A DNA stretch of 48,099 nucleotides. It comes from Bacilli bacterium (lineage in GTDB: Bacteria > Bacillota_I > Bacilli_A > RFN20 > CAG-288). The stretch covers positions 1 to 48,099 of the forward strand of contig JALEUS010000065.1 in NCBI GenBank assembly GCA_022780765.1, given 5' to 3'. Below are positions 1 to 48,099 of this stretch, one piece after another. The translations under genes and the position numbers were made by a program. How positions within the stretch are numbered: the stretch's first letter is position 1; each line of letters starts with the position of its first letter. Under the pieces are notes generated by a model. It ran no database searches. It saw only the letters and a list, made by a program, of their open reading frames with translations, and was not told the origin of the DNA.

Positions 1-57
1 TGGTGCACTAGACAGGACTCGAACCTGCACGCTGTTCCCACGTGATCCTAAGTCTCG
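1..57 (-). pseudogene. Partial tRNA-Leu(UAG)-like 3' segment (anticodon loop through T-arm, acceptor 3' strand and CCA); no matching 5' half
   Basis: The reverse complement ends ...GACTTAGGATCACGTGGGAACAGCGTGCAGGTTCGAGTCCTGTCTAGTGCACCA. Positions 1-31 are identical to 13485-13515, the 3' end of the intact tRNA-Leu. Positions 32-57 are a diverged copy with a 1-nt indel. No GCACTAG acceptor 5' strand lies upstream. Confidence 0.6.
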
Positions 58-372
58 AGTAGAGGCTTTTCTTGGACTCTTTGTAGAGCCTTAGAATTGC
101 CTGAAGTCTCGATACAATCGACATTTTCTCGTAATGGCGCAAGTCTAGAGCAGACTGTCTTAGACCGCGTTCCACTGCAATTTGCGGGCACTTTTTCGGG
201 GATTTTCCCATGTCCGCAGTTTCGGAAGACGGCTTTTCGGGCGTTTCTACCAACGCAAGGTGCCACCGCTTTTGAGGTGTGGGGAGAGAGGCTATAGCCA
301 GTTAGGAACGGCCTCCGCTCCTACTTATATTATAGTGTTTCATTTGGATTATTGCAATCTAATGAAACAATG

Positions 373-1797
373 TCAATGAATGTTCCTGCAATCCACCTCA
401 TACACAACGATTCGGTCGCCGATGTTTTCTATGGGTCGCCCATGTAGTTCCCTTAGGTAAAAACCGTTGACTTTCAGCTGGTATTCTTGTGGCAGATCCA
501 CATCAGCCAAACATAGATTCTTGCCGTTGGTTCTCAAATCACCGATTTGAATGTCTTGTCCCCCATTGAAGAGAAAGACTCTCAGTATCTGGCAAGTAGT
601 TTGCCGAAGTTTCCTGTCATCAAACCGCGAGCCCTTCACCGTCCATTTGACATCGTGGCTGCGATAAAGGGAGACTGCGTTCTCGAGCGAGCCTGGTATG
701 GTGTCCCGCATGTTCTTGTAAGCAACCCAGCTATTGAAGATACGGCTTTCGAATTTCTCTTTCTTGGTGAGCCTAGAATCGATGATTTTGTAAGTGACTT
801 CCACGATTCTGAGACAATAGAAATGCATGATTGCAATGGCGAAATCATCCATCGCCTTCAGGACATCCCAGTATCGATTTCTGTTTTTAAGACATGCGCG
901 TTGAAGAAGGAGCAGAGTCGAGAACATCATGTCGAGCGTGAATGTCTTCCTAACGCCATACTGCTCATAGATGTCGTAAAGGCAGAATCCGTGATACCAT
1001 GCGTTTCTTAGCTCAATCAGCTTCTCTTCGTCATTTACGGAATCGAAGAGGTAAGAAGCCTTATCCGTTACTTCGCGGAAGCTAACGTAATCTGACTTGG
1101 CATAATGAAGATTCAAGGTGTCTTTCTCGAAGCCGAAGAAAACCTTCGAAAGCGTTGTCTGCAGCGTCAGGTTCATATAATTGATGGCGTTTTTCCCGAT
1201 TCCCTCGGGGTAGGAATAAGTCGGCTTGCCCCTTCTGCATTTCTCCTGAAAGGTCTTCTCCACCTTGATTTGAAAATCGTTCAGTTCTTTGCCTGAGCCG
1301 ACGTGAAGCCGAAGGATTTTCGAGGTGAAGAAATTCACGGCGAACGGCCAAACCGAAATCATGTTTGAGAGAAGGGCCACGACATGGAAAGCCCCATAGA
1401 GGGTCAGTTCGTCGCCTTTGGTAATGGGAAAGAACGGCCTGACAACCGAGGAGAGGGAAAGAGCCATCGCATCATTCACGTATATCGGATCGTTGGCATA
1501 TAGATGGGCGTTGTCATTCCGAATCAGAAGGAAAATCTGCATCAAATGGTTGAATTGGCTCAGATTGAGCGAAGAGAGACTTGGGTAATAGTGGAGCACC
1601 AAAGATAACTGATCTTCGTTCAACTCTGTCCGGATATCAATATCAAGAGTCATCCTAAAGAATCTATCTATCTCGGCGCACTTTCCTATGAAGGCCGTCT
1701 TGCAGGCGATAACGGGTTCCGTGATCATCGAATATGACCTTCGGAACGTCTCTTCCGGGAACAGCAAATCATTTCGCATCAATGGTATTATCCTCAC
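373..1797 (-). CDS. Two-HEPN-motif protein (putative RNase effector) with a beta-rich C-terminal domain
   Basis: 474-aa ORF. Two Rx4H motifs: LIRNDNAHL (R93-H98, nt 1504-1521, codons checked by hand) and ELRNAWYHG (R264-H269, nt 991-1008). The track start is a GTG with no RBS. ATG at 1779, preceded by GAGGA, is the likelier start. It is the last gene of the operon, 6 nt after the methyltransferase stop. Confidence 0.7.
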   Translation of the reverse strand: MRIIPLMRNDLLFPEETFRRSYSMITEPVIACKTAFIGKCAEIDRFFRMTLDIDIRTELNEDQLSLVLHYYPSLSSLNLSQFNHLMQIFLLIRNDNAHLYANDPIYVNDAMALSLSSVVRPFFPITKGDELTLYGAFHVVALLSNMISVWPFAVNFFTSKILRLHVGSGKELNDFQIKVEKTFQEKCRRGKPTYSYPEGIGKNAINYMNLTLQTTLSKVFFGFEKDTLNLHYAKSDYVSFREVTDKASYLFDSVNDEEKLIELRNAWYHGFCLYDIYEQYGVRKTFTLDMMFSTLLLLQRACLKNRNRYWDVLKAMDDFAIAIMHFYCLRIVEVTYKIIDSRLTKKEKFESRIFNSWVAYKNMRDTIPGSLENAVSLYRSHDVKWTVKGSRFDDRKLRQTTCQILRVFLFNGGQDIQIGDLRTNGKNLCLADVDLPQEYQLKVNGFYLRELHGRPIENIGDRIVVYEVDCRNIH

Positions 1798-1803
1798 AGC
1801 AAT

Positions 1804-4260
1804 TCATTCGAAGGCATAAGGAACATCTCTCAACTCCAGCCTTTTGGAAGTTACCTTCCGGCAGATATCGCTTTCGGAATTGGAGACGAGAAGAAAGGTT
1901 CTATTTCCGCCGTCATCGGCATTCAGCGCATAGACGGCCTCGCCGACCGTCCCGCTTCCAGCGAAGAAATCAGCGACGATGGAATCCTTTTTCGTCGTCG
2001 CCCTAGCCAACTCTTCCATGAGCTTGACCGGCTTCGGCGTGGAGAAATATGCCCTATCGCCGAATATATCTTTCATCTCATCCTTGGCGGAGGAGGTCGT
2101 GCCGAAGCAATCGAATGTCTCCGGAAAATCAGCCCATCTCTCCTTGAGAGAGGCTTCTTCTATATAAGGCTGCTTTATCTTGCCGAACACCGCTTCATCT
2201 GAATTTCGGCAGATGATGATGTATTCGTAAGTCGTTTGCTTCTTATTGGGGTTGAGCACAACCCTGTTTGCGTCGAAATAGGGATGGATCTTCTTCCAGC
2301 AATGGACGGTCACAAGCTCCCTCCCGAAGATTGAAACGCAGAGCTTTTCCAACTCGTCTTTCTCCCCCTCATCGATGTTGATGATAAGGAATCCCCGCTC
2401 GCTGAGGAGATTCTTGGCCAGAAGAAGCCTTTCTCTCATGAAGGAAGCCCATCCTCCATTGAAACCAGCGTCCTTGTATCCGATATAAGGAATGTCCGAG
2501 TTATAGGGAGGGTCGATCAGGATGGAATCGACTTTGCCCTTATAGGCATCCTGCCATCCTTTTAATGAATAGAGATTCTCCGACTCAATGAGCCAGTTGC
2601 TCCGACGTTTCCTAGTAACTATCTTGGCTGGGGTGTTCTCCGCAATGTTCTTGTCTAGGTAGGTATCTTTATAGACCGAGATCTCTTTCAGCGAGGAGCA
2701 ATGGGCGAAGGCCCACTCCCCAACATAGGTAACCCAATCGGGGATGAAGGCTCTTTTTAAAGAAGCGCAGTTTGTGAAGCAGCTTTTTCCGATGCTAGAG
2801 ACGTTTTTGAGATCGATGGAGGTCATCTTATCGCATCCTGAGAATGCGCCTCTCTCCAAGGCATTCACCGATTCGGGCATCATGAAATCCCATGCCGCTT
2901 TGTTTCTCGGGCAGCAGATGATCTTAGTCTTATCTTTGTTGAATAGGATTCCTTTTTCCACTACAAAATTAGGGCTTTTCGATTCGAACTCGACGTCCCC
3001 GCATTGGACGAAGGGGTTGTAGCCGACGTCCTCCAGGCTTTTTGGGAAGACGATCTTCCTGATCCCCTTGCAGGAGAAGAAGGAATTCCGACAGATCCTT
3101 TTCGTCCCTTCCTTGATTTTCAGCTCATCTGCTTCTGCTGAACATAGGCACCCCACTACCTCGTTCTTGCTGGAATATACGACAGGGCCATCCACCTCGT
3201 AGGCGGGACTGTGGTTATCAAGATGGAGGGAGATACACCCTGAGAAAGGGAAGTTCTTGATGTGGATCAAGGATGAAGGGATATGGATGAGGGTCAGTTT
3301 CTCGCAGCGGTAGAACGCGTGCTTCCCTATCAGCTTTACCCCGTCGGGGATGGCATATTCCCCTTCTTTTCTGGGGTCGCAGTAAATAACGCTGTCCTTT
3401 TTTGAGATGAGCACCCCGTCTTTGTAATTGAAATAAGGCGACTCGCATTTCAAGATGAGATTTGGGCAGCCCGCGAAGGGGTTATCCCCCATGACTCTGA
3501 CGTTTCTCCCGATTGTAAACCGTTTAAGATTGTGGCAGTTGTAGAAAAGGTCGCCCCCGATCTCCTCCAGGCTATCGGGGCAGATCACCTCCTCTATCTC
3601 CTGATTGTCCCAGAAGATGCCGGAGCAGATTTTTCTAACACCGCCGGGCAGAACGGCGACTTTCTCTTTTCCAAAATAGGATACCGCCTCATCGCCCTGA
3701 ATCTCAAAGCCGTTCGCCTTCCTAGGTGCTGGAAGAACTGACAACCGGACTTCCCCTGCCCGGCTTTCGAAGAAGCCTCGGTCATAGGTATCGCCATCGC
3801 CGTTGAGGATAATCTCCTTCCTGTCGATGAGGCCGCTATATAGCCTTGAGGAATAGAGGATTGAGAGATACGTGCCTTTCTTTTTGGGTATAGGAAGGCT
3901 ATCTTTCTCCATCTTCTGGCCCCACTCCACGCAGCGGATATAGGCGTTCTGGCAGTAGACATCGAATTCGTTCTCGACGTCGATGGTGATGGAAGAAGGC
4001 TTATATCCAAGCTCCAGAAGCCTGTCAACGCACTCGAGGACGACGAAGGACTTATGGCTATTCAGAAAAAGGGAATCGCCCCCAACAACGGAGACGCCCG
4101 AAAAATAGGTGGCCTTCCCCTCTAATGCATAGATTCTGCAGATGGTGTCAGCGTAATCTTTCACGAAGACATCGGGCTCCTCTTCGATGAACCCCAAAGC
4201 CCAATAGAGGGCGAGGTATTTCATGTCGCGGGTGATGCGGCTATCGATGATATTCTTCAT
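1804..4260 (-). CDS. Fusion protein: unknown N-terminal domain + BspA-type leucine-rich repeats (LRR_5-like) + C-terminal beta-class N6A/N4C DNA methyltransferase
   Basis: 818 aa. Residues ~205-530 repeat the pattern IPxxVxxIGxxAFxxCxxL (for example AIPDGVKLIGKHAFYRCEKLTLIHIPSSL and VNALERGAFSGCDKMTSIDLKNVSSIGKSCFTNCASLKRAFIP). Motif IV is ILIDPPYNS (DPPY = residues 583-586, nt 2503-2514, checked). STPKPVKL and motif I FFAGSGTVG (765-773) follow. The order IV then I indicates a beta class, Mod-like enzyme. Confidence 0.8.
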   Translation of the reverse strand: MKNIIDSRITRDMKYLALYWALGFIEEEPDVFVKDYADTICRIYALEGKATYFSGVSVVGGDSLFLNSHKSFVVLECVDRLLELGYKPSSITIDVENEFDVYCQNAYIRCVEWGQKMEKDSLPIPKKKGTYLSILYSSRLYSGLIDRKEIILNGDGDTYDRGFFESRAGEVRLSVLPAPRKANGFEIQGDEAVSYFGKEKVAVLPGGVRKICSGIFWDNQEIEEVICPDSLEEIGGDLFYNCHNLKRFTIGRNVRVMGDNPFAGCPNLILKCESPYFNYKDGVLISKKDSVIYCDPRKEGEYAIPDGVKLIGKHAFYRCEKLTLIHIPSSLIHIKNFPFSGCISLHLDNHSPAYEVDGPVVYSSKNEVVGCLCSAEADELKIKEGTKRICRNSFFSCKGIRKIVFPKSLEDVGYNPFVQCGDVEFESKSPNFVVEKGILFNKDKTKIICCPRNKAAWDFMMPESVNALERGAFSGCDKMTSIDLKNVSSIGKSCFTNCASLKRAFIPDWVTYVGEWAFAHCSSLKEISVYKDTYLDKNIAENTPAKIVTRKRRSNWLIESENLYSLKGWQDAYKGKVDSILIDPPYNSDIPYIGYKDAGFNGGWASFMRERLLLAKNLLSERGFLIINIDEGEKDELEKLCVSIFGRELVTVHCWKKIHPYFDANRVVLNPNKKQTTYEYIIICRNSDEAVFGKIKQPYIEEASLKERWADFPETFDCFGTTSSAKDEMKDIFGDRAYFSTPKPVKLMEELARATTKKDSIVADFFAGSGTVGEAVYALNADDGGNRTFLLVSNSESDICRKVTSKRLELRDVPYAFE

Positions 4261-4263
4261 CCT

Positions 4264-4890
4264 TCACTCACTCTCCTTTGGGTAGCGGACGAATTCCGCC
4301 ACTTCGCCCTTCTTTTTCATGATTTCCGCATACCTCTCCAAAATCACTTCGGCGATGGCCTCGGGGCTCAGACCATCGGTCTCAATCCACAGGGTCTCGA
4401 AGCTTTTTTCTTTGCAGAATCTCTCCATTTTTGAGTAAATCAAAGGGGATTTCTGTACTTTCCTGAGGTCATTATCATGGGCGTCTCTCCCCTGAAGCCT
4501 TTTTTGGATGGTTTTCGGCTTTGCGTGGAGGATGATGGTCAACGTCGGCTTGTCGAGCTTCTCGATCAGGAAGTCGTAGACGTCCATGTTGTAGTAGGTG
4601 CCCGACCAGGCGTAGTTGGAGCATAGATGCCGGTCAGTGACGATGTTCTCATCCCTGTGCTTCCCGTACATGTATACGGAGCCCAAGCCATAGAAAAGCG
4701 AGGTGAAATCCCGGTCGGGGCTCGCGTTCACCTTGTCGCGGATCCGGATGTATTCCTCGAAGGAGTCACCTTCATCGAATAGCTCATGGAGCGGCTTCTC
4801 GATGAAGAGATAGCCGAGCTTATCCGCAACAAGCCTCGCCGTGGTCGTCTTCCCGACACCGTCGAATCCCTCAATTGATAAATGGTTCAT
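4264..4890 (-). CDS. Thymidylate-kinase-family (dNMP kinase-like) P-loop kinase
   Basis: 208 aa. N-terminal IEGFDGVGKTT P-loop and a TDRHLCSNYAW (DRxxxSxxAY-like) motif are typical of Tmk/dNK-fold kinases. It overlaps the upstream gene by 20 nt. Confidence 0.7.
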   Translation of the reverse strand: MNHLSIEGFDGVGKTTTARLVADKLGYLFIEKPLHELFDEGDSFEEYIRIRDKVNASPDRDFTSLFYGLGSVYMYGKHRDENIVTDRHLCSNYAWSGTYYNMDVYDFLIEKLDKPTLTIILHAKPKTIQKRLQGRDAHDNDLRKVQKSPLIYSKMERFCKEKSFETLWIETDGLSPEAIAEVILERYAEIMKKKGEVAEFVRYPKESE

Positions 4891-5440
4891 TTCTGTTTTT
4901 CTCCTTGAGCTCGATCATCTGATCCAGAGTCACCGGCCTGAATCCGGTGACGTCAACTCCGCAGTTATAGGCCGATTTGTCGGCATAATACTCTTTGATC
5001 TGTCTATACGCCCTGCCGTTTAGGGTCTCCATCTTGTTGTGGATGTGCCCGTAGACGAGCATCCCGTTCCGGTTGAACTCCATCCAGTCCATGATGGGAT
5101 AATGGCAAAGGCACACCTTCCTCTTATTGTCATCTATGAGCGTGATAAAATTGATGGTTTCGAACAATCCGGAATTTCTGTACTCTTCCAAATGGCCATA
5201 GTCATGGTTCCCGATGATGAGGTTCTTCCTTCCTTTCATGGTCTTCAAAACCGAAACCGAATCGAATGCCTCATCCCCGGTGAGATCCCCCAATAGCCAT
5301 ACCGTGTCTTCTTCTTTGACGATGGCGTTCCAATTTGAGGCGATGGCATCCTTCATTTCGTTGAGGTCTTTGAATGGCCTCGAGCATTTCTTGAAGACCT
5401 TGCTGTCCCCCAAATGCAGGTCAGAGATGTAATAGATCAT
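4871..5440 (-). CDS. Calcineurin-like metallophosphoesterase
   Basis: 189 aa with the ordered motifs DLHLGD, GDL, GNHD and GHIH. The start abuts the nrdD stop (5441). Confidence 0.8.
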   Translation of the reverse strand: MIYYISDLHLGDSKVFKKCSRPFKDLNEMKDAIASNWNAIVKEEDTVWLLGDLTGDEAFDSVSVLKTMKGRKNLIIGNHDYGHLEEYRNSGLFETINFITLIDDNKRKVCLCHYPIMDWMEFNRNGMLVYGHIHNKMETLNGRAYRQIKEYYADKSAYNCGVDVTGFRPVTLDQMIELKEKNRNEPFIN

Positions 5441-7144
5441 CTAGTTCCCCCTCCTGTTCTTCACTTCCGCCTTCTTCCCGTCAGTGAATCCGTCTAGAAT
5501 CTCAAGATACCCAGATACCCTCCGAATCCTCGTGATGTCCTTCGAATGGCAAGTCGGGCACTCATCGAAGACGCCCGTTGTCCCGCAATGGTTGCAGATG
5601 TCCTTCGGGAAGTTGATTCCTAGGTAATGGACGCCAGAGTTCGTGGCTATCTCGACCAGCTCATCCAGTCCTTCATCATTGTCGAGAGGGGCTTCGTTCA
5701 GCTCGATATAGGAGATGGATCCACCGTTGCAGAAGACATGGAACAGTCCTTCAGTCTGGAGCTTTTTATAGGCAGGGAGCCCCGAATCGACGTCCACGTG
5801 GAAGGAATTCGTGTAATAGCCCTTGGAGAAGATGTCGCACTGAGGTTCGAAGAGCTTGGAGTCGATCTTGGTGAAACGGCCGCTGATGAGCTCCCCGCTG
5901 GTGGCCAGAAGCGAGAAATTGAGTTTGTATTCCCTTCTCAGGAAATCGCAGTATTCCCTCATGTACTTCACGAATCCGAGGGCGTACATGTAGGTCTCCT
6001 GGTCGCTCCAGTATTTCCTCCCGGAAAGCACCTCCATGGCCTCGCTCAATCCGATGAAGCCGATGGACAAAGTCCCATGCTTGAAGACGTCGGCGAGGGA
6101 ATCGGCCTTGCTGAAATCCTCACACCACATCTTGTAGTGGACGTTCTCCGGGAAGTCATCCGCTTTGTGGGCGCAGACTTTCTTGTAGCGGTCCAGAAGG
6201 ATATCCTTCGTGACTGAGGCGATGTCGGCCCACCTTTTTCTGAAGGTTTCCATCTTCTCCTCGAGGGAGGATGAGCGGTATTCCTTGTCGATTTCCAGCG
6301 CGATTCTAGAGAGATTTATGGAAATATTGTCGATGTTTCCTCTTCCGATTGCGCCATTTTTGCCATATAGGTCATCCACCACCCTCGTCCGGCAGCCCAT
6401 GATGGAAAGAAGTCTCGGGTCGGTGTTTCTATCCTCCTCGCAGTCGCAGAGGAGATAGGTCGGAATCATCTTCTTGGCGGTGACCTTCAAAGAGAGGACG
6501 AGGAGATCGTAGTTCCTGTCCCCCGGATATCTATTCACCCCTTTGTAGACTTTGAAGACGATGTTCGGTTTGTAGACGAGATCTCCCGCATCGCGGAAAT
6601 TCTCGATCGTCGCTCTTGCGATGTATCTAGCGAGATCCGTGTCGGCTAAGCCAAGATTGAGGGTCACGTAATAGCTGGTGAGCCCCATCCTGGTGTGGTT
6701 GTTGTTGCACCAGAGGATGAATTCTCTGATGGTCCAAGAAAGGATCTCGAGAGACGCCTCATCCTTGGAATCGAATCCCAACTTGGTGAGAATATCCGCT
6801 AAGTCGCAGTCCCAGTTGGCGAACGCCATGCCGCCACTTTGCTCGTTGCCATAGTCCTCCACCATCGCCTCGAAGTATTGGATAATGGAGATTGGAAGTT
6901 GCCTGGATTTCTTCCCCTTGAAATGCTCATAGTCGAAATGGGAGAGGTCGAAGGTGATGCAGTTGTATGTCTGCCCGTAGGCGTCGAGGTCATGGATGTG
7001 GATATAGCCTTCCTCATGGAGCTTTGACCATCCTTTTGGGAGGGATTTGAGGACCTCTCCTTTGAAAAGCCTTTCTCCCAGCGTGTAGTTATCGCCAACG
7101 TAGCTCGTGCGGTTCGCGGCGTTCTCGTTATTTGTCTGTTTCAT
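5441..7144 (-). CDS. nrdD: Anaerobic ribonucleoside-triphosphate reductase (class III RNR, short form)
   Basis: 567 aa. N-terminal EEGYIHIHDLD. C-terminal Zn ribbon CNHCG...CPTC followed by the glycyl-radical motif RIRRVSGYL. Confidence 0.9.
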   Translation of the reverse strand: MKQTNNENAANRTSYVGDNYTLGERLFKGEVLKSLPKGWSKLHEEGYIHIHDLDAYGQTYNCITFDLSHFDYEHFKGKKSRQLPISIIQYFEAMVEDYGNEQSGGMAFANWDCDLADILTKLGFDSKDEASLEILSWTIREFILWCNNNHTRMGLTSYYVTLNLGLADTDLARYIARATIENFRDAGDLVYKPNIVFKVYKGVNRYPGDRNYDLLVLSLKVTAKKMIPTYLLCDCEEDRNTDPRLLSIMGCRTRVVDDLYGKNGAIGRGNIDNISINLSRIALEIDKEYRSSSLEEKMETFRKRWADIASVTKDILLDRYKKVCAHKADDFPENVHYKMWCEDFSKADSLADVFKHGTLSIGFIGLSEAMEVLSGRKYWSDQETYMYALGFVKYMREYCDFLRREYKLNFSLLATSGELISGRFTKIDSKLFEPQCDIFSKGYYTNSFHVDVDSGLPAYKKLQTEGLFHVFCNGGSISYIELNEAPLDNDEGLDELVEIATNSGVHYLGINFPKDICNHCGTTGVFDECPTCHSKDITRIRRVSGYLEILDGFTDGKKAEVKNRRGN

Positions 7145-7150
7145 TTTCTT

Positions 7151-7594
7151 TCACCTCAGTTTCTCGAAGACCTGGTTCGTGGATCCGACGTAAGGCGTCG
7201 TCGTGGTCTTCTTCTCGTTGATGAAGGGGCCGTATTTCAAATAATTGATGTTTTCTAGGATTTCCTGCGGAACTTCTTCTTTCTGATGCCCCGTGTACAA
7301 AGCAATGTCGAAGCCTTTTTCCTTCAGCTTTTTGATGAGAATTATCAGGGCTTCTTTCTGATACAGAGGCTCCCCTCCGGTCAGAGTCACTTTCTTATTG
7401 ATGGATTTCCGCTCGAGTTCCTCGATTAGGGAGTCGATGTCCATCTTTTTGCCGTTCCTGATATCCCAGGTCCAGGGATTCTGGCAGAACGGGCAATGGA
7501 GGTCGCAGCCCTGGAGGAAGACCAAGGTCCTGATGCCCGGCCCATCGACGAGGCTTCGGTTGTACACGACGGTATTGATGAAAACCTTGTTCAT
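7151..7594 (-). CDS. nrdG: Anaerobic RNR activating radical-SAM protein
   Basis: 147 aa. GPGIRTLVFLQGCDLHCPFCQNP carries the CxxxCxxC radical-SAM cluster motif. It lies directly upstream of nrdD. Confidence 0.9.
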   Translation of the reverse strand: MNKVFINTVVYNRSLVDGPGIRTLVFLQGCDLHCPFCQNPWTWDIRNGKKMDIDSLIEELERKSINKKVTLTGGEPLYQKEALIILIKKLKEKGFDIALYTGHQKEEVPQEILENINYLKYGPFINEKKTTTTPYVGSTNQVFEKLR

Positions 7595-8031
7595 GCCATC
7601 ACCTCCTCTATCTCTGATATGTCGTAGTCATCAAGAACGGGAGCGAATCTTTCGCGGTACTTCCACTCCCTGTATTTCGGCAAAAGAGAACTCTTGTTGT
7701 ATTTATTATAAACCATAGGCCCCTGCTCGTCTTTCTTGACCTGATTCTCTATTTCCGGATGCTCCCTCTGCTCTTGGATGTTCTTGCAATAGAGATAGGG
7801 GTTTCCCTCGTTCTCTTCATTGAGTTCTTGATATTCTTCCTCCGATATTTCCTTGCAGGACAGCACGGCGTCTTTGCGGTCATGCTTCACCCTGGGGAAA
7901 TATCGGGCCATCAGCGCGGCCTCTTTGCCGTTTCTTGCTCTCACGGCGAACGGGATTGGGATGTAGTGCTTCCTCCCTACGTGCCCACATTTGCAGATGA
8001 CTTTGTAGAACCTGATTTTCTTGTTTTTCAT
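7591..8031 (-). CDS. Hypothetical protein with an N-terminal CxCGH Zn-ribbon-like motif and an acidic C-terminus
   Basis: 146-aa ORF. AAGGAGGG RBS before the ATG at 8031. ATGA start/stop overlap with nrdG. No family recognised. Confidence 0.6.
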   Translation of the reverse strand: MKNKKIRFYKVICKCGHVGRKHYIPIPFAVRARNGKEAALMARYFPRVKHDRKDAVLSCKEISEEEYQELNEENEGNPYLYCKNIQEQREHPEIENQVKKDEQGPMVYNKYNKSSLLPKYREWKYRERFAPVLDDYDISEIEEVMA

Positions 8032-8120
8032 TCGGTGTCCCTCCTTAGGATACCTTTATTATCGATTTTGCGGGCTTTTGAAAATAGGCCCGCATCGTTC
8101 CTAATAAAAACGGCCTCCTC

Positions 8121-8330
8121 TCATTCGAGAAAGAGGTCGCGGACGTCGCATTCGAAGATATTCGCGATTTGGACTAGAAGGCGATAGTCGGTGACTCCGT
8201 TCTTCAGCCATTTGCGGATGGTCCTTTCCTCATAGCCCATCTTCTCAGCGAAGTCGGATTGAGTGAGGCCCTTCTCCTTGATGCGAGTCCTGATCCGCTC
8301 CCCGTTGTTCGGGACAGCTGACTGCGTCAT
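8121..8330 (-). CDS. XRE-family helix-turn-helix transcriptional regulator
   Basis: 69 aa. IKEKGLTQSDFAEKMGYEERTIRKWLKNG is a typical Cro/C1 HTH. AAGGAGGA RBS lies 7 nt before the ATG. Confidence 0.85.
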   Translation of the reverse strand: MTQSAVPNNGERIRTRIKEKGLTQSDFAEKMGYEERTIRKWLKNGVTDYRLLVQIANIFECDVRDLFLE

Positions 8331-8391
8331 GGCAAGGTCCTCCTTTGCTAAGCTTTCGCAAGGCTCCGAAGGAAGTCATTGACGCATCTAT

Positions 8392-8421
8392 ATTATATCG
8401 CTGGAACGTGACGTTTGCCAA
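8392..8421 (-). promoter_or_regulatory. Sigma-70-like promoter for the XRE-led operon, with embedded and flanking palindromes
   Basis: On the minus strand: TTGGCA (8416-8421), 18-nt spacer, TATAAT (8392-8397). An 11-nt palindrome AACGTGACGTT (8405-8415) sits inside the spacer. 8-bp inverted arms at 8376-8383 and 8425-8432 bracket the promoter. Confidence 0.55.
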
Positions 8422-8448
8422 AAAGTCAATGAAAGATGCAGCCTTCCC

Positions 8449-9363
8449 TTATTTCGTCAGCTTGTCGATGATTTTGTTGGAAATCGTGTTGACGGCATCG
8501 ACGACGGACTTGGCGTCCGAGAGAGCCTCAGCGCCCTCTTCGACGTAATGAGGCGTGTCGCTCACCGCTTTTTTCGCCTTGGCGATGTATTCTTTGAATT
8601 TGTCTTCTCCGCAAATGGTGTCCCCCACCGCCATGGATAAGGCTCTGTTCTCTTTCACCGCCTCCTCCAGGCTCAGCAGCATGTCGAACGCTTTGTTGAG
8701 CTTGGCCTCCAAGGAATTGATCTTGATGTCCTTCAAGGCGTTGATTTCCTGGAACAGGGCCGAATTCTCCTCCTCAAGCTCATGGTATTGGACTTGGCCC
8801 CTTTGAATCACCTCCTGGAAATTCCTGACCTGGTCGGCAGTGAGCTGGTTCTTCTCCAAAAGGGCTTTAACTTCATCTTTCAAGCCTTCCGCCTCTTCTT
8901 TCAGCCGCTTGTTTTCTTTCTCCGTCAGGTCGAAAATCCCGGCAAAAAAGGTTTCGTCGTACTCATTTTCCGCCTTAATCCCCATGTAATCCGCATAGGG
9001 CTTCGAGGTTTTCCAATAGACCTTCATGTAATTCGTCACGATGTCGACAGAAACGTTCTTCTCCCGATGGTGCTTGTGTTTGTTCACCTTCTGCGTGTAA
9101 TCCGAAAGTTTGCCGTAGGTGGCCTCGTCCAGGCGAAGCATCCCCATCATCACCACTTTCATCTCGTCCTTCCGGATGAGCTTCCCGCAGGTCGTCCCCT
9201 CTTCATAAGGCACGTTGAAATCGTCGGCGATCTGCTTCAAGGTCTCCTCCAGCAGATCCAAATAGGAGTCATAGAAAGAATTCGAAGCTCCTTTGATGTT
9301 TCGGATAACGGTCTGGTAACGGTTCGCTATCGGCTCTCCCAAAAGTGATATGTACTCAAGCAT
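8449..9363 (-). CDS. Coiled-coil protein with an N-terminal globular domain of unknown function
   Basis: The ORF extends to 9402, but ATG at 9363 (MLEYISLLGE) overlaps the upstream stop by 8 nt (ATGCTTGA) and is the likely start. Residues ~150-250 are heptad-rich (KRLKEEAEGLKDEVKALLEKNQL...EEENSALFQEINALKD). Confidence 0.65.
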   Translation of the reverse strand: MLEYISLLGEPIANRYQTVIRNIKGASNSFYDSYLDLLEETLKQIADDFNVPYEEGTTCGKLIRKDEMKVVMMGMLRLDEATYGKLSDYTQKVNKHKHHREKNVSVDIVTNYMKVYWKTSKPYADYMGIKAENEYDETFFAGIFDLTEKENKRLKEEAEGLKDEVKALLEKNQLTADQVRNFQEVIQRGQVQYHELEEENSALFQEINALKDIKINSLEAKLNKAFDMLLSLEEAVKENRALSMAVGDTICGEDKFKEYIAKAKKAVSDTPHYVEEGAEALSDAKSVVDAVNTISNKIIDKLTK

Positions 9364-10648
9364 GTTTCTCCCCCATTCTTTGCATGAACGCAATGGTCTC
9401 ATTCATGTATTCATTGGCTTTCGCCCGATCCAGATTAGGCAGGTTTTCGAAATAATAGGCTTCCTTCCTGCAGAAATCGTTTCGCGGGACCGCGTATCCG
9501 TTTTCGCTCAGCAAATCACTCAGCTTACGATAGTCCTTGCGCGGTTTCCCTAGGCAAAGATATGTCCCTAAAGATCTGAGGACGCGGGAGCTTTCCCCAA
9601 AGCCAAGGAGGCTGTCAATTCTGTCCATGTTAAGAACGTTGAAGTAAATGACATCCTCTTTTTCCAAGTCGACGATGTCATAGATGTATTCGTCATTGGG
9701 GTCCTTTTCGCCCCTCATCGCCTTCTCCAAGTCGACGTATCGGCTTCGGTTTTTCTTCACGATGCCTTTGTTTTGGAACCCCGAAGGCCAGATGTCAGGC
9801 TTGCTCATACCTAGCATTCTATCCTCAGCTTCGTCAAAAAGGCGATAAAACGGGTCGACCAGCACGAGGGTCCTGCTCGGCGTCAGCGGAGTGAAATAGA
9901 AGTTGGCGCCGACGTTATCCTCGTTGAGGATCAGCTTCAGGATATTGGCCTTTTCTTCATCGCTTTTGGTTTTCTTCAGCAAAGAAAGGTAATAGCCTGT
10001 CTTAATCAGCTCCTGGCCATAATCCCCATAAAATCTGGACGGATCGTGCTCGCAGACCATCCCGATGTCGGATATGACGAAGTCTTCTCCGCACTTCTTG
10101 GAATCCCAAATGGAGAAATAGCAGCTGTTGAATACCCTGGTCCATTTTTGGGCGACGAAGGTGGCGTTTTCCTTGTCGGCCCATTTGTATTCATCATCGC
10201 TCTCCAAGATGGAAAGCAGCGTCTGCTTGAGGTATTCCTCATCTGACAGTTCTTCTTCAACCGGGTGAATTTTGAACATCCTGTCGAGATAATAATGTTT
10301 GCCGAGTTTATGAAAGACAGACCTCTGATGATTGATGTAATTGACGGCAACTGGAGTTCTGAGCATCTCAAGGGAAAAGAATCTTTTCAGAAGCATGAGC
10401 TCTCTTCTCGTCAAAGTGACGGTGCCCTCAGCGTTGATGATTTTGTTAAAGAGGATGTTGGCCACCCTGCTTTCTGCGTTTTGGTTGAAAAGCTTCTCCA
10501 AACTCTCCTCGTAAAGCTTCGTCGAGCAAAAGATTTTATCGGGCTTTTTTCGCTCTAGAATCCCTTCTTTGAGATCAAAGATGTTGATCCTTTCGCCGAA
10601 TCTATTGACGATGAACCGAGGGACATAGTGGTTGTTCTCATACGCCAT
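9356..10648 (-). CDS. DUF4238-type protein with a C-terminal extension
   Basis: 430 aa. The N-terminus MAYENNHYVPRFIVNRF matches the HYVPxFYLxxF signature I associate with Pfam DUF4238. The start overlaps the recombinase stop by 11 nt. Confidence 0.6.
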   Translation of the reverse strand: MAYENNHYVPRFIVNRFGERINIFDLKEGILERKKPDKIFCSTKLYEESLEKLFNQNAESRVANILFNKIINAEGTVTLTRRELMLLKRFFSLEMLRTPVAVNYINHQRSVFHKLGKHYYLDRMFKIHPVEEELSDEEYLKQTLLSILESDDEYKWADKENATFVAQKWTRVFNSCYFSIWDSKKCGEDFVISDIGMVCEHDPSRFYGDYGQELIKTGYYLSLLKKTKSDEEKANILKLILNEDNVGANFYFTPLTPSRTLVLVDPFYRLFDEAEDRMLGMSKPDIWPSGFQNKGIVKKNRSRYVDLEKAMRGEKDPNDEYIYDIVDLEKEDVIYFNVLNMDRIDSLLGFGESSRVLRSLGTYLCLGKPRKDYRKLSDLLSENGYAVPRNDFCRKEAYYFENLPNLDRAKANEYMNETIAFMQRMGEKHA

Positions 10649-11216
10649 TTTTGTTTTCCCCTCCCATGTCCTGGACTCTTCTGTAGAACGTGTTTCTCTT
10701 CAGCCCAAGCCTCTTCATAGCCTCCGTGGCTGTAATCTCGCGGCTATGCCAAAGCTTCATTACCTCATTCCACTTGTCTTTATCGACTTCGATGGGCTTA
10801 CGTCCTTTATATCCGCCTTGAGCCTTCTTGATCTCAATCCCCTCTCTTTGCCTTTCCCTGATGTAATCTCTCTCCATCTCGAAGATAGCGCCGAAAAGAG
10901 TCAAAACAAGCCTCCCGTTCTGGGTCGAGGTGTCGAAGGCCTCCTTGATGGATTTCAAAGCGACGTTCTTGGCCTTGAGGTCATCCACAATGGTAAGAAG
11001 GTCTCTAGTGTTCCGTGCTAGTCTAGAAATTGACTCCACCACGACTGTATCTCCTTCCCTGACGAACTCGAGCATCGCCTTGAGCTGGGTTCTGTCTCTA
11101 TTCTTGCCGCTGCAGACGTCTATGAAGACTTTCTCTACTCCAAGGGTTTTCATCAATTCCTCTTGCCTGATTGTGTTCTGGGTATCGGAGGATACCCTGA
11201 CATATCCGATATCCAT
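10638..11216 (-). CDS. Small serine recombinase (resolvase/invertase family) with a C-terminal HTH
   Basis: MDIGYVRVSSDTQN carries the catalytic Ser motif. Also present: VVVESISRLARN, LFGAIFEMERDYIRERQ and the C-terminal HTH ATEAMKRLGLKRNTFYRRV. GGAGA RBS lies 6 nt before the ATG at 11216; the track ORF extends to 11252. Confidence 0.9.
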   Translation of the reverse strand: MDIGYVRVSSDTQNTIRQEELMKTLGVEKVFIDVCSGKNRDRTQLKAMLEFVREGDTVVVESISRLARNTRDLLTIVDDLKAKNVALKSIKEAFDTSTQNGRLVLTLFGAIFEMERDYIRERQREGIEIKKAQGGYKGRKPIEVDKDKWNEVMKLWHSREITATEAMKRLGLKRNTFYRRVQDMGGENKNGV

Positions 11217-11271
11217 ATCGCGTCTCCGTTTCAATAGAGTCCTTCTTTTCAAAGAGCTGTTTCATAATATG

Positions 11272-11320
11272 ATTTTACCAATCGTGTGACACGAAATCAA
11301 CGTGTACCACTGGGGTACAC
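11272..11320 (-). promoter_or_regulatory. Recombinase promoter overlapping GTGT/ACAC palindromes (candidate res/operator subsites)
   Basis: On the minus strand: TTGATT (11295-11300), 17-nt spacer, TAAAAT (11272-11277). Palindrome CGTGTGACACG (11283-11293) lies in the spacer. A 7+5+7 inverted repeat GTGTACC-ACTGG-GGTACAC (11302-11320) lies just upstream of the -35. Confidence 0.5.
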
Positions 11321-11591
11321 CATAAAGAGATTCGGACTTTTGTAAAACATTTGGAAAACTCAAGCATATTTTTGAATATACAAATTAACCGAAGCGAATG
11401 CGTAAGTGTATTCTCGATTTTAATATTGCGTTGTTCGAAGTAGAAGAAAAACGAGATTCATTCGGATAAAAGCGCATTTTTATCTCGCCCAAACAAACTT
11501 AAGAATTTGTAAAAAATATCGTCAGCAACGAAAAATGTTGACATTAGCCGGGGTCCTTGCTGGAGGCACCACAGTGGTAAAGGATCTCGTC

Positions 11592-12476
11592 CTAGTTTCC
11601 GTAGTCGATGAATACATACCTATCGTGGCATCTTCCGTCAAACCGCTTGAACGAGATATCGATGTCGGGGTATTCGGCCTTGAAATCATTCAGCAGCCTT
11701 TGCGTCAATGTGTCCCTGTTCCTTAGGTTGTCGCTTATGACCGTTATCTCAGCACCATTCTTCGCGGAGCGGAGCAGCTCCAAGATCTTCAGGAAGAGAT
11801 AGGAATCGACGACGATGATGGAATATTCTGCCGTTTTGTATATCTTCTGGTAAGCCTCGTCGGCTTCCACCCTCTCGCCGTCGAGGATGAGGAAATGCTC
11901 CATTGGAGGATAGTACGTGAAGCTGTCCACCACTTTCCGGAGGTCCTCCTTGGTTGCCATCTTATCCTCTATTGTCGAGAACCTGCCACCGAGCGAGCGG
12001 ATGCCCTCGCTGTTTTAATGTGTCTCGTTCACCAACTGAAGGATCTCCTTCGAGCCGATGAGTTCGTGGTTCTCGGCGATGTAGTTCTTCTTCGACTTGA
12101 TGACGCGAATGAGTGCAACGGATTGCTTAGTCGCGAGATCGCCTTTGAGGACAGTCATCAGCATGTAGATCCCCTGCTCAGTATAGGCAAAAGGCAGATA
12201 TCTAGTCCCACCCCAACTTGTGGTGCCATTTTGTCACCTCAAGGTCGAAAACTCCTCGGCAGTCAAACGAAACATGAAATCCTCAAGGAATTTTTCTTTG
12301 CACCTTTGCACCTGCCTATTCAGGTATTTCGTTTCATAGCCGTAAATCCTGGTGAGGTCAAAGTCGAGCATGACTTTCTGTCCTCTGATGACGTAGATCT
12401 CGCCTCTGATGATGTCCTCGTTGATGACCGCAGGCGCCATCGGCTCATTTGCCTTCTTTTCCGTTCCGTCATCCAT
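11592..12476 (-). pseudogene. ORF6N/KilA-N-like DNA-binding protein gene interrupted by two in-frame stop codons
   Basis: Three track ORFs share one frame. IYVIRGQKVMLDFDLTRIYGYETKYLNRQVQRCKEKFLEDFMFRLTAEEFSTLR is followed by TGA (12234-12236). Then QNGTTSWGGTRYLPFAYTEQG... continues to TAA (12015-12017). The frame then continues into ORF 11592-11960. The motif across the TGA matches the ORF6N consensus. Confidence 0.7.
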
Positions 12477-12479
12477 GCC

Positions 12480-12790
12480 TCAGCCCTCCTTGCTTTTCTT
12501 CACCCTTCGGTAGAAGGTGTTCCGCTTCAGGCCGAGCCTCCTCATGGCCTCCACCGCTGTGATGTCCCCGGATCCCCAGAGTTTCATGATCACGTCCCAT
12601 TTCCCTGGATCCACCTTGATCGGATTCTTCGTGCGGTTGCAGAAGACGTAGAGTGCATCGGCGAAGAGATCCTCGCCCAGCGCCACCAGTTTCGATGACA
12701 GCGAGTTGATTCCCCAGCGGAAGTCCCTTATCCCTGTGTACCAACCTGATCTCCGGCTTCGTCTCTCTTCTATACATTGGCAATCGCTTC
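12480..12790 (-). pseudogene. Chimeric remnant: IS66 Orf2 (TnpB)-like N-terminal fragment joined in frame to a resolvase C-terminal HTH fragment
   Basis: The open frame upstream of the GTG at 12686 reads SGWYTGIRDFRWGINSLSSKLVALGEDLFADALYVFCNRTKNPIKV (IS66 Orf2-like pattern TDMRKxxxGL...DPFSGxLFVFxNRRxDxxKIL). It continues DPGKWDVIMKLWGSGDITAVEAMRRLGLKRNTFYRRV, which parallels the C-terminus of the intact recombinase (DKDKWNEVMKLWHSREITATEAMKRLGLKRNTFYRRV). Confidence 0.5.
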
Positions 12791-13066
12791 CATTATCCTT
12801 TCCAGCTTCATCAGGTCCGTGCAGCTTATCATCAGGGTGATCTCGACGTCCCCGGATTCCCTTCCGCCGTCATTTCCCTGTTTGGCGTCTATGTACATTT
12901 CTCCGTTTGCGTTCTCTTTTTCTCCTTCCGGCCTGAGGTGGATAACCTCCGTCTGCTCTTCCGACCCCTTCTGCATCCTGAAGGAGGCGGGATATCTATG
13001 TTTCCAATGCAAGAATGTGTTGTAGCTTATCCCTCTAAAACGGCAGACGGAGAGAAAGCTCACCAA
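12770..13066 (-). pseudogene. Possible decayed IS accessory (transposase OrfA-like HTH) gene
   Basis: The 98-aa ORF begins VSFLSVCRFRGISYNTFLHWKHRY (HTH-like). The adjacent upstream frame (IGFYATLHRDKDEFYKEIQKEAEDTW) is offset by one nucleotide, suggesting a frameshift. Weak call. Confidence 0.3.
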
Positions 13067-13484
13067 GTGTCCTCAGCCTCCTTCTGTATTTCCTTGTAGA
13101 ACTCATCCTTATCTCTGTGTAAAGTGGCGTAAAAACCAATCTCCCGGTTCGGTTCCTTACATCGGGAGGACTATCGCACATGCCAGAAGCCTAAAAAATC
13201 CGCGACCTATATTTGACGCTTACCGTGCATCCGCAGGAATAGTGATGCTTTGCGATTTCGTCGCCGAAGCAGATCACCTTTTTCTCTCGCAGTCGCAAAG
13301 GCAGAGGTAATACACGTTTTTCCTTCCCTTGTGGCCATCACCGCATCTGCAAGGATATTTTCCCTTCACCATGAGCATACCAGTTCGATAAGGTTTGAAA
13401 TTCGGATTCATATTTTACCTTAGCAGAGAAGAAAAATGGTCTCCACACTTCCTTTCTGGGAAGGAGAGACCGCCTGTTTCCCTC

Positions 13485-13567
13485 TGGTGCACTAGACAGG
13501 ACTCGAACCTGCACGGTTTCCCAGCGGATTCTAAGTCCGCCGCGTATACCTATTCCGCCACTAGTGC
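13485..13567 (-). tRNA. tRNA-Leu (anticodon UAG), class II with long variable arm, CCA encoded
   Basis: Hand-folded: GCACTAG/CTAGTGC acceptor (7 bp), D-arm GCG..CGC, anticodon arm GCGGA-CTTAGAA-TCCGC, variable arm TGGGAAACCGTG, T-arm CAGG-TTCGAGT-CCTG, then A-CCA. Confidence 0.85.
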
Positions 13568-13807
13568 GTGTGTGCTACTTTCTGCGGACGGATTCGTCCG
13601 CATGTCTTCTTCTACCGTCTGACCATCTTTTGGCAAGAAGAGGAACGGCTTTTCCTAATTTTACTACCCTGCGGACAACTTTTCATAGGAATTCCGGGAT
13701 TTTCTCCGGTCGGAGGTTTTGTCCGCATCTTCTTTTGTGCGCACCTTACCTCATTCTTCCCGCAGCCATGGCGTTTTCGGTTTACCATATTCTTGGAGTT
13801 TTCAAGT

Positions 13808-13846
13808 TCCTAAGTCCATAGCGTCTACCTGTTCCGCCAACCGGAC
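13808..13846 (-). pseudogene. Orphan 5' half of a tRNA-Leu(UAG)-like gene (acceptor 5' strand, D-arm, anticodon stem 5' strand and loop), truncated after the anticodon loop
   Basis: Reverse complement is GTCCGGT-T-GGCGGAACAGGTAGACGC-T-ATGGA-CTTAGGA, a near-canonical Leu tRNA 5' half. No TCCAT stem complement, T-arm or ACCGGAC acceptor strand follows. It sits exactly at the GC-rich/AT-rich junction. Confidence 0.55.
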
Positions 13847-13869
13847 AAAACATATTAATTATATATGAT

Positions 13870-14208
13870 TTACTCTTCTCTTTCAGTCTTTTTCTTTTTA
13901 GCTTTATCTTTTTTTTCCTGCACGTACTTCTCATACTGCTCTTTATTCTTCTCCATCTTCCTCATGTAATTAGAAGATAAAGCAGCGAGTGTTATCATAA
14001 TAGCTTCAAAAAACACCAGAACAGAACCGGCGACAACTAAAGGAACAGCAAAAGGTAAGGGAGTTGAATTATCTGTCGGTGTCAGATAGATAAGACCGGA
14101 AACTAAAAGAGACAGAGCAGTGATAGCTAGAATGGTCATACCGATAAGAAAATAGATGCTAGTTTTTTTTGAAAACTTAGAGATAGACTCCATAATTTTG
14201 TAAATCAT
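13870..14208 (-). CDS. Small membrane protein (two predicted TM helices, Lys-rich C-terminus)
   Basis: 112-aa AT-rich ORF. Hydrophobic stretches IYFLIGMTILAITALSLLVSGLIYL and LPFAVPLVVAGSVLVFFEAIMITLAAL. No family recognised. Confidence 0.55.
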   Translation of the reverse strand: MIYKIMESISKFSKKTSIYFLIGMTILAITALSLLVSGLIYLTPTDNSTPLPFAVPLVVAGSVLVFFEAIMITLAALSSNYMRKMEKNKEQYEKYVQEKKDKAKKKKTEREE

Positions 14209-14216
14209 AATACAAG

Positions 14217-14293
<77 letters not shown>

Positions 14294-14514
14294 AGCAAAT
14301 AGATTATAACCCTAAAAGGATGTAATTCATATAAAAACATACTGAGAAATACGCTTGTTACATTATTTAATTGTTTGTATCATCTTTTGATCATCTTTTG
14401 AAAATCATTAAAAAAGCTGCTTTCTCAAATCAAATAGTTTATGTGAAATACCTGATTATTCTAATAAACTCTTTTCTTATGTTATTCACAAATGTGAATA
14501 AAAAAGAGATAAAG

Positions 14515-16125
14515 ATGAACACTCTGTCAGAATCTAATAAATACATGTCTTTTACTGAGGATATCTCTCTTTTAAGTGACAGATTCTTTTATCATAGTCC
14601 ATGTCTTGGCTCACTGTCTCTATTTAAAAATAAAAAACTCATATTTGAAGAGAGCAGAACATACTATCTGTCTTTTTTCTTCACTGAAAACATCGATTCA
14701 TTCACCGGTTGTAATTTTCTTGAAGACATCGGCTTTTCTATTCAGTTAAAAAGAGAAGAGAAAAATCTTCAAGACACAGTATTTAAAGAGAACACTGACT
14801 TTAAAACCACTTTCTTTGCCGATGAAGAGATAAATCTTTTTTCTGATTTAGATTTCAAGATAGTGCAACAGATGAGTTTTAAAAAGAATGAAGATCTGTT
14901 TTTGCTGACTTTTAAATTGAAGATAATGAAAGGAGACATGATAGATTCTTTTAAAATGAACTACAGCGATGATCCTGTCCTTATAAAAAATATAACCTTG
15001 TCAAAAGAAGATGCATTCAATAAAAGAGAACTTGTCGAGTTAGAAGATGAATACATAATAAGGCCTGATGTGTTTTATATAGACAGTCAATACGGGATGA
15101 CTCTGTCTTTAAACTATATTCTTCTAAAAAGTAAAATATGCACTAAAAACTACACCTTGATAGATGAACAAAATTATTTTTCTAACTCTAAAAAAGCATG
15201 GATAGGAATGAATTACAGTATTTCAATTCTCATAAAAAATGAGAACCATCTGTACAGTTACATCTATCATATAAAGATAGTAGACACCTTCGCTCCCGTC
15301 ATCAAGAAAATAAAAAAGGAAAAAGAAGTAAACTGCTCATATAAAGAGATTGAAGACACTCTCTTTGTGTACAGATATTTTAAAATAGTAGATAATTACT
15401 CATCTGTTTTTAAAATCAGATTGACAGATAAAAAAGGTGACAGAATACAAATGAAAGTAGGTAGAGTCGAATGCACAATGACAGTTTTAGATGAGTATAA
15501 AAACAGGAGTGAGTTATCTTTTTTTCTGAGAGTAACTGATGATGAAAAACCTATAATAGAAGCAAGATATGATCACTTCTTTACAAACATGAATCACTTT
15601 CTATCAAAAGAAGAGATGCTCTCATACATCTTTTCTCAAGACGAGATCGATGAGAGTGTAGAATTGAAGATCTCAGAGGATAACTACAGCGATTTTGCAG
15701 ATGAAAAAGGGACATACTCTATCTTGATAGATGCATTTGACAGAAGCAAAAATAGAAGTACAAAAGAGATTTTCATCCATGTCAATCCTTCTGATTTCAT
15801 CTTTTATATAGGTGAAAGCGAAATCAGAATAAAAGATACAACTTTCTATAATGAAGGTGAATTATTAGAATCGTTAAAAACATATAATATCATCGATGAT
15901 AGTTATTCAAATATGTATTTTAACAAGGACATTAAAGAACTACAATCAGAAGAAGAGGTATCACTTATTTTAGAATCTGAGCACTCAAATTCTAAAAAAG
16001 ACTTTCTGATAACAATTGAAAAACATGAAAGCAGAAATGAAAGCTTCCTTGAAAAGATTAAAAATTTCTTTGATAGATTATTCTCAGACATCTCTTCTTT
16101 CTTTAAAAGATTATTTCATCTTTGA
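14515..16125 (+). CDS. Hypothetical protein with Ig-like (DUF5011-like) repeat signatures
   Basis: The track ORF starts at a TTG (14371); ATG at 14515 (MNTLSESNKY) is the likelier start. Segments such as DEKPIIEARYDHFF...GTYSILIDAFDRSKNRSTKEIFIHV fit the pattern D..P.I...GtY.v...a.D.sgN....i.v. No signal peptide is obvious. Confidence 0.6.
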   Translation: MNTLSESNKYMSFTEDISLLSDRFFYHSPCLGSLSLFKNKKLIFEESRTYYLSFFFTENIDSFTGCNFLEDIGFSIQLKREEKNLQDTVFKENTDFKTTFFADEEINLFSDLDFKIVQQMSFKKNEDLFLLTFKLKIMKGDMIDSFKMNYSDDPVLIKNITLSKEDAFNKRELVELEDEYIIRPDVFYIDSQYGMTLSLNYILLKSKICTKNYTLIDEQNYFSNSKKAWIGMNYSISILIKNENHLYSYIYHIKIVDTFAPVIKKIKKEKEVNCSYKEIEDTLFVYRYFKIVDNYSSVFKIRLTDKKGDRIQMKVGRVECTMTVLDEYKNRSELSFFLRVTDDEKPIIEARYDHFFTNMNHFLSKEEMLSYIFSQDEIDESVELKISEDNYSDFADEKGTYSILIDAFDRSKNRSTKEIFIHVNPSDFIFYIGESEIRIKDTTFYNEGELLESLKTYNIIDDSYSNMYFNKDIKELQSEEEVSLILESEHSNSKKDFLITIEKHESRNESFLEKIKNFFDRLFSDISSFFKRLFHL

Positions 16126-16142
16126 CCATCATCTTTCCACGG

Positions 16143-17135
16143 CTAAAGATGAACAGTTGCATCCTTAGGATACATCCTTCTCTCATCATTATCTAAATCG
16201 ATCATGACATATTTATTATTTCCCATATTCATCTCTTTCATATAGGATAGCTGTCTGTGTCCATGTCTGCTTTCGATTCTATGAACAAGAGCGTGCCCAT
16301 CTTTCTCATTCATAGAATAGATGATGTCAACACAAGCTTGATCGATAGCTAAGATATCTAAAGAAGCTAAAATACCGACATCTGGAGTGACAACAGGTTC
16401 TGCAGAAAGACCTTCACAGTCGCAGGAAACAGACATATTTCTCATGACGTTGATGTAACAGATCTTATCCTTAAAATAATCTATTGTCGCTTTTGAAGAT
16501 TCTGTTATTCTCTCCATCAACTCCTCTTTTGCAATGTCCCACATATTAGGTTGATTAGGCGTGGTGTGTATGAGTCCTTTTCCGATTCTTCCATCTGCCA
16601 TACCGATACCTATGTTCTTATTTGAACCACCAAATCCTCCCTGTGTATGTCCTTTAAAATGAGTCAAGACAAGAAGAGAATCATAATCTTCTACACCCTT
16701 TCCAATAGACATCTCTTTAAACCATTTACCACCATTTACAGGAAGATTAACTACTCCTTTATCATCGATGATATCACATTTTGCAAATGTCCATCCGTTC
16801 ACTTCAAGTGTTTTAAGATGATCTTCAGTTGTGTATCTATCCCCTTTGTAATAAGTGTTTGTCTCGATGATAGTCGCACCTTTCAACTCGTTTTCAAAGA
16901 GATATTTTACCCAACTCCTAGGAATAATATTAGGACCATGCTGTTAACCTGTATGAACTTTAACAGCAATATTTCCAACAAGTGTGCTCATGATCTTCTT
17001 GTACGCTTTTTGTAAACCTTCCTTAGAAAGATCTCTGGTAAAATATACTATCGATTCATTAGAAACCCTGTCTTCATAAGGAACGTAGACCTCACCATTC
17101 TTTCCTGGTATTTTCTTTTCTTCCATCCTGTTCAC
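16143..17135 (-). pseudogene. DUF362/COG2768-type Fe-S-associated protein gene interrupted by one in-frame TAA
   Basis: ORFs 16944-17135 and 16143-16886 share a frame. The reading is ...IAVKVHTG-TAA(16944-16946)-QHGPNIIPRSWVKYLFENELKGATIIETNTYY... The family consensus has HFGE at this point, so this looks like GAA to TAA. Downstream, THFKGHTQGGFGGSNKNIGIGMADGRIGKG matches the family core. Confidence 0.7.
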
Positions 17136-17312
17136 TCCTCATTTTAAGTATTCTATCAAAAAATAAAATGTGAATATTTTTCTTTTTTTACAAAAAATGT
17201 ACTTCTTTTACTAAGTTATATTTTTCTTCTCATATTAATATCATCTATAGTCATTCACCTTTAATAAATCTGAGCACTAATTAAAAATAATATGATATAA
17301 TTAACCCGTCGT

Positions 17313-17397
17313 GGGGTCGTGACGGAACTGGTAGACGTGCTAGACTCAGAATCTAGTGATTAACATCATAGGGATTCGACTTCCCTCGATCCCACCA
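17313..17397 (+). tRNA. tRNA-Leu (anticodon CAG), class II, CCA encoded
   Basis: GGGGTCG acceptor pairs with CGATCCC. Anticodon arm CTAGA-CTCAGAA-TCTAG, long variable arm, T-arm AGGGA-TTCGACT-TCCCT. An extended -10 (TGATATAAT, 17293-17301) lies upstream. Confidence 0.85.
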
Positions 17398-17408
17398 TTT
17401 GGAGGAAT

Positions 17409-19250
17409 ATGTTCACAAAGAGTCAGAAGATTACAATATATAATCTTCTTCTCGATAGGTTTAAATTAGGACAAGAAATCACTTATGAGGAGTTATCAAC
17501 ATATCTTACTGAGAATGGATTGATAGCTTCAGAATTCGGATATGATGACTATATATCTCTTATCAATGATTTGAAAGAATTCATCGAGAAAAAGAAGATT
17601 AAAAACAAAACTATTTATTTTATTAAAAACTATGAGGAGAAAGAAGAGAAAACTTTCTTCTCAACGCAGACTAAAAAAAGTCGTTTGAAAGATAAAAGAG
17701 CTATCTCAAAAGAAAAAAACAGTCTCACAAAACTAACTGGTCATCTGGAAGTAAAAAAACAAAAAGCAGATGAAAACAAAACGACAGTATCAGACAACAA
17801 TTCAAAAAAAATAATTAAATTCACAGAAGAAGATAAAAAGAAGATCCTTTCAGTCTTAAAAAACAGATACGAGAAAAACAAGGATTATTATCTTTCTTCA
17901 GTGACACAGTACTTAGAATCACAAGGAATATATTATAAAGAATACGGCTTTAGCAAGATGAAGCTGCTGCTTTCAAAAATTAAAGAAGTCACTGTGACAG
18001 ATAAGATGATAAACAACATCCCTGTCTCATTTGTGAGATTGAACGGAAGTAAGGAAAAAGAAAAAAAAGCACCAGCTTTTAATGAGATCTATTTTCCAAA
18101 CAAACTGATATTATCTCTTCTTGAGCTCGTCTCAGAAAAATACGATGAGAAGACGATACTGCAGATAATAAACACCGACTATCTAAAATCGATAAAAGAA
18201 ACATCTTTTGATTTCTCATCTTATCAGTTTAACCTCTCTATAAAATCAAAAGATAATCAGAATCTCATCATGATAATCAGACCATCGACATCGAAAACAG
18301 AGTACAGTTTCTTTGTCTATTATGTCGGTAAAGAAAAAAGCGCAGCACCTGAAAGCCTCACAAACTACATATCCTTTATCAACTACGATAAAGAGCTTCA
18401 GAACTTAGCTCTTTTAGCAAAAAAAGAGAACTGGTTATTTAGAAATTCAAAAGACAAGTTTATTATTTTAAAAATATATCTTCAGTACACTTTCTCTAGA
18501 TTAGTAGAAGAGAAAAAGATCAGGTACAGCGATGATAAGGCGATTTTAGCTTTCAACACCGGTCTTGTCACTGACACCTACGATGACATCTATCTTGTTG
18601 CACACATCGAAGATCTCAAGCAGGAGAAATACTCATTTGATGCTTTCACCACTGCAGGACTGAACATCGAAGGAAAAATGATAGTGTCACTTGTTAATCC
18701 TCTTCCTCAAAAAGCTTCTTATTACACAGATGCTAACCAGCTTTTATTTGATGCAAAACAGGACATAGTAAGTGATTTTGATCACATTCTTTTAGATAAT
18801 ATCTCAAGGTTGCCAACACAATTCATATATGAAACAACTTCAAACAAATATATAAAGTCAATATGTAAAAAAATAGAAAAGAGCATGACTTCAAACGAGA
18901 AGAATTCTCTGTTTTTAACTTTATCAAACGAGATAAAAAAAGATTTCATTACCTACAGCAACTGCAAGTATGCGATAGAAAGAGCGATCAACTACGCTAT
19001 AAAAGAAGCAAGCTACGACTATCATATACCTCTTGCATGCTTTTATCCTTCAAGAGGAGTCATATCTCTTCTTCTTCCATTAAAGATAACTTCATACAAC
19101 AGAATAGACTGTTTCCTTCTGATTGAAAAGATGCCCTCTAATAACTATCAAGGACAGACTATACTCACTTTAAAACAGGCCTACACAAACTGTCGTCTTC
19201 TATCTCCGATGGTCTGTACTTATCTTGACTGTCAGAAGATAGATGACTAA
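17409..19250 (+). CDS. Hypothetical protein: two N-terminal OST-HTH/LOTUS-like repeats plus a DUF3825-like C-terminal domain (tentative)
   Basis: 613 aa. GGAGG RBS lies directly after the tRNA. Two similar ~60-aa modules: ITIYNLLLDRFKLGQEITYEELSTYLTENGLIASEFGYDDYISLINDLKEFIE and KKILSVLKNRYEKNKDYYLSSVTQYLESQGIYYKEYGFSKMKLLLSKIKEVTV. The domain names are from memory and not verified. Confidence 0.5.
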   Translation: MFTKSQKITIYNLLLDRFKLGQEITYEELSTYLTENGLIASEFGYDDYISLINDLKEFIEKKKIKNKTIYFIKNYEEKEEKTFFSTQTKKSRLKDKRAISKEKNSLTKLTGHLEVKKQKADENKTTVSDNNSKKIIKFTEEDKKKILSVLKNRYEKNKDYYLSSVTQYLESQGIYYKEYGFSKMKLLLSKIKEVTVTDKMINNIPVSFVRLNGSKEKEKKAPAFNEIYFPNKLILSLLELVSEKYDEKTILQIINTDYLKSIKETSFDFSSYQFNLSIKSKDNQNLIMIIRPSTSKTEYSFFVYYVGKEKSAAPESLTNYISFINYDKELQNLALLAKKENWLFRNSKDKFIILKIYLQYTFSRLVEEKKIRYSDDKAILAFNTGLVTDTYDDIYLVAHIEDLKQEKYSFDAFTTAGLNIEGKMIVSLVNPLPQKASYYTDANQLLFDAKQDIVSDFDHILLDNISRLPTQFIYETTSNKYIKSICKKIEKSMTSNEKNSLFLTLSNEIKKDFITYSNCKYAIERAINYAIKEASYDYHIPLACFYPSRGVISLLLPLKITSYNRIDCFLLIEKMPSNNYQGQTILTLKQAYTNCRLLSPMVCTYLDCQKIDD

Positions 19251-21139
19251 TCTTTTTTATATCTCTTTCTGATGTAGAAAGATAAGACATCTATGTCGCA
19301 GGGATGAACATTGTTTATCATGCTGGCTTCAAACAATGTCTTAGGTCTTTTCAAAGACAGTTTTTCAATAGCTTCAAGAGAAATACCTGTCAAAGATGAG
19401 TAATCTATATCATCAGGAATAGGAAGATCCTGCTGTTTTTTTCTTCTCTCAGCTTCCTTTTTTTCAGCAACGATATAACCTTCGTATCTGATTTCAGTCT
19501 CCAGTTTAAACATCTCTTCATCAGTTAAATCAGGAAGAGAGGAAACGATGTTTTTAAGACACTTATAAGAAGTGTTCTGTCTTTTTATGGTCTGTTTTAA
19601 ATTCTCATTTCCATTAGGTTTAGGATAATTTAACGACATGATGTAAGAAGATAACTCTTCATTATTTTTTATCTTGGTCTCTTCTAATGTTTTTATAGCA
19701 GTTAAAATCAGCTCGTTTTTCCTCTTGTATCTCATATAGCGCTCATATGAGTTAGTCTTCAACTGATATCCTTTTTCAAGAAGTCTATCATCTGCATTAT
19801 CGCTTCTGGTCATGAGTCGAAACTCACTTCTTGAGGAGAGAAGCCTATAAGGCTCTAGACTTCCTTTGCTCACTATATCATCGATCATGATACCGATATA
19901 AGCCTCATCTCTCCTTAAAATGAACGGATCTCTTCTCTGTATCTTCAATGCAGCGTTGATTCCGCACATCAGACCTAAAGCGGCTGCTTCTTCATAACCG
20001 GATGTGCAGGCCATCTGACCTGCTATATAAAGACCAGAGACATTTTTTACCATCATGGTCTTGTCAAGCTGAGAAGGTTCGATTGCATCGTATTCAATTG
20101 CGTAAGCGTACTTTAAAAACTTAGCATTTTCGAGACCTTTTAAAGAGTGAACCATCTCTTCCTGGATATCTCTAGGCATCGATGTAGAAAAACCTTGGAG
20201 ATACATAGAAGAGAAGAAAAGACTCTCAGGTTCTAAAAATAGCTGATGTCTTTCCTTATCTTTAAAACGGACAATCTTATCTTCAATAGAAGGACAGTAT
20301 CTTGGACCTACACCTTTGATGGTGCCTGAGTACATACTGGATTTAGAAAGATTATCTCTGATTATCTTATGCGTATTGCTGTTTGTGTAAAGAAGATGAC
20401 ATTTGATCATGTCTTCAACTTTCATAAACTCCTCAGTATCGTATGAGAAAGCGTAATTACCTACAGTCCCTATCTCTTCTTCCATACCGGTGAAATCGAT
20501 AGTGGAAGGATCGAGTCTAGGAGGAGTACCAGTTTTCAATCTGATCAGATTGATGTTCAGCTCTTTAAGTGAAGCAGATAGACCGTGACTTGCTTTTTGG
20601 CCATCAGCTCCCTCGTCATTTATCTCTTGACCTCTGAGAGTACGGGACTCTAAAAAAGTACCTGTAGCTAAGATGACAGCTTCAGAAGAAACAAAAATAT
20701 CCTTATCGATGATGACACCTTTCACCTTATTATCTTCAGCAACGATCTTTTTTACTTCGCCTTCAAAGATATCAATATTTCTCTTTAACAATTCCTGTTG
20801 AACATTTTTAGGATAACCTATCTTATCTTCCTGAGCACGCAAGCTTCTTACTCCTGGTCCTTTCGACATGTTTAAGACCTTCATCTGGAGAAGAGAGCCT
20901 TTCTTGTCAGCCATTCTTCCCATAAGACCGCCTAAAGCATCTATCTCTCTGACAACTATTCCTTTAGCAGATCCTCCGATATTTGGATTGCAAGGCATGT
21001 TTGCAGCCATAGAAAAAGAGAAGCAGACAAGCAAGACAGAGCACTCCATTTTCTCTGCAATATAGGATGCTTCAATTCCCGCGTGTCCTGCACCGATGAC
21101 TACGATATCATAATGAGAAGAAGGTTTTTTTACAATCAT
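19247..21139 (-). CDS. mnmG: tRNA uridine 5-carboxymethylaminomethyl modification enzyme MnmG (GidA)
   Basis: 630 aa. N-terminal FAD motif [16 protein letters not shown]. Conserved [11 protein letters not shown] and TSRAEYRL-like SSRSEFRL. Confidence 0.95.
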
Positions 21140-22539
21140 CCGATAGAACCATCCATATCGAGTTTAATAAGCTGATTTAACTCTACTGCATACTCCATGG
21201 GAAGCTCTTTACAAAACGGCTGTAAAAATCCCATGACTATCATCTCTCTAGCCTGTTTTTTACTCAAACCTCGGCTGGTCAGATAATAAAGTTGCTGCTC
21301 ATTGATCTTAGATACGCTAGCTTCATGCTCCAAAAAAGAAGATGAGTTGCTCACCTCATTAAAAGGAATCGTATCTGAAAATGATCTGTCATCTAAAATG
21401 AGAGTATCGCACTCTTCATGACAGCGAGAAAAAGAGGCGTTCTTTCCTATTTTTATCTGTCCTCTGAAATTGGTGACACCACCTTGTTTTGAAATTGATT
21501 TAGAGATTATAGATGAAGATGTTTCTTTACCTAAATGTATCATTTTAGCACCTGTATCCTGATACTGACCCTCACTTGCAACAGCAACTGATACAGTATT
21601 ACCTTTGCTTCTGTCGCCTTTTAAAACGCAGCAGGGATACTTCATACATAACTTGCTTCCAATATTTCCGTCCACCCATTCCATGAGTCCATCATCATCG
21701 ACAATCGCTCTTTGAGTGACTAAATTGAGAATAGAATTTGACCAGTTCTGAATAGTGGTGTAACGCATTTTTGCTCTCTTTCCTACAAATATTTCAACGA
21801 TTGCAGCGTGGAGAGATTCCTGAGAGTACATAGGAGCTGTACATCCCTCCACATAGTTTAAAGAAGCATCATCGTCAACGATGATGAGAGTTCTTTCAAA
21901 CTGACCACTCCTCTTATTGTTGATTCTAAAATAAGATTGCAGTGGCTTTTCTAGTTTGACCCCTTTAGGAACATAGATAAATGAGCCACCGGACCAGACA
22001 GCTGAGTTTAAAGCAGCATACTTGTTATCAGCTATCGGAACAAGCTTTCCAAAATACTTTTTAAATATCTCAGGATACATCTTTAAACCGGTATCGGTAT
22101 CTAAGAAGATGACTTTGTTATCCTCCACTTCCTTTAACATGTTAGAGTAGACAGCTTCACTCTCATACTGTGTTGTCACACCTGATAAAAACTTCTGTTC
22201 TGCCTGAGGTATACCCAGTTTATCAAAAGTGTTTTTTATCTCCTCAGGGACCTCATCCCAAGAAGAAGAGATCTTGTCTGTCACTCTGGTGTAGTAGGTA
22301 TAATCCTGAAAATCAATAAAATTTAAATCAGGTCCGAAAGAAGGTTGCTTCATCTTAAAAAAGGTATCCAAAGCTTTCAAACGAAAATCTAGCATAAAAT
22401 CGGGCTCATTTTTTATCTTGGATATGGTCTTTATAGTATCTATGGAAAGTCCTCTCTCCGTTTGAAAGATCGCCTTATTTTCATCTCTGAACTCATATTT
22501 TGCTCGGCTATCCTTATCAAATAATTCTTTATCTTTCAT
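21136..22539 (-). CDS. sufB: Fe-S cluster assembly protein SufB
   Basis: 467 aa with full-length resemblance to SufB (for example [46 protein letters not shown]). ATGA overlap with mnmG. Confidence 0.95.
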
Positions 22540-22978
22540 TTTTTTTCTCCTGTAAAGCTTTTTTTAACCCTCGGAAGGATATGTTTGCACAGGTGATCCT
22601 CGATGGTTGGTTATTGGTGTACTTGAAGCAGACAAGTTCAGATAATTCATCTTCGTTATCGCTGTGTCCACTTAAAAGAAAATCATTGAAATCATCGATG
22701 AGCTTATTTGCTTCTTCAACAGTTTTTCCAACTGCTAGTTCTGAAAGAATCGATGATGAAGCAGTAGATAAAACACAGCCTACACCATCCCACTTGAAAT
22801 CGACTACCTTGTCATCTTCAATCAGAACGTAGATGTAAATATCATCTTGACAGGAAGCTGAATCCATGTGGATCTTCACATATCTTTCATCTTCAACTCT
22901 CATCTTGTTTCTTGGATTCTTGTAGTGATCCATCATTATCTGCTGAAGGATCTCTTTGTTATCAGTTGAAAAAAGCAT
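22529..22978 (-). CDS. sufU: SUF-system Fe-S scaffold/sulfur-acceptor SufU (IscU-like)
   Basis: 149 aa. HYKNPRN..., cysteines in [19 protein letters not shown] and ITCANI; position between sufS and sufB. Confidence 0.85.
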
Positions 22979-24194
22979 CTAAATATTTCTCCTTCATATC
23001 TCTAGACACCTCTATCATCCTATCTATATCTTCCTCATCGTTATAGATGTAGATAGAAGCTCTTATCGTTGTCGCTGTGTCAAGAAGCTCAGGAAGCATC
23101 TTAGCACAGTGATTTCCAGTTCTGACAAATATTCCGAATTTGCTGTAGTAGGAAGCAGCATCTTGAGCAAATATACCATCGAAGTTGAAAGCAACGATAG
23201 AAGAAGGAGATGTCTCATTGTAAATCTTCACCCCTTCAATACTTTTTAAACCTTCAACAAGTCTCTTCTTTAAATTGATCTCATGAGAGATGATGTTATC
23301 ATAACCTATCCTTTTTATGTATCTGCAAGCAGCACACAAGCCTAAAGCTCCTGAGATATTCTGTGTACCGGCTTCAAAACGAAGAGGTATATCAGCTAGT
23401 GAGAAAGAGAAGTCAGAAGAGAACCTAGCATTCATCTCACCTCCGTAAATAACAGGTGAGATATTTTCTTCAATGCTCTTTTTTATATAGAGAACTCCTA
23501 TTCCAGTAGGGCCTAACATCTTATGACCTGAAAAGAGGAGAAAATCAACACCAGTATCTTTGACATCGATTCTTCTTGAAGCTATCTCCTGAGCAGAGTC
23601 TGATATGTAAAAACAGTTGTGTTCATGAGCTACTTTAACCAAATTTTTGACATCCAAAGGATATCCTAAGACATTTGAAACACTGGCTAGAGATACGACT
23701 CTCGTCTTCTCAGTTATCACCTTTTCAAGATCTTCTGGAAGAATGTTTCCATCTTCTTTGACATCGACGTACTTGATGATGATACCTCTCTTCTTTTTTA
23801 AATTGAACCAAGGTAAAACATTAGAAGCGTGCTCCTGTTTAGAGATGATAACCTCATCTCCTTCTTGAAAGTAATCTTCAAGCATGTATGCTATCTCATT
23901 TAAAGACATGGTAGCTGAAGAGGTGAAGATGATCTCATCTTTTTCAGCATTGATAAAAGAAGCTATCTCATCTCTTGCTCTTTCAAAAGAAGTGGAGACA
24001 TCATATGCCAAGGAGTAATCACCTCTGTGCGCATTTGCAGTCATGTGATAATTGTAGTTGTTTATTTCCTTTAAAACCTGATACGGTTTAAAAGTGGTAG
24101 CTGAGTTATCCAGATATATGAGCTTCTGATCTTTATAGCACTCATTATCCATGTACATAGGAAAATCTTTTCTGATGCTCTTACCTAACTTCAT
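22962..24194 (-). CDS. sufS: Cysteine desulfurase SufS (class V aminotransferase)
   Basis: 410 aa. YLDNSATTFKP, the PLP-lysine region FSGHKMLGPTGIGVLY and RTGNHCA active-site Cys loop. Confidence 0.9.
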   Translation of the reverse strand: MKLGKSIRKDFPMYMDNECYKDQKLIYLDNSATTFKPYQVLKEINNYNYHMTANAHRGDYSLAYDVSTSFERARDEIASFINAEKDEIIFTSSATMSLNEIAYMLEDYFQEGDEVIISKQEHASNVLPWFNLKKKRGIIIKYVDVKEDGNILPEDLEKVITEKTRVVSLASVSNVLGYPLDVKNLVKVAHEHNCFYISDSAQEIASRRIDVKDTGVDFLLFSGHKMLGPTGIGVLYIKKSIEENISPVIYGGEMNARFSSDFSFSLADIPLRFEAGTQNISGALGLCAACRYIKRIGYDNIISHEINLKKRLVEGLKSIEGVKIYNETSPSSIVAFNFDGIFAQDAASYYSKFGIFVRTGNHCAKMLPELLDTATTIRASIYIYNDEEDIDRMIEVSRDMKEKYLDAFFN

Positions 24195-24847
24195 AAAAGG
24201 ATCTCCTCTATTCTATGCTGAAGAAGAGAATATATATTCTCATCTTCAAATTTTCTGAGCACTGGATAAAACTGTCCTTTAGAAAGGATGATCTTGCTCT
24301 CTTTTAAAGAGAGACCGCGGCTATTTAAATAATACAGATCTCTAGGAGAATAGGAACCTAAAGCAGCTCCGTGAGACGCTTTGACATCATTCTCATTGAT
24401 GTTTAGCACAGGAGAAGACTCAGAGATACAATTCAAAGAAAGATTTGTTATTCTACCTTCCTGCCTGGTCTTTGCTCTCACACTACCTTTGTCGATACTG
24501 GAATACTGTTTGAATCTCAGCACTGCTTTATCATCATTGATTCCGACCATCGATATTAAAGAAGAGCTATCTTTCTCTTTGTGATAAACGTTGATTCTAT
24601 ATATTTTTTTATCATTGTTTTTTGAGATAGAAGCAAGAGAAAAGTTCAAGGAAGAGTACTCTGATAAATAAAAGGATAATTCAAGATCTGTATCAGATGA
24701 GGAAAAATCAACTATATTGAGATCTAAAGAAGTGTTCTCTTTTATCTTGAAGGTAGAACTTATAATAATGTTTTCATCATCGATAAAAAAGATGTTTTTA
24801 GTCAATGAAGAGTTTATATCACCGCCTAACTGCAAAAAATCACTCAT
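24191..24847 (-). CDS. sufD: Fe-S cluster assembly protein SufD (short form)
   Basis: The C-terminus ASHGAALGSYSPRDLYYLNSRGLSLKESKIIL is SufD/SufB-like. ATG at 24847 overlaps the sufC stop by 8 nt; the track ORF begins at a GTG at 24865. Confidence 0.8.
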   Translation of the reverse strand: MSDFLQLGGDINSSLTKNIFFIDDENIIISSTFKIKENTSLDLNIVDFSSSDTDLELSFYLSEYSSLNFSLASISKNNDKKIYRINVYHKEKDSSSLISMVGINDDKAVLRFKQYSSIDKGSVRAKTRQEGRITNLSLNCISESSPVLNINENDVKASHGAALGSYSPRDLYYLNSRGLSLKESKIILSKGQFYPVLRKFEDENIYSLLQHRIEEILL

Positions 24848-25652
24848 AAATGTTCTTAACAGCACAGGAACCTAAAAGGACCTGTTTGCTCTCCTTTTTC
24901 TCGATATTGACACCATATTCTTTTTTCAAAAATCCGTATCCTTCCTGAGAGATCCTCTTAGCAATTGAGTAATCTCCTTCAAGAGCGATCCTTCCGTTAA
25001 CTAAGATAGCGCTTCTGTTAGGCTTGATTAAATCCAAAAGCTTCTGGTAGTGAGAGATGACGATGAAGGTTGTTCCTTTTTCTCTCATCTCGTTGATGAT
25101 ATCAGCAATTATCTTAATAGAATCTACATCCAAACCGGAATCTATCTCATCTAAAAGAGCTAACTGAGGTTTTAATAAGAGCATCTGAAGTATCTCGTTT
25201 CTTTTCTTCTCTCCTCCTGAGAAGGCATCGTTTAGATTTCTGTTGATGAAGTTCTCATCAAGAGAGACCCTTTTGTAAGCAGAGGTGACCTCTTTATAAA
25301 AATTGTAGATAGATAGAGGTTTCTCACTGTGCGCATCTATAGACGACTTTAGAAAGTCCATGGTGAGCACACCCGGTATTTCAGGCGGGTTTTGAAACGC
25401 TAAGAATATTCCCATTCTGCTTCTCTCATCAGTCTTCTTATCTAAAATGGATTCTCCATCAAAAAGGATATCACCGCTGTTGACTTTGTATAGCTCATTA
25501 CCTAATATCGCATGAAAAAGAGTGCTCTTACCGTGCCCATTAGGACCTAGAAGAGCGATGACATCTCCTCTGTTTATATCTAAAGAGAGATCACTGATTA
25601 TCTCTGAATTATCAACACTGACCGATAATTGTTTTATTTTTACGCTTTCCAT
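24840..25652 (-). CDS. sufC: Fe-S cluster assembly ATPase SufC
   Basis: Walker A GPNGHGKST, ABC signature FSGGEKKRNEILQ, Walker B LALLDEIDSGLD. GGAGGTG RBS precedes the ATG at 25652 (MESVKIKQLS). Confidence 0.95.
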   Translation of the reverse strand: MESVKIKQLSVSVDNSEIISDLSLDINRGDVIALLGPNGHGKSTLFHAILGNELYKVNSGDILFDGESILDKKTDERSRMGIFLAFQNPPEIPGVLTMDFLKSSIDAHSEKPLSIYNFYKEVTSAYKRVSLDENFINRNLNDAFSGGEKKRNEILQMLLLKPQLALLDEIDSGLDVDSIKIIADIINEMREKGTTFIVISHYQKLLDLIKPNRSAILVNGRIALEGDYSIAKRISQEGYGFLKKEYGVNIEKKESKQVLLGSCAVKNIYE

Positions 25653-25742
25653 AACACCTCCAAGCAAAAAATATCACTTCAGTAATATTTTACTTCATGT
25701 GCGAGTAAATCTGTTGAAATATAACTTATTAAAGAGGAAAAA

Positions 25743-26153
25743 CTACATTCCTTTCTTGATCGATGAACATAGTTTCAACAGCTCTTTATCCTCGATCTCT
25801 TTTGGAGGGAAAGAAAGAGATAGACCATCGTGCTCATATCTAGGTATAGCGTGAATATGAAAGTGCATGACAGTCTGACCTGCTCCTTCTCTGCAGTTGG
25901 AAATGATGTTGACTCCTGTCGCATTCAGCTGCGAAATCTGTGCCTGACAGATGAGCTGAGTCACTTCTATGCAGTGATCTAAGATGTTTTTAGGGCAGGT
26001 TGTTATGTCGCTGAAATGCTCTTTAGGCATGATGAGAGTATGTCCCCTACTGGAAGGATAGACATCCAGTATAGCTAAAACAAGCTCATCTTCATACACC
26101 TTGTATGAAGGTATCTCTCCTCTGATGATCTTACAAAATAAACATGAATCCAT
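25743..26153 (-). CDS. HIT-family nucleotide hydrolase/transferase
   Basis: 136 aa. CLFCKII...VLAILDVYPSSRGHTLIMPKEH and the histidine triad HFHIHAIPR. Confidence 0.9.
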   Translation of the reverse strand: MDSCLFCKIIRGEIPSYKVYEDELVLAILDVYPSSRGHTLIMPKEHFSDITTCPKNILDHCIEVTQLICQAQISQLNATGVNIISNCREGAGQTVMHFHIHAIPRYEHDGLSLSFPPKEIEDKELLKLCSSIKKGM

Positions 26154-26167
26154 AATGTCCTCCTATT

Positions 26168-26201
26168 TTTAAAAAGGCTACTTCACTTGAAAGTAGCCTT
26201 G
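26168..26201 (-). terminator. Rho-independent terminator after the lipoprotein gene
   Basis: Perfect 10-bp stem AAGGCTACTT/AAGTAGCCTT (26175-26201) with a 7-nt loop, followed on the minus strand by TTTTTA. Confidence 0.7.
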
Positions 26202-26205
26202 ATGA

Positions 26206-27954
26206 TCACTTGTTTGGAATATAAAGCTTAGGTTCCTGATCGTATGTGCTCTCAGTCTTGAATAAGTCTTTATAATTTTCCTTCAGATAGTTTAAGAAAT
26301 CAGAATCAGAATAATCTATATTGAGCCTTCTCAAATAATAGATTGTTGCCTCTTTCTTATATGTATCGCTGGAAGCTAATTTGAAAGCTACTTCTCTTGC
26401 TATCTGCTCTTTCTTCTTTGCACTGTCGTACATAGATGTTGTCGAAGACTGACTTAAGGAAGCATTGCTGACAGCGTCAAGAATTCTCACAAGGTAGTAA
26501 GCTTTATTCTCTGAATCGTAGTAGATGATCTTGTTATCATCTGATGAGGTCGAACCGTTGTTGATGATATATCTGTTTCCATCAGCTTGGAAGATGGAGA
26601 CACCATCGATTGAAACATAGTTATCTGAATCCTTACCATCTTTGTCTTTCTTGTTCTTCATGTTGTCGACGGTGCTCTTATCTAAAGCAAGGTTGACAGA
26701 GAAGATATTGTTCTTCAAAGCGGCAGGAAGCGAATCGATAGAGTCAGAAGAAGTGTAGATACCTTCTGTTACATAATCGTCTTTTACAATCTTATCGACT
26801 GCATTTCTAAGTCCGACACCGATTGATAATTTGTATTTCTCAGTGTAGGTGTCCTCAAGTTCAGAGATGTAAGAAGAGTAGGGGTTCTCATTTGCTGAAT
26901 TATCGATATCCATCTTATCGAGTTTCTTCTTATCAGCCATTATCTTACCGATAGCTAGATCGGATGTTGTATCTGTCATGAGCTTTTTATCTTTTAACCA
27001 GCTGATCTCTTCACTTGTCAAGTAGGTGTTCTCATCGTATCTAGAAGAGAAAGCACCACCTTCTATAGAATCAACAAATGAAGTGGTGATTCCTTTCCAG
27101 AGCTTGGATAAGACTTTAAACTCAGGATCTTTTCCAAGGAGAGGAGAAGAAGGATTGCTTATGTAATCCTCAACATATGCTTGAAGCAATCTTTTAGCAG
27201 CACCGACGTTATCAGTTCTATCTGTCAATTTGACAATCTGAACTTTTCTAGCTGTAGAGTTACCGATAGAGGCGTAAGATTTGTTGTAGATGTAATCAGC
27301 AGTCAAATACTGAATCTTTAAATCATTATAATATGTCTTCTCTAGATAGTATGAGTACTGATCTCCAGCTTTGAAGACATCTTCATAGGTAGTGTTTGGA
27401 TTAACTAAAACGCCTTGTGAAGAAACCTTGGTATCATCAAATGTACCGCCTAAAGTGTAGGCAAGCTGCTGTGCTGAGACAAACTTTGACTCGTAGAAAA
27501 GGTTATCTTTGACGTTAGCAGAGTCAACTGTTACAGTAGAAAACATCTTATCTTTAGCTCTTTCCTTGACGTTGTCATACGTGACAGAAGAGGAGTACTC
27601 ACCGTCTTTGTATACGGAGTGAGCTTGATTGTCAAAGTCCTTCATGATTCTTGTTACATCGCTTCCACTTCCCTCAGTGCCATCGTTGTTGTGAGCGACT
27701 GTAGAGACGTCAACAAGCATCTGTGTCAAGAGATTGGTGTATATGGAACTCTTGCTAGGAATCACATCATCATAGTAGTGTTTCCAATCGTTTCCGATGA
27801 TGTTAGGATCGGAATTGATGACAGAGTTATCAAATATCTTATCTTTGTAATCGCTAGGATATTTGACAGGATCTGATGAAGTAGAACAGGATGAGAGCAA
27901 CAGAAGTGTTGCAAGAACCGGTAAAACTCTCTTGGTTTTCTTAAATAGAGACAT
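26206..27954 (-). CDS. Large lipoprotein of unknown function
   Basis: The start at 27954 (MSLFKKTKRVLPVLATLLLLSSCSTSS) has a signal peptide plus lipobox LSSC and a GGGGAGGG RBS upstream. The track ORF extends to 27990. Confidence 0.8.
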   Translation of the reverse strand: MSLFKKTKRVLPVLATLLLLSSCSTSSDPVKYPSDYKDKIFDNSVINSDPNIIGNDWKHYYDDVIPSKSSIYTNLLTQMLVDVSTVAHNNDGTEGSGSDVTRIMKDFDNQAHSVYKDGEYSSSVTYDNVKERAKDKMFSTVTVDSANVKDNLFYESKFVSAQQLAYTLGGTFDDTKVSSQGVLVNPNTTYEDVFKAGDQYSYYLEKTYYNDLKIQYLTADYIYNKSYASIGNSTARKVQIVKLTDRTDNVGAAKRLLQAYVEDYISNPSSPLLGKDPEFKVLSKLWKGITTSFVDSIEGGAFSSRYDENTYLTSEEISWLKDKKLMTDTTSDLAIGKIMADKKKLDKMDIDNSANENPYSSYISELEDTYTEKYKLSIGVGLRNAVDKIVKDDYVTEGIYTSSDSIDSLPAALKNNIFSVNLALDKSTVDNMKNKKDKDGKDSDNYVSIDGVSIFQADGNRYIINNGSTSSDDNKIIYYDSENKAYYLVRILDAVSNASLSQSSTTSMYDSAKKKEQIAREVAFKLASSDTYKKEATIYYLRRLNIDYSDSDFLNYLKENYKDLFKTESTYDQEPKLYIPNK

Positions 27955-30019
27955 GGCAACCCTCCCCGATGTTAACATCTTTATCTGCATCTTTGATAGA
28001 GTAGCTTCCTCTGTTAAAGTATCCTACGCAGACTGTAGGTATGAGATCTCTTCTCTGCTTCTTATCGTATAGGTTCAATATGTTGATATAGGATTCCCAA
28101 GAAGAATCTAAAGAATCATTGGCGGTTTTCTTAGTTCCTTTCTTGATGGCGTCGACATAATGGATAACATCGTTCTTTCTGTCACCTAACAAAGATAAGA
28201 AATCATCGTTGTGTTTCTCATTATACTTTGCGAGATTGTACTCCCAGATAGCGTACTGCTGCAGAGAAGAATTGCTTGCTTTGATATCGTTTCTTATCAT
28301 AGTAGCTCTCTCTTTGTAAACGGTCTGCTGAGAAGTAGAATCCTTAACAAAGTTGATGAATGTAGGATTGGTTGCATAATCGTTTGAGAATGCAGCTTCA
28401 CTCTTGGTGCTGTCAGGTAAAGTGATGGTCCAGTACTTATAATTGTTCTCAGGATCGACGAATGGATTTTGATTGACAGTGATGAAGTGGATTCCCTGAT
28501 AGGAATCAGATCCACCTCTTACAACCAGGATAGGATTTCCCCTCTCATCTGTGAGAATGTTCTTATTGGATGCATCGGTTATCTGAGAGACCGAGTTTTT
28601 AGCAAAGTATTTTGAAGTGTTTGAATCCTTCTGAATATTACCTGTGTAAGTTACCAGTGATGATTCAGCGTTTGCAACAGAGGAGAAAGCAGTGAACTTC
28701 TTCTTGTAGTCAACGCTGTTTTTATCAGCTGTATATGTGTTCAAGATCTCTTTCACTTCTTTGTACTCTTCATATCTAGCAGGAAGACCCTTTTCAACTG
28801 AAGTAGGATCGCTATCGGCAGTAGCTGCGATATGATCGATGTCTTTTTTGATATCATCAGTCTTGTAGGTCTCTTTTATCTGAGCTAAGAATGTCGCATC
28901 GTATGTATCAGAGTCATCGTAAATGAAAGATACGGAGTGCTGATTGAAGTAGTTGTTGTAGTAGACGTTTCTAGGATACTGGGTCTCAGTAGCATTTGTA
29001 GGTTTGCTTCCTGAATCAGACTTATCCTTGTCAGCTACAACAGACATTGTCAAAGCGACTGAAAGAGGAATACCGAAGACCTGCTTCTGTCCGATCTTTG
29101 TGTTTCCGATGATTCCAGCGACAGATTCGTCCTGAGAGTTATCATCCAAAGCGACGCCTGGAAGTCTGACAGATTTCTTCATATCTGCACTCGAAGATGT
29201 GTTTTTGTTGATGTAGGCATCGTAAGCGTAAATACCTAATTTGAATTCGTTTATATAAGAGGTTCTCTTCTCCATTGCGACACCATTTGATGTGTCTGCT
29301 AACTCACCATACTTTGCAGCTGAGCCTGTATCGTCAGAAAACTGCTGTGCAATAGAACCGAAAGAGTCTTTTGAAATGAGGTTTTTGACAAGACCACCTA
29401 TCTGCTTTGAATCGTCTGATGAGATCTTTCCGTTTGCTATTCCCTCGCTGTCTCCTGAAGCATCGAGTTTGAGAAGGATGTGAGAGACATGGTAAGGAGC
29501 GTTGTCTTTGACAAACTGCTTAGTGGTATCTTCAGAGATATAGTAACGATAGCTGTTGTTTCCATCTACATCCCTCAAGTAGGCTTTCTCATTTTCAGAG
29601 ACCTGCTCGTTGACATAGAGCTTGTTTTCCAAAGCTAACTCGTCAAGAACATTCTCGCTTTGCAAGGTCTTTGCTCTTTCCTCCTCGTAAGAGGTGTTGT
29701 TGTTTTTAGCATTGGTTGTCCACTGATCACGATAATCTTCCATCTTGTTTTCAACCAGTGTCTTCATAGCAGTAGTTCTAGGTGTGACAAACTGAGTTAA
29801 GACACTGTTTGCTCTAGAGAAGATAGCGCTAGCAGATTCTTTTTTTCCGTCAAATAAATTGTATATGTCTTTATATCTGTACTCTTTTCCATTTATGTAA
29901 ACTATAACATTTTCTCTGAAGTTCGCATCCGGATAATTGTAGCTACCTGATGTGGAACAGGAAGAGAGAATAGTTACGAGAGTTGCTAACAAGGCATACA
30001 TAGATCCCTTTTTTCTCAT
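27941..30019 (-). CDS. Large lipoprotein, PrsA/SurA-like foldase candidate
   Basis: 692 aa. MRKKGSMYALLATLVTILSSCSTSGS is a lipoprotein signal. The internal segment APYHVSHILLKLD resembles the start of a parvulin/PrsA domain. GGAGG RBS present. Confidence 0.7.
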   Translation of the reverse strand: MRKKGSMYALLATLVTILSSCSTSGSYNYPDANFRENVIVYINGKEYRYKDIYNLFDGKKESASAIFSRANSVLTQFVTPRTTAMKTLVENKMEDYRDQWTTNAKNNNTSYEEERAKTLQSENVLDELALENKLYVNEQVSENEKAYLRDVDGNNSYRYYISEDTTKQFVKDNAPYHVSHILLKLDASGDSEGIANGKISSDDSKQIGGLVKNLISKDSFGSIAQQFSDDTGSAAKYGELADTSNGVAMEKRTSYINEFKLGIYAYDAYINKNTSSSADMKKSVRLPGVALDDNSQDESVAGIIGNTKIGQKQVFGIPLSVALTMSVVADKDKSDSGSKPTNATETQYPRNVYYNNYFNQHSVSFIYDDSDTYDATFLAQIKETYKTDDIKKDIDHIAATADSDPTSVEKGLPARYEEYKEVKEILNTYTADKNSVDYKKKFTAFSSVANAESSLVTYTGNIQKDSNTSKYFAKNSVSQITDASNKNILTDERGNPILVVRGGSDSYQGIHFITVNQNPFVDPENNYKYWTITLPDSTKSEAAFSNDYATNPTFINFVKDSTSQQTVYKERATMIRNDIKASNSSLQQYAIWEYNLAKYNEKHNDDFLSLLGDRKNDVIHYVDAIKKGTKKTANDSLDSSWESYINILNLYDKKQRRDLIPTVCVGYFNRGSYSIKDADKDVNIGEGCHVSI

Positions 30020-30156
30020 ATAAAACCTCCATTAATAAATAGCACGCACATAACTTAACTAATATAGTTGTTTTGTGGAAGTTTTTCAAGTGGTAATCAT
30101 CAAATTAAAGTTTTTTTTATTTGTGGAAATAAGCATGTGAAGATAAAATAATACTT

Positions 30157-30966
30157 ATGGCAGAAAAAATAGCAGTTATCAATCAAAAAGGTGGCGTAGG
30201 TAAAACTACGACAGCCTACAATCTAGCCTCCACTTTAGCCAGGTACAACAAGAAGGTACTACTCATCGATTTAGATCCTCAAGGAAACGCTTCTATGGCT
30301 TACGGAATAGATATTTCTCTTCTCAAGAGAACTGTAGCTGACCTCCTTTTAGATGAAGCAAACATCAGAAAAGTAGTCAAGAAAACAAATATCAAACTGG
30401 TCTCTATCTTGCCTTCAAATCTCTCCCTAGCACTGGTTGAAACAAAACTTTTAGAAAAAGGGAAAAACTCATCTAAAAACAGGCTCAAAGAGGTTTTAGA
30501 AGACAGGTACACAAGACTCTTTGATTACATCATCATCGACTGCCCTCCCTCTTTAGGATACCTGTCTTTAAACGCTCTCAACGCAGCTGACTCGCTTATC
30601 ATACCGGTCCAGTGCGAATACTTTGCTTTGGATGCGATAGCCCAGCTTCTTGCGACCATCATATCGATTCAGAGAAACAGCAATCCTTCTTTAGAGATCA
30701 TGGGCCTTCTGATGACGATGTACGATCCTAGGATCAATCTGTCCTTGGAGATAGCAAGCAAGATAAGAGCTGAGTTCAAAGACAAGGTCTTCACCTGCGT
30801 GATACCTAGAAACGTCTCAATCCCAGTAGCCAGCATGAAATCTCTACCTGTCAATCACTACAAACCCTCTTCCAAAGGTTCTCTATCCTATCTGGCTTTA
30901 GCAAGGGAAGTAATGGAATATGTCGAACAGAAAAAAAGAAATAGACCTCTCGTCACTGATAGATAA
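30157..30966 (+). CDS. parA: Chromosome partitioning ATPase ParA/Soj
   Basis: 269 aa. The deviant Walker A (KIAVINQKGGVGKTTT), LLIDLDPQGN and IIIDCPPSLG are present. Confidence 0.95.
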   Translation: MAEKIAVINQKGGVGKTTTAYNLASTLARYNKKVLLIDLDPQGNASMAYGIDISLLKRTVADLLLDEANIRKVVKKTNIKLVSILPSNLSLALVETKLLEKGKNSSKNRLKEVLEDRYTRLFDYIIIDCPPSLGYLSLNALNAADSLIIPVQCEYFALDAIAQLLATIISIQRNSNPSLEIMGLLMTMYDPRINLSLEIASKIRAEFKDKVFTCVIPRNVSIPVASMKSLPVNHYKPSSKGSLSYLALAREVMEYVEQKKRNRPLVTDR

Positions 30967-31690
30967 GTACTCAAAAAATCAGGATATCGTCAAAGAGATA
31001 GAGAAGACACTGATCGATAAAAAACCTGATTCTATCTCTAAAGATGAAGTTGAGATAGATAGTCTTTACGATATCTCACTGTTTAAACAGACAAAAAACA
31101 TCTACAGCTCATCTCCCGTTGAAGAAAGTCAAAGATTTTTGGTTAACAGAAGAGATAATAAAAACATCTTACTCACCAACATAAGAGCATTTTTAAATCT
31201 AAAAGATAACAAGTTACCGGTCTTCTTAATATCTTTAACAGAGGAAGAAGAGATCTCATTTGTTTCAACATATCTGAAAAAAGAAAAAGAGAACATCCTC
31301 TTTTTCACGCACATGTTTATCAGCTTAAAAGCCAGGTATTCTGAAGAAAAGCTATCTATTTTAACATCGATGTCTCCTTCTCAGATAAGAAATATAAGAA
31401 GGCTTTTTTCTCTTCCAGATGTGATAAAAGATGACATCAAGAACGACTGTTTATCCTACACTAAAGCGAGGCTTTTCTTGAACTTAAAAGAAGAGGAACA
31501 AAAGAAGCTATACCTTCTTGTCAAAGATAAGAAGCTCTCCACCCGTGATATCGAATTGCTGAGAAAAAGCATGATCGGAAAAAGAGATAAGTATCAGATA
31601 AAGCTGAGGGGTAAAAGAATAATTATCACTTTCTTAAATGAAGAGGATGCGAAGAAAACATTCGATAAGATATACAAAAATTATCTTTGA
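30920..31690 (+). CDS. parB: Divergent ParB/Spo0J-like protein (HTH retained, N-terminal CTP-binding box not recognisable)
   Basis: 256 aa, directly downstream of and overlapping parA. The HTH region LSPSQIRNIRRLFSLPDVIKDDIKNDCLSYTKARLF is ParB-like. No GERRxRA motif was found by eye. Confidence 0.65.
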   Translation: MSNRKKEIDLSSLIDKYSKNQDIVKEIEKTLIDKKPDSISKDEVEIDSLYDISLFKQTKNIYSSSPVEESQRFLVNRRDNKNILLTNIRAFLNLKDNKLPVFLISLTEEEEISFVSTYLKKEKENILFFTHMFISLKARYSEEKLSILTSMSPSQIRNIRRLFSLPDVIKDDIKNDCLSYTKARLFLNLKEEEQKKLYLLVKDKKLSTRDIELLRKSMIGKRDKYQIKLRGKRIIITFLNEEDAKKTFDKIYKNYL

Positions 31691-32304
31691 TTTCTCTCCT
31701 TTAAGGAGTGGATGCACCCGCAGTAGTTCTGTCTATATAGTCCTAACTGTTTTGCAATCTTTATCCCTTTCAGTTGACCGTCTTCTTTTTTGAAATCAGC
31801 TATTAAAAACTTGGTACAGCTATATTTCTTTTCAAGCTCTCTTCCTATGTCATTTAAAAGAGATGAGGGTTTTTTACTTGAGACTGTCATCACTGTCGTA
31901 AAGTAATCGAAGTGATGTTCATAAGCGTACTTGTATGAGATGTTCATCCTGTAATAGTGACATCTTCTGCAGTACTCTCCTCCTTCAACATCATCCTTTC
32001 TTCCTTGAAAGTTTTTCTGATAGAAGAGGAAATCCTCATGGTTTTTAACTATCTTCACATCCGCATTATTTTTCTCATTGAAGAAGAAAACCACTTTTTT
32101 TACTTCAGCAAATCTTTTTTCATACTCCTCTTCAGGATAGATGTTGGGATTAAAAAAACCGATGGTCAAAGAAAAATAAGCAGATAGTTCGCTTATCGGA
32201 TAACATAAGCATGGTCCGCAGCAGGTGTGAAGAAAAAGGGTTGGTCTACCTTTTAAGTTCTCTATCTCTTCATGATAGATATCTATATCTCTTTTTGAAT
32301 TCAT
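31681..32304 (-). CDS. queH: Epoxyqueuosine reductase QueH (DUF208)
   Basis: 207 aa. LHTCCGPCLCYP and C-terminal CRRC...YCGC cysteine motifs. Adjacent to queA and tgt. Confidence 0.85.
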   Translation of the reverse strand: MNSKRDIDIYHEEIENLKGRPTLFLHTCCGPCLCYPISELSAYFSLTIGFFNPNIYPEEEYEKRFAEVKKVVFFFNEKNNADVKIVKNHEDFLFYQKNFQGRKDDVEGGEYCRRCHYYRMNISYKYAYEHHFDYFTTVMTVSSKKPSSLLNDIGRELEKKYSCTKFLIADFKKEDGQLKGIKIAKQLGLYRQNYCGCIHSLKERNQR

Positions 32305-32309
32305 TTTAT

Positions 32310-35105
<2,796 letters not shown>

Positions 35106-35246
35106 GTTTTAAAAGCCCCTTTTATTGAATACTTTATAGTAAAATTTGAAACAAAAACTACTGATTATTAATTTTAAAAAAAGCGAAATTATCTTATCAT
35201 TACAAGCATTCTTTTTCAAGAAATTACACAAAAAAAGTTGTTTTGT

Positions 35247-36695
35247 CTAATGATTGGTATTTACTTTAGGGCATTCACCTATTTTTTCAATGATCAGCTT
35301 CTTAGCGATGATCGGATTTGCTTGTCCTTTAGACATCTTCATAACCTGTCCGACAAGGTATCCTAAGCCGTGATCTTTTCCTCTTTGATAATCATCTACG
35401 ACCTGTTTGTTTTCCTTTATCACTATATCGACTATCTTCTCGATAGCTTTTTCATCGCTGAGCATCTGCAGACCTAAAGAGGAGATGATCTCTTTGCTGT
35501 CTCTGTTTTCAACAAGCATCTTTTCTAAGACTATTTTTCCTTGCTTAGAGTTTATCTTCTTCTCTTCTAGAGCGTTGACAAGGTAAACCATATTCTCTTT
35601 TGAAACATTCAGATCTTTAAAGGTCTTCCCGTTCTTGTTCAAATAACCCATGATATCACCGGATATGAGGCTGACTAAGACAGAGGGGTTTTTAACTCCC
35701 AAAGCTAGGCAGTCTTCAAAATAGCAGACAACCTGTCTATCTTTTAATAAAAGCTCTATCTCATAATTAGATAAACCTATCGCTTTGAAGTCCTTCTTGT
35801 ACTGGTAAGGAAGCTTATTCATCGAGTAGATAGCATCATTGATAAAATCATCATCTAGATCGATAGGGATGATGTTGGGTTCACGAAAGTACTTATAATC
35901 GATCGCATCTGTCTTCTTTCTCATGATGACAGTCTTCTTTAAAGTCTCATCGTACCTTCTGGTCTCCTGAGTGATCTTTTCACCTTTCATGAGAAGTTCT
36001 CTTTGCCTAGCTATCTCGTAATCGACAGCAGCTTTGATATTAGAGATGGTATTTAAATTCTTGCATTCGGTCTTTACTCCGAGCTTTTTTGAACCTTTCT
36101 CTCTCAAAGAGATGTTTATATCGCATCTCAAAGAGCCGTTTTCCATCTTTCCATCGGAGACCTCTAAATAGGTGACTATCTCTCTTATAGCTTCAACATA
36201 CTTCATAGCTTCTTCTCCAGAGTGCATGTCAGGATTTGAGACTATCTCAATAAGAGGAGTACCGCACCTGTTGAAATCAACAAGAGACATGTCGTTTAAA
36301 TGGAGCTGTTTAGCGGTGTCTTCCTCTAAGTGAGCTTGCTCTATAGTCACCTTCTTTTCACCATCTTTTGTCTCAATCAACAGATAGCCATCTCTTCCGA
36401 TAGGATCAAACTGCTGAGTTATCTGATATCCCTTAGGTAAGTCGGGATAAAAATAATTCTTTCTATCGAAGTAGAGAGTGTGGTTTATTGTCATATTCAA
36501 AGCCTTGCAGACTTTTATTCCATATGAGACAGCTTCCTTGTTTACAACAGGCATAGTTCCTGGAAAAGCGAAATCATAATACACCGCACAGGAGTTAGGC
36601 TTCTGTCCAAAAGATGTCGGCGCAGATGAAAACATCTTCGTCTTGCTTTTTAATTCAACGTGAATCTCTATTCCTATTACTGGTTCAAATTCCAT
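35247..36695 (-). CDS. gatB: Asp/Glu-tRNA(Asn/Gln) amidotransferase subunit B
   Basis: 482 aa. MEFEPVIGIEIHVEL, RCDINISL and the C-terminal YqeY-like tail. Follows gatC-gatA. Confidence 0.95.
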   Translation of the reverse strand: MEFEPVIGIEIHVELKSKTKMFSSAPTSFGQKPNSCAVYYDFAFPGTMPVVNKEAVSYGIKVCKALNMTINHTLYFDRKNYFYPDLPKGYQITQQFDPIGRDGYLLIETKDGEKKVTIEQAHLEEDTAKQLHLNDMSLVDFNRCGTPLIEIVSNPDMHSGEEAMKYVEAIREIVTYLEVSDGKMENGSLRCDINISLREKGSKKLGVKTECKNLNTISNIKAAVDYEIARQRELLMKGEKITQETRRYDETLKKTVIMRKKTDAIDYKYFREPNIIPIDLDDDFINDAIYSMNKLPYQYKKDFKAIGLSNYEIELLLKDRQVVCYFEDCLALGVKNPSVLVSLISGDIMGYLNKNGKTFKDLNVSKENMVYLVNALEEKKINSKQGKIVLEKMLVENRDSKEIISSLGLQMLSDEKAIEKIVDIVIKENKQVVDDYQRGKDHGLGYLVGQVMKMSKGQANPIIAKKLIIEKIGECPKVNTNH

Positions 36696-36707
36696 AAAAG
36701 CTCCTCC

Positions 36708-38171
36708 TTATCTGCATCTCACTGTCACATCTTTTATTCCAGTGATCTTCTCAACATCGCTTGCGAATGCAAAAAGCGATCCATCTTCAAATATTCTTCC
36801 TGTGATGTTCACACCAAAAGGAAGAGAGTCTTCCTCACCAAGAGGAAGTGTGATAGAAGGATTGCCTCCGAAATTAGCTAAAGTCATGATGTTCTCAAGG
36901 AAATCGCTTGTCTTTGACCAAGCTGCAGAGAGTTCGTTTATCTTCTTAGGTTTGCTAAAAGATGCAGGGGTGATAAAATAATCAGCTTTATCGAAGAACT
37001 TGTTTAGATTGTCAACTATCATTCTCCTGGCCTTCTGAGCTCTTGAAAACATCTCGTATACATTCTCTGAAAGAAGAGAGAAGGAACCGATGACAAATCT
37101 TCTTTTGATCAGATCTGAGAAACCAGCTGTCCTTGCTTCTAACATGTACTCAGAGTAGGTCTTGATATCTCCTTGAGGTTTAGGTCCGAATCTTATTCCA
37201 TCAAGATTAGCATTGTTTGAAGTAGCTTCTGCACAGGAGATGATCATGTAAGTAGGATAAAGAGCATTCAGAAGTTCGATAGGGTAATCGTAAGCGATGA
37301 CCTGATATCCTGCTTTCTCAATCTTCTTTAAAAGATCGTCAAAAGCTCTTCTCACCTTCGAAGAAGGAATGGAGTCTTTGACAGCTTTGAAATATCCTAC
37401 TTTCGGAAGGGTGCGATGATGTTTAACAAACTTCTCATAGACATCCTTCTTTCTTCTTGAAGAGGACATATCCTTCTCATCGTGACCTGCTATAGCAGAG
37501 AGAATATATGCGCTATCTAAGACGTTTCTGGTGAAGTAACTGGGACAATCTAAAGAGGGAGCAAAGGGAAAAAGTCCATATCTTGAAACCCTTCCCCAAG
37601 TGGGTTTAAATCCGACCACCTGATTGTAGGAGGCTGGTTTTCTAACTGAATCTCCGGTGTCGCTTCCTAAAGTAAAAGGAACCATACCCAAAGCTATAGA
37701 GACAGCCGAACCTGATGATGAACCACCTGATATTCTCTCCTTATCATAAGGATTTAAAGTCGCTCCTTTATGAGATGTTGTGCCCGTTCCTCCCATAGCG
37801 AGTTCATCCATGCTGGTCTTTCCAATCAGAATCATTCCTCTTCTGTTGAGTTTAGAGATGACAGTCGCATCAAAAAGAGGAACATATCCGTTGAGGATGT
37901 TCGATGAAGCTGTGGTCTCTACTCCTTTTGTAGAGTAGTTGTCCTTTGCTAGATAAGGGATACCTTTTAAAATCTCATCTTCCTTGACCTCAGTGATGCT
38001 TTTAGCCTTCTTTAAAGCTTCCTCATAGCAGGTGGCTTCAAGGCAGTTGCAGCTATCGCTTTTGCAGTTTTCGATAGCTTCTTTGGTCAAATCTAAAGCG
38101 GTTATCTCACCGCTTACCAATCTCTTATGTAACTCATGTATTGAAAGACTATTTAAATTACTCATTTTCAT
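36708..38171 (-). CDS. gatA: Glutamyl-tRNA(Gln) amidotransferase subunit A
   Basis: 487 aa. Amidase signature GGSSSGSAVSIALG and LGSDTGDSVRKPAS. Confidence 0.95.
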   Translation of the reverse strand: MKMSNLNSLSIHELHKRLVSGEITALDLTKEAIENCKSDSCNCLEATCYEEALKKAKSITEVKEDEILKGIPYLAKDNYSTKGVETTASSNILNGYVPLFDATVISKLNRRGMILIGKTSMDELAMGGTGTTSHKGATLNPYDKERISGGSSSGSAVSIALGMVPFTLGSDTGDSVRKPASYNQVVGFKPTWGRVSRYGLFPFAPSLDCPSYFTRNVLDSAYILSAIAGHDEKDMSSSRRKKDVYEKFVKHHRTLPKVGYFKAVKDSIPSSKVRRAFDDLLKKIEKAGYQVIAYDYPIELLNALYPTYMIISCAEATSNNANLDGIRFGPKPQGDIKTYSEYMLEARTAGFSDLIKRRFVIGSFSLLSENVYEMFSRAQKARRMIVDNLNKFFDKADYFITPASFSKPKKINELSAAWSKTSDFLENIMTLANFGGNPSITLPLGEEDSLPFGVNITGRIFEDGSLFAFASDVEKITGIKDVTVRCR

Positions 38172-38466
38172 TACCTACAACTTTCGGAAGTTTGATCTGA
38201 TTTCCAATCTTAGTGTTGGAATTTTTAAGTAAATCGGTTGTCTTCACCGGCTTTACAGGTTTATCCTCTCTCATCTTGTGCTGATGGTCTTTGTATGGAA
38301 AAGTCATCTCCTGCATCTGATCTACTCCAGGTATAGATTTCAGATAATCTATCTGAGCTAAGACGGTGTCAAAATCGCTTAAAATAAGTTTGTCTTGCCC
38401 TTCGCTCAATCTAAATTTCAGACTGCTTGCACATTTATTAATGACATCTAGTGTAACTTTTATCAT
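38158..38466 (-). CDS. gatC: Glutamyl-tRNA(Gln) amidotransferase subunit C
   Basis: 102-aa ORF immediately upstream of and overlapping gatA; the MREDKP segment is typical of GatC. Confidence 0.8.
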   Translation of the reverse strand: MIKVTLDVINKCASSLKFRLSEGQDKLILSDFDTVLAQIDYLKSIPGVDQMQEMTFPYKDHQHKMREDKPVKPVKTTDLLKNSNTKIGNQIKLPKVVGNENE

Positions 38467-38474
38467 GACTCACC

Positions 38475-42774
<4,300 letters not shown>

Positions 42775-42900
42775 ATCCGATATTGTAACCTAAAAATTAT
42801 AACAAAAAATACAGTGCCTTTTAAGCATTTCTTAAAAGAAAAAAAGAATAATCAAACTTGTTTAAAAAACCACCCACAATTACAAAAGAGCGCCTAACTC

Positions 42901-42928
42901 TTGATATTTTTAAGAAAAAAATTATAAT
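42901..42928 (+). promoter_or_regulatory. Sigma-70-like promoter of the ferredoxin gene
   Basis: TTGATA (42901-42906), 16-nt spacer, TATAAT (42923-42928). GGAGG RBS precedes the ATG at 42955. Confidence 0.6.
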
Positions 42929-42954
42929 AAGTTTGCTCGGAGGTTAAAGAATAA

Positions 42955-43146
42955 ATGGCAAAGAAAGTTGTTATTAACAAAGATGATTGTTTCGGTTGCG
43001 GTGCATGCACAGCTACCTGTCCTGAAGTTTTCCAGATGGAAGATGATGGAAAAGCAGGTGTTGTCGCTCAGCCAAGTGATGAGCTTGATGCCGCAGTTGA
43101 AGATGCTGTCAATGGTTGCCCCGTCGCTGCCATCAAAGCAGAGTAA
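42955..43146 (+). CDS. Small single-cluster ferredoxin
   Basis: 63 aa. CFGCGACTATCPEVF plus the distal GCPVAAI cysteine give a Cx2Cx2C...CP pattern. Confidence 0.9.
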   Translation: MAKKVVINKDDCFGCGACTATCPEVFQMEDDGKAGVVAQPSDELDAAVEDAVNGCPVAAIKAE

Positions 43147-43164
43147 TCAACTTTTTTCTGAGAA

Positions 43165-43196
43165 ATAAAAAAGTGGGGATTTATCCCCATTTTTTT
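43165..43196. terminator. Bidirectional rho-independent terminator between the ferredoxin gene and rmuC
   Basis: Stem TGGGGA/TCCCCA (43174-43189) is flanked by an A-run (43165-43172) and a T-run (43190-43196), so it can serve both convergent genes. Confidence 0.7.
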
Positions 43197-43205
43197 GTGC
43201 TCTTT

Positions 43206-44558
43206 TTACTCTTCAACTCTGCTGTCTTCTATCCCCTCTTTATCAAATTCAAAGTCATCGATAGTATCCAGATGCTTGAGCATTTTCTTGGTTCTGGTGC
43301 TCCTCAATGAATTGAGCTTTTCCTGTGCATTGTTGATGTTTTTTAAAGCATCATCTAAAACAGCAGTAAAATTAGAAAACTCTTTTCTCACATTGATGAG
43401 TAGCTCATAGATATCTGCACTCTTTTTCTGGATTGCAAGTGACTTAAATCCCATCTGAAGAGCATTCAACAAAGCTGTGAATGTTGTTGGTCCGGCCACA
43501 TTGACTTTGTAATCGTTTTGAAGCTCTTCTATCATGTTCAAAGATATGACTTCAGCATAAAGTCCCTCGATTGGCAAAAACATGATAGCAAAAGATGTGG
43601 TATTAGGTTCATCAATGTATTTATCGTGGATATCTTTTGCAAACTGTTTGATGCTGCTTTTCAGTTTCTTTCTAGCTTTTTCAATCTTATCTTTATCACC
43701 TAGATCTATTCCTTCCTGTATCTCTATGTAATCGGTGGTAGGAAATTTTGAATCGACAGGAAGATAGATAAACTCTCCTTCACTCTTCCCTGGCATCTTG
43801 ATTGCAAACTCCACTCTATCTTTTGTACCAGCTTTAGTAGAAATCTCGCTTTCATACTGATTAGGAGAGAGGATCTGAGTGATGATATTTCTCAATATGA
43901 CCTCTCCTGATATACCCTTGGTTTTGACGTTGGTCATAACATTTTTTAGATCACCGACATCCTTTGCTATACCTTTTAGTTCACCGATTGATACCTCTAC
44001 TGTACCAAGTTGTTTGATGACGCTGTCGATATTATCTTTGAGTGTTTTGCTAAGTGTATTATCCAGTTTATCAGCGACTTCATTCTGTATCATTAAAAGT
44101 TTCTCACTGTTATCTTTTCTTATGCTCTCCAGTGAGCTACTAATGCTCTTCTCTAAAGATAACAGGCTCTCCTTTAAATCATTTTTGATGGTGAATAGCT
44201 CATTTTTAATATTATCAATAGCTGCTTTATTGTTGTTAAAAAGAACATCTCTGGTTCTGTCATTATTATCTGAAAGAGTTTTGATCACTTCTAACTGGTT
44301 TTTAGAGATACTTTGAAAAATACTTTCTCTCATAGAATTTATCTGTTTTTCTTCTCTTTCAATATCCTGTCTTAAATTAAAAAATGATGTCTCTAATAAC
44401 TTGTCAAGAATCCGGAGTTTGCTATTTATATCTTCAATACCATCTCTTTTTTCTTCATGAACGTTGTTCTTTTTATTCTTCAGCAGATAGAAAATGATTA
44501 TTCCTACTGCAATCAAAATCAAACACTGAAGAACAATGATACTGATTGTAAATGCCAT
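43206..44558 (-). CDS. rmuC: DNA recombination protein RmuC
   Basis: 450 aa. N-terminal TM helix, long coiled-coil and a C-terminal RmuC nuclease-like domain (FAIMFLPIEGLYAEV...). Confidence 0.85.
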   Translation of the reverse strand: MAFTISIIVLQCLILIAVGIIIFYLLKNKKNNVHEEKRDGIEDINSKLRILDKLLETSFFNLRQDIEREEKQINSMRESIFQSISKNQLEVIKTLSDNNDRTRDVLFNNNKAAIDNIKNELFTIKNDLKESLLSLEKSISSSLESIRKDNSEKLLMIQNEVADKLDNTLSKTLKDNIDSVIKQLGTVEVSIGELKGIAKDVGDLKNVMTNVKTKGISGEVILRNIITQILSPNQYESEISTKAGTKDRVEFAIKMPGKSEGEFIYLPVDSKFPTTDYIEIQEGIDLGDKDKIEKARKKLKSSIKQFAKDIHDKYIDEPNTTSFAIMFLPIEGLYAEVISLNMIEELQNDYKVNVAGPTTFTALLNALQMGFKSLAIQKKSADIYELLINVRKEFSNFTAVLDDALKNINNAQEKLNSLRSTRTKKMLKHLDTIDDFEFDKEGIEDSRVEE

Positions 44559-44596
44559 ATATACCCCCTTATCTCTTACACCATGTATTTGATCAT

Positions 44597-45352
44597 CTAT
44601 TTTTCGATATTATCTTTTTTATTAGTACACAGTTTTTTTATCTCTTCGATAGTTGAAGAATCGATCTTCACATATTCTTTTTCTTTCATCCTGCCTATGA
44701 CAAGAGGCCCTATTCTCACTCGAGTCAAGGATAAGACAGGATGAGAAAGAGAAGACATCATATCTCTGACCTGTCTTTTCTTTCCTTCGTGCAGAATGAT
44801 AGAATAAGTTGAAGTTTTCTCTTTTTTATTGTCTTCTATCAGAGTAGCTTTACAAGGATACGCCTTATATCCTCTCCTTGTAACATAAAGACCTTCTTCA
44901 AGTTTTTTTATCTCATCACCTTTAAAATTGTTCTTGCATACAGCGATGTACTCTTTTTCTAAAGAGGTAGATGGATGAGTGATAAGGTTAGCAAATTCTC
45001 CATCGTCAGTTACAATGATCAGTCCTTCTGAAAGATAATCTAATCTTCCTGCGGAGAACAATCTTGAACTATCATCTATCAGTGAAAAGATCGTCTTCCT
45101 ATTCTGAGGATCATCTCGGGTGCAAATGTATTCTCTGGGTTTGTTCAACAGATAATACACGTGTTCTTTCTTATCGGTATTGATGACTTTATCATCGATC
45201 TTTATGATGTCTTCTTTAACAAACTTTCTTCCTAATTCAACTACGACATCATCGTTGACTTTAACTCTTCCTTGTAAGATAAGCTCTTCTGCTTTTCTTC
45301 TTGAACAGTATCCGTAATCAGCAATAAGTTTCTGTAATCTAATCTTCTCCAT
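44597..45352 (-). CDS. rluB: Pseudouridine synthase, RsuA/RluB family, with an S4 domain
   Basis: 251 aa. S4 domain RLQKLIADYGYCSRRKAEELILQGRVKVND. Catalytic GRLDYLSEGLIIVT. Confidence 0.85.
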   Translation of the reverse strand: MEKIRLQKLIADYGYCSRRKAEELILQGRVKVNDDVVVELGRKFVKEDIIKIDDKVINTDKKEHVYYLLNKPREYICTRDDPQNRKTIFSLIDDSSRLFSAGRLDYLSEGLIIVTDDGEFANLITHPSTSLEKEYIAVCKNNFKGDEIKKLEEGLYVTRRGYKAYPCKATLIEDNKKEKTSTYSIILHEGKKRQVRDMMSSLSHPVLSLTRVRIGPLVIGRMKEKEYVKIDSSTIEEIKKLCTNKKDNIEK

Positions 45353-45956
45353 CTTCTCTCCTTATCCATAGCGGCTGTACTTCAAATCTGTTTTTATTCA
45401 ATTCCAGTTCTTCTTTAAATGCAAGTAAATAGCTGTTTAAATATAATCTTTTAGCTATATCTTTTGAAAACCTTTTATCTCCTAACAGTGTTAAATTTCT
45501 GTTTTTCAGAGCAATTCTTATCTGGTTATGCCTACCTGTTTCTATTTTAATATCTAAAGCAGTACCGATGTTAATGTAATTAATGGCTTTGACAAAAGTG
45601 ATACTTTTTTTACCATTTATTTCATCTATGAACCTGAATTGAGTATTTATTGGAATCTTCTCTTTGATCACTGCTTCATATCTTCTTTCGACTTCTCGGT
45701 TCTCAAACTGTTTTTGAAGAAGTGTTTTATATCTGATATTTTTTGCAAAGACCATCACACCGCTTGTCTCATAATCTAATCTGTGGACAATGAAACACTC
45801 TTCATTCTTTTTTCTCAGATACATCTGAAGATAAAAAAGAAGATTCGCTCTTCTAGTCTTGATATCATCTGTAGCGACAGAAAAAACTTCTCTGCTCTTA
45901 TTTACAGCGATGATATTTTCATCCTCGTAGATTATCTCGTATGCTTTTCTTTTCAT
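45339..45956 (-). CDS. RluA-family pseudouridine synthase (no S4 domain)
   Basis: 205 aa. Catalytic HRLDYETSGVMVFAK and GRHNQIRI. Confidence 0.85.
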   Translation of the reverse strand: MKRKAYEIIYEDENIIAVNKSREVFSVATDDIKTRRANLLFYLQMYLRKKNEECFIVHRLDYETSGVMVFAKNIRYKTLLQKQFENREVERRYEAVIKEKIPINTQFRFIDEINGKKSITFVKAINYINIGTALDIKIETGRHNQIRIALKNRNLTLLGDKRFSKDIAKRLYLNSYLLAFKEELELNKNRFEVQPLWIRREDGED

Positions 45957-46077
45957 GGCAAAATTATTATTTCATATTTTATATGTAAAACATATACTTT
46001 TTAAAATATAACACAGTGATAGAATTTTTTTGACATTATTCTTTAAAGATATCGACTTTATTTTTTAATATTATATC

Positions 46078-46106
46078 TTGAATATAAACTTAAATAATGT
46101 TATCAT
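46078..46106 (+). promoter_or_regulatory. Sigma-70-like promoter of the tRNA-Val/tRNA-Thr pair
   Basis: TTGAAT (46078-46083), 17-nt spacer, TATCAT (46101-46106), 10 nt before the tRNA 5' end. Confidence 0.55.
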
Positions 46107-46116
46107 TATTCGGCTT

Positions 46117-46193
46117 GGGTGCATAGCTCAGCTGGTTAGAGCGTTTCCTTCACACGGAAGAGGTCAACGGTTCAAATCCGCTTGCACCCACCA
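46117..46193 (+). tRNA. tRNA-Val (anticodon CAC)
   Basis: GGGTGCA/TGCACCC acceptor. Anticodon arm TTTCC-TTCACAC-GGAAG. T-loop TTCAAAT with one A-C mismatch in the T-stem. CCA encoded. Confidence 0.85.
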
Positions 46194-46210
46194 TAAGACT
46201 CTAAAAAAAT

Positions 46211-46286
46211 GCCAACGTAGCTCAGCTGGTAGAGCAACTGATTTGTAATCAGTAGGTCGCAGGTTCGGGTCCTGTCGTTGGCACCA
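46211..46286 (+). tRNA. tRNA-Thr (anticodon UGU)
   Basis: GCCAACG/CGTTGGC acceptor. Anticodon arm ACTGA-TTTGTAA-TCAGT. T-arm GCAGG-TTCGGGT-CCTGT. CCA encoded. Confidence 0.9.
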
Positions 46287-46360
46287 CTATTTTTCAGGCA
46301 ATATGATAAGTATTGTCTTTTTTTCTTTTATTTAAATCTGTTATGAAATAATGATAATAA

Positions 46361-46978
46361 AACTCATGTCTTTATCTGAAGATATTATCTGATTTGAATA
46401 TTGCAAATACTATCAACCCTGATCATCTGATTGTCGAACCTACTCCTGTAGGTTCGCTTACAAACATAAAAAACAATCTGAATAAAATAGCTTACGAATC
46501 TGTTGAGATATTGAAACCTATCTGCATTGTAGATGGTATAAGTGTTTTAAATAGAACATGTCAATTCAACGACATCTTTATCGATCAGATAAAACAGAGC
46601 TTTTCTATCTTCGTATCAAAGATGAAAAAAACAAACAGTGAAGAGAAAGATTTCGTTTATAAAAAATTGCATGCTCTTAATTCCATCTCTCCCATATACA
46701 GAGATGATTACTAAACATTCTCTAAAGAGTTTTTCTTAGATCTTTTAAAAGATCTCTCCGAGAGAAAAGAGATTGTTCAAGAGAAGAAGATGGTAGAGAT
46801 GAAAAGCGTATCTTTCACTGATATAAAAATACCCAATCCTGTTTTTCTGATAAACCTTTTAGATGAAATATCAATGGATGTGTACGGAGATATAAAGAGA
46901 GCAAAAGGTTTTTTCTCAGATGATGCGCGATGTTATCAATTCGATTATGTAGACTCTCCATTCGAAAAGAGAGTTTGA
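46361..46978 (+). pseudogene. CobW/COG0523-like GTPase gene remnant: N-terminal P-loop missing and one in-frame TAA
   Basis: The frame opens only at 46361, directly after the tRNA genes, so no GxxGxGKT is present. IVEPTPVGSLTNI resembles the COG0523 ETTG-like segment. TAA at 46712-46714 is in frame with the CobW_C-like ORF 46790-46978 (75 nt, 25 codons, between them). Confidence 0.5.
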
Positions 46979-47254
46979 AAAAAAGACAGAAAACTTGTTT
47001 TTATCGGTCTATCTGTTGACAAAAAAAAATAGAAAAACTGCTAAACTCATCAGCAAGAATCGATGATGACGACTGATAAAAATAGTTATAATCTCTTACT
47101 GATTAAAACAATTTGATGCTTTAAATACAAAACTTATGAAAACAAAAGCTCTATAAAATTCTAAAATTATAAATGAATACGAAAATCATACGATATAAGA
47201 AATCGTATGATATAAAATGAATTGACATCTTTTAAAAAATTAAGGTAAATCATT

Positions 47255-47406
47255 ATGAAAAAGAAATCTTATATGGCATTTTTAACAACCTTTACGTCCT
47301 AAACTGCTCTTCTGTTCCTTCCTCTTCAACTACAACAGTAGAAAACGATAATTTCTCTTCGGCAAACTTCAATAATTATGCTAATTCATCAATAAATACT
47401 TATTAG
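47255..47406 (+). pseudogene. Possible frameshifted small lipoprotein gene
   Basis: MKKKSYMAFLTTFTS stops at 47300-47302. An alternative frame continues ...LNCSSVPSSSTTTVENDNFSSANFNNYANSSINTY to a TAG at 47404-47406. Weak call. Confidence 0.3.
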
Positions 47407-47553
47407 TATAAAAAAAGAGAGGCAAACCCTCTCATTAGCACTTTATACTGCATTTCAACCATATATTTGACATACAGTTGAACCAGTACGGCTCATTCGT
47501 CCGCAGTAATATTGTAAGAAAAAACTTTTAAAAAACAAGGAGGAAATCAAAAA

Positions 47554-47841
47554 ATGTTAAAAAACATACCTGAAAAGATAAAAAGCATTTATGATTTTGC
47601 TTATTTTCCTAATATAAGATTAAATAATTCTATCTGTTATTTTTATGATAGTAATTTTGACAATATAAATTTTAAGAAATTAGATGCATTCACTCCTCCT
47701 TCATCAGACTTTTACAAATTTGATGCATTAGATATATTCAAACGTTCCCGATCTGATATTCTTTTGGCCATGGTATATTCCCCCTATTCAAAGAATATAC
47801 CAAGTCCAAAATCAATATGTCGTGCTATCGAAGTGTCCTGA
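47554..47841 (+). CDS. Hypothetical protein
   Basis: 95-aa AT-rich ORF preceded by AAGGAGG (47529-47535). No family recognised. Confidence 0.5.
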   Translation: MLKNIPEKIKSIYDFAYFPNIRLNNSICYFYDSNFDNINFKKLDAFTPPSSDFYKFDALDIFKRSRSDILLAMVYSPYSKNIPSPKSICRAIEVS

Positions 47842-47895
47842 ATTGATGTATACAAACGAGTAGTCTTCACATATAAAAAAAGACAGAGCATCACC

Positions 47896-48099
47896 TGAAC
47901 TGTCCAAAAACTTATAATATAAACGTAAGCGTCAAAATTCTACACACTTTCCAAGAAAGCGATAAAAAAAGATAATACTTCATGGAGGTGCTCTATGAAG
48001 TGCAATACATATTTAGAAGAATTCAAGATAGATATTGTCAAACAGTATCTATCAGGAAAACAGCAGAAGGATTTACATGCTGAGTATGGCTTAAGTAAG
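47896..48099 (+). mobile_element. Left end of an IS3-family insertion sequence (OrfA HTH start, runs off the window)
   Basis: ATG at 47995 after a GGAGGTG RBS. MKCNTYLEEFKIDIVKQYLSGKQQKDLHAEYGLSK resembles an IS3/IS150 OrfA N-terminus. A TGAACTGTCC... terminus-like sequence begins at 47896 (IS3 ends typically start with TG). Confidence 0.6.

Follow-up and report, generated by a model that had tools for sequence, protein, structure and literature searches.

Genetic organization of the island

The window, i.e. the whole 48,099-nucleotide stretch analysed, begins with a ~13.5-kb high-GC island (~32-13484), bounded on one side by a tRNA-Leu(tag) gene (13485..13567) and on the other by a 31-nt repeat of that gene's 3' end. 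All features given with coordinates are on the reverse strand. The distal att-like direct repeat (1..31), at the window edge, is an exact copy of the tRNA-Leu 3' end (13485-13515), which forms the proximal att repeat and the island boundary. A 25-nt probe gave two exact matches versus none expected, and the alignment comprises 31 identical bases; at the L002 locus, the att-like repeat is longer, with 145 nt at 88% identity. The GC content changes at ~14 kb of the window, and GC3 values are 0.59-0.73 for the operon genes, 0.49 for a divergent 267-aa ORF and 0.31-0.41 for the host genes.

The genes coding for a leucine-rich repeat (LRR)-containing DNA methyltransferase (LRR-MTase; 1804..4260) and a tandem-HEPN-like protein (373..1797 for the longest ORF) form the terminal pair of the island, in agreement with the preliminary description of the locus. 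They are followed by a non-coding spacer (32..372) that extends to the att repeat, with a promoter-like site at 376-348, an RNA fold z-score of -2.7 and no match in Rfam. Upstream of the MTase gene are found genes for a 208-residue thymidylate-kinase-like P-loop kinase (4264..4890), which ends 3 nt before the MTase start, a 189-residue metallophosphoesterase (4871..5440; phrog_547, E=6e-44), the 567-residue anaerobic ribonucleotide reductase NrdD (5441..7144; Pfam NRDD, identified on the 99.8%-identical copy of L002) and its 147-residue activase NrdG (7151..7594). They are preceded by a conserved block (7591..10648) coding for a 146-aa protein, an XRE regulator (8121-8330), a 317-aa coiled-coil protein and a DUF4238 protein, with a promoter-like site at 8421-8392, and by the gene of a small serine recombinase of the resolvase/invertase type (10638..11252; Pfam Resolvase, E=6e-41; phrog_125).

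No Res-type helicase-nuclease, PD-(D/E)xK or HNH protein was found among the 12 island ORFs of at least 150 residues and the XRE gene, in agreement with the absence of a restriction subunit noted in the preliminary description. The island has no CRISPR array, as no tandem repeats were detected in it. Neither structural genes nor a gene for a large integrase, of the serine or tyrosine type, are present, and the island is therefore a phage remnant or a satellite at most.

The LRR-MTase gene terminates a phage nucleotide-metabolism operon

We collected LRR-MTase loci from GTDB species-representative genomes (112 confirmed matches, the best 80 of which were retained). At 54 of 57 loci, the MTase gene is the last one of a conserved operon, NrdG-NrdD-(phosphoesterase)-thymidylate-kinase-like-MTase, whose ORFs abut or overlap. 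Of the 57 loci, 54 encode NrdD, 50 NrdG, 48 the kinase and 32 the phosphoesterase. The same cassette is part of the complete genome of a temperate gut phage, NatCom_17901 (Ca. Heliusvirales), where it adjoins genes for large serine recombinases and structural proteins. This phage encodes homologues of seven island proteins, at 33-61% identity, including NrdD (61%), the 146-aa protein, the XRE regulator and the 317-aa coiled-coil protein. Thus, the island is phage-derived, its early/nucleotide-metabolism block being that of a temperate, Heliusvirales-like phage of the gut, and the LRR-MTase gene is the conserved final gene of a nucleotide-metabolism operon widespread in gut phages. Its constant partners are these upstream, phage-borne genes and not, as first proposed, the HEPN gene.

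A DNA methyltransferase and a DNA invertase were reported to be among the commonest clusters of Heliusvirales, and the methyltransferase was interpreted as an anti-restriction function (PMC11283538); which methyltransferase cluster is meant is not specified, and NatCom_17901 has two annotated methyltransferases besides the LRR-MTase. The LRR-MTase would be co-produced with enzymes that supply dNTPs and would mark the replicating DNA of the element against host restriction.

Architecture of the LRR-MTase

Pfam, PADLOC and PDB sequence comparisons bore out the three-part architecture proposed for the 818-aa protein, namely an N-terminal domain (residues 1-195; 3676..4260), a BspA-type LRR_5 solenoid (residues 196-545; 2626..3675) whose PDB relatives include 4gt6, 4fs7 and PcpA, and a beta-class, Mod-like methyltransferase core (residues 546-818; 1807..2625) with DPPY (2503-2514) and FAGSG (1951-1965) motifs. 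The protein matches Pfam LRR_5 (E=1e-46) and N6_N4_Mtase (E=4e-29) and the PADLOC Type III MTase profile (E=3e-45). Neither a Walker A motif nor a TM-like segment is present, and the sequence has no hydrophobic run resembling a signal peptide, consistent with the absence of a signal peptide noted earlier. We infer that the protein is a solitary m6A DNA methyltransferase.

Its family is large and homogeneous: 1,418 matches were obtained, the best 120 of which all have 804-827 residues and both domains, and the catalytic motifs are invariant. Mean pairwise identities are 52% for the N-terminal domain, 65% for the LRR and 62-72% for the catalytic core. In the latter, the central target-recognition region is shortened to 48-83 residues, versus 128-186 in H. 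pylori Mod and Mbo45V, suggesting that the Mod-like core lost most of its usual target-recognition region. Because of this shortfall, the conserved N-terminal domain and the LRR solenoid probably constitute a targeting or scaffold module of the MTase. The preliminary description had suggested that the LRR could be a protein-sensing module. However, the LRR and the core are conserved to the same degree, and in one subgroup the N-terminal domain and LRR form a separate ORF adjoining a bare MTase, which is more in keeping with a built-in role in targeting or scaffolding than with a sensor of foreign proteins.

The N-terminal domain has no Pfam or PDB sequence match. Its sole match is to the N-terminus of the PADLOC REase_MTase_IIG profile (profile positions 10-86, residues 18-93; E=1e-7), which raises the question of a single-chain restriction-modification (R-M) enzyme in the style of Types IIG/IIL. 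In that case, the N-terminal domain would represent a PD-(D/E)xK nuclease that has degenerated, with the LRR serving as a spacer or reader, so that the 'missing' restriction function would reside in the 818-aa protein itself. The conserved E76, D100 and E112 residues have roughly the spacing of a nuclease fold, but the Lys residue of the ExK motif is absent, the sequence being E112-W113. In addition, NatCom_17901 carries this gene plus two other annotated methyltransferases, which suits anti-restriction better. We thus regard a single-chain R-M enzyme as very improbable.

A putative tandem-HEPN protein of an unnamed family

The 6-nt intergenic distance and the 474 residues initially reported hold for the longest ORF. 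Nevertheless, a GAGGA Shine-Dalgarno sequence is located inside the 5' stretch of this ORF, and a 99%-identical homologue (P0001) begins at a TTG codon, indicating that the protein probably starts at the TTG at 1782, with 469 residues and a gap of 21 nt. The AlphaFold2 model of the 474-aa protein (pLDDT 93.3, pTM 0.91) is composed of two helical domains (residues ~14-165 and ~200-377) and a C-terminal beta domain (~380-470), the first 377 residues being all-alpha except for one short beta-hairpin (276-285).

The two RNxxxH motifs described earlier are present, R93-N-D-N-A-H98 (1504..1521) at the end of helix 79-96 and R264-N-A-W-Y-H269 (991..1008) at the end of helix 254-268. In a set of 38 family members, some as low as 15% identical, the Arg and His residues of the first motif are both conserved in 37 sequences, and the second motif has its Arg in all 38, its Asn in 37 and its His in 36. 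Upstream of the first motif, a [DE]44-x3-[RK]48 signature is conserved within helix 27-50, and the invariant E224 (38/38) belongs to helix 202-228, which precedes the second motif. Rx4H motifs at the end of a helix and the start of the next loop and upstream acidic residues are features of HEPN domains (PMC3710099).

The family is rare and unannotated (85 clusters among 1.84 billion). The 474-aa protein has no match in Pfam, PADLOC, NCBIfam, PHROGs or PDB sequences, and the 38 members gave only stray single-member matches against Pfam and PADLOC. Foldseek searches of solved and viral structures with the model yielded nothing significant (best E=0.27); Cas13bt3 (E=0.66, TM 0.20) and Cas13h1 are among the weak matches. 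Alignment of the two halves of the protein with each other gave only P=0.08.

The lack of a significant match to a known HEPN structure or profile would fit a helical scaffold or regulatory protein using its RNxxxH motifs for binding or structure. The near-invariance of two exact copies of the catalytic consensus (R-polar-x3-H) across such divergent sequences, their canonical position at helix ends and the upstream acidic residue argue against this hypothesis, which we consider unlikely. The HEPN identity put forward initially is thus backed by conservation and by the model. We propose that the 474-aa protein is a plausible tandem-HEPN protein of an unnamed family and, as judged from its model and motifs, a probable single-chain RNase that cuts RNA. 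As in Cas13, the two helices with Rx4H motifs would come together in a single composite site, and the C-terminal beta domain may be regulatory. Neither an antitoxin nor an evident regulator of the protein was found.

A variable slot behind the LRR-MTase gene

The region behind the LRR-MTase gene is a slot that extends from that gene to serine recombinases or to the end of the element. In 59 loci, the first downstream gene codes for a DEDDh exonuclease (14 loci), a ~570-aa double-HEPN protein (3), an AAA_35 protein (3), a Schlafen-like protein (2) or a recombinase (1); two more belong to small categories, and the other 34 either are singletons or did not cluster. The exonuclease, the commonest occupant, is of a phage DNA-metabolism type (phrog_192). 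The occupants include a PtuA-like ATPase, a Schlafen/AlbA_2 protein, a serine recombinase and, at one locus, a 5'-nucleotidase; at one further locus, GmrSD follows the LRR-MTase, and then more defence genes. The 474-aa HEPN gene is therefore a rare accessory occupant of this variable slot.

The exonuclease, the 5'-nucleotidase and the dedication of the operon to nucleotide metabolism would accord with a phage pipeline for the conversion of host nucleic acids into dNTPs, fed by the slot nuclease, the HEPN protein being offensive rather than defensive. HEPN RNases are metal-independent and generate 2',3'-cyclic phosphates (PMC3710099), and the phosphoesterase, kinase and NrdDG could turn the resulting products into dNTPs. 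However, an endoribonuclease by itself yields no mononucleotides, and GmrSD, the Schlafen/AlbA_2 protein and the PtuA-like ATPase are classic defence genes. Moreover, elsewhere the 474-aa family resides in defence islands devoid of nucleotide-metabolism genes, in support of the preliminary description. The neighbours of its closer relatives include viperin, Type I HsdR, a MkoA-like (Mokosh-like) helicase, a ShosA-like (Shosta-like) protein and Fic. We hold the salvage hypothesis to be quite unlikely.

Relationship between the two genes

The preliminary description suggested, by analogy with EcoprrI-PrrC, that the LRR could be a sensing module and the HEPN protein the effector. In such a guard-effector system, the LRR-MTase would sense a phage protein or a methylation state and keep the HEPN RNase latent until infection. 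The two genes are co-oriented and 6-21 nt apart, without a terminator-like site in between. Members of a distantly related double-HEPN branch, which have 566-574 residues, both motifs and HMM E-values of 1e-17 to 1e-22, are encoded 3-12 nt behind the LRR-MTase at L004, L040 and L047, and at a further locus, L078, in the same element, 8.5 kb from the LRR-MTase and not directly behind it. The HEPN family is otherwise very rare. Nevertheless, the pair does not form a conserved module, as these three adjacent pairs represent only 3 of 59 loci and belong to a single clade, in which the MTases share 70-80% identity; at the other 56 loci, another gene or an opposite-strand gene follows the MTase. From the HEPN side, an LRR-MTase is absent from all seven contexts of closer relatives of the 474-aa protein. 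Furthermore, the LRR is not hypervariable, and the PrrC analogy fails, as both the ABC ATPase domain (no Walker A motif was found) and hsd genes are missing. A guard-effector pair is consequently improbable in our view.

As the MTase is standard in the phage cassette and the HEPN gene is rare and occupies a variable slot, the two genes are probably neighbours on a phage-derived island rather than a dedicated two-gene defence system. Our best reading, which we favour slightly, is that of a phage anti-restriction methylase next to an independent HEPN abortive-infection cargo gene. The HEPN protein would be a self-contained effector of abortive infection or superinfection exclusion, cutting RNA upon infection by a competing phage. 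The lack of a significant structural or profile match to known HEPN proteins, the missing structural and integrase genes of the island and the absence of an antitoxin or evident regulator speak against this reading. So does the occurrence of a very rare HEPN family directly behind the LRR-MTase in two separate clades and elsewhere in the same element at L078. Such recurrence exceeds what random cargo would predict, and a functional link may therefore exist.

Comparison with known systems

The best relatives of residues 546-818 are Type III Mod proteins (EcoP15I Mod 4zcf, H. pylori Mod 6k0w and Mbo45V 7dsu; E=1e-29 to 3e-36), with which the LRR-MTase shares the beta-class order, DPPY before FxGxG, and the TPKP motif. 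It differs from them by the absence of a Res partner and of the C-terminal part of Mod, by a central target-recognition region ~100 residues shorter, by the 545 residues of the unknown domain and LRR in front and by the location of its gene in a phage nucleotide-metabolism operon. Like the solitary (orphan) MTases that phages use against host restriction, an example being the Ca. Heliusvirales methyltransferase clusters (PMC11283538), it is found on temperate gut phages and their derivatives, has no cognate endonuclease and adjoins an integration module. It stands apart in being fused to a conserved N-terminal domain and an LRR of the BspA type and in the tight operon linkage of its gene to those of NrdDG and the kinase; the words 'leucine' and 'ribonucleotide reductase' are absent from the main text of that report, which mentions neither the LRR fusion nor the NrdDG linkage.

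The 474-aa protein shares with Cas13 a pair of RNxxxH-type Rx4H motifs within one polypeptide, which presumably build a single composite RNase site, but it is shorter than Cas13 (~775-1300 aa) and has no CRISPR array or crRNA-binding lobes. AbiD/AbiF (Abi_2), ApeA, AbiV and AbiU2 are likewise standalone HEPN-motif proteins of mobile elements and defence islands expected to cut RNA upon infection. None of the 38 family members matches them in Pfam or PADLOC, and in contrast with these single-gene proteins, the 474-aa protein comprises two HEPN units and a C-terminal beta domain. In the R-M-linked anticodon nucleases PrrC-EcoprrI and RloC, a HEPN-motif gene also adjoins a DNA methyltransferase gene. 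Here, however, the ABC ATPase domain and hsdM/S/R are absent, and the adjacency is not conserved.

Finally, P2/P4-type elements carry hotspots for prophage accessory ('moron') and defence genes. The slot described here resembles them in being syntenic, with conserved phage flanks and different, often defence-type genes in related elements. It differs from them by the phage lineage and the flanking genes, and it also holds a DNA-metabolism gene, that of the DEDDh exonuclease.

The LRR-methyltransferase family

The gene at 1804-4260 (minus strand) codes for a protein of 818 residues, hereafter called LRR-MTase, in which Pfam detected LRR_5 repeats in four stretches (E=1e-46) and an N6_N4_Mtase domain (E=4e-29). 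Its top PADLOC matches are Type III methyltransferase models (E=3e-45), and its core is of the beta-class N6_N4 type, with the DPPY motif (2503-2514, minus strand) preceding the FxGxG motif, here FAGSG (1951-1965, minus strand), as in Type III Mod enzymes. Residues 1 to ~190 gave no match in Pfam, and a profile of this N-terminal domain retrieved nothing from the PDB sequences; the sole lead comes from PADLOC, where the domain matches the beginning of a Type IIG REase-MTase profile (E=1e-7). No Walker A motif, TM-like segment or signal-peptide-like N-terminus was found in the protein. The fusion architecture proposed in the preliminary description is thus borne out, as is the absence of a signal peptide from this LRR protein.

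A search of 5.8 billion proteins yielded 1418 matches to LRR-MTase. The best 120 of these are all 804-827 residues long, harbour both domains and show 50-68% identity, save for the window's own 100%-identical cluster. The catalytic motifs are invariant in an alignment of 22 sequences, together with many positions of the LRR and of the N-terminal domain. Scanning GTDB with one genome per species gave 112 confirmed matches, from which 80 loci were retained; most belong to bins of Bacilli, Clostridia, Treponema and Bacteroidales from gut and rumen.

A conserved upstream operon of phage origin

We called and clustered neighbouring ORFs and counted the five genes upstream of LRR-MTase in the 57 loci whose upstream sequence spans 3.5 kb or more. 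They frequently code for NrdD (54/57), NrdG (50/57), a thymidylate-kinase-like protein (48/57) and a metallophosphoesterase (32/57), and genes for a 146-aa protein, an XRE regulator, a ~300-aa coiled-coil protein and a DUF4238 protein recur farther upstream. In the window, the genes for the 146-aa protein, NrdG, NrdD, the metallophosphoesterase and the thymidylate-kinase-like protein (4264-8031) form an operon with LRR-MTase, as they do in loci L004-L084 and L092-L094 of our comparison set. The kinase ORF mostly abuts or overlaps the LRR-MTase start. This arrangement links the translation of a DNA methyltransferase to that of genes for dNTP supply. The DUF4238 protein of the window (430 residues, 9356-10648, minus strand) is coded by a gene adjoining that of a resolvase, and in 18 related loci the cassette is preceded by a homologue.

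A tblastn search of GenBank phages identified a full-length LRR-MTase homologue (97% coverage, 43% identity) in phage NatCom_17901 (PV036423.1), a complete Caudoviricetes genome of the Ca. Heliusvirales from human faeces. The gene order in this phage is NrdG, NrdD, thymidylate kinase, LRR ORF and MTase ORF, followed by two large serine recombinase genes on the opposite strand, then by tail and head genes. Seven island proteins (a 317-aa protein, XRE, the 146-aa protein, NrdG, NrdD, the kinase and LRR-MTase) show 33-61% identity to PV036423.1. From the 146-aa protein through the MTase, the genes of the window and the phage follow the same order; the phage differs in that it is devoid of the phosphoesterase gene and that its XRE-like match is encoded on the other strand. 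The shared order and homology with a classified phage identify the operon as a Heliusvirales-like early/nucleotide-metabolism module. A megablast search of GenBank phages with the whole island gave no match.

NatCom_17901 carries two further annotated methyltransferases. A DNA methyltransferase and a DNA invertase are among the commonest protein clusters of Ca. Heliusvirales, and the former has been taken as a counter to host restriction (PMC11283538). In that report, the methyltransferase cluster is not identified as the LRR-MTase family, and neither the LRR fusion nor NrdD is mentioned. In our comparisons, the LRR-MTase family is consistently linked with an NrdDG/kinase operon, in a lineage of gut phages that is very widespread. 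Judging from their sequences, LRR-MTases constitute a large, uniform and uncharacterized family of phage methyltransferases.

Role of the LRR

When aligned with H. pylori Mod and Mbo45V, the LRR-MTase core matches on either side of a central region of 48-83 residues, as against 128-186 in those two enzymes. The full central target-recognition domain of Type III Mod is thus missing, as is the C-terminal part of Mod; the BspA-type LRR and the N-terminal domain stand in place of the former. Mean pairwise identity within the family is 65% for the LRR, 62-72% for the catalytic lobes and 52% for the N-terminal domain. In a ~42%-identity subgroup that includes the phage, LRR-MTase is split into a ~530-aa N-terminal-plus-LRR ORF and a bare ~285-aa MTase ORF, which overlap by 12-33 nt (loci L069, L073-L077, L082 and L083, and L094 at 10117-12575). 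This could represent a true split or a programmed frameshift.

The short target-recognition region, the conservation of the LRR and the split ORFs favour the view that the LRR and N-terminal part act as a targeting or scaffold module built into the methyltransferase. The same three facts speak against a fast-evolving sensor of foreign proteins; the protein-sensing role initially suggested for the LRR fits poorly with repeats that are as conserved as the catalytic core. The methylation motif of LRR-MTase, and what an LRR does in a DNA enzyme, can be addressed by experiment.

The island

GC content is 0.45-0.52 up to ~14 kb of the window and 0.29-0.41 beyond. GC3 values are 0.59-0.73 for the operon genes, 0.49 for a divergent 267-aa ORF and 0.31-0.41 for the host genes. 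A tRNA-Leu(tag) gene (13485-13567, minus strand) marks the proximal boundary, and an exact 31-nt direct repeat of its 3' end (1-31, minus strand) the distal one; the repeat corresponds to the 3' half of the tRNA only, with no second tRNA. The repeat and the GC shift delimit a ~13.5-kb integrated island, and the region at ~32-13484 indeed looks like an integrated element, with the candidate tandem-HEPN gene last. We also considered, and rejected, the tRNA-like tail at 1-30 as the 3' end of a tmRNA; it has no Rfam or ARAGORN match and no 5' acceptor strand, and corresponds to the tRNA-Leu repeat.

The island codes for a small serine recombinase (10638-11252), and no terminase, capsid or tail genes were found in the 13.5 kb between the att repeats. 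It is therefore not a complete prophage; a recombinase gene without structural genes points to a phage remnant or a satellite-like derivative. Two independent metagenome contigs (L002 and L003) contain the same genes at 99.8% identity, and in L002 the repeat reaches 145 nt at 88% identity, past the CCA end of the tRNA. The L002 flank past the att repeat (7863-9089) has a GC content of 0.45-0.54, versus 0.29-0.41 on the host side of the window (14000-48099). This difference reflects either insertion of the island in different hosts, tandem islands or a chimeric assembly at the tRNA; a possible chimeric join at that site leaves the gene pair unaffected. Upstream tRNA or tmRNA genes in nine other loci showed no att-type repeats of at least 14 nt.

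The last gene of the island is followed by a 340-nt non-coding stretch (32-372, minus strand), whose predicted RNA folding beats that of shuffled sequences (z=-2.7) and which has no Rfam match. A strong promoter-like site, TTGACA-17-AATAAT with a TG element, is present at 376-348.

A probable tandem-HEPN protein

According to the table of longest ORFs, the last gene (373-1797, minus strand) codes for 474 residues and lies 6 nt from LRR-MTase. Those figures of the preliminary description hold for the longest ORF; a GAGGA Shine-Dalgarno sequence inside its first codons and the start of P0001, a 99%-identical protein that begins five codons later, indicate that the true protein probably has 469 residues and that the gap is 21 nt. 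We keep the 474-residue numbering.

The protein has no match in Pfam, PADLOC, NCBIfam, PHROGs or the PDB sequences. HMMER, run exhaustively on 1.84 billion cluster representatives, gave 85 clusters, ~35 of which are full length at ~460 residues, and a word-index search with the family profile added one protein; tblastn against phages and plasmids found no match. In the resulting alignment of 38 sequences, with identities to the query down to 15%, the invariant or near-invariant residues are R93, H98, E224, R264, N265, H269, G270, E333, K337, K348 and R352. Motif 1, RNDNAH (1504-1521, minus strand), has R93 in 37/38, N or D at position 94 in 28/38 and H98 in 37/38 sequences. In motif 2, RNAWYH (991-1008, minus strand), R264 is conserved in 38/38, N265 in 37/38 and H269 in 36/38. 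Both therefore follow the HEPN Rx4-6H pattern, in which the Arg is immediately followed by a polar residue (N/D/H) (PMC3710099).

AlphaFold2 with an alignment of four sequences gave a pLDDT of 49, and the model was redone with the 38 sequences, reaching a pLDDT of 93.3 and a pTM of 0.91. The predicted fold comprises two helical domains and a C-terminal beta domain (~380-470). In HEPN domains, the motif with its polar residue after the Arg ends helix 3, an acidic residue is found upstream, often as Ex3[KR], and an insert separates helices 2 and 3 (Anantharaman et al., PMC3710099). Our model, and the model only, displays these very traits: each Rx4H is predicted where a helix ends (79-96 and 254-268) and the following loop begins, the long helix before it carries a conserved acidic residue ([DE]44-x3-[RK]48 in 27-50; the invariant E224 in 202-228), and a short inserted helix separates the two (61-70 and 240-246).

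Homology searches were mostly silent. Foldseek of the model against PDB and BFVD gave nothing significant (best E-value 0.27), and profiles of the whole family and of domain 2 were negative against the PDB sequences. Among the 38 members, a stray HEPN_Swt1 match was found by Pfam in one (E=0.015) and a stray CARF-HEPN match by PADLOC in one (E=0.003). An hhalign comparison of the two domains placed the motifs in register, at a non-significant P=0.08. The two HEPN motifs noticed at the outset are thus present, conserved and located at helix ends in the model, with no significant profile or structure match to accompany them, and we regard the protein as a probable tandem-HEPN protein. The family is rare and compact and is found in defence islands; its fold, predicted with confidence, has no match among solved or viral structures, and its members are candidate small single-chain RNase effectors.

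The relatives occur as one copy per locus, in diverse contexts. The neighbourhood includes Fic in L001, viperin and an RNase III-like gene in L088, Type I HsdR and an RNase III-dsRBD gene in L090, an MkoA-like helicase gene 10 nt downstream in L086, a ShosA/DprA-like gene in L089, and genes of no known function with an RNase_T gene for the homologue P0003. In L088 (5-4064), the relative comes right after viperin with a 4-nt overlap, and viperin after the RNase III-like gene; in L090 (6888-9314), it directly follows the RNase III-dsRBD gene with a 3-nt gap. These two gene runs may represent multi-gene RNA-targeting defence clusters. LRR-MTase is absent from all these contexts (L001, L086, L088-L090 and P0003). 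The defence-gene contexts support, by association, a defence role for the family, and the absence of LRR-MTase argues against an obligate methyltransferase partner.

A variable gene slot downstream of LRR-MTase

We scored the first downstream gene in the 59 LRR-MTase loci that have 1.5 kb or more of sequence on that side. It codes for a DEDDh exonuclease-like protein in 14 loci, a 566-574-aa double-RNxxxH protein in three, an AAA_35 protein on the opposite strand in three, a Schlafen/AlbA_2 protein in two and a large serine recombinase in one. Two further loci have a DUF4238 gene and a second LRR-MTase-like ORF, respectively, and the remaining 34 have singletons or unclustered genes, including those for a PtuA/AriA-like ATPase, a 5'-nucleotidase and an HTH protein. 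Behind the 55%-identical homologue P0006 (L093, 12566-20205), we found genes for GmrSD, a Schlafen/AlbA_2-like protein, a DUF4143 ATPase and RelB-Fic. In L007, L017 and L047, the variable gene sits between LRR-MTase and a nearby large serine recombinase gene. Varied genes, known defence genes among them, next to a conserved flank are typical of an accessory slot carried by a mobile element. This slot offers a place to look for new accessory and defence genes of gut phages.

The HMM profile of the 474-aa family retrieved distant homologues with both domains and both motifs in four LRR-MTase loci (E=1e-17 to 1e-24). They form a longer double-RNxxxH branch of 558-574 residues (L004, 12434-14158; L040, 12443-14143; L047, 2192-3916; L078, 1438-3114), with the motifs RN[IM]NAH and RNF[SAC][AF]H; the L004 member has no Pfam or PADLOC match. 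In L004, L040 and L047, the gene is right behind LRR-MTase, with gaps of 3-12 nt, and in L078 it lies 8.5 kb upstream. The former three loci are of one clade, with methyltransferases 70-80% identical to one another and ~50% to that of the window, and double-RNxxxH proteins 39-52% identical to one another. One very rare superfamily thus occupies this position in two distinct clades, and a third has it at another site of the element. A shared cargo history in one element lineage most simply accounts for this repeated placement.

Functional pair or independent neighbours

Homologues of the two genes co-occur in three adjacent arrangements and in L078, and most loci have other genes in the slot. 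A conserved two-gene restriction-modification-like or abortive-infection module, as claimed in the preliminary description, does not agree with a double-HEPN gene behind so few LRR-MTases or with the contexts of the 474-aa relatives. The claim of a new two-gene defence system probably does not hold. On balance, we lean towards a phage anti-restriction methyltransferase of unusual architecture and an independent tandem-HEPN accessory gene, the latter probably coding for an abortive-infection RNase.

The recurrent placement behind LRR-MTase would also suit two readings that link the genes. In the original guard-effector model, the LRR would sense proteins and the HEPN protein would be the effector; given the conservation of the LRR and the variety of genes in the slot, we consider it unlikely. 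Also unlikely is a reading in which LRR-MTase and the tandem-HEPN RNase are a real functional pair in phage-derived elements. The LRR/N-terminal module, or the methylation state written by the enzyme, would then keep a single-chain HEPN RNase resembling Cas13 switched off as long as no competing phage interferes. If so, the two divergent HEPN branches behind LRR-MTase would reflect selection for linkage and not shared cargo history. The improbability of a two-gene system saves effort and directs attention to the LRR-MTase family, the tandem-HEPN family and the variable slot.

Comparison with known systems

A Type III system would have a Res gene next to the methyltransferase gene. In agreement with the initial observation, no ORF for an SF2 helicase with a nuclease is present in the island, and helicases are absent among the largest neighbour clusters that were identified across 79 loci, where part of the clusters was annotated. 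The precedent of PrrC guarded by EcoprrI, which had been invoked for the pair, does not apply: the 474-aa protein has no N-terminal ABC ATPase of the PrrC type, with neither a Walker A motif nor an ATPase family match, and the island has no Type I hsd locus, its sole methyltransferase being Mod-like. Unlike Cas13, which is associated with a CRISPR array and has a crRNA-binding architecture, the protein has 474 residues and is accompanied by no CRISPR array or tandem repeats in 1-14500; the Foldseek match of its model to Cas13bt3 is non-significant (E=0.66, TM 0.20). It also differs from HEPN-MNT toxin-antitoxin systems, as its neighbours are LRR-MTase and non-coding DNA rather than a nucleotidyltransferase gene, and no MNT gene was seen beside its relatives. 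LRR-MTase and the 474-aa protein are uncharacterized variants, each within a known kind.

Follow-up and report, generated by a model that had tools for sequence, protein, structure and literature searches.

A protein family of uncultured gut Bacilli with two RN-x3-H motifs in one chain, a putative stand-alone tandem-HEPN RNase

HEPN enzymes and the nearest described systems

In Csm6, RnlA and HepT, an HEPN motif pairs with that of a second subunit, whereas the pair in Cas13 belongs to a single chain. The Cas13 types known with certainty are at least 775 aa long, as against about 470 aa for the family described here, and compact 'Cas13an' effectors of about the size of this family have reportedly been described. 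HEPN domains are defined by an Rx4-6H motif whose arginine is followed by a polar residue (N, D or H); the motif is placed where core helix-3 ends and the loop to helix-4 begins, and a second feature is a conserved acidic residue in the upstream helix-2, often within Ex3[KR] (PMC3710099). The HEPN families are too divergent for sequence methods (PMC3710099).

One member of the family is encoded in the window (the whole 48,099-nt stretch of DNA that was analyzed), which comes from a Candidatus Enterosoma MAG. Like Cas13, including the compact Cas13bt/Cas13X, the family is mostly helical and has two R-N-x3-H motifs of the HEPN type in each polypeptide. Unlike Cas13, it has neither a CRISPR array nor a conserved RNA, matches no Cas13 profile (PADLOC, Pfam, NCBIfam), and has a carboxy-terminal beta-domain where Cas13 has crRNA-recognition lobes. 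The first-pass annotation of the window had called the protein far smaller than any Cas13, a statement that is probably outdated in view of the Cas13an effectors mentioned above.

The best functional analogy is to the lactococcal abortive-infection proteins AbiD, AbiD1 and AbiF (Abi_2, PF07751), which are also stand-alone HEPN-motif proteins of Bacilli found on mobile DNA. Abi_2 proteins are shorter, at about 300-350 aa, and none of 40 members of the family matches the Abi_2 profile at E <= 1. AbiD, AbiD1 and AbiF have been proposed to be toxic RNases, and Swt1 has been described as a 'dyad of HEPN domains' in a single chain (PMC3710099). A putative dyad is shared with Swt1, and one family member weakly matches HEPN_Swt1 at noise level (E 0.015); however, Swt1 is eukaryotic, fused to a PIN domain and described as having an inactive dyad, whereas both motifs of the family are intact.

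RnlA/LsoA, HepT-MntA and Csm6/Csx1 resemble the family in their Rx4H catalytic motif and, in the reading proposed here, in their toxin or defense roles and in a site built from two HEPN domains. In addition, the RNxNAHL[YF] form of the first motif resembles the Rx4HxY form of HepT. In these systems, however, each of two subunits contributes an HEPN domain, and either an antitoxin (RnlB, MntA) or a CARF ligand controls activity; the family has both motifs in one chain and no MNT, RnlB or CARF partner. No nucleotidyltransferase domain was found among the neighbors in the window or at other loci, and no small downstream partner gene is conserved across the family loci. A relationship to RnlA, which the first-pass annotation had put forward for comparison, finds no support: when the family alignment was compared with E. 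coli RnlA by hhalign, only 13 columns aligned, at E 0.55.

The gene, its family and the two RN-x3-H motifs

The gene has the following position in the window:

373..1797 (-), gene of the two-motif protein, 474 aa when read from the GTG at 1797 (ORF listing)

The 474-aa reading frame originally reported here is present in the ORF listing, on the minus strand and with a GTG start. A start at TTG 1782 (469 aa) or ATG 1779 (468 aa) nevertheless appears more likely than one at GTG 1797, because the Shine-Dalgarno sequence GAGGA at 1795-1791 is a better match to either of these codons. Database entries for the same protein range in length from 451 to 474 aa. Copies of the gene that are 99% identical are carried in other samples, and the island copies compared for dN/dS differ by two synonymous and two non-synonymous changes, too few for an estimate.

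The family is rare: of 1.84 billion cluster representatives, 85 belong to it, and each of these is unnamed or labeled 'hypothetical'. Its source is uncultured gut Bacilli, and its members come solely from RF39-type gut Bacilli assembled from metagenomes. One locus only was found in the GTDB representative genomes, and a word-indexed profile search recovered only four proteins. Neither tblastn and collection scans of phages and plasmids nor a search of IMG/VR returned any member.

The two motifs are located as follows:

1504..1521 (-), motif 1, RNDNAH (R93-H98), from the translation; family consensus IR[ND]xNAHL[YF]
988..1008 (-), motif 2, RNAWYHG (R264-G270), from the translation; family consensus LRNxWFHG

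RNDNAH (93-98) and RNAWYH (264-269) are the only Rx4-6H matches in the whole protein, and both are of the RN...H form. The expectation from composition is 0.043 RN...H motifs per protein, and two or more were obtained in 167 of 200,000 shuffles. Both motifs are among the most conserved columns of the family alignment: across 40 homologues, with identity down to 15%, R264 is invariant, R93, H98, N265 and G270 are each kept in 39 and H269 is kept in 38. The residue that follows the arginine is mostly N or D in motif 1, and motif 2 reads R-N in 39 of the 40. Thus the two RNxxxH motifs that had been noticed at first, and that fit the HEPN Rx4-6H signature, are real, far above chance on the evidence of the shuffles, and lie at the core of a conserved family. 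Strong conservation also extends beyond them, to K33, T132, G135, E333, K337, K348 and R352. When the amino-terminal half was aligned with the middle part of the protein by hhalign, the best alignment set R93 on R264; the E values for an internal duplication, 0.01-0.1, are barely better than those of reversed-column controls and are not significant.

Predicted structure and its comparison with HEPN domains

An AlphaFold2 (AF2) model built on the 40-sequence alignment reached a pLDDT of 93.5 and a pTM of 0.90; an earlier run with four sequences (pLDDT 49) was unusable. The model and the conservation of the family suggest the following layout:

1318..1719 (-), helical domain 1, proposed to be HEPN-like, about residues 27-160 (AF2 secondary structure)
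883..1290 (-), helical domain 2, proposed to be HEPN-like, about residues 170-305 (AF2 and conservation)
667..870 (-), helical extension, residues 310-377 (AF2 and conservation)
394..651 (-), carboxy-terminal beta-rich domain, residues 383-468 (AF2 strands, conservation and translation)

In domain 1, a long helix (27-50) carries [DE]44-x3-[RK]48, 49 residues upstream of R93, with [DE]44 in 36/40 and [RK]48 in 28/40 of the family column; motif 1 ends the helix 79-97 and is followed by a loop and then the helix 109-118. In domain 2, the invariant E224 lies within the helix 202-228, 40 residues upstream of R264 and with no basic residue at +4; motif 2 ends the helix 254-268, after which come a beta-hairpin (276-285) and the helix 288-303. 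The HEPN signature, Rx4-6H with a polar residue after the arginine, is found twice, and no fewer than 38 of the 40 members retain its R and H. Both motifs also have the helix-end placement of HEPN domains, as judged solely from AF2 secondary structure, and both domains have the upstream acidic residue ([DE]44 and E224).

The helical extension holds a third conserved motif, EV[ST]YK[IL][IL]DxRL...EK...R (E333, Y336, K337, D340, K348, R352), and may bind RNA or line the active site. The last ~100 residues had been thought to be beta-rich, and the confident AF2 model agrees, with strands across 383-468, or about 90 residues (383-387, 398-402, 405-410, 428-431, 454-459 and 463-468). F392, D394, R398, I418, G419 and N444 are conserved in this domain.

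No established HEPN family was matched by any of the 40 members in Pfam, NCBIfam or PADLOC, and the curated HEPN, Abi and Cas profiles of these collections gave no match above noise. The window protein alone had no match in Pfam, PADLOC or PHROGs. The only sub-threshold matches related to defense or RNases were HEPN_Swt1 (see above) and a PADLOC CARF-HEPN profile (E 0.003), each in one of the 40 members, and PDB sequence searches with 4- and 40-sequence family profiles returned nothing relevant. Foldseek of the AF2 model against PDB and BFVD gave no match at E <= 0.001; the top PDB matches were transporters, and Cas13bt3 (7vti_A) ranked third with E 0.4, probability 0.14 and a TM score of 0.19. 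Foldseek may be weak on short helical bundles. The structural check called for by the first-pass annotation is thus divided: each motif sits at a helix end with an acidic residue upstream in the AF2 model, but no significant structural neighbor emerges from PDB or BFVD. On the basis of the motifs and their place in the model, the two domains may belong to the HEPN superfamily. Because no curated family matched and Foldseek gave no significant neighbor, we treat both the fold and the joining of the motifs in one composite site as putative.

Genomic contexts and possible functions

The contexts of the family, as judged from the neighbors listed for each locus, are variable and rich in defense genes. 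These neighbors include Wadjet JetABCD (L021), AIPR (L018), LlaJI with AAA_5 (L014), PLD-helicase-DUF3427 (L017), Fic (L001) and RelB (the P0003 locus); in the window, the gene has a DNA methyltransferase and a DUF4238 protein as neighbors. No gene family adjoins the two-motif gene in every locus examined. No CRISPR array occurs in the window, as had been said of it before, or at ten other loci (among them L001, L002, L007, L009, L010 and L013), and the window has no CRISPR-like or tandem repeats.

Our preferred reading, with a probability of roughly 0.55, is that the protein is a stand-alone, single-chain tandem-HEPN RNase that acts as a defense or toxin effector with no link to CRISPR; for this protein we infer an HEPN fold, juxtaposed motifs, RNase activity and a defense role. 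The helical domains at ~27-160 and ~170-305 would each offer one R-N-x3-H at the end of the third core helix, and, by analogy with characterized HEPN enzymes, the two motifs may pair within one chain to form a single metal-independent RNA-cleaving site. The helical extension (EVSYKILD...EK...R) and the carboxy-terminal beta-domain may bind RNA, or restrain the enzyme until a trigger arrives. Such a protein could serve as an abortive-infection or toxin-type effector, carried as cargo by mobile islands in uncultured gut Bacilli. More speculative, and in our view improbable, is the proposal that it is a free-standing HEPN pseudo-dimer, whose intramolecular composite RNase site either evolved independently of that of Cas13 or survives from a pre-CRISPR ancestor of Cas13. 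Cleavage would then be gated by a specific RNA or a phage-derived ligand through the beta-domain, and the protein would constitute a new one-gene antiviral system of uncultured gut Bacilli.

In some members, a recurring block contains a MATE-like transporter, an unknown protein of 366-576 aa (F4) and a DEDDh-like exonuclease (F7). This block could point to a different, non-defense role.

The absence of an HEPN match by profile or structure, including hhalign with RnlA, would also be expected if the protein were not an HEPN RNase and the R...H pairs had another chemistry, or served only for structure or binding, within a helical fold of a novel kind whose likeness to HEPN is at the level of the motif only. 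The lack of a significant internal repeat and the conserved K33, T132, G135, E333, K337, K348 and R352 outside the motifs fit such a fold as well. We nevertheless consider this unlikely, since it has to contend with the features listed for HEPN domains, that is, an exact RN-x3-H twice, its place at the helix end, an arginine followed by a polar residue, and an acidic residue ~40-50 residues upstream in the long helix that precedes, and with the divergence of HEPN families that defeats sequence methods (PMC3710099). Rather unlikely, too, is an HEPN-type RNase that is not an autonomous toxin, and that works with F4, F7, SF1 helicases and AAA+ ATPases as a subunit of multi-gene modules or as an RNA-processing or turnover enzyme of reduced-genome Bacilli. 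Two loci, L013 and L017, have F4 directly 5' of the gene, so close that stop and start codons overlap or abut, and also encode a DEDDh-like exonuclease; L014, L015 and L018 have F4 near the gene, and the P0003 locus has an RNase_T gene. In L007 and L021 an AAA_11/AAA_12 helicase lies 3' of the gene, and both L018 and L021 encode an AAA+ ATPase. In five distinct loci, a MATE-like protein adjoins the gene or is near it, but it may be a mere chromosomal anchor beside a variable hotspot. Moreover, the window, L001 and L002 have none of these partners, strand and gene order differ between loci, and the helicase and AAA+ likeness is at the level of the ATPase core only (29-30% identity).

The remaining alternative involves the DNA that follows the gene, which has these features:

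55..372 (-), non-coding spacer 3' of the gene, outside the family unit
376->348 (-), promoter-like site directly after the stop codon
336-344/361-369, 9-bp hairpin in the spacer
1..54 (-), copy of the 3' part of a tRNA-Leu (att-type scar), 54 nt, 89% identity

The stretch 58-372 had been described as free of ORFs and rich in hairpins. The former holds in that it has short mechanical ORFs only; as to the latter, 39-372(-) taken as RNA is modestly more stable than its shuffles (z = -2.6). A functional tie between this stretch and the gene, which that description implied, is unsupported: the spacer is the junction of two tandem mobile-island modules, is marked by the tRNA-Leu fragment, and has no conserved counterpart beside other family members. 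The fragment at 1-54 pairs with an intact tRNA-Leu at 13485-13567(-) through a direct repeat (D5) of 31 exact bases. The region 11.3-13.5 kb, when scanned for an integrase of the island, gave an ORF6N fragment and noise only. As a candidate for a family-linked RNA, a structured or antitoxin RNA in 1-700 was rejected: Rfam gave no match even at E <= 10, tandem repeats are absent and the region is unconserved.

A Cas13-like RNA-guided or RNA-gated nuclease, as an ancestral or degenerate orphan that uses an unrecognized non-coding RNA, for example from 58-372, would account for the two HEPN-type motifs per chain, and the promoter-like site after the stop codon, the somewhat stable fold of the spacer and the third, non-significant Foldseek rank of Cas13bt3 are consistent with it. 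It is very improbable, however, given the lack of CRISPR or tandem repeats in the window and at ten other loci, of any Cas profile match, of spacer conservation at other family loci and of an Rfam match in 1-700. There is no room for an RNA gene at three loci (L013, L017 and P0003), where the gene overlaps or directly adjoins its neighbors. The family is most likely a variant within the known kind of HEPN RNases rather than a CRISPR-linked effector.

To our knowledge, the defense systems of RF39-type gut Bacilli are almost unexplored. Should the HEPN reading fail, the family would still be a predicted well-folded, strongly conserved protein to which Foldseek assigns no structural neighbor in PDB. 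If the inference holds, it is an uncurated HEPN family of unusual build, with two catalytic motifs and a beta-domain in a chain of ~470 aa, and the pseudo-dimer reading, if true, would make it a very compact RNase scaffold. A stand-alone tandem-HEPN RNase of this kind would extend the defense repertoire by an RNase effector that needs one gene only, and would provide a small comparison point for the origin of Cas13-like intramolecular HEPN sites.

The candidate protein and its family

The open reading frame placed by the first-pass annotation at 373-1797(-), 474 residues from a GTG, is present in the ORF listing. The upstream gene stops at 1804, ahead of this frame, and a Shine-Dalgarno GAGGA at 1795-1791 is correctly spaced for TTG 1782 or ATG 1779, so the true product probably has 469 or 468 residues. 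The same protein is found in databases at lengths of 451-474 residues, and residue numbers throughout are those of the 474-residue version. Besides the two RNxxxH motifs described earlier, which share the stricter RN...H form, the protein contains no other Rx4-6H match (positions from translation):

988-1008(-): motif 2, RNAWYHG, residues 264-270
1504-1521(-): motif 1, RNDNAH, residues 93-98

The RN...H form is expected 0.043 times per protein by composition, and at least two such motifs appeared in 167 of 200,000 shuffles of the candidate.

A word-indexed search retrieved only three relatives, with identities of 99%, 52% and 30%. When 1.84 billion cluster representatives were searched exhaustively by HMM, 85 proteins scored E <= 0.001, including 72 at or below 1e-10 and about 40 that are full-length (455-520 residues). 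By sequence comparison, the family is real but rare. Its members, which come from Bacilli MAGs, are unnamed or named 'hypothetical protein' throughout; among GTDB representative genomes the family occurs in one, a Bacilli MAG, and it was not found in the phage, plasmid and IMG/VR collections searched. No member matches Pfam, NCBIfam, PADLOC or PHROG models above noise; of the noise-level matches, two are of thematic relevance: HEPN_Swt1, matched by one member at E = 0.015, and a CARF-HEPN model of PADLOC, likewise matched by one, at E = 0.003.

In an alignment of 40 family sequences, with identity down to 15%, G135, E224, R264 and K348 are invariant, and K33, R93, H98, T132, N265, H269, G270, E333, K337, R352 and F392 are at least 90% conserved. 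Ranked by conservation, both R/H pairs fall within the top 13 of the 474 positions. The family signatures are IR[ND]xNAHL[YF] at motif 1, LRNxWFHG at motif 2, and a third block, EV[ST]YK[IL][IL]DxRL...EK...R.

Predicted structure and the HEPN comparison

AlphaFold2 gave a pLDDT of 49 with four sequences, and a pLDDT of 93.5 and pTM of 0.90 with the 40-sequence alignment. The model consists of the following elements, the last of which bears out the beta-rich C-terminus suspected from the sequence:

27-50, 61-70, 79-97, 109-118, 133-143, 146-156, 170-184: helices, N-terminal part
202-228, 240-246, 254-268: helices, middle part
276-285: beta-hairpin, middle part
288-303, 310-339, 346-364, 370-377: helices after the hairpin
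383-468: beta-rich domain

In HEPN domains, the motif stands where core helix-3 ends and the loop to helix-4 begins, the residue following the motif arginine is mostly N, D or H, helix-2 upstream carries a second acidic residue, often within Ex3[KR], and helix-2 and helix-3 are commonly parted by an insert (PMC3710099). The modelled order in domain 1 is a long helix (27-50) with [DE]44-x3-[RK]48, a short insert helix (61-70) and the helix 79-97, which ends in motif 1; in domain 2 it is a long helix (202-228) with the invariant E224, an insert helix (240-246) and the helix 254-268, which ends in motif 2. The acidic residue precedes the motif arginine by 49 and 40 residues, respectively. Compared at the level of predicted secondary structure, both halves fit the published HEPN description, and no other result speaks as strongly for two HEPN-like domains. 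The structural reading proposed for the protein is partly supported: motif placement is HEPN-like by secondary structure, but Foldseek searches of the whole model against PDB and BFVD returned no match at E <= 0.001. Cas13bt3 (7vti_A) ranked third in Foldseek, but with E = 0.4 and TM = 0.19 it is noise.

That the protein has a function unconnected with HEPN domains is an unlikely reading. Profile similarity to an established HEPN family was not detected, and hhalign of the N-terminal half against the middle part aligned R93 on R264 without significance, hardly beating reversed-column controls; the family profile also had no hhalign match to Escherichia coli RnlA. The family shares with the superfamily the motif, its position and the acidic residue, and we consider an HEPN-type RNase a good deal more probable.

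Genomic context of the family

The window is an entire contig (48,099 nt) from a Candidatus Enterosoma MAG, a name borne by the cluster mates of LigA and MnmG. Positions 1 to ~13,500 of the window have a GC content of 0.45-0.52, against 0.29-0.41 in the remainder, where housekeeping genes occupy 14-48 kb; the former region is foreign DNA. An intact tRNA-Leu gene, 13485-13567(-), edges the island on one side, and a 54-nt repeat of the 3' part of this gene, 1-54, on the other; the genes found in the island all lie on the minus strand:

373-1797(-): candidate
1804-4260(-): LRR_5/N6_N4-methyltransferase fusion, 818 residues, ending 6 nt ahead of the candidate
4264-4890(-): thymidylate-kinase-like protein
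4871-5440(-): metallophosphoesterase
5441-7144(-): NrdD
7151-7594(-): NrdG-like radical-SAM activase
8121-8330(-): HTH regulator
9356-10648(-): DUF4238 protein, 430 residues
10638-11252(-): small serine recombinase (invertase/resolvase), 204 residues

The leucine-rich repeats of the fusion are BspA-type, and we know of no described function for such a fusion; LRR_5 proteins also follow a distant family member in L014-L016. The segment 4264-8031(-) is a phage-like nucleotide-metabolism block, in which the genes for the thymidylate-kinase-like protein, metallophosphoesterase, NrdD and the activase are joined by one for a 146-residue protein without assigned function; structural phage genes are absent. 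The DUF4238 gene overlaps two others, the recombinase gene at that gene's end and a gene for a 317-residue unknown protein (8449-9402) at its start, and may be a further cargo gene of defence type. The serine recombinase is the sole recombinase of the island; no integrase was found beside tRNA-Leu at 11300-13480, which holds short ORFs only, one of them a truncated ORF6N/KilA-N-like fragment (12234-12476(-)). The element may have decayed, or it may depend on mobilisation in trans. Five tRNA genes (Leu-tag, Arg-cct, Leu-cag, Val-cac, Thr-tgt) lie within 13485-14293, 17313-17397 and 46117-46286, and a 613-residue OST-HTH/DUF3825 protein gene (17409-19250) adjoins tRNA-Leu-cag.

Nearly identical island copies occur in other samples. 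In L005, L019 and L020, high-GC DNA continues ~5-6 kb beyond window position 1, as far as the drop to host GC, and encodes an AAA_14 ATPase, oleate hydratase and a TetR regulator besides gene fragments. Two island modules therefore stand in tandem, the DNA at 58-372 after the candidate's stop codon is the junction between them, and the contig break is probably at the repeated tRNA segment. A promoter-like site directly follows the stop (376->348, TTGACA-17-AATAAT with an upstream TG, 11/12 matches), overlapped by a second sigma-70-like match within 329-376(-) (TTGCAA-17-TATAAT, 10/12); both are directed towards the tRNA fragment. This DNA, described earlier as hairpin-rich, has a 9-bp hairpin and a fold z-score of -2.6. 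None of the other family loci has an equivalent of it. It contains no tandem repeats, a search of Rfam at E <= 10 gave nothing for it, and none of these results ties it to the function of the candidate.

In most loci, genes known from defence or toxin systems are found no more than 8 kb from the family gene:

L021: Wadjet JetABCD
L018: AIPR
L014: LlaJI with AAA_5, Macro
L015: Macro, PARG
L017: PLD-helicase-DUF3427
L001: Fic
P0003 locus: RelB
L002, L013: HNH

No gene family accompanies the candidate family at every locus. F4, a recurrent neighbour of 366-576 residues, abuts or overlaps the family gene at two loci (L013, L017), and five loci have a MATE-like membrane protein nearby. A DEDDh-like exonuclease is encoded at both L013 and L017, and the P0003 locus has an RNase_T gene; L007 and L021 carry SF1 AAA_11/12 helicases, and L018 and L021 carry AAA+ ATPases. 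Among divergent members, F4, the MATE-like protein and the exonuclease (~322 residues) form a recurring block whose order varies (L013 6805-10351, L017 6901-11792, L014 4952-9557, L018 6051-12517); F4 has no Pfam domain, and its L014 version has a kinase-like APH segment. In L021 (230-17380) the most distant member comes right after the Wadjet operon and a small HTH gene, with an AAA+ ATPase, a 987-residue AAA_11/12 helicase and two unknown proteins behind it; in L007 (8001-13318) an 839-residue AAA_11/12 helicase and a 481-residue unknown protein follow with overlapping ends. In both cases the family member may be one subunit of a multi-gene system. That the candidate itself is a subunit or RNA-processing enzyme working with such neighbours is doubtful; in the loci inspected, the contexts fit a self-contained defence-island gene.

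Proposed activity and relation to known systems

We regard a single-chain tandem-HEPN endoribonuclease as the likeliest reading, with a probability of about 0.55 for the following statement in full. One R-N-x3-H motif would come from each helical domain and, on the model of HEPN dimers and Cas13, the pair would make up one metal-independent site, whose cleavage would leave 2',3'-cyclic phosphate ends (PMC3710099). Binding the substrate, or holding the enzyme latent until infection, may fall to the beta-domain and to conserved basic residues within helices 310-364; on infection, RNA cleavage would arrest the cell or phage.

In architecture the family comes closest to Cas13 and to the HEPN dyad of Swt1, and its nearest functional analogues are AbiD/AbiF, stand-alone Abi HEPN proteins of lactococci, but profile tests place the family in none of these. 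A Cas13-like RNA-guided enzyme is very improbable: no CRISPR-like repeats occur at any family locus examined, the whole window lacks CRISPR-like and tandem repeat arrays, as first reported, and the family gene abuts both neighbours in several loci, where a gene for an RNA partner would have no space.

New HEPN families as such are unsurprising. Judged from sequence and model, this would be an uncurated family that combines two motifs in a single chain with a beta-domain, and it is distinguished by having no structural neighbour in PDB (Foldseek, E <= 0.001), a confident model, and a compact and unusual arrangement.

Follow-up and report, generated by a model that had tools for sequence, protein, structure and literature searches.

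RexA/RexB of phage lambda and the sie genes, which lie in the integrase–repressor interval of Gram-positive phages, are prophage loci for exclusion or abortive infection. A second line of antecedents is the DUF4238 family: a member of a clade different from that described here blocks phage T7 in Escherichia coli on its own (Rousset et al. 2022; PMC9122126), and DUF4238 is treated as a named defence system (PMC12629846). The sequence-only reading from which the present analysis started could not confirm that DUF4238 belongs to any such system, a doubt that is settled by this experimentally validated single-gene defence (PMC9122126).

The DUF4238 gene analyzed here lies in a contig of 48,099 nt from a Bacilli bacterium (hereafter, the window). 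As in the system of Rousset et al. (2022), which was found in a P2-like prophage hotspot, its product scores above the gathering threshold of PF14022, and the gene is carried by a prophage, in a hotspot of variable defence genes. On the other hand, the window protein has 430 aa and a helical C-terminal extension vs. approximately 300 aa, it comes from Bacillota instead of Proteobacteria, and it is encoded not by a lone gene but in a conserved operon together with a coiled-coil protein (CC) and, usually, a membrane protein. With RexA/RexB and the sie loci the module shares a position between integrase/att and a Cro/CI-type regulator, the combination of a soluble protein with a small multi-pass membrane protein, and presumed expression from the prophage; yet no sequence or fold similarity to them was detected (nothing significant in a fold search of the PDB), and the module has three components.

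Gene arrangement and predicted products

The open reading frames of the window included three overlapping genes on the minus strand, in the order recombinase, DUF4238 and CC. The first (10638..11216; ATG at 11216, stop ending at 10638) encodes a 192-aa small serine recombinase (resolvase/invertase type), the second (9356..10648; ATG at 10648, stop ending at 9356) the DUF4238 protein, and the third (8449..9363; ATG at 9363, stop ending at 8449) a 304-aa protein with a helical bundle and a coiled coil, CC. The overlaps reported in the sequence-only reading were confirmed on this strand: 11 nt between the recombinase stop and the DUF4238 start (aATGGCGTATGA), and 8 nt between the DUF4238 stop and the CC start (ATGCTTGA).

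The assignment to DUF4238, initially made by eye, was borne out by a Pfam match to PF14022 (E=2.6e-21; 76.7 bits vs. a cut-off of 27; residues 5-337), a family to which 59 of 59 homologues were also precomputed as belonging. The protein carries the N-terminal NHYVP motif and ends in the helical extension mentioned above, whose length had been overstated at about 150 residues: approximately 90 residues follow the Pfam match, which ends at residue 337 of 430, and the C-terminus reaches approximately 45 residues beyond the shortest homologues. Its structural model (pLDDT 89, pTM 0.90) had no fold match in the PDB, and the sole significant match among viral structures was a 298-aa protein (E=4e-5) of Stenotrophomonas phage Smp131, which we take to be P2-like. 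No family of PADLOC-DB v2 matched the window protein or three of its homologues at E<=0.01, PHROG and NCBIfam gave no match either, and the literature retrieved for PF14022 concerned only unrelated Plasmodium gene identifiers.

The AlphaFold model of CC (pLDDT 86) showed a helical bundle at the N-terminus, up to about residue 126, and long helices over residues 137-303. Invariant positions were R15, T18, N22, N28-S-F-Y-D32, L35, E39, G60, K85, Y89, K92, N94, H96-K-H98, E101, Y112, N151 and L161, while S27 was conserved in at least 90% of the sequences. At 50% identity the family formed 224 clusters in a set of 1.84 billion representatives, many of its members having 380-500 aa, and the window protein belongs to the “long” paralogue type. 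CC matched no Pfam family above its cut-off, and no PHROG, NCBIfam or PADLOC entry; IMG/VR viral contigs gave pattern matches and no confirmed relative, and a single relative was found among 50,697 phage records. Comparison of the model with the PDB gave nothing significant and only weak HEPN-like matches (2hsb, TM 0.59, and 8xeh_B, TM 0.53, both target-normalised; E=3.7). A profile of the N-domain searched against PDB sequences and Pfam returned noise, namely a His-tag artefact and residues 578-671 of RNase L (E=0.72). Moreover, the invariant motif of CC, K-x-N-x-H-K-H, differs from the R-x4-6-H of HEPN proteins, and the RNxxxH of RNase L does not align with the conserved CC histidines. CC may be pictured as a scaffold, elongated by its coiled coil and headed by a polar bundle that is conserved; in most relatives it would link to a membrane protein, sometimes within one fused polypeptide.

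Conservation of the DUF4238–CC module

A coiled-coil partner conserved next to DUF4238 had been predicted from the window, and it was found in other loci. DUF4238 was located directly upstream of CC in 40 of 49 CC-seeded metagenomic loci (82%, counting loci whose upstream flank was 1300 nt or longer), usually with a stop/start overlap: this architecture was present in 56 of 66 independent pairs, a recurrence beyond chance, the gaps among the 66 being -8 nt (24 pairs), -11 (17) and -4 (10). Directly after CC, 68 of 81 loci had a membrane protein, recognized as an ORF with at least two TM-like segments, a gene that is missing in the window. Independent fusions joined CC to the membrane protein (P0176/7, P0179 and L038) or to its soluble N-terminal part (P0091/95, P0156, L099 and L101/105). 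The membrane protein, p146 and p474 had no PADLOC, PHROG or NCBIfam match. Among DUF4238 relatives at 27-36% identity, approximately two thirds were found without CC, and in five loci an HTH-Fic gene replaced DUF4238. CC co-diverged with NrdD (r=0.90); the correlation was lower for DUF4238 (r about 0.5), a sign of allele exchange. Further upstream, the neighbors were variable and defence-like, including an Eco57I restriction-modification (R-M) system, Fic, DUF4357, an SMC-like ATPase and R-M methylases.

Of the three overlapping genes, only DUF4238 and CC are conserved partners, and the recombinase is a lineage-specific neighbor. Judging from gene content, the full module has three genes (DUF4238, CC and the membrane protein), of which the window keeps two, and this reduced copy could be partly inactive because its membrane partner is missing. 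Such a multi-gene variant of the known defence gene DUF4238 appears to be new, with a predicted anti-phage function.

Prophage context

The first backbone gene after the module encodes a Cro/CI-type HTH regulator of 69 aa (8121..8330, minus strand), and the membrane-protein gene of most relatives lies between CC and this regulator. It is followed on the same strand (1804..8031) by genes identified with Pfam as p146, NrdG, NrdD, a metallophosphoesterase, a dNMP kinase and an LRR_5–N6/N4 DNA methylase fusion. The order DUF4238–CC–(TM)–HTH–p146–NrdG–NrdD–phosphoesterase–dNMP kinase–LRR-methylase was fixed, being shared by eleven of the collected loci (L005, L019, L023, L024, L026, L030, L039, L043-45 and L056) and by approximately 50 metagenomic loci. 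The same block was present in a complete phage of Ca. Heliusvirales (PV036423.1), in which CC (36% identity) comes after a large serine recombinase and is followed in the same order by the membrane-protein gene, NrdG, NrdD, thymidylate kinase, LRR and N6/N4 methylase; this phage carries CC and the membrane gene without DUF4238. Marker genes of Ca. Heliusvirales include TerL and the major capsid protein (PMC11283538); the window, which holds only the last approximately 13.8 kb of the element, contained no structural genes. Away from this block, the module was found without the Nrd genes in L001, where it adjoins R-M genes and an ABC transporter, and between host genes in L042. L057 has the same three genes, but its contig stops at the third of them, and an Nrd block may follow beyond it.

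On its other side the element appears to meet the chromosome at a tRNA-Leu (13485..13567, minus strand), one of only two tRNAs that an Rfam search of positions 1-14400 returned and no other RNA; a copy of its 5' half was found at 13810-13839, and GC content drops from approximately 0.49 to 0.35 near 13.85 kb. These features indicate that the window from position 1 to approximately 13.8 kb is the end of a Heliusvirales-like prophage beside tRNA-Leu. The mobile, defence-rich setting suspected earlier was recovered as the end of a prophage whose defence cargo varies, and a plasmid resolution or partition locus was not: the neighbors are phage backbone genes and a tRNA, no partition/resolution module was found, and positions 7500-13600 had no megablast match in 72,556 plasmids, nor in known phages. 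In Heliusvirales-like temperate phages infecting gut Bacillota, the module is found at the end nearest integrase and att, with variable defence cargo on one side and, on the other, the HTH regulator with which the NrdG/NrdD genes of nucleotide metabolism begin.

Probable defence role and other possible functions of the module

Comparison with the validated system and the genomic setting suggest that the module is probably anti-phage, with DUF4238 as its putative defence component. Expressed from the prophage, it would most likely shield the lysogen from other phages through superinfection exclusion or abortive infection; DUF4238 would be a fast-evolving, exchangeable component that may act as sensor and/or effector. 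Several observations sit uneasily with this reading. The DUF4238 and CC folds give no biochemical activity, there are no PADLOC matches for DUF4238, CC or the membrane protein and few CC relatives in viral data, CC accompanies about a third of the DUF4238 relatives with 27-36% identity, and the window copy has no membrane partner. In addition, CC is near-universal in this phage lineage and co-inherited with its backbone, which also fits a core phage function.

That the module serves the phage lineage itself, be it in the control of lysogeny and induction, in exclusion of its own kind or in a membrane-linked lytic step, and not in defence against other phages, seems unlikely to us. The co-divergence of CC with NrdD, the position between integrase and HTH regulator that most relatives maintain, and the presence of CC and the membrane gene without DUF4238 in the complete phage PV036423.1 would be expected from a core function; nevertheless, the three genes also occur away from the Nrd block (L001) and between host genes (L042), DUF4238 is itself a validated defence gene, HTH-Fic is swapped for it in some loci, and several relatives, like the window, do without one of the two genes, membrane protein or DUF4238.

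That the pair keeps the prophage stable as a toxin–antitoxin or addiction system, in which one coupled partner neutralises a toxic protein, is quite unlikely. Although the tight stop/start overlap is conserved, the module sits on a mobile element, and HTH-Fic, a classic toxin family, can occupy the DUF4238 position, proteins of 430 and 304 aa are large in comparison with typical type II pairs and a third, membrane component is usual; furthermore, DUF4238 works alone in E. coli with no antitoxin reported, and many of its relatives have no partner. Anti-phage defence thus remains the reading that we favor for the DUF4238–CC module.

The recombinase and the upstream region

The recombinase gene is intact. 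Its product matched Resolvase PF00239 (E=4.6e-41) and PHROG 125, “DNA invertase” (E=2.3e-59), and the catalytic residues Y5, R7, S9, R65 and R68 were conserved in the alignment with its homologues, which numbered more than 5000 at E<1e-30. At the C-terminus, HTH_7 scored 16.6 bits, below its cut-off of 23.8, while the last 45 residues were strongly conserved across the family. A lengthening of this tail by fusion to DUF4238 was considered and rejected: tails vary in the family, and the present one is of ordinary length. With the Hin/Gin/Pin invertases and resolvases it shares the PF00239 domain, the catalytic Ser and Arg, a size of approximately 190 aa and, putatively, a C-terminal HTH; unlike the Hin/Gin/Pin invertases, it does not adjoin tail-fibre genes, neither an invertible segment nor paired recombination sites were found for it, and its family adjoins variable, defence-like cargo. 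In phages this cargo comprised Mrr/NA-iREase or TM2 (located after an identical recombinase), Peptidase_M78, TIR and Fic.

Coupling of this recombinase to DUF4238 was restricted to the window and L151, which carries the same element; this junction also occurred in an independent sample. A coupled small recombinase was present in none of the 49 CC-seeded loci with enough flank, and across the other DUF4238–CC loci, more than 60 in number, the gene was absent, distant or on the opposite strand. Conversely, neither DUF4238 nor CC was found near the recombinase homologues examined.

Upstream of the recombinase, a second and decayed arrangement of similar composition was detected on the minus strand. 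A chimeric 68-aa ORF (12480..12686) combines an IS66 TnpB-like fragment (weak TnpB_IS66 match in Pfam, residues 3-25) with the C-terminal HTH end of a second recombinase (68% identical to the intact protein over its residues 139-182). Just 3 nt past this resolvase remnant begins a PDC-S05/ORF6N candidate-defence gene (11592..12476; Pfam ORF6N; PADLOC PDLC04869, E=4e-25 for the N part and 2e-26 for the C part), a pseudogene, since its single frame of 295 codons contains two in-frame stops. A 98-aa ORF at 13066-12770 resembles IS66 orf1 by eye and had no Pfam match, and it is not claimed as such. The region would thus hold two tandem units, each with the 3' end of a recombinase followed by a defence gene, the second decayed and adjoining IS66 debris, which suggests an accretion zone for recombinase-associated cargo and not a three-protein machine.

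A promoter had been placed at 11272-11300, upstream of the three genes. The scan found a sigma-70-like site there (11272..11300, minus strand; TTGATT-17-TGgTAAAAT, extended -10, 9/12 consensus match), but the density of promoter-like sites in the region was no higher than in shuffled sequences (5 vs. 5.9), so the promoter is plausible, not proven. It is the likely start of a tricistronic transcript, whose overlaps could fix the ratios of the products by coupling. At the downstream end of the operon, a strong promoter-like site (8392..8421, minus strand; TTGGCA-18-TATAAT, 11/12) would serve the next gene. Adjacent to the first site, an imperfect palindrome of 19 bp, GTGTACCCCAGTGGTACAC (11302..11320), is a candidate operator, recombinase-binding site or hairpin, and a second short palindrome, GTGTCACAC, lies nearby (11284-11292). 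Related ACACGTGT and GGTAnACC-type palindromes were seen, as judged by eye, upstream of homologous recombinase genes.

These palindromes, together with the two tandem units and the fact that an identical recombinase protein is followed immediately downstream by differing cargo in L052 and L055, could suggest that DUF4238–CC is a site-specific cassette moved by the recombinase, or that the enzyme acts as an on/off switch of the operon by inverting a segment. Such a role is nonetheless highly unlikely. Within the phage backbone, DUF4238–CC has kept the place that synteny shows to be ancestral, so the recombinase was joined to an existing pair and the trio did not move as the mobile cassette that had been proposed. 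GTGTACCCCAGTGGTACAC has no second copy at up to 3 mismatches in the 48 kb, 11272-11300 is not enclosed by any pair of inverted repeats (the best arms, of 15-28 nt and 75-89% complementarity, are scattered), and the flanking direct or inverted repeats were short, at chance level and unconvincing. In L052 and L055 the cargo breakpoints fall in the shared promoter/5'UTR, which makes the change explicable by ordinary homologous exchange. Finally, the proposal of a joint action of the three proteins, in which DUF4238 and CC would assist recombination or set its directionality, has the 11-nt and 8-nt overlaps of this lineage as its sole support and is effectively refuted by the lack of co-occurrence, both in the 60-plus other DUF4238–CC loci and around the recombinase homologues examined.

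Implications

The three overlapping genes, first read as a unit, are thus probably a composite: a reduced prophage DUF4238–CC defence module, to which an intact “DNA invertase”-type recombinase would have been joined upstream in this lineage, its stop overlapping the DUF4238 start. As the overlap between the recombinase stop and the DUF4238 start is limited to this lineage, a methodological caution follows, in that translational coupling by itself does not define a functional unit.

For DUF4238, a gene of validated anti-phage activity whose mechanism is not known and for which no solved structural relative was found here, the coiled-coil partner, the membrane protein, the natural fusions and the natural replacement by Fic offer a handle on mechanism. 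For a widespread order of human-gut temperate phages, the results describe a conserved, probably protective locus by the integrase, flanked by a zone of variable defence cargo. In a bolder reading, tentative and in our judgement rather doubtful, CC and its membrane partner would form a hitherto undescribed membrane-anchored defence “chassis” with interchangeable upstream modules, and the CC bundle would be a new catalytic or ligand-binding domain. The upstream modules concerned are several DUF4238 clades, HTH-Fic and others, the bundle motifs are N-S-F-Y-D and N-x-H-K-H, and the host is a globally common order of gut phages. If this were true, DUF4238 would act as sensor, and as the exchangeable part, in an abortive-infection system of three components, and this would provide the first mechanistic handle on this family.

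Overlapping genes in the window

The trio of genes proposed in the sequence-only reading was confirmed on the minus strand, from 11216 to 8449, with both of its overlaps: the stop of a 192-aa serine recombinase (11216-10638) overlaps the start of a 430-aa DUF4238 protein (10648-9356) by 11 nt, and the stop of the latter overlaps by 8 nt (ATGCTTGA) the start of CC, a 304-aa helical-bundle and coiled-coil protein (9363-8449). In profile searches, the recombinase was assigned to Resolvase (PF00239, E=4.6e-41) and the second protein to PF14022 (E=2.6e-21, 76.7 bits vs. a cut-off of 27), in agreement with the DUF4238 identity given to it earlier; no family was found above cut-off for CC. The ~150 extra C-terminal residues ascribed to this DUF4238 copy were an overestimate, as the Pfam match stops at residue 337; the protein extends ~45 residues past the ends of the shortest homologues. 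A sigma-70-like promoter with extended -10 (11300-11272) and a separate strong promoter-like site serving the gene after CC (8421-8392) are plausible but unproven, since promoter-like sites were no commoner than in shuffles.

Conservation of the DUF4238–CC pair and of a third gene

Gene neighbourhoods were surveyed by a DUF4238-seeded scan of one genome per species (38 loci) and a CC-seeded scan of metagenomes (80 loci). CC was adjacent in 12 of the 38 DUF4238-seeded loci, and a DUF4238 gene ended at the CC start in 40 of the 49 CC-seeded loci with at least 1300 nt upstream (82%). The spacing in 66 pairs was -8 nt (24 pairs), -11 nt (17), -4 nt (10), other overlaps (5) or small gaps (10). The recombinase, by contrast, does not hold as a conserved partner: no small recombinase was coupled to DUF4238 among the loci of either scan, and the recombinase/DUF4238 junction of the window had a single further occurrence, in L151, which is this same element in a second sample. 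A 204-aa resolvase in locus L044 lies 3 kb upstream of DUF4238 on the other strand, with an Eco57I-type gene between them. Locus L045 shares its CC protein (identical) and its flanking host genes with L044, but its gene set upstream of DUF4238 is entirely different: Fic, DUF4357 and an SMC-like ATPase rather than resolvase and Eco57I-type enzyme. The cargo difference between these two loci spans positions ~340-7550; their phage-like block is only ~10 kb, with host genes on both sides (formate/nitrite transporter; adh_short/MarR).

Among the loci with enough sequence downstream of CC, 68 of 81 had an ORF starting at the CC stop that codes for 190-440 aa and includes two or more TM-like segments. 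The N-terminus of this membrane protein is conserved (M..N[VI]F[DE][KR]LD). Independent CC–membrane protein fusions were found (P0176/7, P0179, L038), and CC was also fused to the soluble N-terminal part of the 424-aa form of the membrane protein (P0091/95, P0156, L099, L101/105). An HTH gene directly follows CC in the window, L043, L071 and L073, with no membrane-protein gene between. The membrane-protein gene is part of the module, and is missing from the window copy. The three genes also occur outside the NrdG/NrdD nucleotide-metabolism (Nrd) block, in L001, where their neighbours are an R-M system and an ABC transporter. L057 carries the three genes as well, on a contig that stops at the third of them; in L042, the gene upstream of CC encodes a different membrane protein, of 374 aa.

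Features of the encoded proteins

DUF4238 has been published as a one-gene system, found in a hotspot of P2 prophages and conferring strong T7 resistance (PMC9122126); surveys count it as a named system (PMC12629846), and in E. coli systems it is accompanied by TIR domains (PMC11350192). The window protein gave a confident model (pLDDT 89, pTM 0.90) with no match in the PDB, and the single significant viral match was a 298-aa protein of Stenotrophomonas phage Smp131. As modelled by AlphaFold (pLDDT 86), CC has a helical bundle at ~residues 1-126 and long helices on to residue 303. An exhaustive profile search retrieved 224 CC clusters at 50% identity, many of 380-500 aa; the window protein belongs to a "long" type (~304 aa), which in L127 and L134 stands in tandem with a "short" type (~269 aa). 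CC paralogues stand in tandem in L108, L127, L134 (and L093), a long one of ~303-313 aa coming before a short one of ~269 aa, with the membrane protein next; L127 also has a canonical 285-aa DUF4238 gene immediately upstream of the long DUF4238. CC had no structural or profile relative at a significant level; HEPN-like matches were weak, and CC lacks the R-x4-6-H motif. Searches of PADLOC, PHROG and NCBIfam gave no match for the DUF4238 protein, CC or the membrane protein.

The recombinase and its associated cargo

The recombinase was assigned to PHROG 125 "DNA invertase" (E=2.3e-59), with intact catalytic residues and >5000 homologues at E<1e-30. Those at 60-64% identity are carried by siphovirus-like phages, where they lie upstream of the terminase gene and are directly followed by variable genes, including Peptidase_M78 (L046-51), an Mrr/NA-iREase protein (L052-54) and a TM2 protein (L055). 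The recombinase of L055 (P0184) is identical to that of L052, yet their cargo differs, the breakpoint lying just before the cargo start codon; a promoter/5'UTR of ~75 nt after P0184 is shared (L052 3134-3210 vs. L055 3035-3111). Other homologues are surrounded by methylase, SUKH, TIR and Fic genes (L139-143) or have an R-M system plus a Rep_trans gene as neighbours (L147). A second recombinase in the window is reduced to its last 44 codons, 68% identical to the intact copy, within a chimeric 68-aa ORF (12480-12686, minus strand) that joins an IS66 TnpB-like fragment to the recombinase end. Its stop lies 3 nt ahead of the start of a PDC-S05/ORF6N candidate-defence gene (11592-12476, minus strand, 295 codons in frame), which is probably a recent pseudogene given its two in-frame stops (TGA at codon 81, TAA at codon 153). 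Searches for a partner of the palindrome at 11302-11320, and for repeats bracketing the promoter or operon, found none.

Position in a phage backbone

GC content was ~0.49 from position 1 to ~13.85 kb and ~0.35 past that point. An intact tRNA-Leu (13567-13485, minus strand) has a partial copy 240 nt further out (13839-13810, minus strand), which repeats its 5' half as far as the anticodon loop. In the GC-rich part, the minus-strand genes past CC encode a Cro/CI-type HTH protein, a 146-aa protein (p146), NrdG, NrdD, a metallophosphoesterase, a dNMP kinase and, at the end of the series, an LRR_5–N6/N4 DNA methylase fusion. Dozens of loci, belonging to diverse Bacillota, share this order, headed by DUF4238 and CC and then the membrane protein where present. 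Phage NatCom_17901 (PV036423.1, Ca. Heliusvirales), whose genome is complete, has a large serine recombinase, CC and a 412-aa membrane protein, followed in turn by NrdG, NrdD, thymidylate kinase, LRR, methylase and two further large serine recombinases; DUF4238 is absent from this genome. Large serine recombinases were also found upstream of DUF4238 in five loci (L094, L112, L128, L129, L137). The GC-rich part of the window is therefore the end, proximal to integrase and att, of a Heliusvirales-like prophage. The description of the Heliusvirales order (PMC11283538) also mentions a DNA invertase alongside a common DNA methyltransferase.

The methylase fusion of the window (818 aa, 1804-4260, minus strand) combines BspA-type leucine-rich repeats with the N6/N4 DNA methylase and is also kept at the Nrd block end in L043, L044, L045 and L056, unlike in PV036423.1, where LRR and methylase are two separate genes. 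Neither p146 (7591-8031, minus strand), although conserved directly ahead of NrdG in almost every related locus, nor a 474-aa protein (373-1797, minus strand) had matches in Pfam, PHROGs, NCBIfam or PADLOC. A gene adjoining tRNA-Leu(cag) in the low-GC host part encodes a 613-aa protein (17409-19250, plus strand) with a weak OST-HTH/LOTUS match and a DUF3825 domain.

Replacement of DUF4238 and nature of the module

Across 46 loci, pairwise identities of CC tracked those of NrdD (r=0.90), and those of DUF4238 tracked both weakly (r about 0.5); mean identity was lowest for DUF4238 (0.42, vs. 0.54 for CC and 0.69 for NrdD). CC has thus been inherited with the phage, DUF4238 alleles being exchanged or the fastest-evolving. 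An HTH-Fic protein abuts CC instead of DUF4238 in L067, L074-76 and L078, and a 187-aa protein of unknown function does so in L102 and L104, where DUF4238 is absent. The HTH-Fic protein has 300-324 aa and its gene ends ~13 nt before CC; in many cases another Fic protein or an ADP-ribosylglycohydrolase comes ahead of it.

The gene structure of the trio stood as first read, and the interpretation put on it was supported in part. The trio is composite: its DUF4238–CC pair is what this copy retains of a conserved prophage module of three genes, whereas the recombinase is a neighbour specific to this lineage, in a zone accumulating recombinase-associated cargo. As inferred from genomic context, the published DUF4238 phenotype and the fusions, the module would most likely be expressed in the lysogen for defence or exclusion, the main rival explanation being that it serves the phage's own life cycle. 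What is new here is a multi-gene variant of DUF4238, an already known defence gene.
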